Shown: in pieces, positions 1 to 64,000 of the stretch
How positions within the stretch are numbered: the first letter of the stretch is position 1
Layout: the number at the start of each line of letters is the position of its first letter
Program-made: the position numbers and the translations under genes
From: an uncultured delta proteobacterium
GTDB lineage: Bacteria; Desulfobacterota; Desulfobaccia; Desulfobaccales; 0-14-0-80-60-11
Assembly (NCBI GenBank): GCA_963834795.1
Contig: CAWIDL010000021.1
Coordinates: 134,243-198,242 of the forward strand
Reading direction: 5' to 3'
DNA: 64,000 nt
Notes under the pieces: model-generated
Told to the model about the DNA's origin: nothing
Database searches by the model: none
What the model saw: only the letters and a program-made list of their open reading frames with translations

Positions 1-8
1 GGAAAGCA

Positions 9-767
9 TCAGGCCACCGAAGAGGTGCTGCGTGCCATCACACAGAACAGACCGCAGGACAGCTTGTTCAGCAATGGCAAAGACTCCCACTTGGGACTGA
101 GCCAATCCAAAAACTGGGCAGCCCGGTCTGGGCAAAAAAGGGGGACCAGACTGGCAAAGCTGTCCTCCATCACCTGGCACCCCACCTTGTTCAACCAATA
201 ACGTATCTGGGCAGGAGAGAAAGATTTCTCATTGTGGGCCCGATGATAAGGAGACAACTTTTCGATCAGCTTCAGTAAAGGATTATACCCATTGGGCTCC
301 AATAATAGAACGTAGCGGGCCACCCGGGCCATCTCACCCAGACCCTGGACAGGCTGGTCCAAATGGTGAAGCACCCCCCGCATGACAGCCAGATCGAAGT
401 GCCCTAGTGGATAAGGGAGGCGATAGGCACTACCTTGTCGAAAGCTGATCCGCGGGTACTGATCCGCGAACTTTTTCTGCGCCAGTTGCCAGCCCTCAGA
501 AGGCTCCACCCCCACGGCTTCGGACACCCCGAGATATTCCGCCAACTCCACAGTGAAGGTGCCGTCGCCACAGCCCACATCCAGCAATGATTGACATCTG
601 GTCTTAATCAACCGGTATAGGGCCATAGAAGCGCGTTTATTGAACAGGTGCATGCTCAAACTGGAATTGGTGCCAGTATAAATGTAGCCCTCCATTTCTT
701 GGAGATCGCGGTTGTAGCGTAAAATGGTTTCCTTTTCAACTGACAACGGTTTTTCCCTCCGGCGCAA
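9..767 (-). CDS. class I SAM-dependent methyltransferase
   Basis: 252-aa ORF with SAM motif I LLDVGCGDGTFT and later MRGVLHHL. The track start is TTG, so the true start is uncertain. Confidence 0.8.
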   Translation of the reverse strand: MRRREKPLSVEKETILRYNRDLQEMEGYIYTGTNSSLSMHLFNKRASMALYRLIKTRCQSLLDVGCGDGTFTVELAEYLGVSEAVGVEPSEGWQLAQKKFADQYPRISFRQGSAYRLPYPLGHFDLAVMRGVLHHLDQPVQGLGEMARVARYVLLLEPNGYNPLLKLIEKLSPYHRAHNEKSFSPAQIRYWLNKVGCQVMEDSFASLVPLFCPDRAAQFLDWLSPKWESLPLLNKLSCGLFCVMARSTSSVA

Positions 768-843
768 TGCACAAATGATTAGAGAGGCTTATATAGAAAT
801 CTAAAAAAATTCTTCTGACCTCCTTTTGTCAGGTTGAGCCCAT

Positions 844-2838
844 TCATGGTCTGGGCGGGAGCCGGGAGCCCTCCATATCCAGGGCTTCGCGGATACGGCC
901 GCCTTTAATAAAGGCCCTTCTGATGAAAAGAGGCCGCCCTTTGGTCTCGTCCATGATTTTGCCCACATACTCTCCCACCAGGCTGACGGCCAGCAAATTG
1001 AGCGAGCCGAATAGGATAATCAACAAAGTAACCAAAGTGATTCCCCGGGGGGCTGAGTGCGGGAACCACAGCCTTATGATAACGGAGGCAGTTGCCGTCA
1101 ACGCGGACAGGCCGAAAAGCAATAACCCCATGAAGGTCAGAAAGTTCAGGGGAGCCTGACTGAAGGAAAAGATGCCCTTTTTGGCCCATTGGAAGTTCTT
1201 CCAAAGGCTATTAGTAGAACGCCCGAACATCCTTTCCGGTCGTATATAGTTCACTCCCTCCTGCTTGAAGCCCACGAAGGCCCGCAGTCCCCTGAGAAAC
1301 ATGTCTCTCTCCGGAAAGCTGAGAAGGTGTTGGACCACTCGCTTGTCAATCAGGGAGAAATCGCCAGCATCCCTGGGTATGTCTATATAGGAAAACCGGT
1401 CGAACACCCAGTAGAAGGCCTTGTAAGCCAACTGCATGTACCAGGGAGCCTCGCGTTGCACCCTGCGTCCGTAAACCACTTCGTAGCCCTGGCGCCACTT
1501 TTCCACGAATTGCCCGATGATTTCAGGAGGGTCCTGCAGATCGCCGTCCATAAGCACGCAGGAGTTCTTGCTAGCCAGTTCCATGCCACTCCGGAAGGCA
1601 GCCTGGGAGCCGAAGTTGCGTGAGTGGCTCACACCAATAACCCGATGGTCCCGGTGACTCAGTCTGCGGATAACTTCTTCGGAGTCGTCCGGGCTGTTAT
1701 CGTTTACGAAGATGATCTCATAGTCAATTCCCAGTTTCATGAACTCCGCGGTCAGTCGCTCATATATGATGGGAATCGCCTGACCGTCCTTGTAGGAGGC
1801 GACTACCACGGAGACGCTATGGGTGGTGTCCAAATCGGTCTGTTTGCTGTACCGGCTGTATTGGATGGGGCTTTCCAGGGAGCGGAACCAGCCAATGGTC
1901 CGTTCCAGGCCCTGGCGTAAGGGGACCTGAGATTCGAACCCCAGCCGTTCCCGGGCCTTTTCAGGATTGCCCTCCCAGTTCGGCACGTCCCACATGCGGT
2001 CCGGCATGGTTTCAAAGATCGGCTCTGGCTCTATTTGGAAAATCTCCCGGGACAGGTTGGCAATATCACGAATAGTAGTCTTGTGGCCGCTGCAGATGTT
2101 GAAGGAGAGGCCGTAATCCGAGGGCTCCAGGTTCAAGGCGGCCAGCAAAAAGGCCCGGCAAACGTCATCCACGTAAATGAAGTCCCTGGATATCGCCGGG
2201 TTCACCAGAGCAGGCAGTCTCCCTTGCAAGCCCTCGGTGATTAGGGTGGGAATCAGGCGAGATGGATCCTCATAGGGGCCATAAACCGAGTAGAGCCGGA
2301 GATTGGCGCAGGCCAGCCCACGGTGCTTGCCGGCGAAATACAGCAAAGCTGAAGTGGCTGACTTGGAGACGGCGTAGTTACTATTGGGGGTGGGAGTTGC
2401 CTCTTCGGTGGGTCGGTAAGCGTTGACCCCGTACTCCGAAGAAGAGCCCGAATGAATATAGCGGACTGACCTTCGTTGGAGAAGAAGCTCTACCAGGCGC
2501 ACGGTGAGGTTGAAGTTGGTGCTGTAAATCAGGCTGCTATCGTTCTGAAAGGAGTAGGCGCCGTAGGCCAGGCAGTTAAAGACGGTCTGCGGCCGAACCT
2601 TGTCAAGCAACCGCTCTAGATTGTCCCGTTGGAGCAGGTCCCCCACCATTATGTTGTCGGCAGGGCTCCCCTCCAACCGCCAGGCAGGCATGACGGAAGC
2701 GGTGCCGTAGACTACGTCGCTCGAGTTTTGGAGGAGGCGGAAAAGATTGGACCCTATGAATCCACTAGCTCCCAGGACTAGCACTGGGCCGGGTAATTTA
2801 CTGGCCAGTTCAATAGGTTCCACTTCTGTCTGTTCCAT
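844..2838 (-). CDS. fusion protein: N-terminal NAD-dependent epimerase/dehydratase (SDR) + C-terminal family-2 glycosyltransferase with C-terminal TM helices
   Basis: 664 aa. N-terminus has the Rossmann motif VLGASGFIGSNL and YAVSK (YxxxK). The C-terminal half has VSVVVASYKDG, NDNSPDDS and DGDLQDPPE (GT2, DPM1/ArnC-like), followed by hydrophobic helices. Confidence 0.85.
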   Translation of the reverse strand: MEQTEVEPIELASKLPGPVLVLGASGFIGSNLFRLLQNSSDVVYGTASVMPAWRLEGSPADNIMVGDLLQRDNLERLLDKVRPQTVFNCLAYGAYSFQNDSSLIYSTNFNLTVRLVELLLQRRSVRYIHSGSSSEYGVNAYRPTEEATPTPNSNYAVSKSATSALLYFAGKHRGLACANLRLYSVYGPYEDPSRLIPTLITEGLQGRLPALVNPAISRDFIYVDDVCRAFLLAALNLEPSDYGLSFNICSGHKTTIRDIANLSREIFQIEPEPIFETMPDRMWDVPNWEGNPEKARERLGFESQVPLRQGLERTIGWFRSLESPIQYSRYSKQTDLDTTHSVSVVVASYKDGQAIPIIYERLTAEFMKLGIDYEIIFVNDNSPDDSEEVIRRLSHRDHRVIGVSHSRNFGSQAAFRSGMELASKNSCVLMDGDLQDPPEIIGQFVEKWRQGYEVVYGRRVQREAPWYMQLAYKAFYWVFDRFSYIDIPRDAGDFSLIDKRVVQHLLSFPERDMFLRGLRAFVGFKQEGVNYIRPERMFGRSTNSLWKNFQWAKKGIFSFSQAPLNFLTFMGLLLFGLSALTATASVIIRLWFPHSAPRGITLVTLLIILFGSLNLLAVSLVGEYVGKIMDETKGRPLFIRRAFIKGGRIREALDMEGSRLPPRP

Positions 2839-3454
2839 TGCGCTTCCTCAAAAACGAGACATTTCTGCCGCATTTTGGTAAGTATTGGGCCCTGAGAATA
2901 TTCTGGACCCCCCCCTGGCCAGGACGGGTCACCGCCCGGATATCTGCCAGATGGTCACCTGGCTGGCCGGCCCTTGCCACCAGCGCCGCAGACTGGCCGA
3001 AGGTGAGATTTTTTAGGGTATTTCGGCATATTCGACAAGCAAAGTAGCCTTGGTTTTTGAAATAGTGCTGCTGAAAACTGCTGGATTTGTGGTGGTCCAC
3101 AAGGTATTAATGATAGCGAGACGGTTATCCTCAGGGTTAAGTCTCATGGCGAACTTATCCATTACATTGGCTCCAAACTCAAGAAAATCGGCCCTTCCGG
3201 CAATGCCGCTGAACGGTAAAAAGAGGCGGTGCGGTATTTATTGGACATAATCACTGCATTGGGTGGAGCTTTTTTCCGGAGGTAGAGCATTGATTGCAAC
3301 TCATTCGGGGAGAAGCTGACCTTTGCCGCCAGGACGATGACACGCAACGTCCTGATCAGCCGGTCGCTTTCCGGACAGGCCAGCACGGCATCCATGACTA
3401 CCCGTAATTTTTTCATAGACTTTATAAATACGCAAGAGCGATAATGTAATTCAC

Positions 3455-4099
3455 ATGCGATACTTTACTCAAAGCCGATTCCCTCGCCTTTGGCTCCTTT
3501 TTCAGAAGACCATTGGAGGAACAGTTGACAAGCAGAGACTTGCTGTACGCGCATGGAAAGGAGAAAAACGTATCCTTGAAGTCGGATGCTCTGTGGGCAA
3601 TGTTTCCGATGCGTTCCGGCGCTTTCCAGATGTTCAATTCACGGGGGTGGACATTGATCGCGTTGTCCTAGAAGTTGCCATTTCGCGTTTTGCCGACTGT
3701 AAGGGTTGGCGCTTCTTGAATGTTTCATTGGCCGATCTTCGCAACTGCGGAGAAACATTTGACTATATTTTATTCGCAGGGATATTCCATCATGTGGATG
3801 ATGCGGTAGTTCGTAATTTGTTAGCTGATGTGCAACGAATTATACTTCCTCACACTAAGATTGTCATATATGATCCGGTGGCGCCTCGATCTGACGATTC
3901 TTTTCTTGTTAAGTTGTATTACCGATTAGAAGAAGGTCGATTCCTCCGCCAACATACCGCGTTACGTCATCTTATTAAAGAGAGTGGTCTTATGATTCGC
4001 AAGGAGGAAGAAGATGTGCCCATTGCGCCATCAATTTTTCGTTTGCCACAAGTGAGCCGGTTTTCCTACTTTGTCGCATGCGGACAAAATCCTCTTTGA
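3455..4099 (+). CDS. class I SAM-dependent methyltransferase
   Basis: 214 aa with motif I ILEVGCSVGNVS and FAGIFHHV. It lies in a lower-GC stretch. Confidence 0.7.
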   Translation: MRYFTQSRFPRLWLLFQKTIGGTVDKQRLAVRAWKGEKRILEVGCSVGNVSDAFRRFPDVQFTGVDIDRVVLEVAISRFADCKGWRFLNVSLADLRNCGETFDYILFAGIFHHVDDAVVRNLLADVQRIILPHTKIVIYDPVAPRSDDSFLVKLYYRLEEGRFLRQHTALRHLIKESGLMIRKEEEDVPIAPSIFRLPQVSRFSYFVACGQNPL

Positions 4100-4166
4100 G
4101 TCATGCTTTGTCCGCATTCTAGCTGATGAAGGCACTCAGTTTGTTGTCCACCGAGGGCAAGTGCGC

Positions 4167-5102
4167 TCATGAGACTCCCCGCTGGCGCAACCACAAATCG
4201 AGAAAGGCGCTGGCGATGGCAGGCGCATCCAACCCGGCAAAAGTTAAGAGCTCGCTGCGGTTCAGGCAGGTCTTGGGATAGCCGAGGGGAGCACACAAAC
4301 AGCGCATGGGGTTGCCCAGACCGTGTTCGGCGATAAACAGGGCAATCCTTTGCCCCAGCCCGCCGGATTGAATGTGCTCCTCGGCGGTGACTACGGGGAT
4401 GCCCCCCGCCAGGATTTCGGCAAGGGTCTCGGCATCTAAGGGTTCGGTAGTGGGAAAATGGACCACCGCAGGCGCCACGCCCTCGGTTTGAATGGTTTCC
4501 ACGGCCCGCAAGACTTCGCTCAATAAAAAGCCATTGGTGATTATGACTCCTTCCCGGCGGTTGGGGCGAACGAAGGCCCGCCAGGGTGAAATAGTCTCCC
4601 TGGGATCGCGCAACACCGGCTCGCCATTCCGGCCAAGCCTCAGATAGGCAGGGCCGGTGAGATCAGGAGCCGCGCGGACGCAAGCTTGGACCTCCAAAGG
4701 ATCGGCCGGGGTCCATACGGTCATGTCCGGAATGGCGCTCATAAGGGCCAGGTCTTCCAGCCCGAAATGGGTGGGGCCATTGTGCCCATAACAATAGCCG
4801 CCGCCGACCCCGACCACAATCACGCGGCTGCGATTGTAGGAAAGGCTGATCTTGATCTGTTCCAGACAACGCAGGGTCACGAAGGGGGCGATGGAGTAAG
4901 CAAACGGGAGATGTCCGGCATGGGCCAGCCCGGCCGCGCAACCAATCATCAGACCTTCCCGCACGCCGACGTTGATGACCCTCTTGGGGTCGCAGGCTTT
5001 GAGGCGATCAAAAAGCTTATATCCCAGATCACCGGTAAGAAAGACTACCCGCCGGTCCGCCTCGAAGAGGTCGAAGAGCGCGGCGAAGAAGGCATCACGC
5101 AC
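4167..5102 (-). CDS. transketolase, C-terminal (pyrimidine-binding) subunit
   Basis: Homology-like sequence starts at VRDAFFAALF...FLTGDLGYKLF...GVREGLMIGCAAGLA. The GTG at 5102 overlaps the stop of the upstream subunit. The 451-aa track ORF has a spurious N-terminal extension. Confidence 0.85.
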   Translation of the reverse strand: MRDAFFAALFDLFEADRRVVFLTGDLGYKLFDRLKACDPKRVINVGVREGLMIGCAAGLAHAGHLPFAYSIAPFVTLRCLEQIKISLSYNRSRVIVVGVGGGYCYGHNGPTHFGLEDLALMSAIPDMTVWTPADPLEVQACVRAAPDLTGPAYLRLGRNGEPVLRDPRETISPWRAFVRPNRREGVIITNGFLLSEVLRAVETIQTEGVAPAVVHFPTTEPLDAETLAEILAGGIPVVTAEEHIQSGGLGQRIALFIAEHGLGNPMRCLCAPLGYPKTCLNRSELLTFAGLDAPAIASAFLDLWLRQRGVS

Positions 5103-6039
5103 GTAACAGACTCCGCCGGGCGCGTTCTCGGTCGGCACCCCTGACCGGGCGGTAATGCCACTCCAGATCACCCTCCATAAAGTTGACGCCGCCTCCTTTA
5201 ATGGTTCGGCAGAGGACCACCCGCGGCTGGCCGGGGGCGTTGGCCCTGGCAAAGCTGTCCACCAGAGCCTGAAAATTGTGGCCTGCCTGTATTTCGGTTT
5301 CCCACCCGAAGCCGGACCATATGGAAGGTAAAGACAGTCCCGGCGAGATGTCCTCGCAGCGGCCGCAGGCCTGATAGCCATTCCAGTCCACCAGAGCGGT
5401 AAGATTGTCCAGCCCATGGGCCTTGGCCGCGGCGGCCGCTTCCCACACCGAGCCTTCATCGCATTCGCCGTCACCCAACAGCACGAAAACCCTGGCCGGC
5501 AATGACTTGAGCCGCAAGCCATAAGCCAGCCCCACGCCGAAGGACAATCCGTGCCCGAGGCTGCCCGCGGCCAGTTCCACTCCGGGCAACTCCCCGGGCA
5601 TGGGATGTTCGGCCAGGCAGCACGTGCTCTCGCAGTAGCGCTGCAACAAGGCCGGATCGAAGAAGCCGGCCCGGGCCAGCACGGCGTAATGGGCCATGGC
5701 TGCGTGTCCCTTGGAGAGAATGAAGCGGTCTCGATCCTCGGCCTGATACTTAGCCGGAGAAATGTTCAGGGCTCCGAAGTATACGGCGGCTATCATATCG
5801 ATACATGACAGTGCGGAGGCCACATGCCCGGACCTCTGGGCCATGTCGACCACATCCCAGCGCAGCATCCGCAAGCATTCTTCGGGGTTACGCTGCATGT
5901 CTGTATACATGGAACCTCCCGGCGGCACGCTGGCCGTCCTCATCCAGGCCGATATCAAGTTGACCCTGGCCACAGGAATGCTTGAGGCGACCTTCTGCAG
6001 CTTGTCAGCGGGGAGCCAGTTGTTCCTTATGGCAAGCAC
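5095..6039 (-). CDS. transketolase, N-terminal (TPP-binding) subunit
   Basis: 314 aa with LSKGHAAMAHYAVLA, GSLGHGLSFGVGLA and VLLGDGECDEGSVWEAA. Confidence 0.9.
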   Translation of the reverse strand: MLAIRNNWLPADKLQKVASSIPVARVNLISAWMRTASVPPGGSMYTDMQRNPEECLRMLRWDVVDMAQRSGHVASALSCIDMIAAVYFGALNISPAKYQAEDRDRFILSKGHAAMAHYAVLARAGFFDPALLQRYCESTCCLAEHPMPGELPGVELAAGSLGHGLSFGVGLAYGLRLKSLPARVFVLLGDGECDEGSVWEAAAAAKAHGLDNLTALVDWNGYQACGRCEDISPGLSLPSIWSGFGWETEIQAGHNFQALVDSFARANAPGQPRVVLCRTIKGGGVNFMEGDLEWHYRPVRGADRERARRSLLRA

Positions 6040-6789
6040 ACCGAGGTGGCCTTGATCTTTGCCTACAATTCCCAGGGCTGGTCAAAATCCCCCGCCGCTA
6101 ACGGGCGCCCGCAATGAGTTTAATTGTAAATATACCATAAATATTAGACCGAAGGGAGTAATGGAATTGAATTATCAAAAAAAAAGTTATAATTTAAGGA
6201 ATTTTTTGATAAAATTCAATTCGGGAAATAATCGGCAATCTGCACTCATTCTGGAAATGAGGGTTGAATCCCAGCACCATTCAAGAGAAAATATGAAGCG
6301 CCTTCAAGGAGATTCCTCAGTCCAAAACACTTTCACCATCTTTTCGTCAGCCTTTTGTAAGGAATCCCAGATCCACTTTACGCTGTTGGCAAGAATCATA
6401 ACGGCCTATTGCCGGGTCAGACGTCCCAGAACATAAGTTTTTAACAACAAGAAGGAGGCCCTACGGCCTGAGGGGAAGCGGGGGCCGCAAGGATTGGCCG
6501 GTAAAAATTTCAGGGCATGATGATGGGACGTGCTCGGCCTGCCCCGTATGCACTGGGTGCCGACGGGCTGGGGGCAGGTCACCCCATTACTCTTCGAGAA
6601 AGATTTAACGTATGCATCTGTGACCTGCCCCCCAAAACCTGATCCACAATATTACCAATCGGCTGAAATCCCTTACCGAGTAACTCCCCATCAAACCAAG
6701 GCGCCTCATAAGGCAATCAGGCGCGGTTTCCCCGGCCGGGGAGAAGTCCAGGACCACACCGCGCCCCTGGGCCCAGGCCCATAAAAATT

Positions 6790-7155
6790 TTATTCTGTTA
6801 AATTGGAGGGTTGGGCAGAAAACGGCGGCGGCTTTTTCACCAGATTTCCAGGCGAGACCACTCTGGTGCACAAATTTATCTTACTACCGGTCTTTGCATC
6901 AAAAATGGTGGACGCCAGAACAGCCCCGTCTCCGTCAAGAACCACCATATTGAGGCCGCCCCGGTCCCTGGATTGCTCTAGTCCCGACACTTTTATGGAT
7001 GCCCGGTCGCCGAAGGGGACGCCCGCGGAATACAAGGCAATATCTTTGGTTAACCTGTCCTTCCCGATAAGTTCCCTCTTCCGCAGCTCAATTTTTACTG
7101 CGCCCTTATCGTCGATTTTCTCGAAAATCTTTGCGCCATGGCTAAATATCCCCAC
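6790..7155 (-). CDS. hypothetical protein, possible ILEI/FAM3-like domain fragment
   Basis: 121 aa with a GTG start. RGGLNMVVLDGDGAVLASTIFDAKTG resembles the ILEI-domain core. It starts 5 nt from the IS630 insertion site. Confidence 0.35.
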   Translation of the reverse strand: MGIFSHGAKIFEKIDDKGAVKIELRKRELIGKDRLTKDIALYSAGVPFGDRASIKVSGLEQSRDRGGLNMVVLDGDGAVLASTIFDAKTGSKINLCTRVVSPGNLVKKPPPFSAQPSNLTE

Positions 7156-7161
7156 ATATTA

Positions 7162-8269
7162 CTCAGAGCATTTAACTGATTAACTTTTTATGCTGCATAC
7201 TGTACGTGTTTTCCCTGGAAATAGTTGGCGACTATGTCCGGTTTGCATTGGCGACTCCGGAGATAGCTTCTGACCTTGCCCATCAACTCCGGTTGATTAG
7301 CTGGGCGTTGCCGACCCAGGGGATTGCTTTTGACATCTTGATTGAGCAATTCGTCCGGGTTGATCTCCGGACTATAGCTGGGAAGAAAAACTAACCGAAG
7401 TCGCTCCTCATTTTCTTTTACCCAGTTTTTCACCTTGAGGGAGCGGTGGACCGGGTGACAGTCGACGATGAGATATAGCCGGCGATCACTTTGACGAAGC
7501 AAGCGTCGGAGAAACTCTAAGAAAATTTGGGTAGTAAAGCGCTCTTTGAAAACCATGAAGTTTAAGCGCCCATGGTTGGTAATGGCAGAAATGATGTTGC
7601 AGCCGAAGCGCTGTCCAGTGGCCAAGATCACGGGCGTCTGACCTTTAAGGCCATAAGAGCGTCCCACGGCATGGTCTGACCGCAGCCCCATTTCATCACC
7701 CCAGTATATTTGGGCCTTCTCCCTCTGTGCCTGGCGGCGAATACTGGGATACTCTTTCTCCAGCCATTGCTGGACCTGCTCCGGATTTTGTTCCCAGGCC
7801 CAGCGCGCCGGTTTTTGCGGGGTAAAGCCCCAGCGTTTGAGATAGCGCCCTACGGTCCAGACTGACAACTGTAAACCAAAGCGGCGTTTAATGAGGAGCC
7901 CCACCGCTTCCCGGGTCCAGAGGTAAAAGGGCAATTTTAGTTGCTCCGGATGATGATCAATGACCGTCTTGGCAATTTGTGCAGCCTGCCAAGGCTGGAG
8001 CTTTCCTCCTTTCGGACGGCCTTTCCGTTTCGATTTGAGCGCTCCTGGACCCTGAAGGCGATACGCTTTAACCCATCCGCAGATGGTTTGCGGCGTAACT
8101 CCAAAGAGCTGGGCAACTTCCTTTTGCTTTTTACCGGCCAATACCGCTTTAACGGCTAATTGGCGAAGATGTTCTTGCGCAGATGACGATATGGAGCGAG
8201 CATCGACTTTTTGCAGGCAATATCTATAGCCTATGTCCCTAAATAAGTTAAGCTATTTATTGCACTGGG
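7162..8269 (-). mobile_element. IS630-family insertion sequence (copy 1)
   Basis: Imperfect terminal inverted repeats: CTCAGAGCATTTAAC... at 7162 versus ...TTATTGCACTGGG ending at 8269. TA dinucleotides flank it at 7160-7161 and 8270-8271, the typical IS630 target duplication. Confidence 0.8.
7188..8141 (-). CDS. IS630-family transposase (DDE)
   Basis: 317 aa with an N-terminal HTH (KEVAQLFGVTPQTICGWVKAY) and a DDE-type core (IYWGDEMG, LIVDCHPVH, LPSYSPEINPDE). The open frame continues about 75 nt upstream without an ATG, so the start is uncertain. Confidence 0.9.
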   Translation of the reverse strand: MAGKKQKEVAQLFGVTPQTICGWVKAYRLQGPGALKSKRKGRPKGGKLQPWQAAQIAKTVIDHHPEQLKLPFYLWTREAVGLLIKRRFGLQLSVWTVGRYLKRWGFTPQKPARWAWEQNPEQVQQWLEKEYPSIRRQAQREKAQIYWGDEMGLRSDHAVGRSYGLKGQTPVILATGQRFGCNIISAITNHGRLNFMVFKERFTTQIFLEFLRRLLRQSDRRLYLIVDCHPVHRSLKVKNWVKENEERLRLVFLPSYSPEINPDELLNQDVKSNPLGRQRPANQPELMGKVRSYLRSRQCKPDIVANYFQGKHVQYAA

Positions 8270-8397
8270 TAATAATAACTCAATGGCATGGACGATACCT
8301 TTTTGAGAGCGGCGTTATTATTAATCTCCAAACGGTGCAGCAGGGGGTGCAGTTGAATATTGTCCCCCAGGGTTTCAAGATTACCATGAAATAGAAA

Positions 8398-9072
8398 ATG
8401 AATACTCTCCGAGGGTATATTATCGGTGTCATTATCATAATCGCGGTCGTGCTTGGCATCGCTTGGTTCTATAACGGCGGTGAACACTTTAAGGGCGTGT
8501 CTTCGGTTTGTTATGGATTTTTGCTCGGATGGCTGTCTGGTGCATTCATAGCCATTAACACAAGGGGGGTAGGAGTCCCGTCCGGGGGGATGGCTTTTGG
8601 GGCCGCGAAAATATGGGGCACCAAGAGCTACCGGCAGGGGACCCGGGAGCCCGGCTGGCAGGACCGGACCCGCTCAACCCATGTCATTACCTTTGACCGG
8701 CGACCTTCCCTCTCAAACGCATTGAACGAAACCCTCACGCAAGATTTAAATGCTTTTCTACAGACCCAGACTTTTCCTGATCTCTACAGGGCTTACGCCT
8801 GGAAAAATGATACATACGCCAACGGCTTCCCCGACATCTATGGCCTTGAGTCCCGGTTGGTCATGATGGACCAGACCAGTGGGATAACCCTCTTAGATGT
8901 CAAATGCCTAGCGAAATGGGGCGCGATGCGCAACCCAGGACGCATTTCCAGGGAAGTGCCGTGGCTTCCCTCAAACAGGCGTTTCCCTGGCCGGGTCATA
9001 ATCCTCTATCTCAGAGTTCCCCGATTTGCCAGTGTCTCCCCTTTAAACTGTCTTTCCGGTGCCTTATTCTGA
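8398..9072 (+). CDS. hypothetical membrane protein
   Basis: 224-aa ORF with two N-terminal hydrophobic helices and no recognisable domain. It overlaps a 76-aa minus-strand ORF. Confidence 0.3.
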   Translation: MNTLRGYIIGVIIIIAVVLGIAWFYNGGEHFKGVSSVCYGFLLGWLSGAFIAINTRGVGVPSGGMAFGAAKIWGTKSYRQGTREPGWQDRTRSTHVITFDRRPSLSNALNETLTQDLNAFLQTQTFPDLYRAYAWKNDTYANGFPDIYGLESRLVMMDQTSGITLLDVKCLAKWGAMRNPGRISREVPWLPSNRRFPGRVIILYLRVPRFASVSPLNCLSGALF

Positions 9073-9251
9073 TTCGCCTGACATTCTACGGTTCCAAAGG
9101 CCCTTGGCCTGCTCGCAGCTGGTGCAACCAGGCCCTCATTCCGGATGGAACCAAGGTTGTGCAAAGGCGGAGGACATCTGCGGCAGCTGCTCTCTGATGG
9201 GCCTACTTTGGGAAATAGTCTGTCTAAGTTTGATAAGTTGGGATGATCGAT

Positions 9252-9593
9252 TTAATATTGCACCAGCCGGGCCTCGGGGTGCCAATGGTTTTTGACACTC
9301 AACCGCCTAGCCTCTCGCCAATATTCCTTGATTTCCCCCACACTGAGAGGTTGAGCGCCATATCCAACTTGTCTCACCTCGTGCAAAATTTCCGATGGCA
9401 CCTGCAATTCACCGAGAGGTAGGTTGCCGGCCTCCCGGGTCTCGCCAAGAATCACCACCACGGGCTTGCCGTAATGGCGCCCCGTCTCGGTCCAGGTGAT
9501 GGTGACCGGATAGCTGATACAGCCGTTTCTATCCAGCGCCTCACAATAAGCGTCAAATTCCGAGAAGATCGCCTTAACGTCTTTGAGTATCAT
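9252..9593 (-). CDS. hypothetical protein
   Basis: 113-aa ORF with an ATG start and coding-like composition. No domain recognised. Confidence 0.5.
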   Translation of the reverse strand: MILKDVKAIFSEFDAYCEALDRNGCISYPVTITWTETGRHYGKPVVVILGETREAGNLPLGELQVPSEILHEVRQVGYGAQPLSVGEIKEYWREARRLSVKNHWHPEARLVQY

Positions 9594-9712
9594 TTACGGT
9601 CTCCTATCCTTTTGTCGGCGGGCCTGTCGATGGATCTCTAGCTGAGGTGATTGCAAGCTAATTTTCATGTTATATTAGAAATTGCGTTTCCATAATATCT
9701 TTCTTTGGTGAA

Positions 9713-9874
9713 TTAGGAGTTAAAAACCCTGATGGTCGCATAAATATCATCTGGGGTTCCTATTAGGTGGCTCTGCCAAGCCTCCTCATTGTTCTCTCCA
9801 ACTCTCACCTGTATTATAGCCATCCGATAATCAAAATATTTCATTACTTCAGACTGGGGTTTGAATCTTGCCAT
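9713..9874 (-). CDS. small hypothetical protein (53 aa)
   Basis: Hand-translated: MARFKPQSEVMKYFDYRMAIIQVRVGENNEEAWQSHLIGTPDDIYATIRVFNS. It is below the track cut-off and lies upstream of the 9252-9593 ORF on the same strand. Confidence 0.3.
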   Translation of the reverse strand: MARFKPQSEVMKYFDYRMAIIQVRVGENNEEAWQSHLIGTPDDIYATIRVFNS

Positions 9875-10022
9875 AGTATTATTTCCTTTTATATTAAATA
9901 TTCAATATCTCTGTACGTCTGGGCAGTTAAATTGCCTCTGAGTAAATCTTTGGTCACCCCATGGATGTCTGATATTGACGCTAGCGGTCCCCTTTCCGAA
10001 CTATCACCTTCGACACAAGCGA

Positions 10023-10310
10023 TCACCGGCAGTTACGGCTGCGGCGGCCAAAGGAGCATTTTGACTGCGGCCAATCTTCCTTGACTACCAGGAGTCGCCC
10101 GCCTACCAGCCGGCCACTGAACATGGAAATGGCCTTTTGGCCCCCCTCTTGGGTTTCCATAGACACAAAGCCGAAACCACAGGTCTGTCCGTTGTGCAGA
10201 TAAGTGATAATCCTGGCTGAGGCTACCAGGCCGGCCTCAGAAAAAAGGGTCTGCAACTGTTCTACGGTCATTTGATGGGGGAGGTTGCCCACGGATAATC
10301 TTTTACTCAT
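10023..10310 (-). CDS. RRM-type RNA-binding protein
   Basis: 95 aa with RNP2 LSVGNL and RNP1 CGFGFVSM. Confidence 0.9.
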   Translation of the reverse strand: MSKRLSVGNLPHQMTVEQLQTLFSEAGLVASARIITYLHNGQTCGFGFVSMETQEGGQKAISMFSGRLVGGRLLVVKEDWPQSKCSFGRRSRNCR

Positions 10311-10522
10311 GATCTCTCCTCACCGATCTCACTTACCAGGCCTTCTGCAAGCGGAGTCATTTCGTCCAGGCTTTTTAAGTTCCCTCTGCAGCGGCCTCGG
10401 GCATTTCCTCCGCCGGCGAGGTAGTGGTTTTGCCGTGGCGAATGTTGCATTTTTTCGTCGTTCTTCTCTTTTCGGGCTATCTCTTTGGCGCGCTTTTGCC
10501 AGCCATAACGGTTTCGTGCCAA
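10307..10522 (-). CDS. small basic hypothetical protein
   Basis: 71 aa with a TTG start preceded by GAGAGG. Its stop overlaps the RRM start (ATGA), suggesting translational coupling. Confidence 0.45.
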   Translation of the reverse strand: MARNRYGWQKRAKEIARKEKNDEKMQHSPRQNHYLAGGGNARGRCRGNLKSLDEMTPLAEGLVSEIGEERS

Positions 10523-10548
10523 ATTCTACCTCTCTAAGCTCAAAATGC

Positions 10549-10583
10549 CGGAACTCCAGGATTCAGAGACCGCCGGAGTTCCG
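10549..10583 (-). terminator. possible hairpin terminator downstream of csp
   Basis: 9-bp stem CGGAACTCC/GGAGTTCCG, followed on the minus strand by GCATTTTG. The loop is long (17 nt), so this is weak. Confidence 0.4.
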
Positions 10584-10601
10584 ATCATCAGGGGTTACCG
10601 C

Positions 10602-10805
10602 CTAAAGTTTCACTACGTTTTGGGCCTGATCGCCCTTGGGACCCTTGACTACCTCAAACTCCACTGCCTGGTCTTCACTCAAGGAGCGGAAGCCCTCGCC
10701 CTGGATGGCGCTGTGATGCACGAAGACATCGGGGCCGTTATCCCGGCAGATGAAGCCAAAACCCTTGGAATCATTAAACCATTTTACCGTACCAGTTTCT
10801 TTCAT
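10602..10805 (-). CDS. cold-shock protein (CspA family)
   Basis: 67 aa: [15 protein letters not shown]...DVFVHHSAI. Confidence 0.95.
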
Positions 10806-11161
10806 TATGAAACCTCTTTCTTTGATACTGCAAAGATATACCCGCCAAAAAAGCAGGGCGCACAGCAGTCAGGCAAAAAAAATCGGCCGGGAGACTTAGC
10901 AACCCATCCGATCATTGTCCAGGACTCATGGCCCGGCTTTCAGTCTGACATGCTAAACTGCATACATTCTACAAGAAAATTGCTCAATGTCAAGCTAATT
11001 AAAATAAACGCCTGCAGCCCCTTGCGGTCTCCCATTGAGCCCCTAAAATAATTGGGGGATTATTCCATAAAGCACTCGTCCAGGGACTTAGGCGAAAAAA
11101 ATAGAATTTACTCAATATATAAGTTAAATTATTAAGTTAAGAGAGGAATAAGGAGTACTCT

Positions 11162-11635
11162 ATGCGCAAGCGCATTATCGGTCATGGCCCTCGTGATGTC
11201 TCAGCCGCCGAGCCGGGCTGGCTAGACCTTGAACACTTGGCACAGGTCGAAATCACCTCCGAAGATGCCGACTACCCGATTGAATCGGCACTGATTTCGG
11301 GTATTGGCTCGGGTTGGCGGGCCGCGCAGCCTGGGGAGCAAACGATCCGCCTCCTGTTTGCTGAGCCGCTGAGACTCAAACGGATCCACCTGGTGTTCTC
11401 TGAAGGTGAACTGGAGCGCACCCAAGAGTTCGTTTTACGGTGGTCACCAGACGGCGGTCAGTCGTACCGAGAGATTGTGCGCCAGCAGTACAATTTCAGT
11501 CCGCCGGACGCAGCGCGCCAGGTCGAAGACTACAACCTCGATCTCGACGGTGTAACGGCGCTTGAATTAAAAATTGTTCCGGACATAAGCGGTGGTGGCG
11601 CCCGTGCATCGCTGGCGCAACTGCGCGTTGCCTAG
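11162..11635 (+). CDS. galactose-binding-domain-like (discoidin/F5-8 type C-like) protein
   Basis: 157 aa with an RBS GGAG upstream. The overall pattern (ITSEDADYPIESAL...WRAAQPGEQTIRLLF...LELKIVPD) resembles small carbohydrate-binding-like proteins. Confidence 0.55.
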   Translation: MRKRIIGHGPRDVSAAEPGWLDLEHLAQVEITSEDADYPIESALISGIGSGWRAAQPGEQTIRLLFAEPLRLKRIHLVFSEGELERTQEFVLRWSPDGGQSYREIVRQQYNFSPPDAARQVEDYNLDLDGVTALELKIVPDISGGGARASLAQLRVA

Positions 11636-11721
11636 TTATCAGACTGACTTCGACTATTAGTGCCAGGGGAACAGCCTAACAGATCGCGGCAGCCTACGGC
11701 GCCGGATCAAAGGAGAGTGAA

Positions 11722-11946
11722 ATGAACGAACAGGAAGCCAAAAAGGAAATAGCACAAGCAAAAGAGGAACTTCTGAAAGCGAAAGCCAAACTAAAAGAAT
11801 TAAACGCTAAACTAATGGAACTCTCGGAGGTGGTGGAAAAAATAGAAGCCGCGCAAGGCCGGCTGCAGAAAGTAGAAGAGAAACTGTTTCTCGAAAGTTT
11901 TAGCAAAAAATCGTCTTTCGACCGCATCGGTAATGAAAAAGATTAG
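11722..11946 (+). CDS. small coiled-coil protein
   Basis: 74 aa, K/E/L-rich heptad-like sequence, with AAAGGAGAG upstream of the ATG. Confidence 0.4.
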   Translation: MNEQEAKKEIAQAKEELLKAKAKLKELNAKLMELSEVVEKIEAAQGRLQKVEEKLFLESFSKKSSFDRIGNEKD

Positions 11947-11990
11947 CAGGGCTTGAAAAAGCAGCGTAACCCTGGCCCAGGCATTCACTA

Positions 11991-13664
11991 TCATTTATCC
12001 TGGATAGCGCTGGAGGAAGAGAGTTCCAAGGGGGTTTCCGATAACCTGCCCTGGAGCGCCGCGGGAACCTCTAGCTGCCGTTCCTTGATGATGGCCGTGG
12101 CCTTTTCCCGCACTATCTCTCTCATGTCGAAAAGGTCCTCTCCCTCAACGCAGGTCACGAAATATTGCTTGAACCGTGTCGGGTTTTGTCTCCACATCCC
12201 GAGCAACTGGGTCCAGACCTGACGCCGGTACGACGGCCGCAACCCTTGCCACCAGAGGATTTTAAAAAACGCCTTAATTTCGATTAATATCCGGCGCCAA
12301 GTCAGTCCCTGGTCGGGGACGCGGTCCTTTGGCAAGGCGCCCCCTGCGGCGACCGCCTGGGCCCGGCGAACCGGCCGCATGGCCAGATAATAGCGGTAGG
12401 CCCTCGCCAGGTAACGGGATGGTTCGTACAGGTAGTCCCAGGCCTCGACGTATTCCTGCATGATCTCGGCTTCCGGTCGGTCAGGTTCGTAGTTCAAGGC
12501 TGAGAAGGTACCCGCGTCATCTCCCACATCCAGGCGCAGCCGCCCTTCTTTCTCCAATCGATGCCACAGGCTGGTATGCGGCGAGGCCTGCAGGACCCCA
12601 AGCATGGCCACGGGGATGTCAGTCTGTTCTATAAAGGCGCAGATGCGTTCGCCGGCCCCTTTCGTTTCCCCGTCCAGACCGATGATGAAACTGCCAATAA
12701 CCTCCATGCCATTCTTCTTGAGGGTGTACAGCGATTCTAGGAGCGGGTTCTTGATGTTGTGATATTTGTGGCTGGTTTGCAGTACATTCTCATCCGGAGA
12801 CTCGATCCCGATAAAAACTTCCCTCAGGTTGGCCGCGGTCATGAGGTCGATCATTTCCGGATCCTGCCCCAGGTTCACCGAGGCCTGCGTCAAGAACCTG
12901 TAGGGTTCACCCCGACTCCTCAACCAGGGGGTGAGTTCTTGCAGGAAGGCCCGGGCGTGCTTCTTACTGCCGATGAAGTTATCATCGCAAATGAACGCGG
13001 ATCCCCTGGCCCCTAGCCGGTGGAGGGTCTCCAGTTCGGCGATGACCTGCTTCGGGGTCTTGTAACGGGGCGTGCGTCCGAAAAGGTTCACCACATCGCA
13101 AAATTCGCAGTCAAACGGGCATCCCCGGGAAGTCTGAATCGTAAAGGTGACGTAATCTTTCAGTTGCAACAGATCAAACCGCGGGATCGGTGAGGTCGTC
13201 AGGTCCGGCTTTTCGCGGTTTTCGATTATCCCGGTCTTTCCGTGTCTCATCGCCTCCAGAAGCAAAGGAATCGTATTCTCGCCCTCGCCCCGCACCACAA
13301 AATCACATCCCGCCTCCAGGACGGCCTCAGGGAGGGAAGTGGGATGGGGTCCTCCGGCTACGACGGTTTTGCCGCGGCGCTTGGCTTCTCTCACCAGGGC
13401 CAACAAGCCCGCCCTTTGAATGTACATGGCCGATATCAAGATCAGATCGGCCCACTGCCAATCTTGTTCGGTCAGGCTTCTGGTGTTGAGATCCGCCAGA
13501 CGCAGTTCCCATTCCGAGGGCAGCAAGGCTGCCACCGTAAGCAAACCCAAGGGTGGATTAACCGTTTTAGCACCCAGGAGCCGGCAAGATTTCTGGAAAC
13601 TCCAAAAGGAAAGGGGAAATTCGGGACATACCAACAAAGCCCGCATAGCTGTAAAACTCCTCAC
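11991..13664 (-). CDS. B12-binding domain-containing radical SAM protein (DUF4070-type C-terminus)
   Basis: 557 aa with an N-terminal cobalamin-binding-like domain, the radical SAM cluster motif CPFDCEFCDV and a long conserved C-terminal extension. Confidence 0.9.
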   Translation of the reverse strand: MRSFTAMRALLVCPEFPLSFWSFQKSCRLLGAKTVNPPLGLLTVAALLPSEWELRLADLNTRSLTEQDWQWADLILISAMYIQRAGLLALVREAKRRGKTVVAGGPHPTSLPEAVLEAGCDFVVRGEGENTIPLLLEAMRHGKTGIIENREKPDLTTSPIPRFDLLQLKDYVTFTIQTSRGCPFDCEFCDVVNLFGRTPRYKTPKQVIAELETLHRLGARGSAFICDDNFIGSKKHARAFLQELTPWLRSRGEPYRFLTQASVNLGQDPEMIDLMTAANLREVFIGIESPDENVLQTSHKYHNIKNPLLESLYTLKKNGMEVIGSFIIGLDGETKGAGERICAFIEQTDIPVAMLGVLQASPHTSLWHRLEKEGRLRLDVGDDAGTFSALNYEPDRPEAEIMQEYVEAWDYLYEPSRYLARAYRYYLAMRPVRRAQAVAAGGALPKDRVPDQGLTWRRILIEIKAFFKILWWQGLRPSYRRQVWTQLLGMWRQNPTRFKQYFVTCVEGEDLFDMREIVREKATAIIKERQLEVPAALQGRLSETPLELSSSSAIQDK

Positions 13665-14015
13665 TAACTGATAGTCGGCGGCAACCAGACGCTGGCTGCC
13701 TTAACTTAGGTGATCTGAACTATTTTTCGAACTTCGCAACCATCCTCCTTGCGAAATTAACCCGACTTGTGAGAAGCATGATATCACAAAACTTTCCCAA
13801 AACCTCTCTCCGCAGTTTTTAGACGCCAGAGAAGATCAGTCCAGATCTGATTTCCAGCCTAATAACCCGAATAGCACCGATTGATAATGATAAGAAATGA
13901 AAGGCGAGGAGAAATAAACCTACTACGTCGCCTGGAGGCATCGACTCTGCTCTCAACCTTATTATCTGGTGGAGCGGGTATTTAGCTATTTTAAAAGATA
14001 AGCCAAGATAGCGAA

Positions 14016-14668
14016 GTCGAGTAGCGTGGGGGAATCTCACCCCCACGCCCTCACAGATCCGTACATGAGCCTCTCGGCTCATACGGCTCCTATCGACCAG
14101 CCGCAATTACCTGGCCTTGCCTTACCCAATGGCTCCTCCCATTGCTGGTTGGCCACCAAATAAGGCTGATCGATACAACCCCTTCGCTCCATCCCCATTA
14201 CGGGACTTCCTCGCTACTACGGGTTGTTCCGCCCCTGTGCCCCGCCTCGGTACTCTCACTCTCATGGGTCCTCCACTTGAGTTTCTCCCTTCACATCGGG
14301 ACGACAGGTTCCCACGTTCCGCACAAGAGCCTGGTTCAGGTTCACGCTACCTTTATGCCGGACGCCACCCAGGCAGTAAGCAGGTTCCCCCTGGGTTTGT
14401 CCTGGAGTCAAGATAGCCTCCAGTTTTGACGTCGTCTTTAGTGTTTCGACACCTCATCAGTGGTTCGCTGGTGCTCGTCTCCCTGAACCTCACCTGCCAC
14501 GGTCTTTAGCCATGACTTTCCCTTAACGCGCACCACCCTGGCTCTTTACCAGCGCAGCTTAAGGTGGTTTGGAGCCTGCTCCTGCAAGCCGGCTCCGGGG
14601 GGTCTGCCCCCATCTCTCGCGCAGTTGCGCACGCCTTCCCTATAACACCAAGCGCGCTCGTGGCGCAC
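14016..14668 (-). ncRNA. ORF-less group II intron ribozyme (5' boundary uncertain)
   Basis: Canonical 34-nt domain V at 14056-14089 (minus strand: GAGCCGUAUGAGCC-GAGA-GGCUCAUGUACGGAUC) with the AGC triad, a GNRA loop and a 2-nt bulge. A domain VI helix with a bulged A follows, ending ...CUACUCGAC at 14016. GUGCG 5' candidates lie at 14668, 14632 and 14533. No reverse-transcriptase ORF is present. Confidence 0.7.
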
Positions 14669-14726
14669 TATCTTGCTACTTTCAAAACTTTTTAAAAATT
14701 GCCAAAATTTCAAGGTCCTTCCGGGT

Positions 14727-14980
14727 TTAGCGTGGGTAGAGGCTGAGTCCCCCGCAAAAGAAATAGATGGCGGTTTTGAAATGCTCTTTGTTTCTATAGC
14801 CACAGGCCCGGCGCTTGATGGCCATGATCTTTCATAAAAGGAGATTATATGGCAACCTTGGTCACCGTGCTCAAAACATGGTTGTGGGACCTTGCGTCCA
14901 GGGAACAATTCTAAAAAGGTCTCTCTTCTTTCGGCCAAATCATCTTGTGGGAGCCAGGATAGCACAAATTTCCATCAAAT
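14727..14980 (-). pseudogene. ISL3-family transposase remnant
   Basis: Frame at 14727-14831 reads [34 protein letters not shown], the characteristic ISL3 transposase C-terminus. The upstream part is frame-broken or deleted. Confidence 0.65.
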
Positions 14981-15695
14981 TATATCTTTCCCCGCAGGTT
15001 TTGAACATAACACCGCCTTGGTTCGGAGTTTTTGGTATGGCGTGGGACTATGAACCCCAGGCCATCACCGCCCGATGATAATGGACTAAAGGAAAAGAAG
15101 AGCGAATTACTCGCCACGAATGGGACTTATCGGTGGAATGGGAAAAATTGCAGAGATGAGAAGGATATCTGGTAATTTTCATCCTCTGATAAGTATTCGG
15201 ACAATAGCAGAACTCAACAATTTCAATCTTCAGCTGCCGCTTTAATCACCCGATAATAAGCGTTGCCATGGCCAACGGTCCGGTTGCGAACACTCCGTTT
15301 AGACGAGGCGACCATGGCCAGAGGCTTGCCACCTCGCGCAAGATAGCGTCTTAAGAAAAGCGGCCTCTGGGGAGGAACACAGAGGGCACCTCGAGAGCGA
15401 TTCCGTTGCTGGGTTGGCCCTACCAGTCCGAAAAGTACAGATTAAAATATCAGGGATTCCCCGAGATAAAAATCAGGTTTATTCCAAGGCTTTCCCAGCC
15501 TTTTCCCAATTGCCTTAGACCCCAGGATGCTATTATTTTCATCAGATTGGGGATTTTTTACCCTACTGACAAGAGAGATCGGATGGTTTAAAGCGGGGCT
15601 CTCGCTTCTCCTGGGCTAAGCTCAGGAGTACCCCGGTTTCTCCCGGCTATTATTTGGTTCTTTGGCCGATTGGCCAGTTCCAGGAGGATGGCACT

Positions 15696-16697
15696 ATGTC
15701 TTCTTTCAGGTCTTGGCATTTTGTTTTGGGGAAACTGACCTTAAGCAAGTTCCTCCAGATGAAGTTCAACAATTTTCTTTTCCGGTTTCTGCCCTTCTTC
15801 CTTTCCCGGTGGTACATCGCCTGCATGGGCCGCTTTTACTACCTGCTGAACTGGCGGGATAAGGCCCTGATCGCCAAGACCATCCGCCACGTTCTCCACG
15901 GCAGGATATCCTCCGAGGAGGTCCACCAGAAGACCAAAGGGGCCTTTGGGGGGATCTTCGACCATTATCATGAAAAACTCTTCGTCGGATATTCCAACTT
16001 TCCTAAGTTACTGGATTTCTTCAGGACCCAGGTATGTTTCCAAGGTGAGCAAAAGCTAAAGGAAACCCTGGCGGCCAGCAAGGGCGCCATTCTGGTAACC
16101 GGTCATTTCGGAGCGGTGGAATTACTGCCGGGCACCCTGGCGGTACACGGCTTCCCCACCTCCATGATCTGCCGCTTCCAGACCAACCGACTCCGGGAAG
16201 CCCTGGGTCGCCGGGCCGAATGGATCGGCTTGCACCTGATCGACGCGGATCAAGGGAACAGCTTCCTCGCCGCGGTAAAGGCCCTCAAAGCGGGGAGGAT
16301 CCTCATCACCGAGTGCGATGAATTCGATGAATGGCGACCGGACCCGAACCAGGGAACCTCCTTTCTCGATCGCCGACTTACGGGGGACCGCACCTTGGAC
16401 ATTTTGAGCAAGCGCTCCGGCGCCCCGGTGGTCGCCGCCATGGTGAAACGAGATGGGGGGCAACAATATACCTGTCACCTCACCGCGCTGGACAATGGCG
16501 CCGCTCCGGTAAATATGTCTATCAGCCAAAGGTGTCTCATGATCCTGGATGGTTCGGTGAAGGCCCATCCGGAGCAATGGTATCAATGGAAGAAGTTTGG
16601 TAAACTGATCAACATTGACCCGGGGGTGGGGCATGATCGTCCGAAAGCTGGATATTTGGCACCTAGAATTGGCATTTCTCTACCCGATCAGGCATAA
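15696..16697 (+). CDS. lysophospholipid/lipid A (LpxL/HtrB-family) acyltransferase
   Basis: HX4E motif in GAILVTGHFGAVELLPG and C-terminal HPEQWYQWKKF. The ATG at 15696 has AGGAGG about 9 nt upstream. Confidence 0.8.
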   Translation: MSSFRSWHFVLGKLTLSKFLQMKFNNFLFRFLPFFLSRWYIACMGRFYYLLNWRDKALIAKTIRHVLHGRISSEEVHQKTKGAFGGIFDHYHEKLFVGYSNFPKLLDFFRTQVCFQGEQKLKETLAASKGAILVTGHFGAVELLPGTLAVHGFPTSMICRFQTNRLREALGRRAEWIGLHLIDADQGNSFLAAVKALKAGRILITECDEFDEWRPDPNQGTSFLDRRLTGDRTLDILSKRSGAPVVAAMVKRDGGQQYTCHLTALDNGAAPVNMSISQRCLMILDGSVKAHPEQWYQWKKFGKLINIDPGVGHDRPKAGYLAPRIGISLPDQA

Positions 16698-17766
16698 CCT
16701 GGTCACCCACCACGGGTCCGAAAACCTGGTGGTCAAAGTGACCGCCGACAGCCCCCAGCCGGGGTATGGGGAAGGGGTTCCCCGGAGCTTCGTCACCGGA
16801 GAAACCCTCCCGTCCAGCCTCGCCTTCCTGACGGGGACCCTGGCCCCTGCCATTGTAGGGAAGGAGTTCGCTTCACCCTCGCAGCTTCTGGAGGCGTTGA
16901 CAGAGCTGTTTCGCCAAACAGCCGGGGAGCGGCATCCCGGGGCCTTTTGCGCCCTGGAAACCGCGCTGCTGGATGCCGCCGGCCAGGCCTGGGACCTGCC
17001 TCTGCAAGCCTTCCTCGGACCCAAAGGAGACGCCCCCCTGATCTACAGCGCGGTGATCCCCATGGGGACGCCGGAGAAGATGGCTCAATTCCTGTACCTG
17101 GCGAAAAAACTGCAGATGTCTTTTCTGAAGCTGAAGGTGGGGAGCCCCGAAGACCTGGAAAACCTCAGGCTGGCCCGGGAGATCCTGGGTTGGCAGGTCG
17201 ATATCCGGGTGGACGCCAACTGTGCCTGGAGCGCCACCGAGGCCGTCCAGCGCCTCCGGGAGATGCAACCTTACCGGATCAGCGCCGTGGAGCAACCAGT
17301 GGCCAAGGATGATCTGGAAGGCCTGCGGGCGGTGAGCGCCGAGGCCGGGCTGCCCGTCATCGCCGATGAGTCATTGTGCCACGAAGGGGACGCCCAAAGA
17401 TTGATCGACCTCAAGGCCTGCCAGATCTTTAATATCCGCCTGTCCAAATGCGGCGGCCCCGGGGCCGCCGCCCGGATCAGGCGGATGGCCGCGGCGGCCG
17501 GGCTGCGTTGCCAGCTGGGCTGCCACGTGGGAGAAACCAGCATCCTTTCCGCCGCCGGCCGCCACTTCGCCGTCTGTGCCCCGGCGCCGGCCTATTTGGA
17601 AGGCTCCTTCTCGCCTTTCCTGTTTGCCCGGGAGCCGGTGGCCCAGAGCGTCATTTTCGGACCCGGAGGAGTGGCCCTGCCCCTTCCCGGCCCAGGCCTG
17701 GGGATCGAAGTTCTCGAGGCCGCCTTGCCTGATCTCGCCCTCGCCCACTTCCAACTGGGCGGCTAA
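16633..17766 (+). CDS. enolase-superfamily enzyme (dipeptide epimerase / mandelate racemase-muconate lactonizing family)
   Basis: Motifs KLKVG, IRVDANCAWS, VEQPV, IADES and FNIRLSKCGG. The ATG at 16633 overlaps the acyltransferase gene by 65 nt. Confidence 0.85.
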   Translation: MIVRKLDIWHLELAFLYPIRHNLVTHHGSENLVVKVTADSPQPGYGEGVPRSFVTGETLPSSLAFLTGTLAPAIVGKEFASPSQLLEALTELFRQTAGERHPGAFCALETALLDAAGQAWDLPLQAFLGPKGDAPLIYSAVIPMGTPEKMAQFLYLAKKLQMSFLKLKVGSPEDLENLRLAREILGWQVDIRVDANCAWSATEAVQRLREMQPYRISAVEQPVAKDDLEGLRAVSAEAGLPVIADESLCHEGDAQRLIDLKACQIFNIRLSKCGGPGAAARIRRMAAAAGLRCQLGCHVGETSILSAAGRHFAVCAPAPAYLEGSFSPFLFAREPVAQSVIFGPGGVALPLPGPGLGIEVLEAALPDLALAHFQLGG

Positions 17767-19168
17767 TCGCCGTTAAAATCAATTTTCTCCAAGAATTACA
17801 TATCCCACCTCAGCAAGTAAATATTCCATCACTGTTAAGCAACAGATCACTCCTATGGTCAAAACCAAGTAGCCAAGCCCCCCAGTATTCATTTTCGTAA
17901 ATAATCCAAGCCCGCCGACTATTCGTGGTTCTCTTTCTGGGTGGAACTGCAAGGAATCAAATCCAGGTACATAAGATGGGGGCCGATGTGCATTAGCTTG
18001 CCACTATACGCCCTTCCGCTAATCTTTCCATATGATTTATATATTGAAAAGCCTTTGCAAATGTAATTCGGATTTGGCAATTTTCTCGAAAAATTGAAAA
18101 ATCTCAGGGGCGATCATATTTCCCCGGGGAGAGGGAGTCCCAGCCCGAGGTTCCCGGATTCAGACCAAAGCCAGAGGTGCGGAACCGGACGGTGCTGACG
18201 CCAGAAGCAGCAAGCATTGAGGAATCGGCACGGGATGACGTGGCTCTGCTCCTGGCCGACCTCGCCCGCCGCGAGCACCGGCACCCTGAAATGCGCCCCC
18301 AAACCTCCCTTCGGAAAGATAAATCTACGGCGCACAGGGCCACTCACAGCCCCGCCACGGCCCGCAAAGGGGCAATCAAGGCGGAAATGGGGGGGGCTGT
18401 GAAATGTTTAAATCGCCGCAGGAAGGCCCCGCCAGCCTGCTATATTTTGCTCATAAAATTTTTGGGCCAGACCCATAACTGGGGGGGGCTGAAAAAAGAA
18501 ATTATGAAAAATTTGGCGGACAAAGCATTGACTATAGGGGGGCGGTAGGAGTCCCACTAGGGTTATGGGTTCCAGGGCCGAAAATCCTTCAGGCCAGGAT
18601 CGGGCGGGGCCGGAGCAACCGGCCGGGGGTGCTGGTGCACCACAGAGGCAGGTGGTGGACGGCAACGCGGACCCAAGGAAGGAACGCACCAGGCACCCTA
18701 TCCCAATGCCCCTCTCATCTCCGTTTACCTTTGGGGGCTCGCTTCCCCTCAAACGACCCTCTTAGAAGTCCTGCATTGAACGGAAAGGCCCACCCCTTAG
18801 CCTACCCTTGCCCCGGGGCCAATCGCTTAAAATTCCCCACCTGGACGGGGGAGAACTGGGAAATCGAGGACCTCTGAGATAGGATTATCGCCCTGCCAAG
18901 AAAAACGGCCGCATGAGAAGCGCCAGGAAGGGTGACTGAGACGCCCCCCTTGTCTATCACCTTCACACTATGGGGAGCGGCAAGGCTGGCCAGGGAAGTT
19001 TCGCAACTTTAGCAACTTTCGCAGAGGGTAATCCTCAAAACTGATTTTGTGGCCGGGTGAAGCTGTCTCCCCCGGTTAATTTTTGGCCTTGAAAGGGAAA
19101 TCATGCACACTATGTGCACACCGCAAAAAAGCCGGGTTAACCAATTTCAACTAAGCCCTTGAAATTAC

Positions 19169-19244
19169 TGGCGCGCCTGGCAGGATTCGAACCTGCGACC
19201 CACGGATTAGAAGTCCGTTGCTCTATCCTCTGAGCTACAGGCGC
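19169..19244 (-). tRNA. tRNA-Arg (anticodon TCT), CCA encoded
   Basis: A 76-nt cloverleaf was folded by hand. Acceptor GCGCCTG/CAGGCGC, anticodon stem ACGGA/TCCGT with loop CTTCTAA, T-arm GCAGG-TTCGAAT-CCTGC. Confidence 0.95.
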
Positions 19245-19323
19245 AGTGAGATGGATGGGGTCGCGATGAGATGCCCCCCTCTTTTCCTCCCCGCTTAAGA
19301 CGGTCCGGCAGCGAATTGGCCCA

Positions 19324-19418
19324 CCTTGGGCCAACGGAAAGTTGTAGGGTGCGTCTTACGCACCACAAGCCTTATTTTATAGGTGCGTAAGACGCACCCT
19401 ACAATTTGAGCCCAAGGC
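19324..19418. repeat. long palindrome (REP-like), perfect 23-bp arms
   Basis: TTGTAGGGTGCGTCTTACGCACC (19342-19364) and its exact reverse complement (19382-19404). The outer CCTTGGGC/GCCCAAGG extension continues the palindrome. Confidence 0.7.
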
Positions 19419-19743
19419 CCGCACAGGCGAGACGCCCGTGCCACCAGCAGTGTCCGGCAACAAAATTGCATGACGAAACTTAAACTATCTCACAGTTTAA
19501 CTCTAGACCATTGTAATTTCAACGATATCAATATTATACCGATGCAACCAAATCCCCTGGTATCTTTAAATGCAATACGGCACTTTGGCTAAGGCTAAGG
19601 TTAACAAAGAATCCAGGTGCTCAGGGGCAGCACCCGCCCTAGATGAGCTAAGGCAAAAGGCAAAAGTAAAAAGGCAAGACCCTGTTTTTTTTCTTTTATT
19701 TTACCTTTTACCTTTTAACTTTTACCTTTATTGCCTGGGGCGG

Positions 19744-20382
19744 TCAGTCCAGCCAGGCCAGGCATTCCCCGGCAGTCATCAAGCTTACGCCGATATTCTG
19801 CATTTCCCGGAGCGCCGCTTCATAGACGCCGGAGACCGCGTCCTGCACCAAGATAATCTTAAAATCCCGTTCGCTGGCTTCATAGATGGTGGTCCGGGGG
19901 CAATTGGGAAAGTTGCAGCCGCACAGCGCCAGGGTGTTGACCCCCAGGTCCCGCAGGTGCTGCTCTAAAGGCGTCTGATAAAAGGCGCCCCACCTGGGCT
20001 TATACATGAACCATTCCCTGGGTCCGCTGGCCTGGAGCCTGCCTGATAATAGTAAGGGCGCGTCCAGGCGCACCTGGGGAAAAGGCTTCAATTCCTCCAT
20101 GATTTCGGCGCCTGCGCTTCCGGGGACCACCATTTTTAATCCTTGTGCCATCGCGGCCCGGCGACACAGATCGACGTTGGAGCCGTCTTCGAGGTACAAC
20201 CGCACCACGTGGACGATGGGGAGTCCCTTTTGCCTGAATCTCTCGACCAGCCGGGACATCCGGGGCAGGGCCTCCAAGGTTCCGGGGATGAACCCCGGGG
20301 CGCCCGGGATGACAAAATCCTGCTGGGTGTCGATAATCACCAGGGCCAGGTGTGCTTTATCCGGCGAGGTGTAGTTGTTCAT
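19744..20382 (-). CDS. cysteine hydrolase / isochorismatase-family protein
   Basis: 212 aa with ALVIIDTQQDF and LALCGCNFPNCPRTT (catalytic Cys region). Confidence 0.9.
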   Translation of the reverse strand: MNNYTSPDKAHLALVIIDTQQDFVIPGAPGFIPGTLEALPRMSRLVERFRQKGLPIVHVVRLYLEDGSNVDLCRRAAMAQGLKMVVPGSAGAEIMEELKPFPQVRLDAPLLLSGRLQASGPREWFMYKPRWGAFYQTPLEQHLRDLGVNTLALCGCNFPNCPRTTIYEASERDFKIILVQDAVSGVYEAALREMQNIGVSLMTAGECLAWLD

Positions 20383-20488
20383 GAAGGATTATTAACCCAT
20401 GGAGGCGGGCCTTGGCAAATCATTAGAGGGACAAAATGCCCGAGGGCTGAAAAAAGTGGCGGACCGCGCCCGTCACTGGTGCATCTTA

Positions 20489-20640
20489 TTAATGGGAGCG
20501 GAAAATAGATTACCTTCCCCCTCACCCTTCCCCTCTCCCCTCGCCGGTAGGGGCGGCATCTCGCCGCCCGGGCGGGGAAACCCCGCCCCTACGGCGGGGG
20601 GAGAGGGGACAAATAAGAGACCCCATAATGCTCCCAATAA
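20489..20640. repeat. MITE/REP-like element (family A)
   Basis: Ends TTAATGGGAGCG ... GCTCCCAATAA are inverted. The interior has CCCCCTCACCC..CTCTCCCC / GGGGAGAGGGGACAAATAA palindromes. A related copy lies at 46665-46872. Confidence 0.55.
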
Positions 20641-20651
20641 TAACTGCCGGC

Positions 20652-21029
20652 TTACGGCAGCATGAATTTCAGGACATAGGCCTGGAGCAGGGTGATGAGA
20701 GAGATGATCAGCACCATGGCAACGCTGTGCTTCAAGGCAAACCGGAAGATGGAGCCTTCTTCCCCCACCATGCCGGTGGCCGCGGTGGCCACCGCGATGG
20801 ACTGGGGTGAAATCATCTTCCCGACCACGCCGCCGCTGGAGTTGGCCGCCACCATGAGGGTGGGGTCCACCCCGATTTGCTGGGCGGTGGTCTTTTGCAA
20901 GGCGGCGAACAGGGCGTTGGAGGAGGTGTCGGAACCGGTGAGAAAGACGCCGAGCCAGCCCAGGATGGGAGAGAAGATGGGGAACAGGGCGCCGGTGGCG
21001 GTGAAGGCCAGGCCCAGGATGGAACTCAT
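20652..21029 (-). pseudogene. L-lactate permease (LctP family), C-terminal ~125-aa remnant
   Basis: [17 protein letters not shown] and [12 protein letters not shown] are typical of the last TM helices of LctP. The roughly 430 N-terminal residues are absent, and only 113 bp separate it from the upstream gene. Confidence 0.75.
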
Positions 21030-21118
21030 GCGATTCGCAAAAAAAATCCGGCCAGAAGAGTAAGGTGTTTGGGAAGTCAGGGGTTAATCACCTCCTGTTC
21101 CCCTGGGCCAGGGAAAGG

Positions 21119-21129
21119 TGGTCTTACCA
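21119..21129. promoter_or_regulatory. GntR/LldR-type operator candidate TGGTCTTACCA
   Basis: Perfect TGGT-N3-ACCA palindrome, directly upstream of the lactate permease remnant. Confidence 0.45.
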
Positions 21130-21142
21130 GGCGGTTCCGCCA

Positions 21143-23311
21143 TCAGGTGGTGGATTTGGCTGCCTCGGCCACCACCTCGGCGATGTGCTGGACCTTGATC
21201 TTCCCGCCCCGCTTCTCAAGTCCGCCGCGGAGCTGCAGGACGCAGCCGGGGCAGTCGCTCACCAGGAGGTCGGCGCCGGTGGCTGCCACTGCGTCCAGCT
21301 TGTTCTTCAGCAGCTCTGCGGAGATTTCCGGAAAATCCACGGAAAAGGTGCCGCCCATGCCGCAGCAAACCTCTTCATTCTGGGCGGGCAGGTACTGGTA
21401 ACCCGCGATCTTCAGGAGTTCCCGGGGAGGCCGGGTCACCTTGAGACCCCGGCACAGGTGGCAGGGGGCGTGGTAGGCCACTTTCCGGTTCCGGGCCAGG
21501 AACTCTTCCGGGCTAACCTTGAGGACTTCGGTCAGGAAGGAGCTGAAATCCATCAACTTTGCCGCCAATTGGCGCGCCTTGACCCCCACTCCCGGTTCCC
21601 GGGCCAGGAGGAGGGGATAGGCGCCCTTGATATGCGAGCCGCAGGAGGCGCAGAGGGTCAGGATCTGATCGTAATCCGCCGGGTCCAGGGCCCGCAGGTT
21701 CTGGATGGCCACTTCCCGGGCCAGATCCAGCTCACCCATGCATTTGGCCGGTAGGCCGCAGCAGGTCTGCTCCAGGGGGTAGTCCACCCGGACCTGGCGG
21801 TCTCTCAGCAGCTTGACCAGGGCCTCGCCCTGTTCAGGATAGACAAAATCGACCAGACACCCGCCGAACAAGGCGACCCGGGTCCGGGGTTGAGCCGCCC
21901 CTTTGCCGACCAGCCGCGGCCAGCGGTCCCGCAAGGGAGTGGCGACCACCGTTGGCAGGCTGCGGAAATCATGTTCTTTGCCAAAGAAAAAGGGGAGATG
22001 GCGGATAAATCCTTTCCGGGCAAAAGGCCGCTGCGCCAGGGAGGCGCGGCGCAGGAGGAAATGGAAGAGACGGCGGTTCTTCAGGACCCTCCGCAGCAGC
22101 CGGTTCTTTAGCGGCCTCTCCCCCTCTTCGGCCAGGATTTCCCCATGGACTTCTTTGATGATCAGGGGGAGATTGATGCCTACCGGACACACCGCTTTGC
22201 AGGCCAGACAGTTGAGGCAGTTCTGCACGATGGCCCGGTCGTTTTGGCGGCCGTGGTAAAAATAGGTGAGAATCAAGCCGATGGCGCCGATATAGACATG
22301 CCCGTAATTGTGGCCGCCCACCAGCGAATAGACGGGACAGACATTGGCGCAGGCGCCGCAGCGGATGCAGCGCAGGACCTCGGAAAAGATCGGATCCTGA
22401 GCCAGGGCCAGGCGGCCGTTGTCCAGGAAGACCACGTGCATCTCTTTGCGGCCCCCCGGGCCGGGGCGGCACTCGGTGATCCCGGTGATCCAGGTGACAT
22501 AGGAGGTGATCACCTGGCCGGTGGCGTTCTTGGGCAGAACCTTCAAGATGCGCAAGGCGCTGGCCAGGTCCGGCACCAGTTTATCCAGGCCCACCAGGGC
22601 TACATGGATGGGTGGCAGGGTGGTGGTGAGGCGGGCGTTGCCCTCATTGGAAATGATTCCCAGGGTGCCGCTGGCGGCAATGGCGAAGTTGGCGCCGCTG
22701 ATGCCCATCCCGGCGGAAAGGAACTCCTTGCGCAGCTCCCGCCGGGCCACCTTCACCATCTTGCCGATGTCCTCTGGGTCAAGGGAATCCCCGGTTACCC
22801 GGGAGAATAACTCCGCCACTTGCCCGCGGGAGAGATGGATGGCCGGCAAGACCATGTGGGAGGGACCTTCGTGCCTGAGCTGGATGATCCATTCGCCCAG
22901 GTCGGTTTCCACCACGGTCAGGCCTTCCTGTTCCAGGTGGTCGTTGAGGAAGGTCTCCTCCGCAGTCATGGACTTGGATTTGACGATCTTCTTCACCCCG
23001 CGGTCTTTGGCGATGCCACAGATGATCTCGTTGGCCTCCCGGGCGGTCCCGGCCAGGTGCACCCTGACCCCGGCGGCCTCGGCCCTGGCCTTGAAAGCCT
23101 CATAAAGCTCTTCCAGGCGGGGCAGCGCCTGGTCTTTGCCCCGGGCGATTTCCTCCCGGAGGGCCTCGAAATCCACCCCGCTCAGGGCCCGGGCCCGGCC
23201 TTCCGGGTAGGCGGCGAAGAAGGCGGCCTGGGCGGCGCGCAGAAACTGGTTATCCAGGGCCTGCCGCAGGCGTTTCCGGTATTCCTCCAGGTCTTGGGCG
23301 GTATCGATCAT
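21143..23311 (-). CDS. LutB-LutA fusion: LUD-domain/4Fe-4S lactate utilisation protein fused to a CCG-domain Fe-S oxidoreductase
   Basis: 722 aa with an N-terminal LUD/DUF162-like region, ferredoxin motifs CIRCGACANVCP and CLNCLACKAVCP, and C-terminal cysteine-rich CCG repeats (CCGLPA, PCHLCRG, CCGMGGTFS). Confidence 0.9.
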   Translation of the reverse strand: MIDTAQDLEEYRKRLRQALDNQFLRAAQAAFFAAYPEGRARALSGVDFEALREEIARGKDQALPRLEELYEAFKARAEAAGVRVHLAGTAREANEIICGIAKDRGVKKIVKSKSMTAEETFLNDHLEQEGLTVVETDLGEWIIQLRHEGPSHMVLPAIHLSRGQVAELFSRVTGDSLDPEDIGKMVKVARRELRKEFLSAGMGISGANFAIAASGTLGIISNEGNARLTTTLPPIHVALVGLDKLVPDLASALRILKVLPKNATGQVITSYVTWITGITECRPGPGGRKEMHVVFLDNGRLALAQDPIFSEVLRCIRCGACANVCPVYSLVGGHNYGHVYIGAIGLILTYFYHGRQNDRAIVQNCLNCLACKAVCPVGINLPLIIKEVHGEILAEEGERPLKNRLLRRVLKNRRLFHFLLRRASLAQRPFARKGFIRHLPFFFGKEHDFRSLPTVVATPLRDRWPRLVGKGAAQPRTRVALFGGCLVDFVYPEQGEALVKLLRDRQVRVDYPLEQTCCGLPAKCMGELDLAREVAIQNLRALDPADYDQILTLCASCGSHIKGAYPLLLAREPGVGVKARQLAAKLMDFSSFLTEVLKVSPEEFLARNRKVAYHAPCHLCRGLKVTRPPRELLKIAGYQYLPAQNEEVCCGMGGTFSVDFPEISAELLKNKLDAVAATGADLLVSDCPGCVLQLRGGLEKRGGKIKVQHIAEVVAEAAKSTT

Positions 23312-23316
23312 GACAA

Positions 23317-23865
23317 TTAATCCTTGAGCAGCAAGAGGTGCAGTTCCAGGGGGCCGTGCACCCCCAGGGTCAGCACCCGCTCGATGTCGGCGGTGCGGGA
23401 AGCGCCGGTGATGAAGGCCAGATAATTGGGGGGGGACTGCATCAGGCGGTTCATCTCTTCTTCCAGGTCAGTGGCGGTGGCCCGCAGACGGGAGAGGGGC
23501 AGGACCGCAATGTGGATTTCGGAGAGCATGGTGGCCAGGCGGAGATCCTCGGAGCTGGAGTCCAGCACCAGGGTGCCGGTGTCGGCGATGCCCCAATCAG
23601 CCCGGGTGAGACCGGTATGGATGGCGCCGGCCCGCTCCCGCAGATTCTCCCCCAGCAACTCCAAACCGGCCCGTTGGCAGTCGGCCTTAAGGGCAGCCCG
23701 GCTCTCGGCGTCCCAGCCGGGAGCGGCAATGGCGGCGCCGCCTTGCTCCTTGGTGATCCTGATGGCGTAGGCAAAGGCGGCCTGGAGGCTGGACACCTGG
23801 GTGACCACCACCTGGACCGCTTCGGCCTTCTCCTTTAGGGTGGCGACCAGTTTCTTCGCGGCCAT
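23317..23865 (-). CDS. lutC: LutC-like LUD-domain protein
   Basis: Start moved to the ATG at 23865 (MAAKKLVATLKEK...) with GGGGAG upstream. C-terminus FITGASRTADIE is typical of LutC/YkgG. Confidence 0.85.
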   Translation of the reverse strand: MAAKKLVATLKEKAEAVQVVVTQVSSLQAAFAYAIRITKEQGGAAIAAPGWDAESRAALKADCQRAGLELLGENLRERAGAIHTGLTRADWGIADTGTLVLDSSSEDLRLATMLSEIHIAVLPLSRLRATATDLEEEMNRLMQSPPNYLAFITGASRTADIERVLTLGVHGPLELHLLLLKD

Positions 23866-23965
23866 GATTAGCTCCCCTGATCCGGTATGGTCTGAAAAAG
23901 CAGCGCCTCTGGGCGAGCAAGCTGACCAATTGCAAAAAAAAGCGGCAGATTTATCCATGCAAATG

Positions 23966-23982
23966 AATTGGTCAGACCACTT
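23966..23982. promoter_or_regulatory. LldR/PdhR-type operator AATTGGTCAGACCACTT
   Basis: A 17-bp near-perfect palindrome (one mismatch) with a TGGT-N3-ACCA core, in the lutC/gntR divergent region and overlapping the -35 box. Confidence 0.6.
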
Positions 23983-24009
23983 GACATGATCTTAAAAAAA
24001 CGGTAATAA
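23981..24009 (+). promoter_or_regulatory. sigma70-like promoter of the GntR gene
   Basis: TTGACA (23981-23986), a 17-nt spacer, then TAATAA (24004-24009), about 45 nt upstream of the ATG at 24055. Confidence 0.5.
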
Positions 24010-24054
24010 ATTGTCAAGGAAAAATTTTTGGGGGTAAAATGCCTTAGGGGGGCC

Positions 24055-24771
24055 ATGAACATCTTACTCAAGCCCATTAAGGCCAGACGGGTCTCGGACC
24101 AGGCCTTTGAGCAGATCCGGGACCTGGTCTTCCGGGGGCAACTCAAGCCGGGGGACCAACTCATGCCGGAGCGGGAGCTGGCCCAGGCCCTGGGCGTGAG
24201 CCGGCCCACGGTGCGGGAGGCCATCAGAAGGCTGGTGACCATGGGGTTGCTGGAGCACCAGCAAGGGGCGGGCACCTTTGTGCGCTCCCTCAACGCCCAG
24301 AGGGAACACAACCCCCTGGCCGCGGTGATCGAGGGCCATGACGCCACCCTGGAGGAACTGCTGGAAGTGCGCATGGGCCTGGAGGGCCAGGCGGCGCTCC
24401 TGGCGGCCCAGCGGGCCACCGCCGAGGACCTGCAGGTGATGGAGAAGGCCCTGGCGGCCATGCAGGCGGAGAACGCCGCCGGCCGCCTGGGGATTGACAA
24501 CGACGTCTCCTTTCACATGGCCCTGGCCTTTGCCACCAAGAACCCGGTACAGGTCTATATCATGAAGAATTTTTACAACCTGCTGCACCACGGCATCAAG
24601 GAGAACCTGCGGGCCCTCTGGGAGGAACCCGCCAGCCTGCCCATCATCGTCCGGCAGCACCGGGAGATTTATGAGGCCATTAAAGACCACGACCCGGAAG
24701 GCGCCTACCAGTCCATGAAACGGCACATCAGCTTTGTCCTGGATTTTGTCCGGAATCGCCAGGTTTCATAA
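24055..24771 (+). CDS. GntR-family (FadR/FCD subfamily) transcriptional regulator, LldR/PdhR-like
   Basis: N-terminal wHTH (LMPERELAQALGVSRPTVREAIRRL) plus an FCD-type helical C-terminal domain. Start set at MNILLKP. Confidence 0.9.
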   Translation: MNILLKPIKARRVSDQAFEQIRDLVFRGQLKPGDQLMPERELAQALGVSRPTVREAIRRLVTMGLLEHQQGAGTFVRSLNAQREHNPLAAVIEGHDATLEELLEVRMGLEGQAALLAAQRATAEDLQVMEKALAAMQAENAAGRLGIDNDVSFHMALAFATKNPVQVYIMKNFYNLLHHGIKENLRALWEEPASLPIIVRQHREIYEAIKDHDPEGAYQSMKRHISFVLDFVRNRQVS

Positions 24772-24886
24772 GGGGGCGGCGGCCGTAGCGGAAAAACTTC
24801 GGTATAGAAAAAGTCCTTTTCGGGTTTTTTATAAGCTATCGACTGACCAATGGGGATATGGCCGGAAGATCCGGTCTGTGAGTAAA

Positions 24887-24899
24887 ATGGTATTACCAT
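24887..24899. promoter_or_regulatory. GntR-type operator candidate ATGGTATTACCAT
   Basis: Perfect 13-bp palindrome with a TGGT-N3-ACCA core, about 80 nt upstream of the glcD-like start. Confidence 0.55.
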
Positions 24900-24979
24900 C
24901 TGCCGAACTCTTAACCTTTGGTAAACTCAGAGGGGAAAACCCGAACCGTCCCTGAGACGCCGTTGGTCCCGGAGGGGAA

Positions 24980-26362
24980 ATGATCAGCCAAGGCCTGATT
25001 AAAGAATTGCAGCAGATCCTGGGCCGGGAGCAGGTCATGGTGAGCGAAGCCGACCGGCTCACCTATGCCTATGACGCCGCGGTCCTGGAGCCGGTGCTCC
25101 CCGCCCTGGTGGTGCGGCCCCGATCTCGCGAGGCCCTGGGCCGGGTGGTGCGCCTCTGCAACGACCACGGTCTGCCCTTGACGGTGCGGGGGGCCGGCAC
25201 CAATCTCAGCGGCGGCACCATCCCCCACCCGGGGGGGGTGGTGGTCCTGACCAACGCCCTCAACCAGATCCTGGAGATCAACGAACCGGACCTGTACGCG
25301 GTGGTGCAGCCGGGGGTGGTCACCGCCAGGCTGGCCGCGGCGGTGGAGGCCAAGGGCCTCTTCTATCCGCCGGACCCGGGCTCCATGGCGGTCTCCACCC
25401 TGGGGGGCAACGTGGCGGAAAACGCCGGGGGGCTGCGGGGCCTGAAGTATGGGGTCACCCTGGACTACGTCATGGGCCTGGAGTTTTTCGCGGCCTCCGG
25501 CGACCTCGTCAAGACCGGCTCCCGCACGGTGAAGTGCGTCACCGGCTACAACCTCACCGGCCTCTTGGTGGGCTCCGAGGGCACCCTGGGGGTGATCTCC
25601 GAGATCATCCTGAAGCTGATTCCCCTGCCCCAGGCCCGGCGGGCCATGCTGGCCGCTTTCGACCAGGTGGGCCAGGCCTCGGAGACGGTGGCGGCCATCA
25701 TCGCCCACCGCATCGTGCCGGCCACCCTGGAATTTCTGGACAACTTCACCATCCGCAGCGTGGAGGATTACAGCCACGTCGGGCTGCCGGTGGACGCCGC
25801 CGCCCTGCTCCTCATCGAGGTGGACGGCCACCCCGCGGTGGTGGCGGAGGAGGCCGAGAAGGTGGAGGCCCTCTGCCGGAAGCTCGGGGCGACCCAGGTG
25901 CACACCGCCCGGGACGCGGCGGAGCGGGACCGGGTCTGGAGCGCCCGCCGGGCGGCCCTTTCGGCCCTGGCCAAACTGAAACCCACCGTGGTCCTGGAGG
26001 ACGCTACCGTGCCCCGCAGCCAGGTCCCTGCCATGATCCGGGCCATCGAAGAGATCGGCCGGAAATTTAAGCTGCCCATCGGCACCTTCGGCCACGCCGG
26101 CGACGGCAACCTCCACCCCACCATCCTCACGGACCGCCGCAACCAGGAGGAATGGCACCGGGTGGAGGCCGCGGTGGCGGCCATCTTCGACGCCGCCCTG
26201 GCCCTGGGCGGCACCCTCTCCGGGGAGCACGGCATCGGCAAGGCCAAGTCCCGCTTCCTGGAAAAGGAAGTGGGCCGCGGCACCATCTATTATTCCAAGC
26301 GAATCAAGGCAGCCCTGGACCCGAAGAATATCTTGAACCCCGGGCAGAGCATCGGGGAGTGA
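24980..26362 (+). CDS. FAD-binding oxidase, GlcD / D-lactate dehydrogenase family
   Basis: 460 aa with an FAD-binding PCMH-type region (VVRPRSREAL...LTVRGAGTNLSGG) and C-terminal GTLSGEHGIG. Confidence 0.9.
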   Translation: MISQGLIKELQQILGREQVMVSEADRLTYAYDAAVLEPVLPALVVRPRSREALGRVVRLCNDHGLPLTVRGAGTNLSGGTIPHPGGVVVLTNALNQILEINEPDLYAVVQPGVVTARLAAAVEAKGLFYPPDPGSMAVSTLGGNVAENAGGLRGLKYGVTLDYVMGLEFFAASGDLVKTGSRTVKCVTGYNLTGLLVGSEGTLGVISEIILKLIPLPQARRAMLAAFDQVGQASETVAAIIAHRIVPATLEFLDNFTIRSVEDYSHVGLPVDAAALLLIEVDGHPAVVAEEAEKVEALCRKLGATQVHTARDAAERDRVWSARRAALSALAKLKPTVVLEDATVPRSQVPAMIRAIEEIGRKFKLPIGTFGHAGDGNLHPTILTDRRNQEEWHRVEAAVAAIFDAALALGGTLSGEHGIGKAKSRFLEKEVGRGTIYYSKRIKAALDPKNILNPGQSIGE

Positions 26363-26363
26363 G

Positions 26364-26623
26364 GAAGCTGTCAGCTTTCAGCGTTCAGCTTTCAGCTTAT
26401 TAGCTTATTAGCTTATTAGCAGTTGGCAGTTGGCAGTCGGGGGTAGAGGTTCATCAAGTCCATTTTTTGGCTGCGGCAGCCTTGGCTACCGCATAAACAT
26501 CACAGGTACCACGGTTTTTGTCCCCACAGAGATATCGTCGGATGATTGGGCCATTATCCTATCAGATCTGTCTGTGGCTTAAGCTTCTTTGTTGACGGCT
26601 GATAGCTGAAGGCTGAAAGCTGC
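26364..26623. repeat. MITE-like intergenic element with inverted CAGC-heptad ends and internal microtandems
   Basis: The left end GAAGCTGTCAGCTTTCAGCGTTCAGCTTTCAGC is inverted against the right end GCTGATAGCTGAAGGCTGAAAGCTGC. Inside are (CTTATTAG)x3 and (CAGTTGG)x2. The same GAAGCTGTCAGC motif occurs inverted at 46840-46851. Confidence 0.55.
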
Positions 26624-26640
26624 TTTAAGGAGATTTAACC

Positions 26641-27972
26641 ATGTCCCGCCTGCGGGCGCTGACCCGGCTGATGAAGGAATTGGAAGACCAGTTGGTGGTC
26701 TGCATGCGCTGCGGCCTCTGCCAGGCGGTCTGCCCGTTGTTCGCCGAAACCGGCCGGGAAGCGGACGTGGCCCGGGGCAAGCTGGCCCTGCTGGACGGCC
26801 TCCTCAAGGAGATCCTGCAAAACCCCGGGGCGGTCCAGGACCACCTGAGCCGCTGTCTGCTGTGCGGCTCCTGCGCCGCCAACTGTCCCAGCGGCGTCAA
26901 GGTGCTGGACATCTTCATCAAGGCCCGGGCCATCCTGGCGGGTTATCTGGGTCTCTCGCCCTGGAAAAAGGCGGTCTTTCGAGGGCTGTTGGCCAAACCG
27001 GGGACCTTTAACCGCATCCTGGGCTGGGGGGCCAGGTTCCAGGGGATCTTCATCAAGCCGGTGGACGACCTCCTGGGTTCCTCCTGCGCCCGCGTCATGT
27101 CGCCGTTGCTCAGGGATCGGCATCTCAAACCCCTGGCCCCGGTGCCCTGGCACCGCCAGGTGGGCCGGGTGGATACCGGGCCTGGCGCCGCGGGCCTGAA
27201 GGTCGCCTTTTTTGTGGGCTGCCTGATCGACAAGCTCTTCCCCGAGGTGGCGGACGCGACCCTCAAGGCCCTGACGCACCACGGGGTGGGGGTGCTGGCG
27301 CCGCCGGAACAGGGTTGCTGCGGCATTCCCGCCCTGGCCGGCGGCGATCCCGAGACCTTCGCGGCCCTGGTGCGCCACTCGCTGGGACAGTTCGCCGGGG
27401 AGCCCTTCGATTACCTGGTGACCGCCTGCGCCACCTGCGCCGCCACCATCAAAAAGCTCTGGCCGGTGATGACCCAGGATTTCGCCGCCGCCGACCGGGA
27501 GAAGGTCGCCGCCCTGGCCGAAAAGACCCTGGACATCAGCCAGTTCCTGGTGGAGCGGCTGGACCTGGGGCCGGCGCTGCCCAAGCCGGCGGCCGAACCC
27601 ATCGACATCACCTACCACGACCCCTGCCACTTGAAGAAGTCCCTGGGGGTGGCGGCCCAGCCCCGGGCCCTGATCCGGGCCAATCCCCGCTACCGTCTCA
27701 AGGAGATGGCCGAAGCGGATTGGTGCTGTGGCATGGGCGGCAGCTTCAACCTGCAGCACTATGAAATCTCCGCCAGCATCGGCCGGCGCAAGCGGGATCA
27801 TATCCTCGACTCCGGCTGCGCCGTGGTGGCCAGCGGCTGCCCGGCCTGCATGCTGCAGCTTACCGACATGCTCTCCCAGGCGGGGGCCCGGGTGGCGGTG
27901 CGCCACGCGGTGGAAATCTATGCCGAGTCATTGCCGCCCCAGGTCCGGAGCGGCCGGAAGGATGGAACGTGA
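26641..27972 (+). CDS. (Fe-S)-binding oxidoreductase, GlcF-like (2x4Fe-4S + 2 CCG domains)
   Basis: 443 aa with CMRCGLCQAVCP, CLLCGSCAANCP, CCGIPA, PCHLKKS and CCGMGGSFN. An AAGGAG RBS lies upstream. Confidence 0.9.
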   Translation: MSRLRALTRLMKELEDQLVVCMRCGLCQAVCPLFAETGREADVARGKLALLDGLLKEILQNPGAVQDHLSRCLLCGSCAANCPSGVKVLDIFIKARAILAGYLGLSPWKKAVFRGLLAKPGTFNRILGWGARFQGIFIKPVDDLLGSSCARVMSPLLRDRHLKPLAPVPWHRQVGRVDTGPGAAGLKVAFFVGCLIDKLFPEVADATLKALTHHGVGVLAPPEQGCCGIPALAGGDPETFAALVRHSLGQFAGEPFDYLVTACATCAATIKKLWPVMTQDFAAADREKVAALAEKTLDISQFLVERLDLGPALPKPAAEPIDITYHDPCHLKKSLGVAAQPRALIRANPRYRLKEMAEADWCCGMGGSFNLQHYEISASIGRRKRDHILDSGCAVVASGCPACMLQLTDMLSQAGARVAVRHAVEIYAESLPPQVRSGRKDGT

Positions 27973-30641
27973 GGGAACCTTTCCTGGATCACTTCTTCAA
28001 GCCGCAAGCGGTGGCGGTGGTGGGGGCCAGCCCCAGGGAGGCGAGCATCGGCTTCACCCTGGTGAATAATCTCAAGAAGGGCGGGTTCCCCGGGAAGATC
28101 TATCCCATCAACCCAAAACATGAGGAAATCCTGGCTCTTAAGACCTACGCCTCCCTTGCCGCGGTGCAGGCCCCCATCGACCTGGCCATCATCGCCGTGC
28201 CCATCAAGGGGGCGCCGGCCATCCTTAAAGAGTGCGGCCCGGCCCAGGTGCCCGGGGCCATCATCATCTCCGCCGGCGGCAAGGAAACCGGAGTGGAGGG
28301 CGCCGAGATCGAAGCGGAGATCAAGGCCGCGGCGGAGCAGAGCGGGGTGCGCTACCTGGGGCCCAATTGCCTGGGGATCCTCTGCCCGTCCCAGCGGCTC
28401 AACGCCAGCTTTGCCGGGATCGAAGCCGCCCCCGGCAGCCTGGCCTTGCTCTCCCAGAGCGGCGCCATCTGCAGCGCTATCCTGGACTGGGCCGCGGTGG
28501 AGAATATGGGCTTCAGCCACTTTGTCAGTGTCGGCTCCATGGCGGACATCGACTTCGCCGACATGATCGACTATCTGGGCAATGAGGAGAAGGCCAGCAG
28601 CATCATCATTTACATGGAAAACCTGGTCCGGCACCGCAAATTTATGAGCGCCGCCCGCTCCGTTTCCCGGGTTAAACCCATCATCGTGGTTAAATCAGGA
28701 CGCAGCCGGGCGGCCGCCAAGGCCGCCGCCTCCCACACCGGCGCCCTGGCGGGGCAGGACGAAACCTACAATGCCGCCTTCCGGCGGGCCGGCATCATCC
28801 GGGTGGACACCATCTCCCAACTCTTTGACTGCGCCGAAACCCTGGGGAAGATGCCGCGCCCCGCCGGCGGCAGGCTGGCCGTAATCACCAACGCCGGCGG
28901 GCCCGGGGTGATGGCGGTGGACGCCTTCAGTAAATGGCACCTGGAGCCCCCCGCCTTGAGCGACGCCACCCTGCAAGCCCTGAATCAGTTCTTGCCCCCC
29001 ATGTGGAGCCACGCCAACCCCATCGATCTCTTAGGGGACGCCCGGCCGGAGCATTACCTGAAGGCGGTGCAGGTCTGCCTGGAGGCGCCGGAGCTTCAGG
29101 GACTGGTGGTCATCCTGTCGCCCCAGGCCATGACCGACCCCACTGCGGTGGCCCGGGCCCTGGCGGAGGTCACCAGCCGCGCCAAGCCGGTGATCGCCGT
29201 CTGGATGGGGGGCCGGCAGGTGGCCGAAGGGGTCAGCATCCTGATCCAAGCCGGTATCCCCACCTTCCCCACCCCGGAGGAGGCGGTTGACAACTTTATG
29301 CGGATGTACACCTATTCCCGGAATCTGGAGCTTCTGCAGGAGACGCCGCCCCGCCTGCCCCACGACCTTACGGTCAACAGCAAACAGGCCAAGACCCTCA
29401 TCGACGAGTGTTTCAAGCGGGAGGTAAAGGTTCTCACCGAAATCGAATCCAAGGCCATCCTGTCGGCTTACGGCATCCCGGTGAACCACACGGTGGCAGC
29501 TTCTTCGGCCGCGGCCGCAGTCAGGGCCGCCAAGACCATGGGCTTCCCGGTGGTCCTGAAGGTCCACTCCCCGGATATCTCCCACAAATCCGAGGTGGAC
29601 GGGGTGCGGGTCCACCTGCACAGCGAGGCCGATGTGCTGGCGGCCTATGAGGAGATTACCGGGAAGGCCCGGGAGGCGCTGCCCGAGGCCAGGCTCTACG
29701 GGGTGACGGTGCAGGCCCAGGTGCTCAAAGGAGACCTGGAACTGATCCTCGGCAGCAAACGGGATCCAGACTTCGGTCCCATCATCCTGTTCGGGCTGGG
29801 CGGGGTGCTCACCGAGGTCTTACGGGACACCGCGGTGGACCTGCCGCCCTTAAACCTGCTGCTGGCCCGGAGGCTGATGGAGAGGACCCAGGTTTACCGG
29901 CTGCTCCAGGGTTTCCGCAATATTCCCCCCGCCAACCTGGAGGCGGTGGAGGAAATCCTGGTGCGGCTCTCCCAGTTGGTGACCGATTTTCCGGAGATCG
30001 TGGAGTTGGATATCAACCCCTTACTCATCGCCGCCGGACAACCGGTGGCGGTGGACGCCCGCCTGGTCATCGAACCCAGCAGCCTGCCGGCGCCCCGCCA
30101 TCTGATTATCAGCCCCTATCCCAACCAGTATGAGAGCGATTGGCTCCTCGAAGACGGCACCCCGGTGTTGCTGCGTCCCATGCGGCCCGAGGATGAGCCC
30201 CTGGTGACGGAATTGCTGGACAACTGTTCGGACGATACCATCTATTTCCGGTATTTTCACCTGATCAAGAAGTGGACCCATCAGATGTTGATCCGCTTCA
30301 CCCAAAACGATTATGACCGGGAGATCGGCCTGGCTGCCTTCGGCCAGCCACCCGGGCCGGAGACCATGATGGGGGTGGGCCGGCTGGTCATGACCCCGGA
30401 GCGGCACACCGCAGAGTTTGCGGTGATTGTGGCCGACCCCTGGCAGGGCAAAGGCCTAGGGCAGAAATTGATTGAGCGAGTCCTGGAAATTGCCCGGGAA
30501 AATAGGGTAAATCTCTTGTGGGGTGAGGTCCTGGCCGCAAACCTGCCCATGCTGGAGTTGGTGAAAAAGCTGGGTTTCCGCGTCAGCAGAGACGAGTCGG
30601 ACGACACCAGAAGGGTGGAAATGGAATTTTCGCAGCAGTAG
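27969..30641 (+). CDS. bifunctional ADP-forming acetyl-CoA synthetase-family / GNAT N-acetyltransferase (Pat/PatZ-like)
   Basis: 890 aa with an N-terminal CoA-binding domain (VAVVGASPRE), a succinyl-CoA-ligase-like domain, an ATP-grasp domain and a C-terminal GNAT (VADPWQGKGLGQKL). The GTG start overlaps the glcF-like stop (GTGA). Confidence 0.9.
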   Translation: MREPFLDHFFKPQAVAVVGASPREASIGFTLVNNLKKGGFPGKIYPINPKHEEILALKTYASLAAVQAPIDLAIIAVPIKGAPAILKECGPAQVPGAIIISAGGKETGVEGAEIEAEIKAAAEQSGVRYLGPNCLGILCPSQRLNASFAGIEAAPGSLALLSQSGAICSAILDWAAVENMGFSHFVSVGSMADIDFADMIDYLGNEEKASSIIIYMENLVRHRKFMSAARSVSRVKPIIVVKSGRSRAAAKAAASHTGALAGQDETYNAAFRRAGIIRVDTISQLFDCAETLGKMPRPAGGRLAVITNAGGPGVMAVDAFSKWHLEPPALSDATLQALNQFLPPMWSHANPIDLLGDARPEHYLKAVQVCLEAPELQGLVVILSPQAMTDPTAVARALAEVTSRAKPVIAVWMGGRQVAEGVSILIQAGIPTFPTPEEAVDNFMRMYTYSRNLELLQETPPRLPHDLTVNSKQAKTLIDECFKREVKVLTEIESKAILSAYGIPVNHTVAASSAAAAVRAAKTMGFPVVLKVHSPDISHKSEVDGVRVHLHSEADVLAAYEEITGKAREALPEARLYGVTVQAQVLKGDLELILGSKRDPDFGPIILFGLGGVLTEVLRDTAVDLPPLNLLLARRLMERTQVYRLLQGFRNIPPANLEAVEEILVRLSQLVTDFPEIVELDINPLLIAAGQPVAVDARLVIEPSSLPAPRHLIISPYPNQYESDWLLEDGTPVLLRPMRPEDEPLVTELLDNCSDDTIYFRYFHLIKKWTHQMLIRFTQNDYDREIGLAAFGQPPGPETMMGVGRLVMTPERHTAEFAVIVADPWQGKGLGQKLIERVLEIARENRVNLLWGEVLAANLPMLELVKKLGFRVSRDESDDTRRVEMEFSQQ

Positions 30642-30660
30642 CCTTTGAGTTTCGAGTTGT

Positions 30661-30690
30661 AGGGGCGACCCGCTGGGTCGCCCTGATTTT
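30661..30690 (+). terminator. rho-independent terminator / REP hairpin
   Basis: AGGGGCGACCC-gct-GGGTCGCCCT followed by GATTTT, 20 nt after the stop codon. Confidence 0.55.
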
Positions 30691-30742
30691 GCGTTATGTA
30701 AGAAAAATGGATACTATTATATAGTAAAGGAGGGATAATCCC

Positions 30743-31132
30743 ATGCAAGACGTAGAATCGGTTCTTGAGAAACTTCAAAACCGCGTAGATTCTATTCTTC
30801 AAAAACTCAATAAAGGAAGCGACATCCAAAAGATCAGAAGCGAAATTGCAGACCTCATCTTGGAGCATCTCGAGTTAGTGAAGAAATCGTTAGGATATTT
30901 GAAAAAGATGTATTTTGCCTACGCTATAAGCGCACTTGCTTGGAATATCAATTCGTCACATAAACCACCTCTTGATTCTTGGCTTCGAGTATGTCTGGTT
31001 AGCCTTGAGAATGCATTTATTGCGCCCGAACAGTGGAGCGCAAACGAACCGGCAAGAAATAGTCAGTTCGACGCTATTACTTTTGATCAGCTTATTGAAG
31101 CTATCACTGAAATCCGTACAAGACTGCAATAA
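30743..31132 (+). CDS. hypothetical protein (partner of the TIGR02391-like gene)
   Basis: 129 aa, AT-rich, helical/coiled N-terminus, with GGAGGG upstream. Its stop overlaps the next start (TAATG). Confidence 0.5.
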   Translation: MQDVESVLEKLQNRVDSILQKLNKGSDIQKIRSEIADLILEHLELVKKSLGYLKKMYFAYAISALAWNINSSHKPPLDSWLRVCLVSLENAFIAPEQWSANEPARNSQFDAITFDQLIEAITEIRTRLQ

Positions 31133-31932
31133 TGGGACGAATCGAGCCTTTTGATTCTCAACATCTTGAAGCAGCATGCCCAGTGCTAGCCGACACTGAG
31201 CGCGGGCTTACCGGTTCTCAGATTGAACGACTTCTTCAGGAAATAAAGGTTGAAGACGTTTCGCCCGGATTAACAAAATGGAAGCGTCTTTTCAATGCGC
31301 TAGCCGAAGCTCAAAACAAGCACCAGCTCGGCAATCATCTGATCATGTTGATTAATCGAGCAATGAATCCGGTCAGCTACGCTCGCGATAAGGCTGCTTT
31401 CGACTGGCGACGAAGTGAGCTTAATGTCGTTCTTGCGTTTTCCGGCTTCGGAGTCAGAGAAGACGGGAAGGTCGTGAGATCGAGTAAAGAAACAACACTA
31501 GCAGGCGCTCGTGCGCGTGCAGGACGTCTCCAAGCTGCCCTTGAAAGCCGAAATGTCCATCCAGAGGTTCTTAAATACTGTCGTGCTGAACTGCTTGAAG
31601 AGAACTATTTTCATGCTGTCCTAGAAGCCACAAAAGGTATGGCGCAGCGCATTAGAGACATGTCTGGCTTGGGCACGGACGGTGCAGAACTAGTCAACGC
31701 GGCATTCTCCGGCAAAGCGCCAATTCTCACGCTTGGCTCACTTAAAACAGAGACTGAGAAAAGCGAACAGAGAGGTTTTTCAAATCTTCTGGTTGGCCTG
31801 TTTGGCGCAATTCGAAACCCGGTTGCCCATTCGCCGAAAATCTCATGGCCCATGTCTGAACTAGACGCACTGGACATCATGAGCTTCATTTCATTTGTTC
31901 ATAGAAAACTCGATGGCGCAGTCAAAGTGTAG
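31132..31932 (+). CDS. TIGR02391 (Hypoth_Ymh)-family protein
   Basis: 266 aa. The C-terminal signature LLVGLFGAIRNPVAHSPKISWPMSELDALDIMSFISFVHRKLD matches my recollection of the family. Confidence 0.7.
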   Translation: MGRIEPFDSQHLEAACPVLADTERGLTGSQIERLLQEIKVEDVSPGLTKWKRLFNALAEAQNKHQLGNHLIMLINRAMNPVSYARDKAAFDWRRSELNVVLAFSGFGVREDGKVVRSSKETTLAGARARAGRLQAALESRNVHPEVLKYCRAELLEENYFHAVLEATKGMAQRIRDMSGLGTDGAELVNAAFSGKAPILTLGSLKTETEKSEQRGFSNLLVGLFGAIRNPVAHSPKISWPMSELDALDIMSFISFVHRKLDGAVKV

Positions 31933-32103
31933 TGGCGCGGCCTAACAATCCGACTAAGACAAAACATAACAAATTATCTATTGGTAAAAACCCTGCACCT
32001 GTCAGGGCGCGGGTTTACTCGACCTACAAAATCCAAAACTCTAGACAAAATTATAAAATATAAAAATCAGTTGACAACGGTAACGTATATGTTACTGTAG
32101 CAT

Positions 32104-32424
32104 ATGACGATAACCGTTTGGGAATATTTAGACGAGAGGGGCGGGTCACCCTTTGCTCACTGGTTTGATGGTCTGCACGCTATAGCCGCCGCCAAGGTAG
32201 CCACGGCTCTTTACCGTTTAGAGCAAGGGAACTTTTCAAGAGTCGAAGGGATCGGCGGCGGCGTCTATGAGTGTAAGATTAATTTTGGTCCCGGTTATCG
32301 GGTCTACTTTGGTAAGGACGGGGAAGCGCTCATTATCTTGCTCGGCGGAGGTTCGAAGAAAAGGCAGCAAGCCGACATTTCGGCGGCGTTGTCTTGCTGG
32401 CAGGATTACAAGAGGCGGAAATGA
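32104..32424 (+). CDS. type II toxin, RelE/ParE superfamily (addiction-module killer, HigB-like)
   Basis: 106 aa with GGGVYECKINFGPGYRVYFGKDGEALIILLGGGSKKRQQADI, typical of TIGR02683-type killers. Confidence 0.85.
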   Translation: MTITVWEYLDERGGSPFAHWFDGLHAIAAAKVATALYRLEQGNFSRVEGIGGGVYECKINFGPGYRVYFGKDGEALIILLGGGSKKRQQADISAALSCWQDYKRRK

Positions 32425-32438
32425 TGGGAGGTGACGCC

Positions 32439-32753
32439 ATGGCCGTTACCAGAGAATTTCGCGCAACCTTGCTGGAACGCGCCCAGAAGGACGCCGAGTT
32501 TCGCAAAGCCCTGCTCAAAGAGGGCATTGACACCATGCTTGCCGGTGACGTGGAAACCGGCAAATCCATTTTGCGCGATTATATCAACGCGGCTGTTGGT
32601 TTTGGACGTTTGGCCGAAGCTACCCACATACCGGCCAAGAGTCTGATGCGCATGTTTGGCCCAAAGGGAAACCCACGGGCGGACAACCTGTTTCAGATCA
32701 TTAAACACCTGCAAGCCCGCGAAGGTATCCATTTGGAAGTGGCTCCGGGTTAA
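32439..32753 (+). CDS. addiction-module antidote (HigA-like HTH antitoxin)
   Basis: The ATG at 32439 follows GGGAGGTG. An alternative ATG at 32421 overlaps the toxin stop. C-terminal HTH region: HIPAKSLMRMFGPKGNPRADNLFQIIKHL. Confidence 0.8.
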   Translation: MAVTREFRATLLERAQKDAEFRKALLKEGIDTMLAGDVETGKSILRDYINAAVGFGRLAEATHIPAKSLMRMFGPKGNPRADNLFQIIKHLQAREGIHLEVAPG

Positions 32754-32789
32754 CTGGCCGGATCCGCAAACTTAAAACCAGGTGAGGCA

Positions 32790-33605
32790 ATGCCCAGACA
32801 AGCCGGGGCCCGGGCCATCATCACCCTGCTCAGCGATTTTGGGGTCCGGGACGAGTATGCGGCCTGCCTGAAGGGGGTGATCCTGGGCCTCAACCCCCAG
32901 GCGGTGCTGGTGGACCTGACCCACGCAGTGCCGCCTCAGGATATCCGCTCCGGGGCCTTTGTCCTGGCGGGGGCGGCGGCCTATTTCCCACCGGGGACCA
33001 TTCACCTGGCGGTGGTGGACCCTGGGGTGGGCACCGGCCGCCGGGGGCTGGCGGCGTACGGGCGGAGGCAGTTCTGGGTGGGGCCGGACAACGGCCTGTT
33101 TCATCTTATCTTTGCCGGGCAGCCGGAGCTTAAGATGGTCTCCCTGGAAAACCCCGATTATTTTCTTCCCCAAGTATCCCCAACCTTCCATGGCCGGGAC
33201 CTGTTCGCCCCGGTGGCGGCGCACCTTTCCCTGGGCCTGGAGCTGGGGCGTCTGGGGCCTCCCCTCACCGACCCGGTGCGGCTCCCCTGGCCGGAGCCGT
33301 CTGTCACCGCGGCGCTGATCCGGGGCGAAATTATCCATGTGGACCGCTTCGGTAACCTGGTGAGCAATATTGCCGCCGGCGTCTTGCACGCCTGGCTGCA
33401 GGGAGCAGAAAATAAATTTCAATTGCAGGTGGGGCGGCGCACCCTGACCCGCCTGGGGCGCACCTACGGGGAGGCCCCCCCGGGGGAGCTGCTGGCCCTG
33501 GTGGGCAGTCACGGTTACCTGGAGATCGCCTGCGCCGGGGACAGCGCCGCGGTCCGGCTCCAGGCGGGGACCGGCCTCTCCGTTGCGATCCGTCGGGGAG
33601 GTTGA
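32790..33605 (+). CDS. SAM hydrolase / SAM hydroxide adenosyltransferase family (DUF62)
   Basis: 271 aa with ITLLSDFGVRDEYAACLKGVI, HLAVVDPGVGT, GPDNGL and FHGRDLFAP. Confidence 0.9.
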   Translation: MPRQAGARAIITLLSDFGVRDEYAACLKGVILGLNPQAVLVDLTHAVPPQDIRSGAFVLAGAAAYFPPGTIHLAVVDPGVGTGRRGLAAYGRRQFWVGPDNGLFHLIFAGQPELKMVSLENPDYFLPQVSPTFHGRDLFAPVAAHLSLGLELGRLGPPLTDPVRLPWPEPSVTAALIRGEIIHVDRFGNLVSNIAAGVLHAWLQGAENKFQLQVGRRTLTRLGRTYGEAPPGELLALVGSHGYLEIACAGDSAAVRLQAGTGLSVAIRRGG

Positions 33606-33782
33606 AGGTCGCCGGCTACCAGCTTGAGCAAGAAGATTTCAATATCCCCGCTGAGGGACCTCTGCGAAAATCTAAAGGCAAGGTTTACAGATTTTTTCTC
33701 AAGGGCTCAGTTTTTACTTGTATATGGGATTGTTCTAAGGTAAAGGTTGTTTATACTATTTTTCTTATAGAATGGATGTCAT

Positions 33783-34241
33783 ATGCCCCGGGGAAAGAAC
33801 AAACGGATCAGAGCTGGAGAGGGTGGCGCAGACCTGTTTCTCATTAATGAGGTCTCCCGGTCGGTGAACCTTTCTCAAAAACGTATTCGGGAATATGAAA
33901 AAGAAGGGTTCCTCAAGCCCTTGCGGGAAAAGAACACCAACAACCGCCTCTATTCACCGTTCGACGTCACCCAGATCAACCAGATCAACAGCCTGATCCA
34001 TGATCGGGGTTTCACCCTGGCCTGCCTGCGCAACCTGATGGTGCTGGCGCCCTGCTGGAACATCTTTGACTGTCAGCAGAAAGAGAAATGCCCGGCCTTC
34101 CAGCTTCCCTGGCGCCTTTGCTACGAAGTGCGGGAATACCAGGACACCCTGTGCAACGGTCCCTGCGCCCGCTGCGCCGTCTACCTCAACCGGAACGTCA
34201 AGAAAGAAAAGATCCTGGAGCAATTTACTCCGGAATCATGA
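33783..34241 (+). CDS. MerR-family transcriptional regulator with Cys-rich C-terminal domain
   Basis: 152 aa with the MerR HTH (INEVSRSVNLSQKRIREYEKEGFLKP...NNRLYS). Eight Cys occur in the last ~70 aa. Confidence 0.8.
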   Translation: MPRGKNKRIRAGEGGADLFLINEVSRSVNLSQKRIREYEKEGFLKPLREKNTNNRLYSPFDVTQINQINSLIHDRGFTLACLRNLMVLAPCWNIFDCQQKEKCPAFQLPWRLCYEVREYQDTLCNGPCARCAVYLNRNVKKEKILEQFTPES

Positions 34242-34274
34242 CTTCCCGGAATTCTCCCTAAGCCTCTGCCCTCC

Positions 34275-34823
34275 ATGGCCAAAGCCCTCGCCATTGTGGG
34301 ACCTTCGGGCTCTGGCAAGACCGAGCTCATCTGCCGTTTGCTGGAGTGGTTTGCCCGTCGGGGCCTCAGGGTGGCGGTGCTGAAACATACCCACCATCGC
34401 GACCTGGGAGACCGGGACAAGGACACCTGGCGCTTTCGCCGGGCCGGGGCCCGGGTGGTGGCCCTGGCGGCTCCGGGTCTGCTCCAGGTCAGCCGCCAGG
34501 TCCCCGGCGAGCCCCCCCTCTCCGAGATTTTGGCGGCCTTGAGCCGGGAGGCGGACCTGATCCTGGTGGAAGGTTATAAATCCGGGCCGTTCCCCAAGAT
34601 CGCGGTGCTGCCTGCGTCCGCCAAAGAGAACCCGGCCCCCTCTCCCCAGGTGATCGCCATGGTGGGCCCGGCGCCATTGGCGGCGGAGCTGCCCGTCTTC
34701 CCGCCCGAAGAGCTGGAGGCCATTGGCGTCTTTATCCTGACCCATCTGGGTCTGCCGGGGCCGGCAGGCGACTCCGGGAGCGGCCAGGGTAAGGCGGATA
34801 CTCGCAGCCACGGCAAAAACTGA
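34275..34823 (+). CDS. mobB: molybdopterin-guanine dinucleotide biosynthesis adaptor protein MobB
   Basis: P-loop IVGPSGSGKT, VAVLKHTHH and LILVEGYK. Confidence 0.9.
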   Translation: MAKALAIVGPSGSGKTELICRLLEWFARRGLRVAVLKHTHHRDLGDRDKDTWRFRRAGARVVALAAPGLLQVSRQVPGEPPLSEILAALSREADLILVEGYKSGPFPKIAVLPASAKENPAPSPQVIAMVGPAPLAAELPVFPPEELEAIGVFILTHLGLPGPAGDSGSGQGKADTRSHGKN

Positions 34824-34865
34824 AAGGCGCTGGCGCACCGCCTGGCTTCCCAGCCGATGCAGGGA

Positions 34866-34996
34866 CGTAGGGCGCGTCTTCCGCGCCACGCCGGTGGGGC
34901 AGGCGTCTCGCCCGCCATTTTTTCTGGGGGCCTTACCGTAGGCGGGCGGGACGCCCGCCCCACGCGGGAATTTGGTGTGTGAAAGACGCACCCTGG
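34866..34996. repeat. cluster of GC-rich REP-like palindromic units
   Basis: GTAGGGCGCGTCTTCCGCGCC, GGGGCAGGCGTCTCGCCCGCC, GTAGGCGGGCGGGACGCCCGCCCC and GAAAGACGCACCCTGG. These are the same unit types as at 19342-19440, 20547-20592 and 30659-30684. Confidence 0.6.
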
Positions 34997-35065
34997 TATC
35001 TTGGGTTAAGATACGCTTTATTGAAGTCACGGCATGGTTAACGTTGGCAAAGGGGCAGCTGGGGT

Positions 35066-35770
35066 ATGGCAAGGAACGAGAGCCTGACCCCCGGGACGGA
35101 GAATCCTCCCCGAGTGACCGGGGCCATTCTGGCCGGGGGCTTCAGCAGCCGCCTGGGACAGGATAAGGCTTCCCTGTTGCTGCGGGGGAAACCCTTGACC
35201 CGCTGGGTGGCCGAGGCCCTGGCGCCGGTGGGGGGCGATTGCTGGCTGATCACCAACCACCCCGGGCCCCATCTGGCCCTGGGGCTGCCCCTGGTCACGG
35301 ATTTATGGCCCTTCCAGGGGCCGGCGGGCGGCCTGCGCACCGCCCTGTTCTACGCCCGGACTCCCTGGGTGCTGGCCGCCGCGGTGGACAACCCCTTCCT
35401 GTCCCCGGAGTTGCTGGCGGGATTAACGGCCAGGCTGGCCGGAACCTCCCGGCCGGCGGTGGTCTGTCGATCCGCCAGTGGTCTGGAGCCCTTCCCGGGG
35501 CTTTACCACGTGCGCCTGCTGCCGTCCTTGACTGCCTTTCTTAAGAGCCAGCGACGGGCCAGCCTCTTTCTGTCGGAATGCCGCCCTGAGGTCATACCGC
35601 CGGAGGAGGTAATGCGGCTGGACCCTGAGGGTCGCAGCTTCTTCAACCTCAACACCCCGGAGGACCTGGAACGGGCCGCCGCCTGGGGTGAGCCGGGAGC
35701 TCCCCCGGCCGCCGGCGGGGGGCCCCCGCCGGCCCCGCCGGACCCGGCGGGCCGCCACCGCCTCTCTTGA
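35066..35770 (+). CDS. mobA: molybdenum cofactor guanylyltransferase MobA (with P/A-rich C-terminal tail)
   Basis: GAILAGGFSSRLGQDKA, LITNHP and VDNPFLSPELL. Confidence 0.9.
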   Translation: MARNESLTPGTENPPRVTGAILAGGFSSRLGQDKASLLLRGKPLTRWVAEALAPVGGDCWLITNHPGPHLALGLPLVTDLWPFQGPAGGLRTALFYARTPWVLAAAVDNPFLSPELLAGLTARLAGTSRPAVVCRSASGLEPFPGLYHVRLLPSLTAFLKSQRRASLFLSECRPEVIPPEEVMRLDPEGRSFFNLNTPEDLERAAAWGEPGAPPAAGGGPPPAPPDPAGRHRLS

Positions 35771-35806
35771 CAGCACTCCGGCCTTTGGTTATAAAAAACC
35801 TCTATC

Positions 35807-35882
35807 CGGTCCCATCGTCTAGCGGCCAAGGACACCGCCCTCTCACGGCGGAGACACGGGTTCGATTCCCGTTGGGACTACC
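35807..35882 (+). tRNA. tRNA-Glu (anticodon CTC), CCA encoded
   Basis: 76 nt. Acceptor GGTCCCA/TGGGACT, anticodon stem CCGCC/GGCGG with loop CTCTCAC, T-arm ACGGG-TTCGATT-CCCGT. Confidence 0.95.
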
Positions 35883-36071
35883 AAAATCGTCCTTAACCTG
35901 CTTAAATTACTAAAGATAATTTTCAGAGACCCCCGAACGTTTCACCTTTCCGTCCACCTCCAGCAGCGCCTGACCTGCCCCCCAAAAACTGGTCCAAATA
36001 TTAAGTTAGAGATAAGCAAACCGATTCGAGTGGCGCGAGAAATGTCACCGCCTCCCCGCCTTAAGCAGCTA

Positions 36072-37184
36072 GTACTTAGTTGCATAAATCAGAGATACGA
36101 TTAGCCAAGCCTTTGGGATAAACATACCTTTTCCGCCATTGAAACGGTGCGGCTTGTGGATTGTAAGCCTGGACGAATTTATCGATAGCCTTCCTGACTT
36201 GTTGGGGGGAGGTGAAATTAGCCCCTTTGAGGGCACCGCGGCTGAGGATGCTGAACCAAACCTCGATTTGATTAAGCCAAGAGGCAGAAGTTGGAGTGTA
36301 ATGGAATTTAACCTGGGGATGCCTCTTCAACCACATATCGTTTTTGGGCTTATGGGTATTGAGGTTGTCTAAAATCACATGGAGTTCCTGATCAGGATAG
36401 TCAGCCAATATCTGGTTCATGAAGTCCAGAAATTCCACCCGCCGCCGTCGGTTATAGTGACCGGCTTTTACCTGACCGGTAGTCACTTCCAGGGCGGCAA
36501 ATAACGTGGTGGTGCCATGCCGCTTGTAACCGTGACTGAACCCCGTCAAGGTCTTGCCATTGGGAAGTTTCAGCCATCCCTGCGCTCTTTCCAGGGCCTG
36601 AATCTGGGGTTTTTCATCCACACAGATGACCACGGCGTTCTCCGGCGGGTCCAGGTAAAGTCCCACAATGTCCGCAGCCTTGCGGGCAAACTCGGGATCG
36701 GTGCTGACGCACCAGCTCCGGCGGCGTTCAAGACTGATGTTATGGCGCCGCAGGATGCGCCAGACCTGATGCTTGGTAACGTCACCCAAGGCTTCGGACA
36801 GAAGCCTGCCGTTCCAGCGGGCATAGCCTTCGGGAGGCGGTTCGTCCAGTTTTCTCAGCACCCGTTTTTCCGTGTCCTGCCTGTAGCTGCTGGGCTTCCC
36901 CGGTCTTTGGGCATCTTCCAAACCGGCCAGGCCTTCGCTGGCAAAGCGGGTCCGCCACTTGCTGACGGTGTTGGGGCGAACCTTCAAGTCCTTGGCAATG
37001 CCGCTGGTTTTTGCTCCCTGCGCCGCCGCCAAAATAATGCGAGCCCGCAGAACCTGGCGCTGTTCAGTTTTACTGTTACGTATCCTGGATTCGAGAATCC
37101 TACGGTCATCATCCGTCAATTGAATTTGAGTCGCTCTCATAATCGAGAGCCTATCATATATCGCTAATTAAAGCAACTATATAC
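36072..37184 (-). mobile_element. IS630-family insertion sequence (copy 2, different lineage from copy 1)
   Basis: TIRs GTACTTAGTTGCATAAATCAG (36072-) versus the reverse complement GTATATAGTTGCTTTAATTAG (-37184). TA duplications lie at 36070-36071 and 37185-37186. Length 1,113 bp. Confidence 0.85.
36076..37140 (-). CDS. IS630-family transposase
   Basis: 354 aa, intact, with N-terminal HTHs (RILESRIRNSK..., IAKDLKVRPNTVSKWRTRF) and the DDE core (VICVDEKPQIQALE, HVILDNLNTHK, TPTSASWLNQIE). Confidence 0.95.
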   Translation of the reverse strand: MRATQIQLTDDDRRILESRIRNSKTEQRQVLRARIILAAAQGAKTSGIAKDLKVRPNTVSKWRTRFASEGLAGLEDAQRPGKPSSYRQDTEKRVLRKLDEPPPEGYARWNGRLLSEALGDVTKHQVWRILRRHNISLERRRSWCVSTDPEFARKAADIVGLYLDPPENAVVICVDEKPQIQALERAQGWLKLPNGKTLTGFSHGYKRHGTTTLFAALEVTTGQVKAGHYNRRRRVEFLDFMNQILADYPDQELHVILDNLNTHKPKNDMWLKRHPQVKFHYTPTSASWLNQIEVWFSILSRGALKGANFTSPQQVRKAIDKFVQAYNPQAAPFQWRKRYVYPKGLANRISDLCN

Positions 37185-37309
37185 TAGACTGGCTCTATGC
37201 CAATAGAAGATTACTTGCCAAGAGCTACCCTTATCGGTGGTGGGGGAAAAATTCCAGATATGATTTGGCTAGCGAATTGGGGCTTTGGTGGAGGATTCAA
37301 GATTATTAC

Positions 37310-37353
37310 AAACAAAAGGCCGGTGGGTTTCATTACCACCGGCCCTTCTTTTC
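37310..37353. terminator. bidirectional rho-independent terminator
   Basis: Stem GGCCGGTGG/CCACCGGCC (37318-37326 / 37336-37344) with a 9-nt loop. T-runs occur on both strands (CTTCTTTT and, on the minus strand, TTTTGTTT). Confidence 0.55.
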
Positions 37354-37518
37354 AGGTTAGGCGTTCAGGAGCGCCCGAACCGCTTTAACCGCCCTCAGCC
37401 TCCCGGCGCTGTTCCTCCTGTTCCCGTTTCGCCGCCTCTCTCTGGCTGGCGAGAAAACAATCCTTCCCTCGTATGGGGCTGCCATCGACCAGGGTGATCC
37501 TAAGTCGGATGATTAATG

Positions 37519-39012
37519 CTAAAATAGCTCCGGGCCTTTCACTATGGGCTTCCCCGCCGCTCCGGCGATGGCTTCTAACATGCCCCGATAAACCCAGTGG
37601 TGGAAGGGAACCAGGCTATACCAGTAAACTATGCCTGCCAAGCCCCGGGGTAAAAATCTCGCGGTTTGTTTAAGTTCCACCTTGCCGTCTCCTTGCGGGG
37701 TGAGGTGAAACTCCAGGACTGCCTCCCCAGGCAGTTTCATTTCGGCCAGCAATAAGAGGCGACGTGGCGGTTCCACCTCCAGGACCCGCCAGAAATCCAG
37801 GGCGTCTCCCGGCCGGAGTTCCTGGGGATGGCGCCGGCCACCTCTAAAACCGATGCCGCCCAGGAGCCGGTCTATCCAGCCCCGCAGCCGCCACAAATAG
37901 TTGCCGAAATAGTAGCCGGTCTCTCCGCCCATCCTGATGATGGGCTGCCAGACGTCTTCGGGAGTAGCTTGTATCTGGACAGAGTAGCCGCACTCCAGAA
38001 TGGTGCCGCCGGCATAAGTGGTATCGCCACAGTAGGTCCATTCCGGGGGAATGGCGCCTCCGGCATCCATCCAACAGGTGTCGATTTGCTGCTGCTTCAG
38101 CCGTTCCAGCGCCAGCCGGATGGTTTGGCGGCAATCCAAAAGCTCTTGGGGAATAATGGCCCGGATGCGATTGTCCTTGCAAACTACAGGGTTACGAAGC
38201 CCCTCGGCCAGGGGCCTGGCGATGCTCGCCGGGACCGGGGTGATCAGGTGGATCCAGTAAGAGCTCAGGGTGGGAGTCAGGACTGGCACCGGGATGATGA
38301 GTCGGCGAAGAAGATGGGCTTCTTCTGCATAAATGTCGAATAAGTGCCGGTAGGTCACCACCTCCGGGCCGCCGATGTCGAAGGTTTGCCCTCGGGTTTC
38401 TTCATGTTCCAGGCAGCCTTGCAGATAATTGAGCACATTGCGGATGGCAATGGGTTGCACCGGGTTGTGAACCCAGCGGGGGGTTAGCATGACCGGCAGG
38501 CGGTCCACCAGATAGCGCAGAATTTCAAAGGAAGCGCTTCCCGAACCCAGAATCATCGCGGCCCGAAGGAAGGTGACCGGCACCGGACCGGATTGCAGGA
38601 TTTGGGCCACTTCATGTCGGGAGCGGAGATGCTTGCTCAGGAGGGGGTCCTCCGTGCTACCTAATCCGCCCAAGTAAATGATATGTTCCAGTCCGGCCCC
38701 GGCCGCAGCGCGTACCATATTTTGGGCCGCCGTGCGGTCAGTCTCGGTAAACCCCTTGGAGTCGGCCCCCATGGAATGGACCAAATAAAAGGCCGCCCGA
38801 CAGCCTTCCATCGCTTTTCGTAAAGATTCATAATCCAGTACATCAGCCGCGGCCAACTCCGCCAGTGGATAGTTGGCCCAAGGTCGGGCTTTCAACTTGG
38901 CTATCGATCTCCCCAGAGCCCGCACCCGGTAACCCGATCCCAGAAGTTTGGGTACCAGTCGGCCCCCTACATATCCAGTTGACCCAGCAACCAGCACAGG
39001 TTTGGTCGTCAT
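37519..39012 (-). CDS. SDR-family NAD(P)-binding protein with DUF2867-type C-terminal domain
   Basis: 497 aa with VLVAGSTGYVGGRL (Rossmann). The C-terminal half matches my recollection of the DUF2867/SRPBCC-like module commonly fused to NmrA-like SDRs. Confidence 0.85.
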   Translation of the reverse strand: MTTKPVLVAGSTGYVGGRLVPKLLGSGYRVRALGRSIAKLKARPWANYPLAELAAADVLDYESLRKAMEGCRAAFYLVHSMGADSKGFTETDRTAAQNMVRAAAGAGLEHIIYLGGLGSTEDPLLSKHLRSRHEVAQILQSGPVPVTFLRAAMILGSGSASFEILRYLVDRLPVMLTPRWVHNPVQPIAIRNVLNYLQGCLEHEETRGQTFDIGGPEVVTYRHLFDIYAEEAHLLRRLIIPVPVLTPTLSSYWIHLITPVPASIARPLAEGLRNPVVCKDNRIRAIIPQELLDCRQTIRLALERLKQQQIDTCWMDAGGAIPPEWTYCGDTTYAGGTILECGYSVQIQATPEDVWQPIIRMGGETGYYFGNYLWRLRGWIDRLLGGIGFRGGRRHPQELRPGDALDFWRVLEVEPPRRLLLLAEMKLPGEAVLEFHLTPQGDGKVELKQTARFLPRGLAGIVYWYSLVPFHHWVYRGMLEAIAGAAGKPIVKGPELF

Positions 39013-39034
39013 CAGATACCCCAGTGAGACCCAT

Positions 39035-39400
39035 TCAGAGCCATATCCTGTCTAACGCGCCACCGGGATCAGCACCTCGTCGGAGCAGGAACCAGGGCAT
39101 GAAAGGTGGATTGTACCTGGCAAAGACAGGCTCATCCGTTATTTTTAGACCCCTTTGCCGAATGAGTTCCTTGAACCGACTCTCCTTTTCCTCATAGCGC
39201 TCCCTGTCAGCCAGATCTGCCCAGTAGGCTACCTGGTCTCCCATGACTTTGGACTCCACTTCGGTCATGTTCTGAGTAAAGCTTGGCCTGGGAGGATTGA
39301 GCCTGCATAAGAAATACTTCATCTCCCTATCATTGGGGCGGGAAAAATTGCGGATATGATCTGGATAGGGGAGGTTTTCAGGGTCTTGATAAGTTCCCAT
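39035..39400 (-). CDS. hypothetical protein (possibly YciI/dimeric alpha-beta-barrel-like N-terminus)
   Basis: 121 aa. KYFLCRLNPPRPSFTQNMTEVESKVMGDQVAYW resembles YciI-like proteins, but the C-terminus diverges. Confidence 0.5.
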   Translation of the reverse strand: MGTYQDPENLPYPDHIRNFSRPNDREMKYFLCRLNPPRPSFTQNMTEVESKVMGDQVAYWADLADRERYEEKESRFKELIRQRGLKITDEPVFARYNPPFMPWFLLRRGADPGGALDRIWL

Positions 39401-39499
39401 TCATAGCAGTTATCTTTATCGTCAAGTTAACTGCCCGGCCACGCATTGAGAAGCCCGGTGCAGCACTTTGTTGGGCAGTATCATTAGCCGAAAACACAA

Positions 39500-41077
39500 T
39501 TATAAAACATCGGTTAGCGCATCCAGTTTTTCAAGAAGCGGTAGCACACAACGATTCCGAAGAGCATTCATTATATCTTTTGTGATAACCTTTGTCTTCT
39601 GGATATCACCCCATTGCTCTCGAAGGTCAATACTGCCAATCGTGCTTGAAATACCGACCAATCCTTCGGCTCCTTTGTCATCAAGGATGACAGGGATTAT
39701 GTGCTCTTTACGACCTGATTGGGTCATAATGTCCTTTTCGTATTTGGTCCATACCTTGTCCCGGTAGTTTTGGTCAAGAAAGGCGAGATAGTATCGGCAT
39801 GATTCAGCATAGATGCGTCCTAACGTTTGTTCCAAATCTAAAGCAAGCAAGAAAGCCTGCTGATCGTAGTCATAAAACGTTACAACATCTTCGGACTTGA
39901 GCTCTGAGTTGACAGCCTCAACAATCTGCCTTGCCTCTCCAGCGAATGAGAATCCTACATCGTAGGAGAAAACTTTTGAGCGTTCTACGCTCTCATTTTC
40001 GATGCCTAGGTCTCGGTAAAGATCCTTCGACTCGAGGTAAGATAGGAAATACCGAAAGAGCGGATCTTCGATAGAGAAGCCACCTTCGGGATCGAAAGCA
40101 ATCTGCTTTCTGAGATCAACTTGCTTCAGGGGATCGAAAATCACTTCGGCAATGCGAGGACGTATTGCTTTGATTCCTGGCTTCCGACGATCTGGAACCA
40201 TGTTTAATATCTTATCGTAAGTTACAACTGAGTCGGGTATCCGGCATACTGCTAGCAGTACCTCGAGATAAGGTTTATTTCCGCCAGGCCGCCATTTCTT
40301 GCCCTTGGCGAAAGTCCTTGCGATGGGCATGTACCGCTGCAAAAGCTCGGTCATCAAACGCTGCCGTATTGATAGAAGATCGAATGTTAATATCTTTACA
40401 TCTTCTTGGGTCTCAAATACTTCTTGCGAAGAACAGATCTTGTTGCAGATATATTGAGCAAGCCAAAAGTTTCCCGCACTCTCACTCAGCAAGATATCAC
40501 GGTCTTCGAATATAATATTTAGAGCTTGTTCCCCTGCATCAATCAGGCGGTCGATTTCTCTGTCCTTGGCTTTTGGGAAGCGATAGTTTCCAAGCCTGGG
40601 TCCGAGGTCATAGGCATCAGAAAGTAACGATAATCCAGTTGTTGGAATCCCAATTAAAATGGTTTTCGGCGGCGACGCCTGCTCAAAAGCACGATCGCTT
40701 AAGCGCTTGAGGCTTGCTCCAATTTCTGCTCGTTTTTGGGTTGTAATGAGATGAAAATCATCAACAACAATTATTGGAGGGGCTGGCCGGGTGCTACAAC
40801 TGGTGGTTTCAAAAAAAAGGTTAATCTGGTTCTCAGCATCGTCATCGCGGCAACTAATGTAATTGTAGTCAAGGTCTTTTTGCCAACCCAGTTCTTCAAA
40901 GACTTTGTAGACTATGCAAGTCTTGCCTATTCCAGAGGGACCTTCGATCAGGAGATGTTTGCCCGGCTGCTCAATGTCGGCGCGTACCTCTCCGTAATAG
41001 GAGGGCTTGACGTAGGTATAAGGCGGTAAACCCACGGTTTTAAATACCTCTGTCAGCTGTCTCTTTTCCAACATCAT
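39500..41077 (-). CDS. P-loop ATPase fused to C-terminal TIR domain
   Basis: Walker A LIEGPSGIGKTCIV and Walker B PIIVVDDFH. C-terminal TIR: YDVGFSFAGEAR...VTFYDYD...YYLAFLDQNYRDKVWTKYE...IIPVILDD. The ATG at 41077 is preceded by GGGAGA; the track's GTG alternative is at 41092. Confidence 0.8.
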   Translation of the reverse strand: MMLEKRQLTEVFKTVGLPPYTYVKPSYYGEVRADIEQPGKHLLIEGPSGIGKTCIVYKVFEELGWQKDLDYNYISCRDDDAENQINLFFETTSCSTRPAPPIIVVDDFHLITTQKRAEIGASLKRLSDRAFEQASPPKTILIGIPTTGLSLLSDAYDLGPRLGNYRFPKAKDREIDRLIDAGEQALNIIFEDRDILLSESAGNFWLAQYICNKICSSQEVFETQEDVKILTFDLLSIRQRLMTELLQRYMPIARTFAKGKKWRPGGNKPYLEVLLAVCRIPDSVVTYDKILNMVPDRRKPGIKAIRPRIAEVIFDPLKQVDLRKQIAFDPEGGFSIEDPLFRYFLSYLESKDLYRDLGIENESVERSKVFSYDVGFSFAGEARQIVEAVNSELKSEDVVTFYDYDQQAFLLALDLEQTLGRIYAESCRYYLAFLDQNYRDKVWTKYEKDIMTQSGRKEHIIPVILDDKGAEGLVGISSTIGSIDLREQWGDIQKTKVITKDIMNALRNRCVLPLLEKLDALTDVL

Positions 41078-41351
41078 ATTTCTCCCAAACACGCCACCCA
41101 GCGCGAACCGTTCTTCCCGAGGTTAACCCCGAGAAGATTCCTCTTTTTGTGGCCAAATTGTCTTGTGGAGGGCATGATAGCACAAATTTTGAATGGCAAG
41201 GTATCTTTTTTGAGAATTGGCCTTACCAACCTCTTCCATAATTAGCGATCACTTGCCATGATCGGCTCTCATCGTAGGAGCGGTGAAAATACGAGATATG
41301 ATCTAAATTTCTATAACTACCATTTCAAAACGGTTCGAGGCATCGCCAAAC

Positions 41352-42524
41352 CTATTTGGCTTCAATAAGTTCCTCTCGCTCTAGCACACGACGAACTTCT
41401 TCGAAAACTGCTTTTATGTCTCCCTTGGGGAAGCGAATCTGCCCCAGGCCCTCGATATTGCTGAACTCCTCGCAACCTTCCTCCAGTAGTATGATAGCTC
41501 TTGAAAATCCAAGACGTCCTTGAAACAGGCCTGCCTCGTGAACAACATTCATTCGCGCATGATGCTTCCCGTCAGCTTGCTCATCCTCCCCAGTCATGAT
41601 CAAAAAAGCAATAGCCGCGGCATCAAGCATCTCAGAAAGACGTGCAATATTCGTTAGCCCAGCGACAGGCACTCGATTGAACTCGTCCCAGGGCAAGCGC
41701 AATCGGTCCTGGACGAAGTCTTTCAGCTCCCGCCAGATCGGGGAACGTCCGTGTCCGATAAAGACGTTCGTGCCTATCTCCCGTGAACGTTTGGATCGTC
41801 TCTGTTGCCGAGCGAGGTGCGAACCGGCCTTCTGTGCGAGCTGAGCCAAGCGACTGCAGGCGGCTGGTGCTTGCCTGAGGGTGGTGACCTCAGAGAGGAC
41901 TAAAAGGTGGGGCGGCACCTGAAGACCTTGTGTTACAGCCATGGAGTCTCTCGACATCAACGGTCTAGAAGGCAATAACTGATGAAGCACTTGATCTTTT
42001 GACTGGATAGCTGCCTGTTCTACCTGCTCCCTGAGAGACGTGATGAAGGGGTCCTCTCGTTCAGCCAGAGCCGTAGTCAAAATGGATAGTATATCCGGCT
42101 TGCTACTCTGGAACGAGCTTTCTGCACTGGACGCCAGGTGTCGGGCCGGTCCCAGGTCCGGGTTCCCTGCGATTTCGTATATCGTCCTCTCGATATCGTC
42201 GGGATCGTACTCGACCCACTCACCCTCTGTTGCTACGACTGGCCATACGCCCTTCATCCCCCATTCTGGGCTGAAATGGGCCTGCGGCGGGGGCGGCTTG
42301 AGATCCTTGTAGTAGATTCGGGCATGATATCCGAGGCAGGAGCCACTCCAGGCCTTCCTAACGCTAGCAGCTGCCTCCTCCAGACGCTCCAACGGTTCTT
42401 TTACTTCGGGAGCGGTGGCCTTCTGCGACAGGTCCCCGAGCCTCTCGGCAATCTCAAACAGTTCTTCGCTATGGTCACTTGTTGCCATCACGGTAGCCGT
42501 CTCCCTTCCGTCCTCTGATGTCAT
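41352..42524 (-). CDS. protein with unknown N-terminal domain and C-terminal TIR-like domain of the Cap12/Pycsar-effector type
   Basis: 390 aa. The last ~135 aa (NVFIGHGRSPIWRELKDFV...AIAFLIMTGEDEQ...HARMNVVHEAGLFQGRLGFSRAIILLEEG...SNIEGL) follow the pattern of the 'predicted nucleotide-binding TIR-like' family. Confidence 0.75.
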   Translation of the reverse strand: MTSEDGRETATVMATSDHSEELFEIAERLGDLSQKATAPEVKEPLERLEEAAASVRKAWSGSCLGYHARIYYKDLKPPPPQAHFSPEWGMKGVWPVVATEGEWVEYDPDDIERTIYEIAGNPDLGPARHLASSAESSFQSSKPDILSILTTALAEREDPFITSLREQVEQAAIQSKDQVLHQLLPSRPLMSRDSMAVTQGLQVPPHLLVLSEVTTLRQAPAACSRLAQLAQKAGSHLARQQRRSKRSREIGTNVFIGHGRSPIWRELKDFVQDRLRLPWDEFNRVPVAGLTNIARLSEMLDAAAIAFLIMTGEDEQADGKHHARMNVVHEAGLFQGRLGFSRAIILLEEGCEEFSNIEGLGQIRFPKGDIKAVFEEVRRVLEREELIEAK

Positions 42525-42536
42525 GGATATTAAGAA

Positions 42537-43112
42537 TCACATGATACATAGCCCCTTGATGGGTTCATATTCGCCTTTTTTAATAGTCATAAAATTCTTT
42601 GCTATTGGATAACAACCCGCAATGCAATTAGTTAACTTTGACATATTGGACAGAGACAAACGAGCTTGCAGAACAAGGTTTTCAAAGGTATCAATGTCGT
42701 ATTTTAACTGTTTAGTAGCTGATCCAGTTTTCTTTTTATGCAGCTTTTGACCAAGAGCAATTGCTTGTTTCCTTCCTTCCAGTTCTTGCTCAATTAAAAA
42801 CCATTTTACATGTAGCAGGTTATTTCTATCTGGAATCAATTTTTGAAAAGTCGAAAATACATAATCGATTATTTTAGCGGTTTCGGCATCTGGTTTCAGG
42901 TGCTCATAACATAAGCTATGAAACAAAGCCCTTAGAGGTTCAGCTGTCAAGTCAGCTAACAAGATTTCTTGAACTCGGTCACTCTTGAGCCCTTCCATTG
43001 TAAGGATGGACCTAATCCCACTCTCCATCGTTTGGCAAACTTGCTCAAACTCAACGACAAATTTTCCAATGTTTCCATAAATGGAAGATATATTTTTTTC
43101 TTTCTCAGCCAT
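42537..43112 (-). CDS. HEPN-like protein (Rx4H motif)
   Basis: 191 aa, AT-rich, predicted helical, with an R-x4-H motif in LIPDRNNLLHVKW. It ends 12 nt before the next gene. Confidence 0.5.
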   Translation of the reverse strand: MAEKEKNISSIYGNIGKFVVEFEQVCQTMESGIRSILTMEGLKSDRVQEILLADLTAEPLRALFHSLCYEHLKPDAETAKIIDYVFSTFQKLIPDRNNLLHVKWFLIEQELEGRKQAIALGQKLHKKKTGSATKQLKYDIDTFENLVLQARLSLSNMSKLTNCIAGCYPIAKNFMTIKKGEYEPIKGLCIM

Positions 43113-43274
43113 GGCTATTCAGACCAGCGCACATAAGTAATCCGGGGTATAATAGGAAGGTCTATGCGTACTAGCTTGCCAAAAAAGAAATTATCCTCAA
43201 TCTCCAAAAAATTTCAGATATGGTTCGGATATGTTGAATTTCGGGAACTACCGCGCCTTTATCCATCCATGTAT

Positions 43275-43913
43275 TTAGACAAATCTCATCCCCAGGGATA
43301 GGGCCTTCTCACAATCCTTAGGAAAGACCTCCTGGCGCCTCCTGGTCTTCTTCTCTGGATCAAAGCGGTCCGCCACCACTTTGCTATAATCCTTAAACTG
43401 ATAAGTATCAAAACTGCAGAGTGACTCCGAAGCCCCGAACACCATCTGCAACAGCCTTTGATTATTATCAAAGAACTGCTGATAACCCCATTCTTTCATC
43501 TGCTCTTCTGTGACATTCATCGTATAAATAAATCCCGTAGGAATTTTTTTGGGGAAAAGCGACTGCGGCGGGTCCGTATAGGTAAAATAGGGAAACAGCA
43601 AACGCTCCATAAACGAGCGCATCTCTCCCGACACATTGCCGAAATAGATGGGGGAGCCCAAAATTAAGGCATCGACCGCCTCAATTTTTTTAAAGATCGG
43701 GCGCAGATCATCCTTGACGGCACACCTGCCATAACTTTTGCCGCCTCTGATCTTACAAGCAAAGCAGCTCGTGCATCCGGTAAATTTCAGATCATATAAA
43801 TGGATGAGTTCGGTTTCAGCCCCCTTAGAGGCGGCTCCTTTAAGGGCTTTCCCTATCAGGGTAGCCGTATTCCATCTCTTTCTTGGGCTGCCGTTAACTG
43901 CCATGACCTTCAT
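43275..43913 (-). CDS. flavodoxin-like fold FMN reductase / iron-sulfur flavoprotein family
   Basis: Start set at MKVMAVNGSPRK (GGAGGGA upstream). Motifs CTSCFACK and LILGSPIYFGNVSGEM. The 322-aa track ORF is over-extended. Confidence 0.8.
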   Translation of the reverse strand: MKVMAVNGSPRKRWNTATLIGKALKGAASKGAETELIHLYDLKFTGCTSCFACKIRGGKSYGRCAVKDDLRPIFKKIEAVDALILGSPIYFGNVSGEMRSFMERLLFPYFTYTDPPQSLFPKKIPTGFIYTMNVTEEQMKEWGYQQFFDNNQRLLQMVFGASESLCSFDTYQFKDYSKVVADRFDPEKKTRRRQEVFPKDCEKALSLGMRFV

Positions 43914-44128
43914 AACGCATCCCTCCATCTTTCCTATGTTGCTCCCCTTGAAGCTGAAAAATAAAACTAAATGAATATAATTCCGGTTAATTTTTGGGGG
44001 GACATGGTTTAAACCAAGATGGGCATTTATCAACCATGGCCTTGCCCTCAGCCAGATTGGCATGGCGGCGCTCTCGTATGTCGACCCGCCATCCGTCAGC
44101 GCAAGGCCGGGGTATGGGCCGAGAAAAA

Positions 44129-44773
44129 TCAGTAGCCCAGATCTTCGCCCACCAGCTTTACATGGATACGGTTTTCCAGCATGTGCCCTTCGATGATGGA
44201 CCACATATAGCAAATCCGCTCGGGGCTCTTGCAGTCCGAGCATAGGCCCGTTTCGACACAGGGGGTGGCTCGGCTAAGGCGGATGGCGTTGATGGGGGCG
44301 GCGTGGTGTTTCACCCGGGCCATGGCGGTTTCCAGGTCCGGGGCCACCTTGTTGAGACCCACCGCCAGGATGACCTTTTTGGGTCCGAAACACATGGCCG
44401 CCACCCGGTTGCCCATCCCGTCCAGGTTCACAAGTTTGCCGTCCAGGGTCAAGGCGTTGGTACTGGTGAGAAAAAAGTCGGCCAAGAGCGACTGGCGGCG
44501 CCGCTCTTGCGCTACCTCCGGGGCCAAACCCGGGAGGAAAGGGTCAATCACCTCCACCCCGGGTTTGTGGGCCAGGGCCTCCCAAAGGCCCATCTCCACC
44601 ACCGACATGGAACCGCCCCGGCTGACGGTGGCCCCGGCGGGAATCATGGCCAGGATTTCGTCCCGAGCCTGGGCCGCGGTAGGGGCGTAGCTAGCCTCCA
44701 GCCGCCGCCTGGTGAGTTGTTTGATCAGGTGTTCCGCCAGCTTTTCCCTGTAGGTGATCTGATGTCTGTCCAT
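44129..44773 (-). CDS. LUD-domain (lactate-utilisation-like, DUF162) protein
   Basis: 214 aa with FLTSTNALTLDGKLVNLDGMGNRVAAMCFGPKKVILAVGLNKV and a C-terminal Cys motif CSDCKSPERIC. Confidence 0.85.
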   Translation of the reverse strand: MDRHQITYREKLAEHLIKQLTRRRLEASYAPTAAQARDEILAMIPAGATVSRGGSMSVVEMGLWEALAHKPGVEVIDPFLPGLAPEVAQERRRQSLLADFFLTSTNALTLDGKLVNLDGMGNRVAAMCFGPKKVILAVGLNKVAPDLETAMARVKHHAAPINAIRLSRATPCVETGLCSDCKSPERICYMWSIIEGHMLENRIHVKLVGEDLGY

Positions 44774-45275
44774 GAGTTCTCATTTCTGGGAGATTTTTCT
44801 GTAACCTGCTACCAGCAGTTATACCAGGTTTTAAGTTAGGATAGGGTTCAAGTCAAGCCAGAGATGGTTTGACAAAGGTAAAGCGAAAATCTGGGACACG
44901 AAAGTTTCTAGAACTTGCCAATATCCGCTCTCCTGAGATCTTTGTATATAATTCGAATATGGAAATCTCTTAAAATGAAAAGCCCTGGGTTGAAATCCCC
45001 AGGGCTGCAAATGAGCTTTTACTTGATCCAAACTCTCAAATTTGAAATCAAACCGGCAAGAATACATGGCGAAATTTTCGCCAGTTTTGACTCAGATGTC
45101 GAAAGGCCTTCTGTCCAAGCCCTTGAAATTATTAGGCATGTAGATGCCAGTTTTTACAGGAAAAAGTCCCGTTGGGACTACCATGTGGCCAAGCCTGCCG
45201 CATAATCTCGGATTAAACGAGTTCATTGCACCAGGCAATGGCCTCCTCGTTGGAGAATCACTTCACATACGTCGT

Positions 45276-46151
45276 TCAGTCAATACCGGACTGTTCCCTT
45301 ATGCTGCGGGCCACAGCCGAGACGTCCTCGTCACCGTAACCTCTGGCGACAATACCGGTCTCGATTTGGTCCATCAGGGCTGCCACCGGCATGGTCACAC
45401 CGAGCTTTTTCGCTGTCTCCAGTGCGATCCCCAGGTCCTTATGGTGAAGCCTGACCCGAAAACCCAAGGGGTAGTTGTTGTTAATCATGTTTTTGGAGCG
45501 GTAAGTAAGCACCCAGGAGCCTGCCGCGCCCTCACCAATAGCCGCGACCACCTTGTCCATGTCCAAACCTGCCTTGAGACCCAGGACCATACCTTCGGCA
45601 ACGCTGAGATACACCCCGGCGATAATGGTTTGGTTGATTGCCTTGGTGAGTTGGCCTGCTCCGATGGGTCCCACATGTGTGATCTTGGTACCGATGGCTG
45701 TCAGCACGGGCATAACCCTTTCCACATCTTCGGGATCACCGCCCACCATGATGGCAAGGGTACCTTGTTTGGCGCCCTCGGAGCCGCCGGATACAGGAGC
45801 GTCGATCATCTTTATGCCCTTTGCTCTCAAAACCTGCTCAATCTTACGAGTGGCATCCGGGCTGATGGTGGACATATCCACCACCACCGAGCCCGGTCGG
45901 GCCCCATGAATGATGCCGTTGTTTCCCAGAACGACTTCCTCCACATCCGGAGTATCACTGAGGGAGGTTATGATCACTTCCGCCTCGAGCGCGGCTTCTC
46001 GCGGCGAGGCGGCACGTTTGGCGCCGTGAGCGGCCAACAGTTCTTCCTTGTGGCGCGTGCGGTTATGAACAATCAGATCGTGGCCGGCCTTCATGACGTT
46101 CAAGGCCATCGGCCCTCCCATGGTGCCCAGTCCGATAAATGCAACTTTCAA
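45276..46151 (-). CDS. NAD(P)-dependent beta-hydroxyacid dehydrogenase (3-hydroxyisobutyrate / tartronate semialdehyde reductase family)
   Basis: 291 aa with MKVAFIGLGTMGGPMALN, DAPVSGG and LHHKDLGIA. Confidence 0.9.
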   Translation of the reverse strand: MKVAFIGLGTMGGPMALNVMKAGHDLIVHNRTRHKEELLAAHGAKRAASPREAALEAEVIITSLSDTPDVEEVVLGNNGIIHGARPGSVVVDMSTISPDATRKIEQVLRAKGIKMIDAPVSGGSEGAKQGTLAIMVGGDPEDVERVMPVLTAIGTKITHVGPIGAGQLTKAINQTIIAGVYLSVAEGMVLGLKAGLDMDKVVAAIGEGAAGSWVLTYRSKNMINNNYPLGFRVRLHHKDLGIALETAKKLGVTMPVAALMDQIETGIVARGYGDEDVSAVARSIREQSGID

Positions 46152-46664
46152 CGGATTATCCTTTCGATATCAGCCGGAATTATGCGACGGTTTCGCCATT
46201 TCGGGGGTTTTTGGACCGGTGACCGGTCGCGGGCTGGTTCCTCTGGCCCCGAAAAGGCCCCCGTATGGTCCCCCACAAGGCCCGAGAGGGACAAAACCGC
46301 CGTCACGTTGCTGAAAAACCTGTATTTTCCTGTTTCTGAGCATACCTGACCGCACGCCCCGGGGCAACTGAAATCTTTGCTGCTAATCCTGGTCTGAAGA
46401 TAGGTTAATAGTGTCGAAGGAGAAGTCTCTCTGCAACTGTTGCAGACTAAAAACATTTTTTGAGCGCCATGGTCAAGAAACTGAAATTTTATTGTGAATT
46501 ATAGGAAAGTATAATTAGGCGCCCCTGAATTATTTCCCACCCCGCCTTATTTCTCCAAACATAAAAATAACCAATCATTAAATATAACCTAACAAAACTC
46601 GGCTATTATTTAACAATTATTTTTAAAGGAGAGCCTGCTTAACGCGGACGATGATGTAGAATGA

Positions 46665-46872
46665 TTAATGGGAGCGTAAGCGACATTAAATTCCCCCTCA
46701 CCCCAACCCTCTCCCCCATCGGGGGAGAGGGGATAAATAAAACACTAGATAACGCCGCCCCAACGGCTGAGAGGGGAAAAATAGAAAGATAGCACTTTCT
46801 TGTACCCTTAGCTGATTGCCTTTAGCTGATTGCTGATTGCTGACAGCTTCTAAATCATAATGCTCCCATTAA
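46665..46872. repeat. MITE/REP-like element (family A, longer copy)
   Basis: Ends TTAATGGGAGCG ... GCTCCCATTAA are inverted. It shares the CCCCCTCACCCC..CTCTCCCC/GGGGAGAGGGGATAAATAA core with 20489-20640 and carries GCTGATTGC heptad repeats related to 26364-26623. Confidence 0.6.
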
Positions 46873-46966
46873 TATTTCCCGGTTATTATGGTCACGAAAA
46901 GGTCTCGGCGCCGGCTGTAAATGATCGATTGGAGATGAAACCACTCTTAATCTTTCTTGATTAATT

Positions 46967-47608
46967 ATGGAATTCGTAACTTATTTGGTCACCAATTATG
47001 GCTATCTGGCAATATTTCTCTTACTGCTGCCGGGGGCCTTCGGCATTCCCATCCCAGATGAATTATTATTGACCTTTACCGGCTATCTGGCGCTTCGGGG
47101 AGAATTGAGGCTGATACCTGCGATGGCTGTGGCCGTCTCGGGCGCCGTCCTGGGCATAACTTTGGATTATTGGGTGGGAAGAGCAGCAGGCGCCAGGTTA
47201 ATCGGGGAGTCCGGGGCTTTTTTCCGCCTCAGGCGTGACAAGTTTAAGAGCCTGCAGGAGTGGCTCCGGCGTGGCGGCGGCTGGAGATTATGCCTGGGAT
47301 ACTTTCTCCCGGGGGTAAGGCACTGGGTCGCCATCGCCGCCGGGATCACCAAATTCCCGCTAGCAGACTTTACCCGGTTTGCTTATTTGGGGGTCCTGGC
47401 CTGGTCCCTGGTCTATATTTTGTTGGGATATTTCTTGGGTCAGGAGGCGGGCCTCTTAGTAGAAAGGATTGGCGCCCACTGTCGATGGGCCAGCGGGCTA
47501 ATCGTCGCCCTGCTCCTGGGTTATGTTCTTATCCGGGGGAAATGGCTGCGGCTGAAATGGCCGAAAATCCCGGGTAAAGTCTCTCACGGTTACCCCTTGA
47601 AGCGATAG
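46967..47608 (+). CDS. DedA-family membrane protein
   Basis: 213 aa with YGYLAIFLLLLPGAFGIPIPDELLL and a multi-TM profile. Confidence 0.9.
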   Translation: MEFVTYLVTNYGYLAIFLLLLPGAFGIPIPDELLLTFTGYLALRGELRLIPAMAVAVSGAVLGITLDYWVGRAAGARLIGESGAFFRLRRDKFKSLQEWLRRGGGWRLCLGYFLPGVRHWVAIAAGITKFPLADFTRFAYLGVLAWSLVYILLGYFLGQEAGLLVERIGAHCRWASGLIVALLLGYVLIRGKWLRLKWPKIPGKVSHGYPLKR

Positions 47609-48276
47609 CCCACCCCCCGGACGGTTTCGACATACTGGGCGGCGGGGCCCAGTTTCTTGCGCAGCGCCACGATTTTCACATCCACCGCCCGGTCCGTCAC
47701 CGGATAATCATCGCCGTGAATGCCCTCGACAATATGAGCCCGGGTGAGGACCCAGCCCGGGCGGCGAGCCAGCAGATGGAGGAGGCGAAACTCGGTGGCC
47801 GTCAGGTCAACAGGCTGCCCCTGGACCAAAACCTCGTGGCGGCCGGGGTCGATGACCAGGTCATGGATCTTGAGAAGCGCGTCTTCACCCGGCGGCGCGG
47901 TGCGGCGGCGGCGCAGCACCGTCCGGATCCGGGCCAGCAAGACCCTGGTACTGAAAGGCTTGGTGATGTAGTCCTCCGCTCCCAACTCCAGACCGGTGAC
48001 GATGTCCGCCTCTTCTCCTTTGGCGGTGAGCATAATAATCGGCGCCAGCCGGGTCTTGGCGTCCATCTTGAGACTCCGGCAGACCTCCAGTCCGTCCACT
48101 CCCGGGAGCATCAGATCCAGCAAGATCAGGTCCGGCGTGGTCGAGTGGGCGAGGCGCAATCCTTCCTCCCCCGTAGTGACTGCGGTTACCCGGTACCCCT
48201 CCTTGGCCAGGTTGTATTTGAGGAGTTCCAGGATGTCTTCGTCATCTTCAACCACTAAAATGCTTTCGTGGGCCAT
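47590..48276 (-). CDS. OmpR/PhoB-family response regulator
   Basis: 228 aa with receiver motifs ILVVEDDEDI and LDLMLPGVDG, and the winged helix VETVRGVGYRFK. No adjacent histidine kinase. Confidence 0.95.
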   Translation of the reverse strand: MAHESILVVEDDEDILELLKYNLAKEGYRVTAVTTGEEGLRLAHSTTPDLILLDLMLPGVDGLEVCRSLKMDAKTRLAPIIMLTAKGEEADIVTGLELGAEDYITKPFSTRVLLARIRTVLRRRRTAPPGEDALLKIHDLVIDPGRHEVLVQGQPVDLTATEFRLLHLLARRPGWVLTRAHIVEGIHGDDYPVTDRAVDVKIVALRKKLGPAAQYVETVRGVGYRFKG

Positions 48277-48332
48277 ATATCCTCATTATCTAATAATAAA
48301 CGCCACCACCTTGATACCTTGAGAAAATTATA

Positions 48333-48764
48333 TCAATCCAACTCGCTTTCACGTAACCACAACTTTATCCGCGCCGCTATCTGATCCCGCACTTCCCGAA
48401 ATTTTGCCAGCTTTGCTTCTTCCGAGCCGACAAAGGCCACCGGATCTTCGAAGGGCCAGTACATCCGATACCTGAAGCCGGGGAAGGTTATGGGACAATT
48501 TTCCTCTGTCTTCTCACAAACAATGATTAAATAGTCAACGGTCATTTTGCCCATGAATTCTTTGAGGCTCTTGGACCGCTGCTCACTGAGATCAAGGCCC
48601 GCTTCCGCCATCACTTTTTGGGCCTGGGGATCGATTTCCTTCAGTTCATAGCCGGCGCTGAACACCTCAAAGCGATCGCCGGCGAGCTTTTTCAGGAAGG
48701 CCTCGGCCATCTGGCTCCGGGCGGCATTATGGGTGCAGAGGAAGAGGACCTTGGTTTTTTCCAT
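48333..48764 (-). CDS. arsC: arsenate reductase (LMW-PTPase type)
   Basis: 143 aa with VLFLCTHNAARSQMAE (CX5R P-loop). Confidence 0.9.
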   Translation of the reverse strand: MEKTKVLFLCTHNAARSQMAEAFLKKLAGDRFEVFSAGYELKEIDPQAQKVMAEAGLDLSEQRSKSLKEFMGKMTVDYLIIVCEKTEENCPITFPGFRYRMYWPFEDPVAFVGSEEAKLAKFREVRDQIAARIKLWLRESELD

Positions 48765-48813
48765 GGAAGTTTTCTCCGCAAGCCTCGTTCAGGCAAGCTC
48801 TGCTCGGCCGGCG

Positions 48814-49464
48814 TCAAAAGAAAATTTCGCAGACGCCAACGAAAATGAGGATCAAGCCGGAGATCACCCCGGTTAACTTGCCCAGCCGGTGAAATCCGAA
48901 TTGACCGCCTGATATGCCAATCCAGATCGTCATGATGCTGAACCAGAAGACGGAAATCGTTAATAAAATGGGACTTAGGCCCAACATCCCCGCCCCGACG
49001 CCATTGGGGATATTATTTATAGTCAGGCCCAGGGATAATGCGGTGGCTTCCCTCAGGTCGATATGCCCGGAGAAATCCCAGTCGGCAATAATCGGGTTGT
49101 CGAGAATCGAGACTATTTGACGAAAACCAAATCTGGGGAGACCGGTTTCAGCAACCAGTCGTGTCTCTTCCTGGGGCTCTTGGCCCCGGTGCAGGACTTT
49201 CTCCTGGAAGATTACCCAGATCCCGGCGGCGATTATGATGCCTCCCCCCAATAAACCGGCCATTTCAGGGCTTATGAACAGATAGATGCTCTGACCGAGG
49301 AGTACTGACAAAAGGGTGCCGCATGAGGTTACTGAGGCAATGAGCAGGTTGGAGGTAAAGGGAATGTTAATCTTCCTGATTCCGTAAGAAACGCCCACTC
49401 CGATATTGTCAAGATTACTGGATAATGACAGTAACAAGATGGTCGCCAGATGCAGTATTTGCAC
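48814..49464 (-). CDS. MntP/YtaF-family (DUF204) membrane protein
   Basis: 216 aa with the repeated DNIGVG/NNIPNGVGAG motifs typical of DUF204 duplicated-domain transporters. Confidence 0.75.
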   Translation of the reverse strand: MQILHLATILLLSLSSNLDNIGVGVSYGIRKINIPFTSNLLIASVTSCGTLLSVLLGQSIYLFISPEMAGLLGGGIIIAAGIWVIFQEKVLHRGQEPQEETRLVAETGLPRFGFRQIVSILDNPIIADWDFSGHIDLREATALSLGLTINNIPNGVGAGMLGLSPILLTISVFWFSIMTIWIGISGGQFGFHRLGKLTGVISGLILIFVGVCEIFF

Positions 49465-50664
49465 TTAACGTTCCTTGAGCATCTCGGCCTTGTCGGTAAC
49501 TTCCCAAGGCAAGTTAAGGTCGAGGCGCCCCACCTGGCCATAGGCCGCCAGCTTCCGGTAAAAGCGTCCTTTATTCAGGGCGGGAAGGTGCCTCAGGTTG
49601 AAATCCCGCAGGATGGCGGCCAGGCGAAAATCGAAGTGCCGCTCCAGCAGGTTGGCCAGTTCCTCATCCGGGAACTTGCCGGTGCCGAAGGTTTCCACCT
49701 GAAGACTGACCGGTCGGGAAAAGCCGATGGAATAGCTTAACTGGACCTCGCATTCCTCCGCCAGTCCGGCCGCCACCACATTCTTGGCGGCATAGCGCGC
49801 CGCATAAGCCCCCACCCGATCGATGTGCACGGGGTCCTTGCCGCTCAAGGCGTTGCCGCTGGTCCGGGCATATTCGCCATAGGTGTCAACGGCGGTTTTG
49901 CGGCCCGTGAGCCCGGAATGCACCCCCGGGCCGCCTAAAATGAGGTGTTTCATCGGATTGACAAAGATCAGGGTTTGGTCATCCGGTTTAAGCTCTTCAT
50001 CGGCGAAGGCCGGTTTGATCACCGCTTCCCGGATATCGTGGTGCAATCGCTCATCGGGTATCTCACGGCACGCGGCGTTGGAGCTGCCGGCGATGACCGT
50101 AACGCTATGAATCCGGAAGGGCCGGCGGTTTCTATACTCCACCCCTATCTGGGTCTTGCCGTCCGGCGACAGATAGGGCACATGATTCTGAATCCGGGCG
50201 GTGACGATTTGCCGGGCCAGTTGGTGCGCCAACCAAATGGGCAGGGGCATCAAGGCCGCGGTCTGGCGGCAGGCAAAACCGAAGACTGTGGCCTGCTGCC
50301 TCACATGGATGTTTTCCACTTGCTCTTCCGTCAGTTGGTTCTCATTGAAAAAGAGATCCGCATCCGGCGGATATTCTTGCAGGCTGGTTAAAATGCTACA
50401 GGTGGGGGCGTCAAAGTCAGGTTTCACATAGCCGAGCTGGCCGAGGAACTTGCGGGCCACACCGGGGATATCGACTTTAATTTCAGAGACAAACCGGGCG
50501 GCAATGAACAGGATGGAAGTGGCCACGCCACATTCGGCCCGCACATGGGCCTGGGGGTCTTGCGCCAGGAAATGATCCACGATGGCATCGCTGATCTGAT
50601 CGCAGATCTTATCCGGATGCCCCTCGGTTACCGACTCCGACATGAAGATAAAGTCATTTTTCAT
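49465..50664 (-). CDS. metK: methionine adenosyltransferase (divergent MetK)
   Basis: 399 aa with SESVTEGHPDKICDQISDAIVD, GLTGRKTAVDTYG and SGKDP. Confidence 0.9.
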   Translation of the reverse strand: MKNDFIFMSESVTEGHPDKICDQISDAIVDHFLAQDPQAHVRAECGVATSILFIAARFVSEIKVDIPGVARKFLGQLGYVKPDFDAPTCSILTSLQEYPPDADLFFNENQLTEEQVENIHVRQQATVFGFACRQTAALMPLPIWLAHQLARQIVTARIQNHVPYLSPDGKTQIGVEYRNRRPFRIHSVTVIAGSSNAACREIPDERLHHDIREAVIKPAFADEELKPDDQTLIFVNPMKHLILGGPGVHSGLTGRKTAVDTYGEYARTSGNALSGKDPVHIDRVGAYAARYAAKNVVAAGLAEECEVQLSYSIGFSRPVSLQVETFGTGKFPDEELANLLERHFDFRLAAILRDFNLRHLPALNKGRFYRKLAAYGQVGRLDLNLPWEVTDKAEMLKER

Positions 50665-50707
50665 ATCTTGCGTCCCTTAACCAAAAAAACCAAAAACCTG
50701 CTGCGGC

Positions 50708-53700
50708 TCACTCCAGGGCCGGCTCCGGGACTTCGTTTACGCCATCCGCCGGCGGTTTCTTGGTGGCTTCGTTCACCACCAGGGGCAGCAGGGCGCTGCC
50801 GGAAATCACCAGGCCGTCCAGCAGGCCCACCGGGGCCAGGCCCAGCAGACTTCTCAGTCCGGGGACCGCCAGGGTCAAGAATTGCACCGCCAGCGAGCCC
50901 CCCACGGCCAGGGTCAGGTAGTGGTTGGGAGGCAATTTCCCCGAGCTAAAGAGGCCGTGGGTTTCCGAACGGCAACTGATGGCGTGCAGGAGCTGCCCGG
51001 TGGTGAGGCTGTGAAAGGCCAAGGTGCTGGTTTGAGCCCCCAGGCCGTAGCGCATCAGGCCATAGCCATAGGCCCCCAAAGCCCCGGTGGTGATGGCCCC
51101 GGACTCGAAGGCCATCCTCTTAAAGTCGCCGCCGGTGAAGATCGGCCGGGCGGGATCGCGGGGCGGGCGCTCCAGGATATCGGGCTCCGGCGCTTCCATC
51201 GCCAGGGCCAACCCGGGAAAGATATCGGAAATCAGGTTGATCCACAGAAGCTGGGCCGCGGTCAGGGGAGACCCCAGGCCGACGGCCATGGCCACAAAGG
51301 TCAACATGATTTCGCTGAGATTGGTGGCCAGGAAGAAATGCACCGACTTTCGGATGTTGATATAGATGGTGCGGCCGTCCCGGATGGCGAGGATCAAGGT
51401 ATCGAGATTATCCTTCTCCAGGACCACGTCCGCCACTTCCCGGGCGATATCGGTGCCGGTGCGGCCCATGGCGATGCCCACGTCCGCCGCCTTGAGGGCC
51501 GGGCCGTCGTTGATGCCGTCGCCGGTCATGGCCACCACCTTGCCGGCCGCCTGCAAGGCCTGGACGATCTCAAGCTTATGGGACGGGCTGACCCGGGCAA
51601 AGACCTGGGCCCTCTTGACCAGGGCCCGCAAGACCTCCGGCTCGATCTCCGCCAGGTGGGTGGCGTCCAGGATTTCCAAGGGGCCCCCCCGGCTCAGCTC
51701 CAGTTCCTTGCCGATGGCATAGGCGGTGGGACTCTGGTCGCCGGTGATCATCACCGTCTCGATCCCCGCCCGATGGAAGGCCCGAATCGCCTCGCCCACC
51801 CCCTCGCGGATGGGATCGGCCATGCCCACCATGCCCAGCCAGACCAGGTCATCGAGTTCCTCAAACACGGACTCATCCGGACCCAGGGCATAGGCCAGCC
51901 CCAGGACCCGCAGGGCGTCCCCCGCCATCTCCTCGTTCTTAGCCTCGAGGCGCTGCCGGTCTGCATCGGTAAGCGGCAATTTCCGGCCATCCTGGAGATG
52001 CCAGGAACACCGGGCCAGAACTTCCAGGGGGCTGCCTTTGAGGGCAAAAAGCCTTCCGGCGGGCGGATCATCATGCAACGTGCCCATAAACAGGCGGTTT
52101 TCCGAACGGTGATTGATTTTTATTAGGGGATAGCGCCTCCTCAGCTCGGCGACGTCGAGACCCACCAGGATGGCCAGGTGCACCAGGGCGCCCTCCGTGG
52201 GGGTCCCCCGGAGTACATAATCCCCGCCTTCCTGATAGATTTCGATTTCGTTGCACAGCACCGAGACCTTTAGGAGCTGCTCCAATTCCTCACAGGCGAA
52301 GGGGGGAATCGGCCCATCGGGCCCCAGGAATTGCCCGTCCGCCACCTTGATAGTCTTCATGCAGGCAAAGATTTGGAGCACGGACATCTGGTTGCGGGTG
52401 ATGGTCCCGGTCTTATCCAGACAGACGGTCTGCACCGAACCCAGGGTCTCCACCGCGTTGAGATGGCGGATCAAGACATAGTGTTTGCGCATGTCCCGGA
52501 TACCCATGGCCAGGGTGGTGGTGGCCACGGTGGGCAGCCCTTCCGGCACCGCCGCCGCCGCCAGGCAGATGGAGGTGCGCAGCATCTCCAACCAACCGAA
52601 GCCCCACATGAACCCCATGACAAACACCACCCCGCAGACACCGCAACAGAGGAGGACCAGTTGATTCCCCAACTGGCCGAGCTGCCTCTCCAGAGGGGTT
52701 TCCGGGCTGGCGGCTTCGCCGATCAGAGACTGGATCAGGCCGATTTCGGTATAAATCCCGGTGGCCACCACCACCGCCATACCTTCGCCGCCAGTCACCA
52801 GGGTGCCCATGAAGACCAGGTTGATCCGGTCTCCCAAGGGGATATGATCCCGTTCCAGGGCCCGGGTATTTTTAGTCACAGGCAGGCTTTCCCCGGTCAG
52901 GGCCGACTCATCCACGGACAGGTGGCTGGCCTCTATCAGGCGCGCATCGGCGGCCACATAGCTGCCGGGGCGCAGTACCAGGAGGTCTCCCGGGGTCACT
53001 TCTTCGGAGGGAATTTCGCTCAGCCGTCCTTCCCGTAAGACCAGGGCGGCAGGCCGCACCAGGGTTTGCAGGGAGCGAATGGTTTTTTCGGATTCGCTTT
53101 CGGTTTTATAGCCGATGAAGGCATTGACGATCACTACGCCGGAAATCAACACGGCGTCGGCCAGCCCTCCAATGACGACGGAAAGACCGGCGGCCGCGCC
53201 CAGGAGGGCTACCGGGAGCGATTTAAACTGATCCAGGAAGATTCCCCAGCCGGACCGGGGCTCGGCTTCCGGCAAGAGATTGGCGCCGTATTTCTGGCGG
53301 TTTCTCTGGACGGCCTTGAGGGACAACCCCATTTCCCTGGAGGTCTGCCATTCGGCCAACACCGCCTCGGCTTCCAGCCGGTGCCAGGGTTGCGCCGGCT
53401 GCTCTGCCGGATAGGCAAAGAGACCTTTGAATCTGTCTAAGACGGTGGCCTGATCTTCCGGCCCGGTGGCAGCCCCGGCTTTACTGGGGACAGGAAATGA
53501 AGAGCCCGGCTGAGGTTGGCTCAGGCAATCGGAGACGATCCCTTCAATTAAGGCCGCAATGGTTTGGGGATTGTTATCCGAATTGTAGCAGACCAGAACA
53601 TTGCCGGTGAGGGCATTGGCCGAGGCCAGGGAAATATCCTGCAGCCGCGCCAGTCGCGACTCCAGCAGCTTCTCCAGGGATTTCGAGCGGTACAGGCCCT

Positions 53701-53752
53701 CAACCTTAAACCTCGCCCTGCCCGCCACCGCGGTATGTATCGCCTCGACCAT
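50708..53752 (-). CDS. P2-type cation-transporting ATPase with N-terminal CxxC-less HMA-like (HMA_2-type) domain
   Basis: 1014 aa with DKTGTIT, PEGLPTVATTTLA, TGDQ, MTGDGINDGPALK and a cation-ATPase-N region (HRLEAEAVLAEWQTS..GLS). The first ~75 aa (GRARFKVEGLYRS...ANALTGNVLVCYN) are paralogous to three small ORFs nearby. Confidence 0.95.
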   Translation of the reverse strand: MVEAIHTAVAGRARFKVEGLYRSKSLEKLLESRLARLQDISLASANALTGNVLVCYNSDNNPQTIAALIEGIVSDCLSQPQPGSSFPVPSKAGAATGPEDQATVLDRFKGLFAYPAEQPAQPWHRLEAEAVLAEWQTSREMGLSLKAVQRNRQKYGANLLPEAEPRSGWGIFLDQFKSLPVALLGAAAGLSVVIGGLADAVLISGVVIVNAFIGYKTESESEKTIRSLQTLVRPAALVLREGRLSEIPSEEVTPGDLLVLRPGSYVAADARLIEASHLSVDESALTGESLPVTKNTRALERDHIPLGDRINLVFMGTLVTGGEGMAVVVATGIYTEIGLIQSLIGEAASPETPLERQLGQLGNQLVLLCCGVCGVVFVMGFMWGFGWLEMLRTSICLAAAAVPEGLPTVATTTLAMGIRDMRKHYVLIRHLNAVETLGSVQTVCLDKTGTITRNQMSVLQIFACMKTIKVADGQFLGPDGPIPPFACEELEQLLKVSVLCNEIEIYQEGGDYVLRGTPTEGALVHLAILVGLDVAELRRRYPLIKINHRSENRLFMGTLHDDPPAGRLFALKGSPLEVLARCSWHLQDGRKLPLTDADRQRLEAKNEEMAGDALRVLGLAYALGPDESVFEELDDLVWLGMVGMADPIREGVGEAIRAFHRAGIETVMITGDQSPTAYAIGKELELSRGGPLEILDATHLAEIEPEVLRALVKRAQVFARVSPSHKLEIVQALQAAGKVVAMTGDGINDGPALKAADVGIAMGRTGTDIAREVADVVLEKDNLDTLILAIRDGRTIYINIRKSVHFFLATNLSEIMLTFVAMAVGLGSPLTAAQLLWINLISDIFPGLALAMEAPEPDILERPPRDPARPIFTGGDFKRMAFESGAITTGALGAYGYGLMRYGLGAQTSTLAFHSLTTGQLLHAISCRSETHGLFSSGKLPPNHYLTLAVGGSLAVQFLTLAVPGLRSLLGLAPVGLLDGLVISGSALLPLVVNEATKKPPADGVNEVPEPALE

Positions 53753-53813
53753 TGGGGCCGGATAACCTTGCCTATTCGACTCTGTTTAGCTAATAGGGAT
53801 ACTGCGGCTATGC

Positions 53814-54479
53814 TTATCCCTTCGTCTTCTTTTCCGGAGGGGCTTCGGGAGCCGGCTTGGAGGCCGTGGGGGACCCCGCCTTGGATTTCGGCCAGGCGGC
53901 GCAAGCTACGTCCTTGATGCCAGAGACCGCACCCATCAGGATGTCGCTGACGGCCTTGACCGCCGACTGACCCAGGCTGCCGGCGGCGTCGATGGCGCCG
54001 CCCACCGCCGCCTTGGCGGCCCCGCCCACATTGCCGCCGATCTCGGAAGTGGCCTCGATGACGCCGGTTACCGCGCTTTTGGCCACCTGGGCCACGTCTC
54101 CGCCGACTTCCGCGGCCCCTTTGACCGCGCCTTTGGCCAGTTGGGCGGCGGCCTTTTCGGCATCTCCGCCCAAGTCGGTGACGCCCAGGAGAATGCCCTT
54201 GGCCACATCCTTGGTGGTCACCAGCAGGCCGGCGCCCACCTCTTCGGTGGCCTTCAGCGCCCCTTTAAAGACGTCCTTGCTGATATTGATGGTCTCGTTG
54301 GCCACGCTGCCGGTGCCCTTCAGGACGTCGGTCACGGTGTTTCTCGCCAAACTGACGATTTGGGCTTCAATCTCGCTTAGCCCCTTGAGGCTGCCGACGA
54401 GGCCGTCTTTCACGGTGGCGCCGGCTTCGCCCAGCATTTCCCCAATACCCTTGCTCTCTTTGGTTTCCTGGGGGGACAT
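53814..54479 (-). CDS. G/A/V/K-rich repeat protein (amphipathic-repeat, LEA/phasin-like composition)
   Basis: 221 aa from the ATG at 54479 (GGAGGT upstream). Degenerate repeats: KGAVKGAAEVGGDVAQVAKSAVTGVIEATSEIGGNVGGAAKAAVGGAIDAAG. The tail is P/K-rich. Confidence 0.6.
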   Translation of the reverse strand: MSPQETKESKGIGEMLGEAGATVKDGLVGSLKGLSEIEAQIVSLARNTVTDVLKGTGSVANETINISKDVFKGALKATEEVGAGLLVTTKDVAKGILLGVTDLGGDAEKAAAQLAKGAVKGAAEVGGDVAQVAKSAVTGVIEATSEIGGNVGGAAKAAVGGAIDAAGSLGQSAVKAVSDILMGAVSGIKDVACAAWPKSKAGSPTASKPAPEAPPEKKTKG

Positions 54480-54603
54480 ATGGACCTCCAAAAATTTTGG
54501 TTAACTACAAGATAGTAATTTAAAGATACATTTCCAGGTCTGTGATGCCATTCCGGCGATGAGCCGGCCTGGCCCCCCTCCATGGCGGCTTAAAGGAAGG
54601 GTT

Positions 54604-54891
54604 TCAAAGACTGCGACTTATCGAGGCAGCCAGTTTGGTGGCGCTGACTTCAGGAAATAGGGAGGAAAAGGTCTCCTTCAATTGCAACAGAAAACTCAGG
54701 GAGGATAACCGCTGTCTGTCATAGTCGATGGACACCAGTCCCTGGACGGCGTCCGCTTCCACCCGGAGAATCCCTCTGATAGCCCCCAAGCGGTCCTGCA
54801 ACTCCCGCGCCAGGACTTCATTGCCCTTAACCCGGGTTATGGCCAGACTGAGCTGGCCCGGCCGGGATACGATGATCTCGAGGTCCTCCAA
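54604..54891 (-). CDS. stand-alone HMA_2-like domain protein
   Basis: 95 aa with a TTG start. GQLSLAITRVKGNEVLARELQDRLGAIRGILRVEADAVQGLVSIDYD aligns with the ATPase N-terminus. Confidence 0.6.
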   Translation of the reverse strand: MEDLEIIVSRPGQLSLAITRVKGNEVLARELQDRLGAIRGILRVEADAVQGLVSIDYDRQRLSSLSFLLQLKETFSSLFPEVSATKLAASISRSL

Positions 54892-55103
54892 GTTCTTCCC
54901 CCTTTTAGGAGAGCCGTCACCCGTGAGATAGAGAAAAAAATGGTTTAAACCCCAAAATGGCTTATTGTATTAAAAATATAATGACAAATGCAAGGCCTAC
55001 AACGATGGGGCGACGATATATATCGGGAGACGATGCTGGTGGGAGCTCACTTCCACTGAAAAGCCAAAGTGGGAAAGTGAACCTTGATTTTCCACCTGCT
55101 TAT

Positions 55104-55557
55104 TTATAACAATCTGGCCCCCAATTCAGCGACGCCGGACCTTTCCCCCTTTATCAGGGTTATATGGCCGGAGATATTCTCGTCTTTAATCCTTTCCACC
55201 AAATAACTCAAGCCATTGGAAGAGGCGTCCAGATACGGGTGGTCGATCTGTTCCGGGTCTCCGGTGAAGACGATCTTGCTGCCCCGGCCCACCCGGGTAA
55301 GGATGGTCTTGATCACCTGGGGGCTGAGATTCTGGCTTTCATCGCAAATAATGAACTGGCGAGGGATGCTGCGGCCCCGAATATAGGTTAGGGCCTCCAA
55401 TTCAATCTTGCCGCTGCTGAGCAAATACTCGGTGGAGCCGTTGGGCCGGATATGCTCGTTACAGAGATACTCCTGTATTATGCGGCACAATTTGATGGAT
55501 TTATGGACAACTACTTGATATAAGGGGGGATAATTAGCATAGCGGGGGGTTAAAAGG
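55104..55557 (-). pseudogene. PIN-PhoH (PhoH2) ATPase, C-terminal fragment
   Basis: ELEALTYIRGRSIPRQFIICDESQNLSPQVIKTILTRVGRGSKIVFTGDPEQIDHPYLD (Walker B region and after). It is in phase with the N-terminal fragment once the insertion is removed. Confidence 0.85.
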
Positions 55558-56846
55558 TGCTCGCTAATGGTGAAAGCCAAAAAGAGATGATTCGGCCGGA
55601 TTTTAACCGGGCCATCATGATAGATTTCCAAGGCGCCCAGATCTCATCCGACACCGGCTTTATCCTATTGAGAGAACTAGATGAGCGCTTCAGCATCATT
55701 GACCCCATGAGAGACTGCCTGGAAGACTTGAGATCACCTGCTCATACGAAACATGCCTTGGTCCAGATGGTTCGTCAAAGGGTTTACCAGATAGCTGCCG
55801 GTTATGAAGATTGCCACGACGCAGATTTTCTCCGCATAGATCCAGCTCTCAGGCTGGCGATTGGTAAAGACCATAAGGTAGGGGCCAGCCAATCTATGCT
55901 CTCCAGATCGGAGAATGACGTTCTTGGTAATGCATTTGGGTTAGCGGCTCTGGATGCGGCTTTGACCCGTTCAACTGATGCCCTGTTGCGCAGGAAGAAT
56001 AAGCGGCGGCTGATTATCGACTTGGATTCTACCGAGGACGCTGTGCATGGCAAGCAAGAGTGTGTGGCCTACAACGGTCATTTTGGCAAGAACTGCTTTC
56101 ACCCCCTGTTTTGCTTTAGCAGTGACGGAGATTGTCTTGGGGCAAAGCTGAGACCGGGCAAGGTTCACTCAGCCGATGGCGCTCTGGATTTTATCACCCG
56201 CTTGGTGGAGCGTTACCGCCCTCGGTTCAAGCTCTTTTGGCTGCGTGGCGATGCTGCCTTTGCCAACCCGGAGATCTACGAGTATTGCGAAGATAAGCGG
56301 ATCACGTACTTCATTCGATTACCGGCCAATAGAATCCTGATGGGTTTGATCGAGTCCCACCTTAACCGGCCCGTGGGCCGTCCCCCTAAGTCCGGGGTGC
56401 AAGTCAAGATGGTTGATTTGCAGTACCAGGCGAAGAGCTGGAGCAAGTCCCGCCGGGTGGTGGCCAAGATAGAGTGGCACCGGGGCGAGTTGTTCCCCCG
56501 GATCGGTTTTGTGGTCACCAACTCCAGATTGCCAGCCGCCCAGGTGATCAAGGTCTACAATGGGCGGGGCGATGTGGAAAACCGAATCAAGGAAGGCAAA
56601 AACACTTTGCGGTGGGATAAGACCAGCTGCCAACGGTTCGAGGCCAACCAGGCCAGGCTGAAGATGGGGGTTTTGGCCTACAACCTTCTGCATATGATCC
56701 GGCAGTTCTATGTTTGGGGTGAAGAAGTTAAACGGTCCATAGAGTGGCTGATCAAGCGATTAATCAAAGTGGGCGCCAGGGTTTCTTATCATGCCCGGAG
56801 ATGGTATGTCCATGTGGCCTCCGCCTTTCCTCTGGCACGCCACTAG
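55557..56846 (+). CDS. IS1380-family transposase (DDE)
   Basis: 429 aa with ISSDTGFILLRELDERF, IIDLDSTEDAVHGKQE, YNGHFGKNCFHPLF, FWLRGDAAFA and VENRIKEGKN. The start may be the ATG at 55587. Confidence 0.9.
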   Translation: MLANGESQKEMIRPDFNRAIMIDFQGAQISSDTGFILLRELDERFSIIDPMRDCLEDLRSPAHTKHALVQMVRQRVYQIAAGYEDCHDADFLRIDPALRLAIGKDHKVGASQSMLSRSENDVLGNAFGLAALDAALTRSTDALLRRKNKRRLIIDLDSTEDAVHGKQECVAYNGHFGKNCFHPLFCFSSDGDCLGAKLRPGKVHSADGALDFITRLVERYRPRFKLFWLRGDAAFANPEIYEYCEDKRITYFIRLPANRILMGLIESHLNRPVGRPPKSGVQVKMVDLQYQAKSWSKSRRVVAKIEWHRGELFPRIGFVVTNSRLPAAQVIKVYNGRGDVENRIKEGKNTLRWDKTSCQRFEANQARLKMGVLAYNLLHMIRQFYVWGEEVKRSIEWLIKRLIKVGARVSYHARRWYVHVASAFPLARH

Positions 56847-57625
56847 CGATCAGTGCTGGCCTGGGGTCCTTAAGCTCCATCGCAGTGAGGTGTCTGGGTT
56901 CTGATGGTTTGGTATGCCAAAATTTCTGGAAAAATTACTATATCCGGCAGATTGGTTGACAAATTCATTGAAATTTATGCTATCATTGCTGTCACCCGAC
57001 AATTCGGCTGCAAAAGAGGATGCTTCTCGGGGTTAAACTCGGGGAGATGACTCCACAAAACCGTTTTTTGACCGCGGTGGCCCAGGCTGCCGCATAATCT
57101 CAGATAATAAGGACCAGGAAAGGAGGTCAATAAAATGGACCAACCGATGTGTGTGCGCATTCTAATGACCATATGGCCAAAAAAAGGCCAAGCAGCGATG
57201 CGAAAGCATTGGCTGCGGGAAGGGGTTCGGTATTTCAAGGATGGGAAACCAGAAAAAGCAATAGCCACATTATATAATGTGACCAGTTCTCAGCGGGGCC
57301 CAGAGGACCAAGCGGGTCAAGCAGCATACTGCACGGCAGTCTATTATTCAGGGCTGGCCTATGCAGCTCTCGGGGACCTGGATTCTGCATGGGAGTGCTA
57401 TAGCGTTGTCAAAGACCTGAATCCTCCTAATAAAGAAATAGTGGAGGACCTTCGTGTAGCGATTGAAAAGAGTTAAGCGTAAGGGGCCATAAACGGGGAT
57501 TTGGGTCCTGTGGCCCCCATCAGTACTAACTACCATCTCTTGCTTCAGACAATCTTGAAGCAGGGTCGTGGCAATATCTACAGGGGCCATGGCGTACAAG
57601 TGGCGGACAAAATTTTAGAGGCCCC
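55558..57625 (+). mobile_element. 2,068-bp insertion: IS1380-family transposase gene plus a passenger TPR ORF
   Basis: Bounded by the 10-bp direct repeat GGTTAAAAGG (55548-55557 and 57626-57635). Removing it restores a continuous 464-aa PhoH2 frame. I could not identify terminal IRs. Confidence 0.7.
57135..57476 (+). CDS. small TPR-like protein (passenger in the insertion)
   Basis: 113 aa with AGGAGG 7 nt upstream. TPR-like: GKPEKAIATLYNV...YYSGLAYAALGDLDSAWECYSVVKDLNP. Confidence 0.55.
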   Translation: MDQPMCVRILMTIWPKKGQAAMRKHWLREGVRYFKDGKPEKAIATLYNVTSSQRGPEDQAGQAAYCTAVYYSGLAYAALGDLDSAWECYSVVKDLNPPNKEIVEDLRVAIEKS

Positions 57626-58576
57626 GGTTAAAAGGGGATACTCCAAATTATCATATATGGGCTGCATCCAGGGGCGGATCTTGTCTTCTTTATCCCCGGG
57701 AAGATAGCCCAGATCGTTGCCCAAGGGCACAATTGGCCTGGTGATGAGCAGGCGGTTAAATTTGCCGTTATCCTCAAAAACTCTTTCCAGGCCGGCAGCC
57801 AACGCCAGGATGGTCTTACCGGTCCCGGCCTTGCCGACTAAAGTAACGATCTTGATGTGATCATCCAGCAGCAGTTCCAGGGCAAATCTCTGTTCCTTAT
57901 TCAGTGCTTTGATGCCATAAGCCGTCTTGCCGTCATAAGTGAGCCTATGGATTTTATTATCACAGTATCTGGCCAGGGCTGAAATGGATGGAGTTTCACG
58001 AGACTTGATGATACAGAATTGGTTGGGATGAAGATTATCCTGGCTGGAGTCAACCGACCCTTCTTGATAAAACCGGTCTATTTCGGCCTGAGAAAGAATT
58101 GATTCCTGAACTCCCTTATATAACTTACAATAATCCACTTTATCGCTATAAAAATCTTCAGTCGGAATCCCCAAAACATCTGCTTTTATCCTCAGATTTA
58201 AATCCTTGGTAACCAAAACCAGCGGGCTATTTTCACTGTTCTTTAGATAATAGGCCAGGGCCAGGATTCTATTGTCAACGATGTTCAAATCGACCCCGTT
58301 CAACAGGTCGTAAGTTTTAATGCCGTTTAATTCAATGCGGATGGAGCCGCCTCCCGGGAGTTTGACCCCTTCCGCCAGACGACCCGTCAACCTCAATTCA
58401 TCCAACTTTCTGGAGGCGTCCCGGGCATTTCTGCCCACCTCATCCCCCCTCCTCTTGGTGCGGTCTAATTCCTCAATCACTGAAAGCGGCAAAACTATGG
58501 AGTTGTCTTCGAAAGCAAATAAGGATTCCGGATCGTGCAATAAAACGTTGGTATCCAAAATATAGATTTTTTTCAT
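57626..58576 (-). pseudogene. PIN-PhoH (PhoH2) ATPase, N-terminal fragment
   Basis: PIN domain (KIYILDTNVLLHDP) plus the PhoH Walker A (LVGKAGTGKTILALA). The frame runs into the insertion after ...PIYDNLEYPLLT. Confidence 0.9.
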
Positions 58577-58802
58577 TTGCCCCCTCTGGCAGCTACTGAG
58601 TCATTCGCTGCTAGTTGGCCATATACCGGATATTTTGGGAAGGGTTTTTCCCGGAAGAGAAGATGGGCGGATGAATGATATTTTCCTGATAGTCTAAGGC
58701 ATTAGACAAAATTAACCAAATTTTAACATTAAAAATATTAAATCATAACTTTCATGGGAAACAATTCAGATCAAAACAGCTTGATTAAATCGGAGGGTTG
58801 CC

Positions 58803-59174
58803 ATGCATGTGGATTCCGCATACGTACACGCCCTGGCAGGGAGGCTGCGGATCAAGATTCCCAAGATTAAAGGGGCGGCCGACAAGGCCCAGGAACTTGA
58901 GCAGCACCTGCAGCAATTTACCGGTATAGAATCCGTTTCCGCCAATCCTACCACCGGCAACGTGCTGGTCCTTTACAATCCCCACCGCATCGACCAGTGG
59001 AACATCATCTTATCCTTGAAAGATTTGGGGTATCTGTCTCAAGCCGCTTCGACGGTTAGCGTCATGGTGAGCCCCCAATCTTCTCCGCAGGGGGTGGTGG
59101 AAAAAGTAACCGCCGTCGTGGCCGCCACCTTGATGGAGGTCGCCCTGAGCCGGTTGGTCGGCGGCCTGATTTGA
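58803..59174 (+). CDS. stand-alone HMA_2-like domain protein
   Basis: 123 aa. VHALAGRLRIKIPKIKGAADKAQELEQHLQQFTGIESVSANPTTGNVLVLYNP is the closest paralogue of the ATPase N-terminus. Confidence 0.7.
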   Translation: MHVDSAYVHALAGRLRIKIPKIKGAADKAQELEQHLQQFTGIESVSANPTTGNVLVLYNPHRIDQWNIILSLKDLGYLSQAASTVSVMVSPQSSPQGVVEKVTAVVAATLMEVALSRLVGGLI

Positions 59175-59196
59175 GCAGCCCCGAAGGAGGGGGATC

Positions 59197-59310
59197 ATGT
59201 GGTATGTTATCAGCCTGATTATCGGGGCGGTCCTGGGTTTTTGGGGACGCTATTGGTTGATGGAGGTGAAATGCCGGGACTGTGGCGCCGCATATCTCGA
59301 ATATCCCTGA
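59197..59310 (+). CDS. small membrane peptide (37 aa)
   Basis: Hand-translated: MWYVISLIIGAVLGFWGRYWLMEVKCRDCGAAYLEYP. GAAGGAGGGGG lies upstream, 22 nt after the preceding stop. It is below the track cut-off. Confidence 0.4.
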   Translation: MWYVISLIIGAVLGFWGRYWLMEVKCRDCGAAYLEYP

Positions 59311-59506
59311 GGCGCCTTCAGGGTTGGCAGAGTTCAGATGGCGCCGGGAGGGCTTTTTCCTCCATTTTTCTGCGAATATGCCAGACCTGAGCGCCGCCTC
59401 CTGGAACGACACCAGAAAATAGCCCTTTCCCTGGGCTCTCACCTAGTCTTTAGCCTCGTTCAGGTCCTGCCGGTAATCCTTCCATAAAAAACTTAACCTG
59501 AGCAAA

Positions 59507-60079
59507 TCAGGCTTTTCTTGCCGCCGCGGTCCCGCTACTGCCTTCCACCAGGCCGCGGTTCAGCATGATAAAGCTGGCAAAGCCAAACCAGAGATAGTCG
59601 GACCAGGAAGGGAAAGTGACCTTCTCGGCGGCCCAAAGCCTGCTTAAGCCGAAGAAGATCAGGGTGAGCGGCACCAGGAGTTTCAGGTCCAGCCCCCCGG
59701 TAAGTTTGGCCAGCTGAGTATTGGCGGCCTGCAAGGAACCGGTCAAGCCGGCGGCAATTGCCGGGCCGGTCCCGGCGCCGGGATTCTCCGCCAGGGAGGC
59801 CAACCAGGCGGCCAGGGTGAGGACTTCGATCTCAGGAAAGAGTTCCCCCAAGGTCTCCGACAGGATTTCCAGGGAGGCCGTGGAGAATAAATGGTCCAGG
59901 TCGTAATGGATCAAGAGGCTCCCGGTGCCGGGTTTAGCCTCGACCTGCCGGATGCCCGGCACCTTGGCGAGCTTTTCCTGGGCCTGGCGGGCCAGGGCCG
60001 GGTTTCCCTTAATCTTGGCGGCCTTGAGACGCACCCGCCCCCGCAGGGCATGGACGACTTTGAGGCCCTCGAGTTCCAT
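59507..60079 (-). CDS. HMA_2-like domain protein with C-terminal membrane segment
   Basis: 190 aa with VHALRGRVRLKAAKIKGNPALARQAQEKLAKVPGIRQVEAKPGTGSLLIHYD and C-terminal hydrophobic helices (LLVPLTLIFFGL, YLWFGFASFIML). Confidence 0.7.
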   Translation of the reverse strand: MELEGLKVVHALRGRVRLKAAKIKGNPALARQAQEKLAKVPGIRQVEAKPGTGSLLIHYDLDHLFSTASLEILSETLGELFPEIEVLTLAAWLASLAENPGAGTGPAIAAGLTGSLQAANTQLAKLTGGLDLKLLVPLTLIFFGLSRLWAAEKVTFPSWSDYLWFGFASFIMLNRGLVEGSSGTAAARKA

Positions 60080-60097
60080 TCTCTGCTCCGAGAAGGG

Positions 60098-60403
60098 TCA
60101 ACTGCCTGGTTTAACTTTGGATGTGGCTACCGCCTCGGCTGTTGCGGCTACCGCCTCGGCTGTTGCGGTTGCCTCGCGTTCGGACTGGACCTCGGCCATC
60201 AGGTCGCTGATCTGCTCCCCGGCCTCGGCCGCGAACTCCTTGGCCATATCCGACAAGGTCAGATAGCCCCTGATCAGGGTCTTGGCCAGGGGGCGAGACA
60301 CCGCCGCCACGGCGGGAAGAACGATGGGGGCCGCCAGGGCCACCCCTAACACCACCAGAATGCTGGGAACTGCGCCCTTCAGACCTTTATCCAAAACGGC
60401 CAT
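60098..60403 (-). CDS. DUF5132-like small membrane protein
   Basis: Start at the ATG at 60403 (GGAGGAAGG upstream). It has an N-terminal TM segment, then LAKTLIRGYLTLSDMAKEFAAEAGEQISDLMAEVQSE, and ends in a tandem ATAEAV repeat. Confidence 0.6.
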   Translation of the reverse strand: MAVLDKGLKGAVPSILVVLGVALAAPIVLPAVAAVSRPLAKTLIRGYLTLSDMAKEFAAEAGEQISDLMAEVQSEREATATAEAVAATAEAVATSKVKPGS

Positions 60404-60516
60404 GGCCTTCCTCCTTTTCCAAGGCAGCAATTTGAAAATTTAACATAGTGATTATTTAACCAAAAATCAATGAGACCTTAATAATTTCCTAACAGATATA
60501 TATCAGTATTCGATAT

Positions 60517-60867
60517 ATGGATTTCCAAAGACAAATCTCCCAGGGCTTCTGGCAGGGTATGGTGAAACTCATCGTCCTGCACCAGGCGAATCTGGGGCCG
60601 GTCTACGGCGGCCGGCTGAGTAAGTATTTCCACGGCCTGGGCTACGCAATCAGCCCCGGAAGCCTGTACCCTTTGCTCCATAGCATGGAAAAGGCCAACC
60701 TCATGCGCTGTCACATCAGGATCTTCAAGGGGCGGGCGCGCAAATATTATGAGCTTACTCCACAAGGGCAAGACTGCCTGGAGGCCTCGCGCCAGGAAGC
60801 GGCAGAAATTGTCCGTGAGGTGATCCTGAGCGGCCTGCCGGATGAAGCTCTAGTGAATTCAGATTAA
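60517..60867 (+). CDS. PadR-family transcriptional regulator
   Basis: 116 aa with LIVLHQANLGPVYGGRLSKYF...ISPGSLYPLLHSMEKANLM...RKYYELTPQG. Confidence 0.9.
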   Translation: MDFQRQISQGFWQGMVKLIVLHQANLGPVYGGRLSKYFHGLGYAISPGSLYPLLHSMEKANLMRCHIRIFKGRARKYYELTPQGQDCLEASRQEAAEIVREVILSGLPDEALVNSD

Positions 60868-61156
60868 CTTTTACGGCTCTTCGCCCTCTCCCCTATTTCC
60901 CCTTGCTTTTGATTTAAGCGGTCACCCCACCCAACTCTCCCTTGATCATCCCCGCAAAGAGACTTAATTATAAGCAAGCTTTCCACTCGGGCACTAAGCC
61001 TACCTGGGGTATTTTTGCCACAAGTTACAATTAACTAAAAAATAACCTAATTGAAATACGATATTAATATAAAAGTGATAGTAATTGCGCAATTTGCACC
61101 CAGGATTTAACAGTCTTTACTTATTACATCATTTCAAAATAATTTAGGAGGTTCCG

Positions 61157-61852
61157 GTGATGGGAGATTTTAGCTTAAGCATTGATCTTCTCAAGGATAT
61201 CCTAAAAGTTGCCAAGCCTTTTGGCCACAACGAAAAGACCAGGGAACTGAACATAGGGTTCGGCTTTATTTATTATGGGATAGTTAGGGCCTTAAGACCG
61301 GATCATATCTTAGTGATAGGATCAGGATATGGCTTCAGCGTCGTCTGTCTGGCCTTGGGTCTAAAGGACAACGGCCGGGGCAGGTTAAGTTTTGTCGATC
61401 CGGCCTATTCTTTATTAAAGAATGGGCCCCTCATGACCGTGGGCGGACGGGGCGTCTGGACCGATGAGTCTTATGTTAAAGCCCATTTCGGGCGCTTCGG
61501 CGTAGAAAACCTGGTCACTCATTATAAGATGCGGAGCGATGAGTTTTTCCCCAGTTTCCAGGAGCTAAAATTACCTCCCATAAATCTGGCCTTCATTGAC
61601 GGCAGCCATGCCTACAAAGACGTGAAATACGATTTCATCAAGGTCTTGGAGCAGTCGCATAGGAATACCTATATCTTTCTGCACGACACCAACATTTACC
61701 TCCGGGAATTGGTAAAGCATGCGGGGGTGAAGAAATGGTTGAAATTCATCAAGAAGGAGGAGGAATCTTTTGAGGTAATCGATTTTCCCTTTTCCTCGGG
61801 CGTCGCCCTGGTCCGCGTCTTGGACCCCTCCGCCTGGAAGAGACTCCATTGA
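61157..61852 (+). CDS. class I SAM-dependent methyltransferase (O-methyltransferase-like)
   Basis: 231 aa with ILVIGSGYGFSVVCLA and AFIDGSHAYKDVKYDF. The start is GTG; AGGAGG lies upstream. Confidence 0.7.
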   Translation: MMGDFSLSIDLLKDILKVAKPFGHNEKTRELNIGFGFIYYGIVRALRPDHILVIGSGYGFSVVCLALGLKDNGRGRLSFVDPAYSLLKNGPLMTVGGRGVWTDESYVKAHFGRFGVENLVTHYKMRSDEFFPSFQELKLPPINLAFIDGSHAYKDVKYDFIKVLEQSHRNTYIFLHDTNIYLRELVKHAGVKKWLKFIKKEEESFEVIDFPFSSGVALVRVLDPSAWKRLH

Positions 61853-62535
61853 CCGGGCTAACCATATCTCTCCTGCTGGCCATACTTACGGGGTATCTAT
61901 ACTGGCGCTACGTCTGGTTTTTTCGCAATCCCCCGCGGGTCCCGCCGCCGGGAGAGAGCATGGTCAGTCCCGCCGATGGCACCGTAGTCTATGTCACCAA
62001 GGTGGCGCCCCAGCAAGAGGTAATAATGATCAAGCAGGGGCTGCCGGCGACCCTCACCGACATCGTCCGGGAAGACCTGGACTCTCCCAAAATCCTGATC
62101 GGCATCTTTATGAGCCCCTTCAACGTCCACTACAACCGGGCCCCGCTTCCCGGGAAGGTCAACTTTATCCGGCACCACCCCGCCAAGGTGAAGAATTTTT
62201 GCATGGCTCCCATGCATTGGCGGACCCTGCTGAAACGGGCGCCCTTTTATGAGAATTCCAGACACATAATCCACAATGAACGATTGGTGACCAATGTGGA
62301 GGGCAGATTTAAGGGAGAGGCGCTCTCCTACTATGTCGTGCAAATCGCCGGGAAGAGTGTGAAGGGCATTGATAGTTATGTTAACCCGGGAGAGCAGGTC
62401 ACTAAGGGTGAAGTCTTCGGCATGATCCGCATCGGCTCCCAAGTGGACCTGGTGGCGCCGCTCCTGCCCGAGATGAGCATCATGGTCCAGCCGGGGGATA
62501 AGGTCCGGGCCGGAGAGACCGTCTTAATCGCTTAA
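61849..62535 (+). CDS. psd: phosphatidylserine decarboxylase-family proenzyme (short, archaetidylserine decarboxylase-like)
   Basis: 228 aa with VSPADGTVVYV, FMSPFNVHYNRAPLPG and the cleavage-site-like GMIRIGSQVDL. The TTG start overlaps the upstream stop (TTGA). Confidence 0.85.
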   Translation: MTGLTISLLLAILTGYLYWRYVWFFRNPPRVPPPGESMVSPADGTVVYVTKVAPQQEVIMIKQGLPATLTDIVREDLDSPKILIGIFMSPFNVHYNRAPLPGKVNFIRHHPAKVKNFCMAPMHWRTLLKRAPFYENSRHIIHNERLVTNVEGRFKGEALSYYVVQIAGKSVKGIDSYVNPGEQVTKGEVFGMIRIGSQVDLVAPLLPEMSIMVQPGDKVRAGETVLIA

Positions 62536-62558
62536 TCCTTGAAAGAAAGGGGGGAACT

Positions 62559-64000
62559 ATGAAGATCGATCTGCACGTCCACTCCAAATACTCCACGCGA
62601 CCCTCCCAATGGGTCTTGCAAAAGTTGGGCTGCCAGGAGTGTTATACGGAGCCCCGGACCCTATACCGCCTTGCCAAAAAGCGAGGCATGTCCCTGGTAA
62701 CCATTACGGACCACAACGTCATTGACGGCTGCCTGGAAATCGCCGGCCTCCCCGACACCTTTATCAGCGAGGAAGTGACCACCTATTTCCCGGAGGATCG
62801 CTGCAAGGCCCACGTCTTGGTTTACGATATTAATGAGAAACAGCATCAAGACCTGCAGGAGGCCAGGGAAAATATCTTTGACCTGGCGCAATATCTGCAA
62901 GAAAATCATATTTCCCACGTCCTGGCCCATCCCTTCTGGTCCGTCAACGATCGCTTGACCCCGGTCCATTTCGAAAAATTTCTGCTGCTCTTCAAAAATT
63001 TCGAACTGAACGGGGCTCGGGATACCCGGTTGAACGATTGGCTCAAGGCCTTGTTGTCCCAACTTACCCCGGGAGACCTAGGCGCATTGGCCGATAAGTA
63101 TGGGATCGCGCCCTGCATTCATAACCCCTGGCAGAAGAATCTTACCGGCGGTTCCGATGACCATAGTTCTCTCAACATTGCCCGGATGTTTACCCAAGTG
63201 GAGGGGGCTATATCCTTAAAGCATTTCTTTCACGGCCTCAATGTCGGCCAGGCTAAGCCCCAGGGGCAGGCCTGCACGCCCTTAACCCTGGGTTACAATC
63301 TTTATAGTATCGCCTACCAGTTCTATAAAAAGAAATACGACCTGGGTAAGTATGCCGATTCCAGCATTTTCATCAATTTTTTCGAAAGATTTTTGCAGAC
63401 AGACTTAGACCCTAAAAATTTGCCCACCAGGTTTCAATACTATCGGGACAAGATTAAATATTTTTTCAAGAGTTCTTCGAAAAGCAGCCAAACTGACCCA
63501 CTCTTGTCTCTAATCGTCAATGAAACCATCAAGGCTCCGCAGAAATCGCCAAACCGGCCCGGGATGCAGTGGTTCCAGATACTCAATGACATCTCCACCA
63601 CCATCTTGAAGCAGTTTCACGAACATTTCCGCCAGGCGGTGACGGGAGCCAATCTCTTTGATTTGATTAATTCCCTTACCTCTTCCGGGATAATTTATCT
63701 GGGGTTGACTCCTTACCTGGCGGCCTTCTCTTCCTTCTCCAAGGACCGGAGCCTCGGATCGGAAATCCTTCGCAGTTTTTCAGAGCGCGCCTCTGCGAGC
63801 ACTGGGGATGGGAAGAACCGACTCAACCTGGCGCACTTTACCGACACCTTTTATGAGATCAACGGGGTGGGACTCACTCTCCGGCGCCAGGTGAAGGCCG
63901 CGGTCAGCGCCAATAAGAGATACACCATTATCACCTGTGATTCCGAAGTCCGGCCGCAACTGCCAGGGATTCGCAATTTTGTTCCCATCGGGGTCTTTCA
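62559..64000 (+). CDS. PHP-domain protein fused to a GT4-like glycosyltransferase (partial, runs off the window)
   Basis: Hand-translated open frame with no stop to the window end. MKIDLHVHSKYSTRPS...ITDHN (PHP metal site), GGSDDHS, and later LAHFTDTFYEINGVGLTL (GT4 N-terminus). It is absent from the track because it has no stop. Confidence 0.8.
   Translation, partial: MKIDLHVHSKYSTRPSQWVLQKLGCQECYTEPRTLYRLAKKRGMSLVTITDHNVIDGCLEIAGLPDTFISEEVTTYFPEDRCKAHVLVYDINEKQHQDLQEARENIFDLAQYLQENHISHVLAHPFWSVNDRLTPVHFEKFLLLFKNFELNGARDTRLNDWLKALLSQLTPGDLGALADKYGIAPCIHNPWQKNLTGGSDDHSSLNIARMFTQVEGAISLKHFFHGLNVGQAKPQGQACTPLTLGYNLYSIAYQFYKKKYDLGKYADSSIFINFFERFLQTDLDPKNLPTRFQYYRDKIKYFFKSSSKSSQTDPLLSLIVNETIKAPQKSPNRPGMQWFQILNDISTTILKQFHEHFRQAVTGANLFDLINSLTSSGIIYLGLTPYLAAFSSFSKDRSLGSEILRSFSERASASTGDGKNRLNLAHFTDTFYEINGVGLTLRRQVKAAVSANKRYTIITCDSEVRPQLPGIRNFVPIGVF

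Follow-up and report, generated by a model that had tools for sequence, protein, structure and literature searches.

The intergenic DNA upstream of a radical SAM gene in the 64-kb stretch analysed here (the window) raised the question of whether it holds a group II intron that has lost its protein gene and, if so, how such an intron could spread. Domain V of group II introns is a hairpin of about 34 nt with an AGC or CGC triad, a 2-nt bulge and a GNRA loop; domain VI carries a bulged branch-point A 7–8 nt from the 3′ end, and the termini read GUGYG...AY. We searched the window with Rfam models at gathering thresholds. The results showed that RF01999 (group-II-D1D4-2) matched the minus strand at 14611..14492 (107.4 bits, E 4e-21, model positions 1–118 of 118) and that RF00029 (Intron_gpII, domains V–VI) matched it at 14091..14016 (57.8 bits, E 1e-8, gathering score 40), both matches covering the whole model. 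With boundaries set by family alignment and EBS/IBS covariation, the complete intron is 653 nt long and runs from 14668 to 14016 on the minus strand (intron position p is window position 14669 − p), the strand that also carries the radical SAM gene (11991–13646). Its minimum free energy fold contained six domains at −288 kcal/mol (z = −7.0 against shuffled sequences). An RNAalifold consensus of 20 ORF-less copies held 177 pairs, of which 94 show compensatory changes and 175 are preserved in the window copy. An ORF-less group II intron ribozyme had been proposed here in a preliminary description, and the analysis bore this out, with 107 bits for domain I, 58 bits for domains V–VI and no reverse transcriptase (RT). 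As domain I was found and all six domains fold, the locus is not an isolated domain V–VI fragment; domains I–IV were present and the 5′ end could be paired, which supports the intron reading. Judged from sequence and predicted fold, 14668 to 14016 is a structurally intact ORF-less group II intron that is probably able to splice.

The 5′ splice-site consensus GUGCG lay at 14664..14668 (minus strand) and aligned with GUG[CU]GCCACG, the 5′ consensus shared by over 100 copies in the family. Three GUGCG candidates for the 5′ end had been named previously; the outermost, with its first G at 14668, proved correct, and CAAGAUA, complementary to EBS1, stands directly 5′ of it. Some relatives lack an optional hairpin of about 31 nt after position 11, the 5′ region being otherwise present. 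On the minus strand, the domain I core occupied 14492..14611 in the Rfam group-II-D1D4-2 match, and the lineage marker GGAACGUGGGAACCUGU, with which relatives were retrieved, lay at the junction of domains I and II (14304..14320). Domain V, placed by the RF00029 alignment at 14056..14089 (minus strand, 34 nt), reads GAGCCGUAUGAGCC-GAGA-GGCUCAUGUACGGAUC and has the AGC triad, 5-bp upper stem, GAGA loop and 2-nt bulge that had been recognised earlier. It departs from the usual form in having A instead of U opposite the triad G (G × A, not G·U). The same base is common to many members of the clade, including the IEP-encoding L070, L077 and L137, and the mismatch was dropped as a diagnostic of inactivation. 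Domain VI and the 3′ end, placed by the same alignment at 14016..14053 (minus strand), fit the family 3′ consensus ..CUACUCGAC; the branch-point A is bulged at 14022, 7 nt from the 3′ end ...CUCGAC at 14016, again as first described.

We then analysed exon recognition. EBS1 (UAUCUUG, intron 254–260, window 14409..14415, minus strand) lies in the loop of the hairpin GGAGgcUAUCUUGaCUCC and forms seven of seven Watson-Crick pairs with exon positions −1 to −7. Across the family, the mean best 6-nt pairing was 5.69, compared with 4.57 (maximum 4.76) for shuffled exons, and the EBS1 columns covary individually with exon positions. EBS2 (CACUA within ACACUA, intron 226–230, 14439..14443, minus strand) was located by columns covarying with exon −9 to −11 in 108 non-redundant copies. 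An earlier EBS2 candidate, UUACU at about intron 289–295, was rejected because its loop, CCUGYUUACUG, is constant whatever the exon and covariation gives 226–230. EBS2 pairing is weak in the window, with three of five positions matching the exon AAGUA, against five of five in L119 (UAGUG). EBS3 is the single base A316 (14353, minus strand), whose partner is position +1 of the 3′ exon; in 73 copies this pair was Watson-Crick in 82% of cases, against 51% expected, whereas position 261, adjacent to EBS1, showed almost no covariation with +1. In the window the EBS3/IBS3 pair is A-U, IBS3 being the T at 14015 (minus strand). The 5′ exon (14669..14681, minus strand), defined by complementarity to EBS1 and EBS2, comprises IBS2 AAGUA (14681–14677), a linker G (14676) and IBS1 CAAGAUA (14675–14669); position −8 is unpaired and pairing restarts at −9, so the IBS1–IBS2 linker is a single nucleotide. 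Thus the 5′ end that had been sought pairs with its flanks through EBS1 and EBS3. The target consensus of the lineage is ..UAGUGGCAAGnUA with U directly after the insertion point. At the window site, UAGUGGCAAGAUA stands before this point and UUCG after it; the alternative form of the site carries CAAGCUA. Most copies of the lineage have EBS1 UAGCUUG at CAAGCUA, while the window copy has UAUCUUG at CAAGAUA. The window copy therefore appears, from this paired change, to have been retargeted, its altered EBS1 fitting its own exon perfectly.

The preliminary description had left it as a choice whether the intron is a deletion derivative or naturally ORF-less. In studied introns, the domain IV hairpin that holds the ribosome-binding site and the start codon is the main binding site of the intron's protein. 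We aligned domain IV (14092..14174, minus strand, 83 nt) with full-length relatives, including L012, L159 and L052/L066. It contains a basal stem (AUCGAUCAGCC/GGCUGGUCGAU) backed by compensatory changes, the conserved CAACCAGCAAUGGGAGGAGCC hairpin, which carries the ribosome-binding site and is presumably the protein-binding site, a UUG start at 14129–14127 and the deletion junction. The ribosome-binding site GGGAGGAG, the UUG and the codons G-K-A-R-P are retained, and the gene's final few codons are joined to them in frame. The residual frame of 16 codons (M G K A R P G N C G W S I G A V and a stop, 14079..14129, minus strand) is thus a fusion of N- and C-terminal remnants of an RT/maturase: its beginning resembles MNKARPF of L159 and MSKAKPF of L052/L066, and its C-terminal part resembles the end of the L012 and L066 ORFs. 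Alignment with the full-length relatives extends to codon 6 and resumes at the final codons. An intermediate form of 748–755 nt (L119, L157) retains protein residues 378–416. Domain IV thus retains both ends of the protein gene, and the comparison shows that the window intron is a deletion derivative. The earlier statement that there is no room for an RT/maturase ORF was also confirmed, domain IV measuring 83 nt, and tblastn with the protein of a full-length sibling found no RT in the 64 kb (best E 2.6).

Group IIB introns have an EBS3 in domain I that pairs with +1 of the 3′ exon, and group IIA introns use delta beside EBS1. Here EBS3 lies in domain I apart from EBS1 and covaries with +1, as in IIB. 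The class assignment that had been called for is bacterial class D, structural type IIB3, to whose RmInt1 group the window intron appears to belong, a placement drawn from pairwise identities and shared features and not from a reference-set phylogeny. The protein of the sibling L159 has 416 aa, is of the RT/maturase type with YADD and has no D/En domains. It shares 54% identity with the E.c.I9 protein over 406 aa and 67% with a 419-aa protein present in multiple copies in S. meliloti, compared with only 33–37% for nested introns of other kinds; E.c.I9 is listed as class D in Table S1 of PMC3552965. The same table gives class D introns 1805–1887 nt, and the full-length relatives here measure 1831–1985 nt. 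A single-nucleotide IBS1–IBS2 linker is also described for RmInt1 (PMC4615759).

Next, we compared the window copy with its relatives. The 653-nt form recurs, with its deletion junction (GCAAGGCC[A/G][G/U]GUAAUUGCGGCUGG) and at 92–97% identity, in at least 10 further unrelated contexts on metagenome contigs with different flanks (L147, L151, L154, L155, L156, L158/L164 as one locus, L160, L163, L165 and L166), and at all of these the 5′ exon reads ..GGCAAGnUA. With one junction recurring at many sites with different flanks, the ORF-less form itself has multiplied, which sets it apart from a one-off deletion. The copies are similar, not identical, so the spread may be old and the window copy may no longer move. 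One domain V pair shows a compensatory change between 653-nt copies, being U-A in the window, L145 and L166 and G-C in the others. An independent Logan contig carries an identical radical SAM gene and intron 3′ end and breaks off 30 nt into the intron, the behaviour expected of a repeat. The full-length sibling L159 (1862 nt) has a ribozyme 94% identical to that of the window and an intact 416-aa ORF with YADD and without an endonuclease domain; the siblings L159, L149 and L144 were all recovered from metagenome samples other than the window's.

Searching with GGAACGUGGGAACCUGU retrieved 6 viral loci and at least 120 genome loci. Among the loci listed, 26 of 82 complete copies were ORF-less and 624–748 nt long and about 50 measured 1831–1985 nt, so that lengths were bimodal; as it stems from this listing and from a single 17-mer seed, the ORF-less fraction of one-third is not an unbiased estimate. 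The ORF-less copies were scattered among the others in the ribozyme tree and differed in their deletion end-points; ORF-less forms of the wider family arose many times independently. All of them keep the CAACCAG..AUGGGAGGAnCC hairpin (also given as CAACCAG..GGGAGGAGCC). One Vicinamibacterales metagenome-assembled genome held at least 7 copies of a 698-nt form and at least 5 full-length copies, from a sub-lineage different from the window's. Much of the wider family inserts into other RT genes immediately behind their YADD codons, giving nested or tandem introns; the window's own lineage does not target RT genes.

The homing site of the window's lineage is instead the end of a promoter-like intergenic motif of about 60 nt. 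When the 5′ flanks of 20 copies were aligned, a degenerate copy of this motif (..GGCAAUUUUU..GUAGCAAGAUA), including the homing site, emerged at 14669..14713 (minus strand), and at least five empty copies occur in the window (15107, 17994, 37208, 41247 and 43172). The unoccupied copy at 15107..15178 (minus strand), found by blastn with the 5′ flank of L163, has an empty target-like site, GUGGCGAGUAA followed by UUCGCU; that at 17994..18061 (minus strand), UAGUGGCAAGCUA followed by AUG, is 89% homologous to the intron-occupied site in L165 and L119. Lying as it does between a terminator and the starts of genes, the motif may be a promoter. A simple sigma-70 scan did not call it, and a sigma-54/sigma-28 promoter was rejected, since the GG/GC spacing is off by one in most copies and there is no TAAA box at the right distance. 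The motif was likewise rejected as the end of an IS630-family element (36076–37140), whose inverted repeats lie inside, downstream of the motif.

The ISL3 remnant that had been noted beside the intron is real, with the qualification that it is small and only a neighbour. It occupies 14714..14831 (minus strand) and consists of about 34 last codons (14831–14730), a stop (14729–14727) and the right inverted repeat ACCCGGAAGGACC (14726–14714), comparable to ACTCGGAAGAGCC in L169. Over these codons, identity is 76% with the C-terminus of a Solidesulfovibrio transposase and 58% with transposases annotated as ISL3 (Pfam PF01610, E 0.0036). A full ISL3 element has a DDE transposase gene between inverted repeats with GGCTCTTCC-like ends, and what stands here is only a fragment of one. 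The right repeat reaches its end at 14714, which leaves 45 nt up to the insertion site, and the degenerate motif copy and the 5′ exon lie outside the IS end; the ISL3 end was therefore rejected as the intron target, and no transposase remnants were found upstream of other intron copies. On the other side, the intron lies upstream of the radical SAM gene, as had been stated. This gene encodes a B12-binding radical SAM protein with DUF4070 (Pfam; 551 aa, 11991..13646, minus strand), its start codon 369 nt after the intron; a database look-up of the protein gave no match when read from the GTG start and a match when read from the ATG six codons later. The 95-aa ORF (13819–14106, minus strand) is, as recognised before, the translation of domains V–VI plus the downstream spacer and should be regarded as spurious in annotation, and a 653-nt intron may be present in the leader of the radical SAM gene.

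Taken together, we consider it probable (about 0.8) that the window holds a structurally intact, non-autonomous class D (IIB3) intron mobilised in trans by a protein that a full-length sibling encodes. Its ancestor, about 1.86 kb long, would have carried in domain IV the gene for an RT/maturase of about 416 aa that lacked an endonuclease domain. Nearly the entire gene would then have been lost through an internal deletion, which spared the basal stem of domain IV and the hairpin bearing the ribosome-binding site and the start codon. The 653-nt RNA would still fold as a ribozyme and be bound by the sibling protein made elsewhere in the cell, a dependence suggested by the preserved binding hairpin. 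The protein would aid splicing, the lariat–protein particle would reverse-splice into DNA sites matching EBS1/2/3 through IBS1/2/3, and the protein would copy the inserted intron into DNA, so that the ORF-less form multiplies. The window copy would have inserted at a site fitting its own variant EBS1, in a multi-copy motif beside the ISL3 fragment, and would sit in the 5′ leader if co-transcribed with the radical SAM gene. As no RT was found in the 64 kb, a helper protein in the window's own genome would have to be encoded elsewhere in it.

Several features weigh against mobilisation in trans, among them the EBS2 pairing of only three in five, the lack of an RT in the 64 kb and the G × A opposite the AGC triad, the last mitigated by the IEP-encoding relatives with the same base. 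These features, and the fragmentary state of the adjoining ISL3, are what a dead relic could show, one that after losing its protein gene neither splices nor moves and decays as intergenic DNA. Decay would add unpaired changes, however, and 175 of 177 consensus pairs are intact; moreover, domain V pairs differ in a compensatory way between 653-nt copies, EBS1 is altered yet matches its own exon perfectly, and the same deletion form stands at many sites. We therefore regard a relic as unlikely. Less probable still is a co-opted, splicing-only intron, which would leave the radical SAM leader by itself or with host factors and modulate expression without any intron protein, a role that has been proposed for C.te.I1. 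The same element stands beside unrelated, often convergent genes at other loci, the syntenic contig L154 has the intron and no radical SAM gene, and the protein-binding hairpin is kept in every independent ORF-less lineage, which points to protein dependence. For the window alone, co-option would fit the shared strand, the start codon 369 nt downstream and the promoter-like sequence upstream of the intron. In addition, the ligated exons would form a 9-bp hairpin with a U-run (AGCAAGAUA/UUCGC/UAUCUUGGCU plus UAUCUUUU) whose arms the intron keeps apart; a similar hairpin and T-run occurs at the empty site 15115–15101.

Trans-mobilisation of an ORF-less intron by a sibling protein would be behaviour with bacterial precedent, although the intron class concerned here (D) is a different one. 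Thermosynechococcus has 17 ORF-less introns from one deletion, mobilised by the proteins of related introns; in T. elongatus the TeI3 introns are driven by TeI4 "driver" proteins, and trans-mobilisation was shown experimentally (Mohr et al. 2010, PMC2882425). The introns described here closely resemble TeI3 in the single internal domain IV deletion with recognisable N- and C-terminal ORF remnants, the divergence of EBS sequences to new targets, ORF-less copies that outnumber full-length ones and the nesting of some copies in other introns. TeI3 introns, however, belong to the chloroplast-like IIB type, have associated proteins that include an endonuclease domain and come from one thermophilic cyanobacterium, whereas those here are class D/IIB3 without this domain, their hosts are of Desulfobacterota type and known from metagenomes alone, and the loss recurs across many lineages and phyla. 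With the RmInt1 group, the window ribozyme shares about 77% identity over domains I–III with multi-copy S. meliloti introns; the blastn matches, flanked by an RT gene or other ISs, may be RmInt1 or another intron. The sibling protein (416 against 419 aa, no D/En), the single-nucleotide IBS1–IBS2 linker and the preference for multi-copy non-essential targets (PMC5894124, PMC4615759) also resemble RmInt1/RmInt2. Those two are naturally full-length and target the IS elements ISRm2011-2 and ISRm17, while the window form is a natural deletion targeting an intergenic motif; engineered delta-ORF versions with separately supplied protein have served as mobile donors (PMC5894124, PMC4615759).

Other ORF-less introns differ more. 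Those of Trichodesmium dnaN and other bacteria (Simon et al. 2008/Zimmerly database, as cited in PMC12584367, PMC4424553 and PMC3245105) lie in housekeeping genes and need to be spliced, while the window intron is intergenic. The literature describes ORF-less introns as rare and a later census gives 7–12% (PMC8919778), against about one-third of the complete copies sampled in the family here (at least 120 loci, one 17-mer seed). C.te.I1 of Clostridium tetani is an independent ORF-less intron with robust self-splicing and no related protein gene in its genome (PMC4424553). The window intron likewise lacks a nearby RT gene; unlike C.te.I1, it has a 94%-identical protein-encoding sibling in related samples and a conserved protein-binding hairpin. 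Archaeal ORF-less and RT-encoding introns home into the ORFs of related introns (Dai and Zimmerly 2003, as summarised in PMC4424553), and much of the wider family here similarly inserts into other RT genes, though the window lineage does not.

These natural minimal class D ribozymes and the matched 416-aa protein of L159 could serve in gene targeting. More tentatively, we consider it possible, at less than even odds, that class D introns of Desulfobacterota and several other phyla spawned numerous overlooked mini-introns of about 650 nt, of which the window lineage specialised on a promoter-proximal motif. Such mini-introns may be non-autonomous retroelements comparable to SINEs or MITEs, formed by recurrent deletions that spare only the protein-binding hairpin and locally outnumbering their parents; new copies may land just 3′ of a transcription start, so that the 5′ exon in their transcripts would barely hold IBS1 and IBS2. 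The window intron is a clean natural class D example of an ORF-less intron, in a family with recurrent ORF loss, an ORF-less form that appears to move and a compact residual ribozyme of 650 nt with a conserved protein-binding hairpin, and it bears on how shared trans-acting splicing machinery can evolve from selfish introns.

We scanned the window with Rfam covariance models at curated thresholds. The results showed that group-II-D1D4-2 matched the domain I core at 14611..14492 on the minus strand (107.4 bits, E 4e-21) and that Intron_gpII matched domains V-VI at 14091..14016 on the same strand (57.8 bits); no further group II intron was found in the 64-kb window at these thresholds or in a permissive rescan. 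The intron, 653 nt long, runs on the minus strand from GUGCG at 14668 to ...CUACUCGAC at 14016; these are exactly the coordinates of the preliminary description, where the strand alone had been left implicit. Domain V (14089-14056, minus) and domain VI with its bulged A (14022, minus), both described there from the sequence, were thus recovered by the Rfam match and on the minus strand. The domains upstream of domain V are present as well: besides the domain I core, the whole RNA adopts a six-domain fold at -288 kcal/mol, compared with -243 +/- 6 for shuffles (z -7.0), and the 5' end GUG[CU]GCCACG aligns in >100 family copies. In domain V, an A at window 14058 (intron position 611) faces the AGC-triad G (G x A), a feature common to many clade members, protein-encoding ones included; the rest of the family has U (G.U).

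Domain IV of the window intron is 83 nt long (14174-14092). In full-length relatives, domain IV contains ...GGUCAACCAG..AUGGGAGGAGCCAUUGAGUAAAGCAAAGCCGUUU..., where a ribosome-binding site precedes the start codon of an ORF beginning M-S/N-K-A-K/R-P-F, and ends ...CGGCUGGUCGAU directly 5' of domain V. The window sequence reads ...GGCCAACCAGCAAUGGGAGGAGCCAUUGGGUAAGGCAAGGCC|AGGUAAUUG|CGGCUGGUCGAU, in which the first six and the last few codons are fused in frame into an ORF relic of 16 codons. With these N- and C-terminal remnants, the window intron is a deletion derivative, an alternative that the preliminary description had raised. Its statement that there is no space for a reverse-transcriptase/maturase ORF also held, and a tblastn search of the 64-kb window with the protein of L159, the full-length sibling, detected no RT (best E 2.6). 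A partial-deletion form of 748-755 nt, which keeps protein residues 378-416, occurs at two loci, L119 and L157; L119, from a Desulfobaccales MAG, is 93% identical to the window intron.

We then analyzed exon recognition by covariation among copies. EBS1 is the loop at intron 254-260, which covaries with the last seven 5' exon bases (column by column, 254..260 with exon -1..-7); its best 6-nt pairing averaged 5.69, compared with 4.57 (maximum 4.76) when exons were shuffled among copies. Per-column covariation placed EBS2 at intron 226-228, facing exon -9..-11, and a candidate first picked by eye was rejected. The single unpaired linker at -8 makes the family like RmInt1 (PMC4615759). Intron position 316 covaries with the first 3' exon base (82% Watson-Crick, 51% expected) and is an IIB-type EBS3. 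The preliminary description had left the EBS/IBS pairings to be defined; the 5' end fits the flanking exon, with EBS1 fully paired (UAUCUUG x CAAGAUA, 7/7) and the EBS3 A paired with U, while EBS2 pairs at only 3/5 positions (CACUA x AAGUA). All copies of the 653-nt form share the 5' exon ...(U)AGUGGCAAG(C/U/A)UA. Most carry EBS1 UAGCUUG, matching CAAGCUA, and the window copy has UAUCUUG at CAAGAUA, so its guide is altered and its target matches that guide.

With a 36-mer across EBS2 we retrieved 26 JGI metagenome contigs. The 653-nt element recurs with an unchanged junction (GCAAGGCC[A/G][G/U]GUAAUUGCGGCUGG) in at least 10 further contexts at 92-97% identity, with mutually unrelated flanks (L147, L151, L154, L155, L156, L158/L164 as one locus, L160, L163, L165 and L166); the ORF-less form itself has spread to multiple sites. 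Domain V pairs differ in a compensatory manner between copies (U-A or G-C). In Logan, an independently assembled contig with the radical SAM gene matches the window exactly and breaks off 30 nt into the intron, as a repeat would be expected to do. The full-length sibling L159 is 1862 nt long, and has an intact 416-aa ORF with YADD; its identity to the window intron is 94% in intron 1-556 and 91% in domains V-VI. L144 and L141 carry damaged versions, and L149 runs off its contig end. Some 653-nt copies in turn host insertions of other group II introns: an ORF-less intron of ~625 nt at element position 363 (L143:463-1067), a ~2.0-kb intron with a 464-aa RT at position 453 (L146:306-2342; L153 is broken at the same position) and a ~2.0-kb intron with a 512-aa ORF at position 352 (L152:1818-3809).

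The window ribozyme matches multi-copy Sinorhizobium meliloti megaplasmid introns encoding a 419-aa protein at ~77% over domains I-III. RmInt1 and RmInt2 are multi-copy class D/IIB3 introns of S. meliloti with 419-aa proteins lacking D/En (PMC5894124, PMC4615759). The flanks of the S. meliloti matches did not identify them as either, so we used E.c.I9 as the anchored class D reference (Table S1, PMC3552965). The E.c.I9 ribozyme can be aligned with that of the window, and the E.c.I9 protein is 54% identical to that of L159 over 406 residues, compared with only 33-37% for the proteins of the L146 and L152 invaders, which are introns of different kinds. Full-length sizes in the family are 1831-1985 nt, matching the 1805-1887 nt of the class D table (PMC3552965, Table S1). 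We regard assignment of the window intron to class D as well supported by sequence comparison, short of proof by phylogeny.

We consider the window intron to be a non-autonomous class D intron mobilised via the RT/maturase of its full-length sibling, with a probability of roughly 0.8. It would be transcribed from upstream, the sibling's RT/maturase would bind its domain IV hairpin, and it would be spliced out as a lariat and then reverse-spliced into DNA sites chosen by EBS1-3. The sequences themselves show the anatomy, the origin by deletion, the multiple insertions and the intact sibling; we infer splicing, helper use and the role of the hairpin from domain IVa binding, which is known in other introns, and from a Thermosynechococcus precedent. 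The latter is described in PMC2882425. The sibling's enzyme would copy the inserted intron without second-strand cleavage, as in endonuclease-less class D introns (PMC5894124). That the copy is instead a dead relic, as the lack of a helper RT in view, the weak EBS2 and the G x A in domain V might suggest, is unlikely given its intact structure and retargeted EBS1. Co-option by the host as a splicing-only leader intron appears very improbable. The intron does lie 369 nt upstream of a B12-binding radical SAM gene on the same strand, but in the syntenic contig L154 the intron is present and this gene absent, which argues against a dedicated functional link. L154:2696-3371 is 88% identical to window 11969-11294 in the genes beyond the radical SAM gene; only 140 nt separate those genes from the intron, 2 kb comprising the radical SAM gene with its leader is missing, and the sequence upstream of the intron differs, an arrangement that suggests rearrangement at intron copies. 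A few kb downstream on the minus strand lie genes for a single-RRM RNA-binding protein (95 aa, 10023-10310) and a cold-shock protein (67 aa, 10602-10805), as far as can be seen unrelated to the intron.

The adjoining ISL3 remnant of the preliminary description is present; it consists of the final ~34 codons and the right inverted repeat, with its end at 14714. The 45 nt between it and the intron are non-IS DNA, a degenerate version of a repeated intergenic motif of ~60 nt with the form (C)CAGAUCAUAUCUGCAAUUUUUCCC-N7-8-CGAUAAG-N9-10-GUGGCAAGnUA (as DNA, CAGATCATATCTGCAATTTTTCCC..CGATAAG..GTGGCAAGnTA), which also lies upstream of about half of the other intron copies. Empty copies occur in the window at 15178-15107, 37267-37208, 41305-41247 and 43222-43172, with a partial one at 39363-39310 and a variant at 18061-17994, the same site that the intron occupies in L119 and L165. 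All are on the minus strand; copies lie 3' of a terminator and 60-155 nt 5' of minus-strand start codons, and we therefore call the motif promoter-like; its promoter role is a candidate only, because a simple sigma-70 consensus scan of the window did not call it and the next gene is convergent to it in several metagenome loci. Exons joined across the intron (window 14685-13985, minus) would pair as a hairpin of 9 bp (AGCAAGATA / TATCTT-G-GCT) ahead of a T-run, and the EBS1 loop sequence GCTATCTTG recurs in the 3' exon; a hairpin with a T-run was likewise flagged at the empty site 15115-15101 (within 15115-15092, minus). An apparently complete IS630-family element (36066-37197, minus; 354-aa DDE_3/HTH transposase at 36076-37140; inverted repeats CTAGTATATAGTTGC / GCAACTAAGTACTAG) has inserted immediately 3' of one of the motif copies. 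The motif also precedes each of two adjacent TIR-domain genes at 39500-42524 (minus), encoding an AAA/STAND-like ATPase with TIR_2 (530 aa) and a CAP12/Pycsar-type TIR effector (390 aa), likely an anti-phage defence locus.

A 17-mer at the junction of domains I and II yielded relatives in 6 viral contigs and at least 120 genome loci; the figures that follow describe the matches listed in this biased sample and are no census. Among the loci listed, 82 copies had both ends, of which 26 measured 624-748 nt and ~50 measured 1831-1985 nt, the remainder carrying insertions. In a neighbour-joining tree of the ribozyme sequences of these loci, short copies were scattered among long ones in several phyla, and the Desulfobacterota clade held 16 short and 10 long copies. 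Deletion end-points vary by lineage, and in every short copy the basal stem of domain IV is retained together with the CAACCAG..AUGGGAGGAnCC hairpin, the start codon and 4-6 codons. For 20 short copies RNAalifold predicted 177 pairs, 94 with compensatory changes, domain IV included; the window copy satisfies 175. One Vicinamibacterales MAG holds at least 7 copies of a 698-nt form and at least 5 full-length copies. A large share of the family is inserted exactly 3' of YADD-coding codons in other RT genes (5' exon ..TACGCGGACGACT|GTGCG; L012, L025, L029, L042, L076, L117, L139, L140 and many others), resulting in nested and head-to-tail introns (e.g., L076 and L140). Head-to-tail arrays of ORF-less introns occur at L112:3533-4793, where a copy ending at 4146 is followed by one starting at 4145, L105:5510-6466 and L129:1-2981. 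In the viral contig L012 (1045-3741), a stretch of 2.7 kb with an opposite-strand 898-aa ORF interrupts a related intron's RT gene; this stretch may be inserted DNA or the product of a chimeric assembly.

It is established that bacterial group II introns can lack an ORF, that such introns arise by deletion in domain IV and that they can be mobilised in trans; reviews call them rare, and in a genome census 7-12% of bacterial group II introns had no protein gene (PMC8919778). New here is an ORF-less intron in class D, in uncultured Desulfobacterota-like hosts. Less ordinary, we infer from a biased sample, are a deletion shape that recurs convergently in different phyla, the locally high proportion of short forms and the homing to a specific motif. 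The intron's proliferation would be accounted for by a target present in many copies, much as IS elements account for that of RmInt1 (PMC5894124).

Follow-up and report, generated by a model that had tools for sequence, protein, structure and literature searches.

The three adjacent genes at positions 39500-43112 of the 64,000-nucleotide stretch of DNA analysed here (the window) are best explained as three single-gene modules that were acquired horizontally, independently of one another, and have accumulated side by side, and not as one three-component system; we give this reading a probability of about 0.7. It rests on the lack of co-occurrence of the three genes, on their three different GC signatures, on a 277-nt spacer that carries a host repeat, and on PADLOC matches to single-gene models. 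The genes are probably autonomous candidate abortive-infection modules, one encoding a putative HEPN RNase and two encoding putative sensor-TIR NADases. The analysis establishes which domains the proteins carry, which motifs are invariant, that each family stands by itself and how the island is built; a role in defence, the NADase and RNase activities and the triggers are inferred. The preliminary description of this DNA had proposed a single three-gene system with a new abortive-infection architecture, to be refuted, as fixed beforehand, if homologues did not co-occur elsewhere; in the loci examined they co-occur nowhere else, and the proposal was not supported. Adjacent same-strand genes that look immune are easily taken for a new multi-gene system, and a neighbourhood test can tell real systems from stacking in defence islands.

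All three ORFs were confirmed on the minus strand. Gene 1 (42537-43112) encodes a HEPN-like protein of 191 aa. The longest ORF of gene 2 (41352-42524, 390 aa) was shortened to start at M13 (41352-42488, 378 aa), and that of gene 3 (39500-41092, 530 aa, GTG start) to start at M7 (39500-41074, 524 aa), judging by how long their homologues are (377-378 aa and 524 aa, respectively), by the gene calls in other assemblies and by ribosome-binding sites. The 12-nt gap first described between genes 1 and 2 therefore holds for the longest ORF only, and becomes 48 nt with the corrected start; genes 2 and 3 are 277 nt apart. With a gap of 48 nt and no predicted terminator between them, genes 1 and 2 probably share a transcript at this locus, where a functional connection between the two is conceivable. 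An interspersed element specific to the host is present with its 5' part (41112-41189, minus strand) in the gene 2-gene 3 spacer, some 40-115 nt before the start codon of gene 3, and its core TGCTATCAT is similar to an extended -10 box. A full copy of this element is present at 56970-57109 and more copies are found in a related genome. Because the 277-nt spacer carries this host repeat with its promoter-like core, separate expression of gene 3 is likely.

Insertion at a tRNA 3' end with a flanking direct repeat is the mark of a genomic island, and this arrangement was found here. The last 17 nt (35867-35883) of a tRNA-Glu (CTC) gene (35808-35883, plus strand) are repeated exactly at 45167-45183 on the plus strand (TCCCGTTGGGACTACCA), which forms an attR-like boundary, so that the direct repeat bounds an island of about 9.3 kb (35884-45183). 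The 17-mer has two matches in the window against 0.01 expected, none of 100 shuffles reached two, and the identity of the two copies stops sharply at both edges. ARAGORN and Pfam bore out the tRNA-Glu and IS630 context noted earlier: an IS630-family transposase gene with HTH and DDE_3 domains (36076-37140, minus strand) adjoins the tRNA gene. No integrase ORF was found between the 17-nt repeats, the IS630 transposase being the only such gene, and the island looks degenerate and mosaic. An SDR/DUF2867 gene block (37529-39158, minus strand) has 91% DNA identity to related Desulfobaccales, where it is found at a different, conserved chromosomal site. A block encoding an FMN-reductase and a LUD-domain protein (43218-44920, minus strand) shares about 96% DNA identity with related strains, where its location is different and genes 1-3 do not follow it. 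In blastn comparisons with the loci of relatives, homology ended at 39158 and restarted at 43218-43228. The lineage-specific patch of 4.06 kb thus delimited (39159-43217) holds exactly genes 3, 2 and 1, and at the matching loci in related strains neither blastn nor gene maps revealed anything equivalent.

The region had been described as AT-rich, which was upheld: 39500-43112 has a GC content of 0.470, the window as a whole one of 0.556, and a value this low occurs in only 0.3% of segments of the same size. The bias is not uniform, since gene 1 has a GC content of 0.368 and gene 3 of 0.453, while gene 2, at 0.550, is close to the window average. GC3 values were 0.34, 0.58 and 0.46 for genes 1, 2 and 3, respectively, compared with 0.57-0.79 for host genes. 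These three differing signatures point to three separate origins.

Recurrent adjacency across unrelated genomes is expected of a multi-gene system. The neighbourhoods examined were 35 gene 3 loci (12 genomes at 57-74% identity with flanks of up to 10 kb, one megaplasmid and 22 viral contigs), 98 gene 2 loci (80 metagenome loci at 43-86% identity, one plasmid and 17 viral contigs), and about eight independent gene 1 contexts, including the closest relatives at 68%, 62%, 59% and 57% identity. Profile HMMs of all three families were run against every ORF of the first 150 loci, tblastn was also used, and the later gene 1 contexts were examined by HMM search and gene maps. Metagenome contigs were often short, with at least 700 bp upstream in 54 of the 80 gene 2 loci and at least 2 kb downstream in 30 of them. 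Among the first 150 loci, the HMMs found genes 1-3 together in only four contigs, all from the source organism, and the co-occurrence across genomes on which the earlier proposal depended was thus not borne out. In these 35, 98 and about eight contexts, no two of the families were adjacent outside the source organism, genes 2 and 3 were absent from the vicinity of the closest gene 1 relatives, and no conserved partner gene accompanied any of the three families in the loci examined. Their relatives were flanked by toxin-antitoxin genes, transposases or housekeeping genes. Such recurrent adjacency was therefore not found for genes 1-3, and the persistence of each family alone elsewhere indicates that each is self-sufficient.

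Gene 2 ends in a TIR domain of the Cap12/Pycsar type (about 41430-41768, minus strand; residues 253-365), which matched PF10137 (CAP12-PCTIR_TIR) above the curated cut-off with an E-value of 2e-19; nothing upstream of it could be assigned by Pfam, in agreement with the initial reading. This domain aligns with Cap12 (7un8/9lmq) by sequence and by fold, and its fold also matches TIR-STING, SARM1 and SPARTA. The Glu of the NVVHEAG motif, aligned to the VVFEFG motif of Cap12, is invariant in the family. The TIR fold and the conserved catalytic Glu that characterise TIR NADase effectors are thus both present. The remainder of the protein (about 41784-42488, minus strand), about 235-240 unassigned residues in all, comprises a highly conserved domain and a long helix of about 40 residues. 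The AF2 model of the N-terminal domain had a pLDDT of about 95 and gave no match in a fold search; the domain has a pocket-like appearance and carries the motif WSGSxLGYHA...FSxEWG. This conserved domain with no fold match is the most notable item of the locus. The family has thousands of members, and those from different bacterial phyla and from an archaeon are still about 60% identical; the closest relative (86% identity) stands alone, with RNase G on one side and SelB on the other. Gene 2 is thus best viewed as a stand-alone sensor-effector, with a predicted NADase activity.

Stand-alone TIRs were considered likely NAD+-depleting effectors in a 2025 survey (10.64898/2025.12.03.692087). The gene 2 family is cyclase-free, and no relative of its N-terminal fold could be detected; it would be a reasonable family in which to look for a new TIR NADase activation cue. 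Tentatively, this family by itself might be a new class of TIR immune sensors acting alone, with a novel N-terminal fold that would recognise a conserved small molecule as its cue, a reading that claims less than the single circuit considered below and is likelier. Sensor-TIR effectors that act alone are already an established kind of protein, as are HEPN RNases, so the gene 2 and gene 3 families would leave current concepts unchanged.

The preliminary description assigned a Walker A/B ATPase and a TIR domain with a candidate catalytic Glu to gene 3, and both assignments stood. Pfam matched AAA (E 3.9e-6) in the P-loop NTPase region (about 40715-40954, minus strand) and TIR_2 (E 2.5e-9) at about 39614-39952 (minus strand), both above cut-offs; between them lies a conserved middle domain (about 39953-40699, minus strand). 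The motifs GPSGIGKT, IIVVDDFH, SFAGE and WTKYE were located at positions 51, 107, 382 and 448, respectively, of the protein. In the family alignment the Walker A GPSGxGKT, the DD of Walker B, W442 and E446 are invariant, which gives a TIR domain with a conserved Glu in W-x3-E spacing. Weak Pfam matches to nSTAND_NTPase5, nSTAND3, AAA_16 and NACHT were also obtained, the best matches among solved structures were classical AAA+ proteins of the Vps4 or RFC type (E about 1e-3), and the protein matched phrog_6841. We consider gene 3 a stand-alone sensor-effector, its family being a compact NTPase-gated TIR with a putative NADase activity. A distant relative, present as accessory cargo in a prophage contig, is a moron gene between the tail-completion and baseplate modules, and comparable layouts of neighbouring ORFs were seen again in several other viral contigs.

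HEPN proteins are characterised by an Rx4-6H motif, and the R-x4-H reported in gene 1 is indeed present, as RNNLLH (42810-42827) within PDRNNLLH (residues 94-101). Across 100 diverse relatives of 20-50% identity, R96 and N97 never vary, and at least 90% keep H101. Gene 1 matched nothing in Pfam, NCBIfam or PHROG and itself passed no curated HEPN threshold. Its relatives gave sub-threshold matches to three Pfam HEPN families and to Csx1/CARF-HEPN models; HEPN_RiboL-PSP was matched by 11 of the 100 members (best E 2e-5) and HEPN_Cthe2314 by seven, and HEPN families were the top weak matches in two libraries. The AF2 model (pLDDT 89.7) shows a beta-sheet insert after the motif, and a Foldseek search found no fold match in the PDB. 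For the gene 2 TIR, which matches TIR-STING, the expectation that structure prediction would reveal a TIR fold was borne out. From its sequence, gene 1 is plausibly a HEPN protein, a minimal one with a putative RNase activity. Like Csx1/Csm6 HEPN domains, RiboL-PSP-HEPN proteins and the HEPN toxins of Abi and toxin-antitoxin systems, it has the R-N-x3-H motif, but it lacks a CARF domain, an MNT antitoxin or any other conserved partner.

The genes were compared with known systems, and the other 58 ORFs of the whole window were scanned with PADLOC (E<=1e-5). No CD-NTase, pyrimidine cyclase or ThsA/ThsB was found, in agreement with the first description, which had also judged, correctly, that the locus does not match CBASS, Pycsar, Thoeris or Avs; these identities were rejected because there is no cyclase, no ThsA partner and no large STAND sensor. 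The gene 2 TIR belongs to the same subfamily as those of CBASS Cap12 and PycTIR and keeps the catalytic Glu, but CBASS needs a CD-NTase beside the effector, and none is present in the locus or window or conserved beside gene 2 relatives. With the NCBIfam Cap12 equivalogs gene 2 scores only 32 and 26 bits, the cut-off being 450, the alignment to Cap12 is limited to the TIR part, and the gene 2 N-terminal domain is neither STING nor that of PycTIR. Similarly, the Pycsar PycTIR model matches the TIR part only (profile positions 129-272 of 288, E 7e-9), and no PycC occurs in the locus, in the window or near gene 2 relatives. Thoeris shares TIR-domain proteins in a defence-type context; however, no SIR2/SLOG, Macro or any of about 29 newer Thoeris effector types was found beside the genes, which form no conserved two-gene operon. 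As in Avs and other STAND proteins, gene 3 combines a P-loop NTPase (hhhhDD Walker B) with a TIR, as a minimal NTPase-gated effector, but it is 524 aa long and lacks an array of repeats or sensors at its C-terminus, whereas Avs proteins typically exceed 1000 aa; its nSTAND and NACHT matches are all below cut-offs, and its TIR is C-terminal instead of N-terminal as in STAND/NLR-type NTPase-TIR proteins.

No complete named system was identified. PADLOC matched genes 2 and 3 to unvalidated single-gene candidate models only, which agrees with the autonomy of the families: PDC-S35 matched the gene 2 TIR (E 2.6e-11, profile positions 99-237 of 264), leaving the N-terminal domain uncovered, PDC-S59 the middle region of gene 3 (E 3e-11, positions 155-333 of 428), and PDC-S66 its TIR (E 2e-6). 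Gene 3 thus joins features of two different candidates, and the S35 and S59 matches are partial, not full-length. This partial matching of candidate entries counts against the reading of three single-gene modules.

If the three genes are separate modules, each protein would most likely be kept inactive until its own sensor part meets an infection cue. Activation would then lead to oligomerisation, dependent for gene 3 on nucleotide binding or hydrolysis; both TIRs would hydrolyse NAD+, a HEPN dimer would cut RNA, and growth arrest or abortive infection would follow. Both TIR families are unusually conserved, with about 60-70% identity across phyla and, for gene 2, also in an archaeon. This is atypical for fast-evolving immune sensors and also counts against three immune modules. 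It would fit non-immune genes, acting either as toxins for addiction or stabilisation of the island or in housekeeping NAD or nucleotide signalling, and so would the frequent position of gene 3 relatives beside housekeeping genes and transposases, with no visible enrichment of known defence genes near close relatives. We nevertheless regard such roles as unlikely: none of the three genes has a conserved antitoxin-like partner beside it, their patchy spread by horizontal transfer over plasmids and prophages fits accessory defence cargo, as does the place of the distant gene 3 relative as a prophage moron, and known immune effectors have this architecture of a sensor joined to a TIR whose catalytic Glu is intact. 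Plasmid-borne relatives are found in TIR/TPR/DUF4231 and RES/NACHT regions, a context of the defence type. The three widespread single-gene families remain candidates for experiment.

Genes 1-3, or at least the close pair of genes 1 and 2, might form a lineage-specific system recently assembled in the Desulfobaccales lineage. The shared strand, the short terminator-free gap between genes 1 and 2, the joint filling of a single lineage-specific patch and the order 1-2-3, kept in four assemblies of the source organism, would all agree with this. However, the four assemblies represent one population and lend no independent support, gene 2 is frameshifted as read in one of them, the genes co-occur in no other genome or metagenome examined, and the three GC signatures and the solitary persistence of every family elsewhere make recent assembly quite improbable. 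A single circuit of cyclase-free, TIR-to-TIR signalling, in which an NAD-derived signal made by the ATPase-gated gene 3 TIR would act through the gene 2 N-terminal domain to switch on its NADase, with the co-transcribed HEPN protein as a second, RNA-targeting arm, is still harder to credit.

TIRs of the Cap12/PycTIR type are normally ligand-activated effectors. Thoeris-like signalling in trans, with gene 3 producing an NAD-derived signal sensed by the conserved, pocket-like gene 2 N-terminal domain, is the least probable reading, as the genes that make and receive a signal normally lie close together whereas linkage was seen in 0 of 35 gene 3 loci and 1 of 98 gene 2 loci, ThsB models match only at E 0.027-0.034 (0.027 for gene 3), and the pairing is absent from the catalogue of a 2025 Thoeris survey. 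The one linked case, weak and frameshifted, is a metagenome locus (L047) in which a TIR-less cousin of the gene 3 ATPase lies directly upstream of a gene 2 relative.

The three minus-strand ORFs were found where the preliminary description had located them, together with every motif that it quoted: gene 1 (42537-43112, 191 aa), gene 2 (longest ORF 41352-42524, 390 aa) and gene 3 (longest ORF 39500-41092, 530 aa). Homologue lengths (377-378 aa for gene 2 and 524 aa for gene 3), the gene calls of other assemblies and Shine-Dalgarno-like sequences place the starts of genes 2 and 3 at M13 (42488) and M7 (41074) respectively. The true genes are therefore shorter, and the intergenic gaps are 48 nt between genes 1 and 2, instead of the 12 nt initially reported, and 277 nt between genes 2 and 3. 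The 3.6-kb stretch had been presented as the most AT-rich of the window; its GC content is indeed the lowest for its size (0.470 versus 0.556 for the window, a value matched by only 0.3% of windows of that size), but the composition is uneven, with 0.368 in gene 1, 0.550 in gene 2 and 0.453 in gene 3. The GC3 values (0.34, 0.58 and 0.46 in genes 1, 2 and 3, versus 0.57-0.79 in host genes) are distinct and argue for separate origins of the three genes.

It had been proposed that these genes form one undescribed abortive-infection system, a view that a lack of co-occurrence elsewhere would refute. This was the key test here, and it came out against a single system: in the loci examined, relatives of the three genes were never found together outside this organism. 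Gene 1 has nine close relatives only; the families of genes 2 and 3 are both large, with full-length, highly conserved proteins present across distant phyla. First, no gene-1 or gene-2 relative was found within flanks of up to 10 kb of gene-3 relatives (57-74% identity) in any of 12 genomes, which include Planctomycetota, Acidobacteriota, Burkholderiales, Dokdonella, Azorhizobium and Solirubrobacteraceae. Second, neither gene 1 nor a true gene 3 was present beside gene-2 relatives (43-86% identity) in 80 metagenome loci, of which 54 extended 700 bp or more upstream and 30 extended 2 kb or more downstream; the closest of these relatives (86% identity) is inserted alone, with RNase G on one side and SelB on the other. 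The sample was widened by 39 viral-contig and three plasmid loci, and when profile HMMs of all three families were run on every ORF of 150 loci, the genes occurred together solely in four contigs, all from this same organism. Third, gene-1 relatives (68%, 62%, 59%, 57% and 42% identity, plus more distant ones) lie in unrelated contexts, for example Fic/ParA-like/AttH, RAMA/DUF4357, or the RES/NACHT/PAAR region of a Pantoea plasmid, and no gene 2 or 3 was seen near them in the contexts examined. The relatives at 62% and 59% share related AttH/ACPS neighbourhoods; the other contexts have no common neighbours. When the flanking ORFs were clustered, neither gene 2 nor gene 3 had another conserved partner. 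In conclusion, the autonomy of the modules and the conservation of their catalytic motifs are shown, and the best-supported reading is that genes 1, 2 and 3 are autonomous modules, the three-gene architecture not being a conserved entity.

A signalling pair in which gene 3 acts on gene 2 was considered; since these families show no linkage elsewhere, it was dropped as the main explanation. The sole hint of linkage came from one of 98 gene-2 loci (L047), where a 55%-identical gene-2 relative (3589-4779) has directly upstream a TIR-less cousin of the gene-3 ATPase and middle module (1888-3194); this ATPase is split, apparently by a frameshift, and covers the N-terminal two-thirds of gene 3.

The earlier statement that the locus falls outside CBASS, Pycsar, Thoeris and Avs was correct. 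It differs from CBASS and Pycsar by the absence of a cyclase, from Thoeris by the absence of a ThsA-type effector and from Avs by the absence of a STAND-sized sensor, and none of these was found in the locus itself, elsewhere in the window or beside the relatives. A literature search on ATPase-TIR and HEPN-TIR proteins and on the PADLOC single-gene candidates PDC-S35 and PDC-S59 returned nothing relevant. The locus is an ordinary small defence-type island, its uncharacterised genes belonging to known kinds, and its overall interest is modest.

Gene 2 ends, as first described, in a TIR-like domain of the Cap12/Pycsar type (PF10137, residues 253-365, E 2e-19), and Pfam assigned nothing before residue 253. 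An AlphaFold model built from a 40-sequence alignment (mean pLDDT 81.5) predicts an N-domain (residues 1-235, pLDDT about 95) whose final helix, about 40 residues long, leads into the TIR. The TIR fold matched those of TIR-STING/Cap12, SARM1 and SPARTA; the N-domain had no fold match in PDB or BFVD, in agreement with the initial failure to assign it, and this conserved domain is the most worthwhile follow-up. By sequence, the TIR aligns with Cap12 (7un8) and keeps the catalytic Glu (VVFEFG in Cap12, NVVHEAG in gene 2), which is invariant across the gene-2 family. PADLOC matched only the TIR part of PDC-S35 and of PycTIR. Full membership of gene 2 in PDC-S35, like that of gene 3 in PDC-S59, was rejected because the profiles match only in part. 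Identity within the gene-2 family is about 60% across bacterial phyla, a Nitrososphaera archaeon included, which is unusual for immune-type genes. In one assembly of the same organism (L002, 6589-7753), gene 2 reads as two ORFs of 89 and 298 aa, the frame shifting past residue 58, which reflects either an allele in decay or an indel error of long-read sequencing. The 90%-identity cluster also holds many fragments. A 43%-identical relative lies in a Tn3-associated region of the Klebsiella variicola plasmid pKGB1a (21876-36985), where its neighbours are a TPR protein, a DUF4231 protein and a pair of short TIR proteins, so that TIR genes are stacked on this conjugative plasmid too.

The assignment of gene 3 as a P-loop ATPase fused to a TIR was borne out by AAA (E 3.9e-6) and TIR_2 (E 2.5e-9) matches in Pfam, and by the invariance of Walker A, the DD pair of Walker B and the TIR residues W442 and E446 in a 29-sequence alignment (71% mean column identity). 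The NTPase resembles classical AAA+ and STAND proteins only weakly; the gene-3 profile gave only generic AAA+ P-loop matches among PDB sequences, and the TIR alone gave only a weak match to Cat1 (E 0.36). The middle region matches PDC-S59 and phrog_6841. A distant relative (phrog_6841, 27-30% identity) is a moron gene in a P2-like prophage contig (L142, 3518-11278), with lysis and tail-completion genes on one side and baseplate genes on the other. This site looks like an accessory-gene slot, and three other viral contigs (L143, L146 and L150) resemble L142 in the layout of neighbouring ORFs. In a Bryobacterales locus (L023, 8710-12190), the gene-3 relative is broken between residues 287 and 289 by an insert of about 1.9 kb, probably an insertion sequence. 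The 71% column identity extends over Planctomycetota, Acidobacteriota, Proteobacteria and Actinomycetota, again unusual for immune-type genes. The high conservation of the gene-2 and gene-3 families points to a recent wide transfer or to a target under strong constraint.

Searches of Pfam, NCBIfam and PHROGs gave no match for gene 1, and its family profile matched nothing among PDB sequences. An exhaustive profile search gave 745 cluster representatives, most of them proteins of about 190 aa that stand alone; in 100 of these, R96 and N97 never vary and H101 is kept in 90% or more. Among the weak matches, HEPN families came up most often in each of two independent libraries: HEPN_RiboL-PSP (11 members, best E 2e-5), HEPN_Cthe2314 (7) and HEPN_MAE_28990 (1) in Pfam, and Csx1 (9 members, best E 6e-6) and CARF-HEPN models in PADLOC. 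Because the motif is conserved and HEPN families head the weak matches, gene 1 is probably a divergent, putative HEPN protein. The AlphaFold model is confident (pLDDT 89.7); in it the motif helix is followed by a beta-sheet insert, and Foldseek gave no match for the model in PDB.

Genes 2 and 3 would be sensor-effector fusions: oligomerisation and TIR NADase activity would be under the control of a sensing part, namely the N-domain in gene 2 and the NTPase with the middle domain in gene 3. Gene 1 would be a HEPN RNase, presumably acting as a dimer. We infer these activities, their triggers and a defence role from what is known of the Cap12/PycTIR, SARM1-type TIR and HEPN RNase families, from the mobile and prophage contexts, and from the present habit of regarding bacterial TIRs that stand alone as effectors that deplete NAD+ (10.64898/2025.12.03.692087). 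Known defence genes do not obviously surround the close relatives of gene 3; these contexts and the conservation of both TIR families call for caution on an immune role.

The tRNA-Glu gene and the IS630-type transposase reported earlier are both present. An exact second copy of the final 17 nt of tRNA-Glu (35867-35883) lies at 45167-45183, with sharp identity edges (0.01 matches expected by chance, two matches in none of 100 shuffles), and this direct repeat marks a tRNA-associated island of about 9.3 kb. The island is degenerate: it contains the IS630 element, which is its only mobile gene, the SDR gene, genes 3-1, and the FMN reductase and LUD genes, and no integrase was found in it. That the host is a Desulfobaccales bacterium is shown by the flanking SDR gene together with other neighbours. 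The SDR/DUF2867 block (37529-39158) and the FMN-reductase/LUD block (43218-44920), with DNA identities of 91% and about 96% respectively, match blocks at two separate conserved chromosomal sites in related Desulfobaccales strains, so that the island also holds host genes that were translocated or copied. Because these genes, which flank the insert on its two sides, lie at two different loci in relatives, a clean empty-site comparison was impossible, and homology breakpoints were mapped instead. The 4.06 kb between the blocks (39159-43217), exactly genes 3, 2 and 1, have no counterpart in related strains; the island is therefore a mosaic, with the three genes as lineage-specific cargo.

Rfam detected no known RNA in 39000-43600, and a promoter and terminator scan gave a signal not above chance, taken only as a weak hint. 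An intergenic, host-specific interspersed element of about 140 nt has its 5' part in the spacer between genes 2 and 3, just upstream of gene 3. Full or partial copies lie at 41112-41189 (minus), 56970-57109 (plus), 45187-45209 (plus) and 14841-14863 (minus) in the window, and at 1592-1718, 5685-5827 and 15977-16269 in a related genome (L156). The core of the 5' part, TGCTATCAT, resembles an extended -10 box, and this promoter-like sequence suggests that gene 3 may be transcribed on its own. The 3' part (GGCCAAGCCTGCCGCATAATCTC) lies 3 nt past the distal att-like repeat. The element had no Rfam match; a promoter cassette, a leader RNA and a MITE are candidates.

Among the other 58 ORFs of the window, PADLOC matched mad2 (two ORFs, one at 12-767, minus strand), PD-Lambda-3_B (E 8e-149), Aga_HEPN (1e-13), PD-T4-6, SduA, PDC-M51A and SoFic; some of these may be housekeeping look-alikes.

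What the first reader, a model, noticed from the sequence alone, without database searches (positions are those of the whole stretch)
39500..41092. Compact ATPase-TIR protein (about 525 aa) lacking the repeat/sensor region of known TIR-STAND proteins
Known bacterial NTPase-TIR defence proteins (Avs/bNACHT-like) are usually much larger and carry TPR/WD/LRR-like sensor arrays. Here the P-loop module, ~300 aa of helical sequence and a TIR make up the whole protein. The TIR belongs to the SFAGE(D)R...FYD...W(T)xxE...PxxxDD subtype that I associate with ThsB-like proteins. Start codon choice (GTG 41092 versus ATG 41077 with GGGAGA) is unresolved.
Basis: partly seen in the sequence, partly recalled or inferred. 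Interest (0 to 1): 0.65.

Follow-up and report, generated by a model that had tools for sequence, protein, structure and literature searches.

The report
Compact clamp-loader-like ATPase fused to TIR
This is an intact, horizontally transferred gene for a 524-residue protein that joins a replication-factor-like ATPase, a winged-helix domain and an NAD-cleaving TIR domain; it is most likely an untested single-gene anti-phage suicide switch.

Summary
The ORF is real, on the minus strand at 39500-41092. Homologue N-termini place the start at ATG 41074, giving 524 aa. A high-confidence AlphaFold model (pLDDT 90) shows six parts: a conserved N-terminal motif, an AAA+ base, a helical lid, an invariant basic loop, a winged helix and a C-terminal TIR. 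There are no repeat or sensor arrays.

The closest solved folds are RFC clamp-loader subunits and ORC/Cdc6. All STAND, NACHT, Avs and bNACHT profiles are below threshold or absent. Walker A, Walker B (DD), an arginine at the arginine-finger position (R160) and the TIR catalytic glutamate (E446, "WTKYE" as in AbTir) are invariant.

The protein belongs to a tight family of at least 500 clusters. Members are 46-88% identical across about eight phyla and always about 524 aa. They have no conserved neighbour, a GC content well below their hosts', and often sit in prophages.

The 360-aa ATPase module defines about 1,500 representative clusters. It is almost always fused to TIR, and sometimes to CHAT, caspase, metallophosphatase or HD domains. 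It also matches the PADLOC candidate PDC-S59.

The best reading is ATP-dependent oligomerisation that clusters TIR domains and depletes NAD+. The trigger is unknown. This is a new variant of a known kind and has not been tested experimentally.

The parts
39500..41074 (-). Coding sequence of the 524-aa AAA+/winged-helix/TIR protein (stop codon 39500-39502).
   Evidence: ORF list and sequence. An identical 524-aa protein, P0001, is called on 5 contigs. Homologue N-termini fix the start.
41081..41086 (-). Shine-Dalgarno-like GGGAGA, 6 nt upstream of ATG 41074 and 3 nt upstream of ATG 41077.
   Evidence: Read directly from the sequence. The spacing argument is an inference.
40985..41074 (-). Residues 1-30: conserved N-terminal motif VFKTVGLPPYTYVKP that precedes helix alpha-0. 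G15 and P17 are invariant even in relatives at 22-30% identity.
   Evidence: Alignments A1 and A3. Modelled at pLDDT 87-94.
40571..40984 (-). Residues 31-168: AAA+ alpha/beta base (five strands at 41-44, 70-74, 101-105, 137-142 and 162-165).
   Evidence: AF2 model. Pfam AAA above its cut-off. Foldseek matches to RFC and ORC/Cdc6.
40919..40942 (-). Walker A motif GPSGIGKT (residues 45-52).
   Evidence: G45, G48, G50 and K51 are invariant across 45 diverse relatives, and the equivalent G-x-G-K is invariant across 60 multidomain relatives.
40757..40762 (-). Walker B acidic pair D105-D106 within VVDDFH.
   Evidence: D105 and D106 are nearly invariant and F107 is invariant. They lie at the end of strand 101-105.
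40595..40597 (-). R160, a candidate arginine finger at the end of helix 155-160, just before strand 162-165.
   Evidence: Invariant in all 105 relatives aligned. It aligns with the second Arg of RuvB 'RSRFG' (weak E about 0.01). That this RuvB residue is the arginine finger comes from my own knowledge.
40304..40570 (-). Residues 169-257: helical lid domain containing ESAGNFWLAQYIC. W204 sits where RuvB has the Arg of 'GTPRIA', the sensor-2 position.
   Evidence: AF2 model, the RuvB alignment and invariant G201.
40264..40303 (-). Residues 258-270: basic glycine-rich loop GKKWRPGGNKPYL. It is 98% conserved within the family and recurs as G-[KN]-[KR]-x-[RK]-x-x-G-x-x-P-Y in compact relatives.
   Evidence: Per-domain conservation and alignment A3.
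40034..40263 (-). Residues 271-347: winged-helix-like domain (helices 268-278, 286-292 and 295-312; beta-hairpin 325-335; helix 338-346).
   Evidence: AF2 model with pLDDT about 90. Foldseek alignments to ORC/Cdc6 chains span 412-426 columns. No Pfam family covers this stretch.
39968..40033 (-). Residues 348-369: helical linker. This is the least conserved segment, with mean conservation 0.61.
39515..39967 (-). Residues 370-520: TIR domain with motifs SFAGE, FYD and VWTKYE.
   Evidence: Pfam TIR_2 at E 2.5e-9. Profile against PDB: 7uxr at 1e-12 and AbTIR 8g83 at 1.7e-11. AF2 strand/helix pattern.
39737..39739 (-). E446, the predicted catalytic glutamate of the TIR.
   Evidence: Invariant in all 45 sequences of A3. 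It aligns with the Glu of AbTir 'WTNYE'. That this Glu is catalytic in AbTir comes from my own knowledge.

Best explanation
This is a self-contained, horizontally mobile, single-gene anti-phage (abortive-infection) protein.

- **Switch and scaffold.** The N-terminal 360 residues form an AAA+ ATPase of the clamp-loader/ORC-Cdc6 type: base, lid and winged helix. This module acts as both the switch and the oligomerisation scaffold.
- **Killing domain.** The C-terminal TIR is the effector.
- **Proposed sequence of events.** An infection cue is read by the ATPase/winged-helix module itself, since there is no separate sensor array. ATP-bound protomers then assemble through the R160 (arginine-finger) interface into a ring or spiral. 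That brings the TIR domains into the head-to-tail contacts that create active NADase sites around E446. NAD+ is consumed and the infected cell stops growing before the phage matures.
- **Shown here:** the domain anatomy, the invariant catalytic motifs, solitary inheritance, mobility and carriage on prophages, and the recurrent fusion of the module to death effectors.
- **Inferred:** the defence role, oligomerisation-dependent activation, NAD+ depletion as the output, and everything about the trigger.
For: - **Anatomy.** The AF2 model has pLDDT 90.2 and pTM 0.86 and shows AAA+ base, lid, winged helix and TIR with no repeats.
- **ATPase fold.** The top 50 Foldseek PDB hits are RFC or other clamp-loader subunits and ORC/Cdc6, plus the archaeal AAA+ ATPase 2fna, at E 6.5e-8 to 3e-6. 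Viral RFC-like proteins head the BFVD search.
- **Catalytic competence.** Walker A, Walker B, R160 and the TIR residue E446 are invariant or nearly so across relatives at 22-88% identity. R160 falls on the RuvB arginine-finger position. E446 falls on the AbTir 'WTNYE' glutamate.
- **Solitary unit.** No neighbour is shared among 19 genomic loci or among 23 viral and plasmid loci.
- **Mobility.** Gene GC is below flank GC in 18 of 19 host loci, by 5-26 points in 17 of them, and is 43-46% against 58-68% in this window. The family occurs in Planctomycetes, Acidobacteria, Verrucomicrobia, Actinobacteria, Proteobacteria and Deinococcus.
- **Defence-like contexts.**
  - A Cupriavidus copy lies beside type III RM-type genes (ResIII helicase and N6_N4 methyltransferase) and prophage lysis and tail genes.
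  - The Deinococcus copy lies among genes typical of mobile elements (ParB, VRR-NUC nuclease, terminase).
  - Twenty-two IMG/VR viral contigs carry such genes, some at a fixed site in a tail and baseplate operon that I read as P2-like.
  - A Pantoea plasmid relative lies in an island with a toxin-antitoxin pair, TIR proteins, CapV and a macro-domain protein.
- **Effector swapping.** The module has 1,523 representative clusters. 58 of 60 multidomain relatives carry TIR_2. Others carry CHAT, caspase, Metallophos, HD-CE or PNP_UDP_1.
- **Independent flag.** PADLOC candidate PDC-S59 matches the module in 100 of 105 relatives.
- **From established knowledge of TIR enzymes.** TIR NADases such as SARM1, AbTir, TIR-STING, SPARTA and plant TNL receptors become active only when TIR domains self-associate.
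Against: - No member of this family has been tested. No paper on it was found.
- No oligomer model could be made.
- The sensor-2 arginine is replaced by W204. In this tight family the residue after strand 4 is Pro where relatives have Asn. ATP turnover may therefore be slow or absent.
- Near-uniform conservation of 46-88% identity across phyla is unusual for proteins that read fast-evolving phage proteins.
- Some loci are plain housekeeping contexts.
- Whether the TIR hydrolyses NAD+ to depletion or makes a signalling nucleotide cannot be told from sequence.
Confidence: 0.55

Rival explanations
1. Thoeris-like signalling. The TIR does not deplete NAD+ but makes a cyclic-ADPR-type or ADPR-conjugate signal. 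That signal would activate a separate effector encoded elsewhere. In this window the candidate would be the adjacent 390-aa protein with a CAP12/Pycsar-type TIR-like domain.
For: The TIR is closest to AbTir-type enzymes, which from my own knowledge make cADPR isomers. There are weak ThsB1 hits (6 of 45 relatives). A CAP12/PycTIR-domain gene sits 277 bp upstream at 41352-42524.
Against: The upstream gene accompanies the protein only in the window's own lineage (L001-L004). None of 19 genomic and 23 viral or plasmid loci shares any neighbour. No SLOG-, Macro- or SIR2-type receptor was seen next to the close family's genes where neighbours carried Pfam annotation. The 29%-identical Pantoea relative does sit in an island that includes a macro-domain protein.
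Confidence: 0.12
2. Selfish mobile-element function. The gene would act as a prophage or plasmid addiction module, or as a superinfection-exclusion module that benefits the element rather than the host cell. The biochemistry would be the same as in the best explanation.
For: The gene is frequently carried on prophages and megaplasmids. In one phage group it occupies a fixed site in a tail and baseplate operon that I read as P2-like. Its GC is low in most hosts.
Against: Many copies are chromosomal singletons with no element genes nearby. This differs from the best explanation in who benefits, not in mechanism.
Confidence: 0.12
3. A truncated or degenerate relative of the large Avs, bNACHT or TIR-NLR STAND proteins that has lost its repeat sensor and is non-functional or decaying.
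For: There are sub-threshold hits to nSTAND5, nSTAND3 and NPHP3_N. The DD Walker B and the absent sensor-2 arginine are STAND-like traits, from my own knowledge. [quoted passage not shown]
Against: Length is fixed at about 524 aa in 81 of the 120 best homologues. Purifying selection is strong across all domains. The effector is C-terminal, not N-terminal. No Avs or bNACHT PADLOC hit appears. The best folds are RFC and ORC, not NLRs. Genuine pseudogenes look different, for example the copy split by a transposase in L025.
Confidence: 0.03
4. Not immunity. The protein could be a TIR virulence or host-interaction factor like BtpA/TcpB, or a DNA-transaction ATPase (replication or transposition helper) that happens to carry a TIR.
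For: Homologues occur on the Ralstonia pseudosolanacearum megaplasmid. The ATPase fold is RFC/ORC-like, with weak TnsC similarity in the P-loop region.
Against: Most hosts are free-living soil or water bacteria. No secretion signal or partner was seen. No transposase or replication gene is conserved nearby. The module swaps TIR for CHAT, caspase or phosphoesterase domains, which is a conflict-system pattern.
Confidence: 0.05

Closest known systems
Bacterial NTPase-TIR immune proteins of the STAND class: Avs with TIR effectors, bNACHT, and the P4-satellite TIR-NLR system (PMC9122126)
   Same: A single polypeptide combines a P-loop oligomerisation NTPase of the wider Cdc6/Orc-STAND assemblage with a TIR effector. 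These proteins are mobile, carried on phages and satellites, and work by abortive-infection logic.
   Different: Here the NTPase is not a recognisable NACHT, NB-ARC or nSTAND domain. There is no TPR, WD, LRR or other C-terminal sensor. The TIR is C-terminal. The size is 524 aa, against typically 1,000-2,000 aa.
Clamp-loader (RFC, gamma/delta') and ORC/Cdc6 initiator AAA+ ATPases
   Same: These are the best structural matches over 350-430 aligned columns, covering base, lid and a third domain. An arginine sits at the arginine-finger position. The lid carries a G-x-x-x-x-A-Q motif in the register of the clamp-loader and RuvB sensor-2 motif.
   Different: Sequence identity is only 11-18% and TM-scores are 0.3-0.5. 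Walker B is DD rather than DE. The sensor-2 arginine is replaced by Trp. The protein is fused to TIR and has no replication context.
AbTir/BtpA/TcpB-type bacterial TIR NADases (PDB 7uxr, 8g83, 7uwg, 4lqc)
   Same: The TIR domain matches at E 1e-12 to 1e-8, including the W-T-x-Y-E catalytic stretch.
   Different: Those proteins have coiled-coil or no N-terminal partner domains. Here an AAA+ module replaces them.
Thoeris ThsB
   Same: A TIR of the bacterial TIR_2 type, with weak PADLOC ThsB1 similarity.
   Different: There is no ThsA-type partner and no conserved neighbour at all. ThsB proteins lack an ATPase.
PADLOC phage-defence candidate PDC-S59 (with PDC-S66 for the TIR part)
   Same: The PDC-S59 model aligns to residues 102-283 (Walker B to the start of the winged helix) at E 3e-11. 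It hits 100 of 105 relatives.
   Different: The match is partial (model positions 155-333 of 428) and of moderate score, so this is a sister family rather than PDC-S59 itself. PDC-S59 is an unvalidated candidate with no paper in the library.
Orc/Cdc6-family ATPases fused to TIR, noted in KAP-NTPase gene neighbourhoods (Nucleic Acids Res 2024, PMC10853773)
   Same: That work is a computational record that Orc/Cdc6-clade AAA+ domains can be fused to NADase TIR domains in conflict systems.
   Different: Those fusions sit in multi-gene operons with a second Orc/Cdc6 and a KAP NTPase. This family is solitary. Homology between the two was not tested.
E. coli TIR-I to TIR-IX systems, one of which contains an AAA domain (Nat Commun 2024, PMC11350192)
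   Same: Experimentally validated TIR systems that kill or arrest the infected cell.
   Different: No DNA-level match to a Pantoea relative exists in 5,426 E. coli genomes. The relationship is unknown.

Membership tests
Avs / bNACHT / TIR-NLR (antiviral STAND NTPases) | A STAND NTPase domain recognisable by NACHT, NB-ARC, nSTAND or Avs/bNACHT profiles | tested here: not met
   Pfam scores are nSTAND5 20.0 bits (cut-off 34), nSTAND3 14.7 (27.2) and NPHP3_N 15.7 (24.8), with no NACHT or NB-ARC hit. PADLOC gives no Avs or bNACHT hit for the protein or among the families listed for 105 relatives. No NLR or Apaf-like chain appears in the top 50 Foldseek PDB hits.
Avs / bNACHT / TIR-NLR (antiviral STAND NTPases) | A C-terminal repeat or other dedicated sensor domain (TPR, WD40, LRR and similar) | tested here: not met
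   The AF2 model accounts for all 524 residues as N-terminal motif, AAA+ base, lid, winged helix, linker and TIR. Pfam finds no repeat family.
Avs / bNACHT / TIR-NLR (antiviral STAND NTPases) | Effector domain N-terminal to the NTPase | tested here: not met
   The TIR occupies residues 370-520, C-terminal to the ATPase.
AAA+ ATPases, clamp-loader / ORC-Cdc6 type | Walker A and Walker B on an alpha/beta base preceded by helix alpha-0, followed by a helical lid | tested here: met
   GPSGIGKT at 45-52 and DD at 105-106, with helix 27-35 before strand 41-44 and a lid at 169-257. Pfam AAA scores above its cut-off. Foldseek E-values against RFC and ORC chains are about 1e-7.
AAA+ ATPases, clamp-loader / ORC-Cdc6 type | Trans-acting arginine finger at the end of helix alpha-4, before strand 5 | tested here: inconclusive
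   R160 is invariant in 105 relatives and sits in the right place. It aligns to the RuvB RSRFG arginine, but that alignment is weak at E about 0.01. No oligomer model was made.
AAA+ ATPases, clamp-loader / ORC-Cdc6 type | Sensor-2 arginine in the lid | tested here: not met
   W204 occupies the position of the RuvB GTPRIA arginine. Relatives have W, H, Q, N or Y there.
AAA+ ATPases, clamp-loader / ORC-Cdc6 type | Third domain after the lid (a winged helix in ORC/Cdc6) | tested here: met
   The model shows a three-helix plus beta-hairpin domain at 268-346, at structure-prediction level only. Alignments to Cdc6/Orc1 chains span 412-426 columns (2qby_A, 1fnn_A, 7jgr_A).
TIR-domain NADases (Pfam TIR_2; AbTir-like) | TIR fold recognised by the family profile | tested here: met
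   TIR_2 scores 38.1 bits against a cut-off of 28. Matches to solved TIR chains are 7uxr at 1e-12 and 8g83 at 1.7e-11. The model has pLDDT about 90.
TIR-domain NADases (Pfam TIR_2; AbTir-like) | Catalytic glutamate in the helix after strand C | tested here: met
   E446 is invariant in 45 diverse sequences. It aligns with the Glu of AbTir WTNYE.
TIR-domain NADases (Pfam TIR_2; AbTir-like) | NAD+ cleavage activity | not testable with these tools
   This needs an enzyme assay.
Thoeris (ThsB plus ThsA) | ThsB-type TIR protein encoded next to a ThsA effector (SIR2 or TM with SLOG or Macro) | tested here: not met
   No neighbour is conserved in 19 plus 23 loci. The ThsB1 profile scores only E 0.027.
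PADLOC candidate PDC-S59 | Full-length match to the PDC-S59 model | tested here: inconclusive
   The match is partial: residues 102-283 against model positions 155-333 of 428, at E 3e-11. This indicates a homologous module but probably a different family.

The most novel reading that the evidence does not exclude
The 360-aa clamp-loader/ORC-like AAA+ and winged-helix module is itself the pathogen sensor. On this reading it recognises an invariant nucleic-acid feature of infection, such as DNA ends, primer-template junctions or replication intermediates. It would do so through its winged helix and the invariant basic loop GKKWRPGGNKPY, then assemble as a spiral on that template and line up TIR domains into an active NADase filament. 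That would make it a third, repeat-free route from NTPase to TIR activation, distinct from STAND/NLR receptors. It would also explain why the protein is 65-75% identical across phyla: the ligand does not evolve. The module, with about 1,500 representative clusters, would then be a general TIR-activating adaptor that larger proteins reuse.
Probability: 0.22. Interest if true: 0.75.

Novelty: new variant of a known kind. Interest (0 to 1): 0.55.

Why it matters
NTPase-plus-TIR immune proteins are central to bacterial, plant and animal immunity. The characterised ones use STAND/NLR ATPases with large repeat sensors. This family has the same logic in about a quarter to half the size, with a clamp-loader/ORC-like ATPase and no dedicated sensor. 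The ATPase and winged-helix core must therefore both sense and assemble. That makes it a tractable minimal system of 524 aa, a single gene with a confident model, for asking how ATP-driven oligomerisation switches a TIR on. The module is widespread, carried on prophages and not covered by a curated Pfam family beyond the generic P-loop. Annotating it would label many 'TIR domain-containing' and 'AAA family' hypothetical proteins. A 65%-identical homologue on the megaplasmid of the model strain Ralstonia pseudosolanacearum GMI1000 offers a direct genetic test.

Tried and rejected
- **First AF2 run.** It used only close homologues (A1, 68-88% identity) and gave pLDDT 58 with residues 150-369 unmodelled. 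It was replaced by the run on the diverse alignment A3.
- **Single-sequence PDB search.** It gave only P-loop noise.
- **Promoter and terminator scan.** The number of sites around the gene was no higher than in shuffled sequence.
- **Rfam and repeats.** Rfam found only a tRNA-Glu 3.6 kb away. No flanking repeats suggested att sites.
- **Three-gene system with the upstream genes.** I considered and rejected the idea that the upstream CAP12-type TIR gene and the 191-aa gene form one system with this gene. They co-occur only in the window's own lineage.
- **Literature searches.** Searches for PDC-S59, nSTAND5 and AAA-TIR/ATPase-TIR found nothing relevant.
- **E. coli TIR paper.** It does not give sequences in its text and no supplement is held.
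- **E. coli genomes.** No DNA-level match to the Pantoea relative was found.
- **INPHARED phages.** The only hit was to the TIR part alone.
- **Local type-A TIR HMM.** It missed the canonical TIRs of the multidomain relatives, so Pfam counts were used instead.
- The third large homology search and the last fold search were not needed.
Full report
**Observation.** The minus strand carries one uninterrupted ORF from 41092 to 39500, which is 530 codons from GTG. Pfam detects an AAA domain near the N-terminus (27.8 bits, cut-off 21.2). It also detects a TIR_2 domain near the C-terminus (38.1 bits, cut-off 28). Nothing repeat-like is found. An identical 524-aa protein is called on five independent metagenome contigs.

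**Start codon.** Of the 120 best homologues, 81 are exactly 524 aa. They begin M-x-(E/D)-K-(K/R)-x-L, followed by the invariant VFKTVGLP. This matches translation from the second ATG of the ATGATG pair, at 41074 (MLEKRQL...). That ATG lies 6 nt downstream of the GGGAGA at 41081-41086. ATG 41077 would add one residue and cannot be excluded. GTG 41092 has no support. All residue numbers below use the 524-aa protein. Searches used the 530-aa translation, so their positions are offset by 6.

**Family and distribution.** Two word-indexed searches found 335 and 511 clusters respectively.
- The members listed (the best 120 of each search) are nearly all 500-540 aa, and most are annotated only as 'TIR domain-containing protein', 'AAA family ATPase' or 'hypothetical protein'.
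- Identity to the window protein is 68-88% for the bulk of the family. It falls to 44-52% for a few outliers, such as Deinococcus hohokamensis P0121 and P0133.
- A pattern-limited scan of one genome per species returned 19 loci. They come from Planctomycetota, Acidobacteriota, Verrucomicrobiota, Actinomycetota, Alpha-, Beta- and Gammaproteobacteria and Deinococcus.
- The window itself probably comes from a Desulfobaccales genome, judging from the names attached to the flanking SDR gene's cluster.
- Conservation is high and even across all domains. Mean column conservation is 0.74-0.83, rises to 0.98 in a 13-residue basic loop, and drops to 0.61 only in the linker.

**Single-gene unit and mobility.**
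- ORFs from the 19 genomic loci were clustered. Only the gene itself, and its antisense shadow ORFs, is shared.
- The same holds for 22 viral contigs and a plasmid locus.
- The upstream CAP12/Pycsar-type TIR-domain gene (41352-42524) and the 191-aa gene (42537-43112) accompany it only on contigs of the window's own lineage.
- The gene's GC is 43-46% against 58-68% in the flanks here. It is below flank GC in 18 of 19 other hosts, by 5-26 points in 17 of them. This indicates repeated horizontal acquisition.
- Several contexts resemble defence or mobile-element settings:
  - In Cupriavidus the gene lies beside type III RM-type genes (ResIII helicase and N6_N4 methyltransferase) and prophage lysis and tail genes.
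  - In Deinococcus it lies among ParB, VRR-NUC, PAPS-reductase/DUF3440 and terminase genes, a set typical of mobile elements.
  - In an Acidobacteriota genome it lies among transposases and a resolvase.
  - On an IMG/VR contig carrying a 68%-identical copy, it lies near tail/host-specificity and endolysin genes.
- In six related viral contigs, a 27-28%-identical compact relative occupies a fixed site in a tail and baseplate operon that I read as P2-like. The site lies between the spanin and tail-terminator genes and the baseplate genes.
- A Pantoea plasmid relative lies in an island with a Phd/RelE toxin-antitoxin pair, three further TIR proteins, a CapV phospholipase and a macro-domain protein.
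- Some loci are ordinary housekeeping neighbourhoods.
- Decayed copies exist. In L025 the gene is split by a transposase insertion.

**Structure.** A first model built from close homologues failed in the middle of the protein, with pLDDT 58. An exhaustive profile search with the N-terminal 361 residues supplied compact relatives at 22-31% identity. With the resulting 45-sequence alignment (A3) AlphaFold2 gave pLDDT 90.2 and pTM 0.86. The anatomy is as follows.

| Residues | Element | Notes |
|---|---|---|
| 1-30 | Conserved N-terminal motif | G15 and P17 invariant even in distant relatives |
| 31-168 | AAA+ base | Helix alpha-0 at 27-35; strands 41-44, 70-74, 101-105, 137-142, 162-165 |
| 169-257 | Helical lid | Contains ESAGNFWLAQYIC |
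| 258-270 | Basic loop GKKWRPGGNKPYL | 98% conserved |
| 271-347 | Winged-helix-like domain | Three helices plus a beta-hairpin |
| 348-369 | Linker | Least conserved segment |
| 370-520 | TIR | Motifs SFAGE, FYD, VWTKYE |

**What kind of ATPase.**
- Foldseek against the PDB returns, in its top 50, RFC or other clamp-loader subunits and ORC/Cdc6 chains plus one archaeal AAA+ ATPase. Examples are 8ui7_D (6.5e-8), 6vvo_D, 7jgr_A, 2qby_A, 1fnn_A, 1w5s_B, and the archaeal protein 2fna. Alignments span 255-591 columns, most of them 310-430.
- The viral structure library gives viral RFC and clamp-loader proteins.
- Profile searches against PDB sequences rank dynein AAA modules, RuvB (E 2e-6 over base and lid), VCP-like ATPases, EccA1 and TnsC. 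These rank above the one clear STAND chain listed, 6mfv at 0.002.
- In the weak RuvB alignment (E about 0.01), R160 falls on the second Arg of RuvB 'RSRFG' and W204 falls on the Arg of 'GTPRIA'. From my own knowledge these are RuvB's arginine finger and sensor 2.
- R160 is invariant in all 105 relatives aligned. The sensor-2 position is never Arg.
- Walker B is DD, not DE.
- Pfam STAND models (nSTAND5, nSTAND3, NPHP3_N, NACHT) hit the module only below threshold, at about 15-22 bits. PADLOC lists no Avs or bNACHT model for the protein or among the families it reports for 105 relatives.
- STAND NTPases are themselves placed in the Cdc6/Orc clade (PMC8195603). The fair statement is that the module lies in the clamp-loader/ORC-Cdc6/STAND neighbourhood and belongs to no named STAND clade. 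It keeps an AAA+-style arginine finger, and it has some switch-like traits (the DD Walker B and the missing sensor-2 Arg).
- No Pfam family covers residues 150-370.

**The TIR.** The profile matches solved TIR chains: 7uxr (1e-12), AbTIR 8g83 and 7uwg (about 1e-11), 4lzp, TcpB 4lqc, and the plant RPS4 and Roq1 TIRs. The stretch VWTKYE aligns with AbTir DWTNYE, and E446 is invariant. ThsB similarity is marginal: PADLOC ThsB1 scores E 0.027, and PDC-S66 does better at 2e-6. The domain looks catalytically competent. Its product cannot be predicted.

**The module beyond this family.**
- The exhaustive search found 1,523 representative clusters at E ≤ 1e-3, of which 631 reach 1e-10 and 185 reach 1e-30.
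- Of 102 representatives with a near-complete module, 58 have the same SFAGE-type TIR directly downstream.
- Among 60 longer proteins, 58 carry Pfam TIR_2.
- Architectures include TIR-module-TIR and TIR-module-CHAT. They also include caspase-TIR-module-TIR, HD-CE-module-TIR, PNP_UDP_1-TIR-module-TIR and HsdM-type methylase-HTH-TIR-module-TIR. Two further types are module-Metallophos and fusions behind NB-ARC+TPR or NACHT+HEAT arrays.
- The PADLOC candidate PDC-S59 matches the module in 100 of 105 relatives, but never at full length.
- So the compact protein is the minimal form of a widespread 'ATPase-wHTH then TIR' cassette that larger proteins embed.

**Mechanism (inferred).** TIR NADases become active when their domains self-associate, which is established for SARM1, AbTir, TIR-STING, SPARTA and plant TNLs. 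An AAA+ module with an intact P-loop and an invariant arginine finger is a natural ATP-dependent assembly device. There is no partner and no separate sensor. The simplest model has three steps.
1. The ATPase/winged-helix core detects an infection cue.
2. The core oligomerises and clusters the TIR domains.
3. NAD+ is destroyed, which aborts the infection.

I put this at about 0.55. The trigger is open. The RFC/ORC-like fold, the winged helix, the invariant basic loop and the unusually slow sequence evolution make a nucleic-acid or other invariant ligand attractive. That is speculation, at about 0.2. The rivals are Thoeris-like signalling to an unlinked effector, a mainly element-selfish role, a decayed STAND protein and a non-immune role. 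They are weighed in the rivals section. The decayed-STAND reading is essentially excluded.

**Comparison and novelty.** The protein works like the NTPase-TIR immune proteins (Avs-TIR, bNACHT, TIR-NLR; PMC9122126). It fails their membership tests on ATPase type, sensor and domain order. Orc/Cdc6-TIR fusions have been noted computationally, in a different multi-gene setting (PMC10853773). A related module is a PADLOC candidate. No paper or experiment on this family was found. I rate it a new variant of a known kind with interest 0.55. It is not categorically new, but it is a compact, well-modelled and widespread system that can be tested directly.

Noticed in passing
window 41352-42524 (-) and 42537-43112 (-): Directly upstream lie two further low-GC genes only 12 nt apart. 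One encodes a 390-aa protein with an unknown 250-aa N-terminal region and a C-terminal CAP12/Pycsar-effector TIR-like domain (Pfam PF10137 at E 2e-19; PADLOC PDC-S35; phrog_16442 at E 9e-39). The other encodes a 191-aa protein with no family hit, whose 90% cluster has a single member. No cyclase or CD-NTase is nearby. This may be a separate two-gene candidate defence system that forms a mini-island with the AAA+-TIR gene.
   Followed up: partly
window 35808-35883 (+) and 36076-37140 (-): A tRNA-Glu(CTC) gene lies next to a DDE_3 transposase with HTH domains, which I read as IS630-type. They sit about 2.4-3.7 kb from the low-GC segment at 39000-43900. This could mark an integration hotspot, but no flanking direct repeats were found.
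   Followed up: partly
L025 6004-9484 (Bryobacterales MAG): A family member is split after about residue 281 by an insertion of roughly 1.2 kb that encodes a 292-aa transposase-like ORF, and it has a later frameshift. L021 and L026 copies also look frameshifted. Pseudogenisation therefore occurs in this family.
   Followed up: partly
L043, L045, L046, L047, L050, L054 (IMG/VR contigs), about 6000-7530: Compact module+TIR relatives (27-28% identity) occupy the same site in related viral genomes whose gene order I read as P2-like. The site lies between the Rz-like spanin and tail-terminator genes and the baseplate genes. It looks like a fixed cargo (moron) slot.
   Followed up: partly
P0240, P0246, P0230, P0231, P0189, P0272/P0277 (proteins): The same ATPase module is embedded in unusual fusions. 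These include HsdM-type N6-methylase+HTH+TIR+module+TIR, nucleoside phosphorylase (PNP_UDP_1)+TIR+module+TIR, HD-CE+module+TIR, caspase+TIR+module+TIR, TIR+module+CHAT and module+calcineurin-like phosphoesterase.
   Followed up: partly
NC_003296.1 150518-152080 (L031 9001-10563): The megaplasmid of the model plant pathogen Ralstonia pseudosolanacearum GMI1000 encodes a 65%-identical full-length homologue. The same gene is present on the megaplasmids of three other Ralstonia strains, and in one of them the match is in two pieces spread over about 2.6 kb. The PLSDB table lists no annotated gene there.
   Followed up: no
window 43275-44243 (-): The mechanical ORF is 322 aa, but gene callers on sister contigs call only a 212-217-aa flavodoxin-like (Flavodoxin_2/FMN_red) protein. 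The long N-terminal extension is probably not translated.
   Followed up: no
window 39035-39400 (-): A 121-aa ORF lies 99 nt downstream of the TIR gene, with only a weak sub-threshold SOUL haem-binding hit (E 5e-4). On sister contigs it is called as 121 aa or 69 aa. It is not found next to family members elsewhere.
   Followed up: partly
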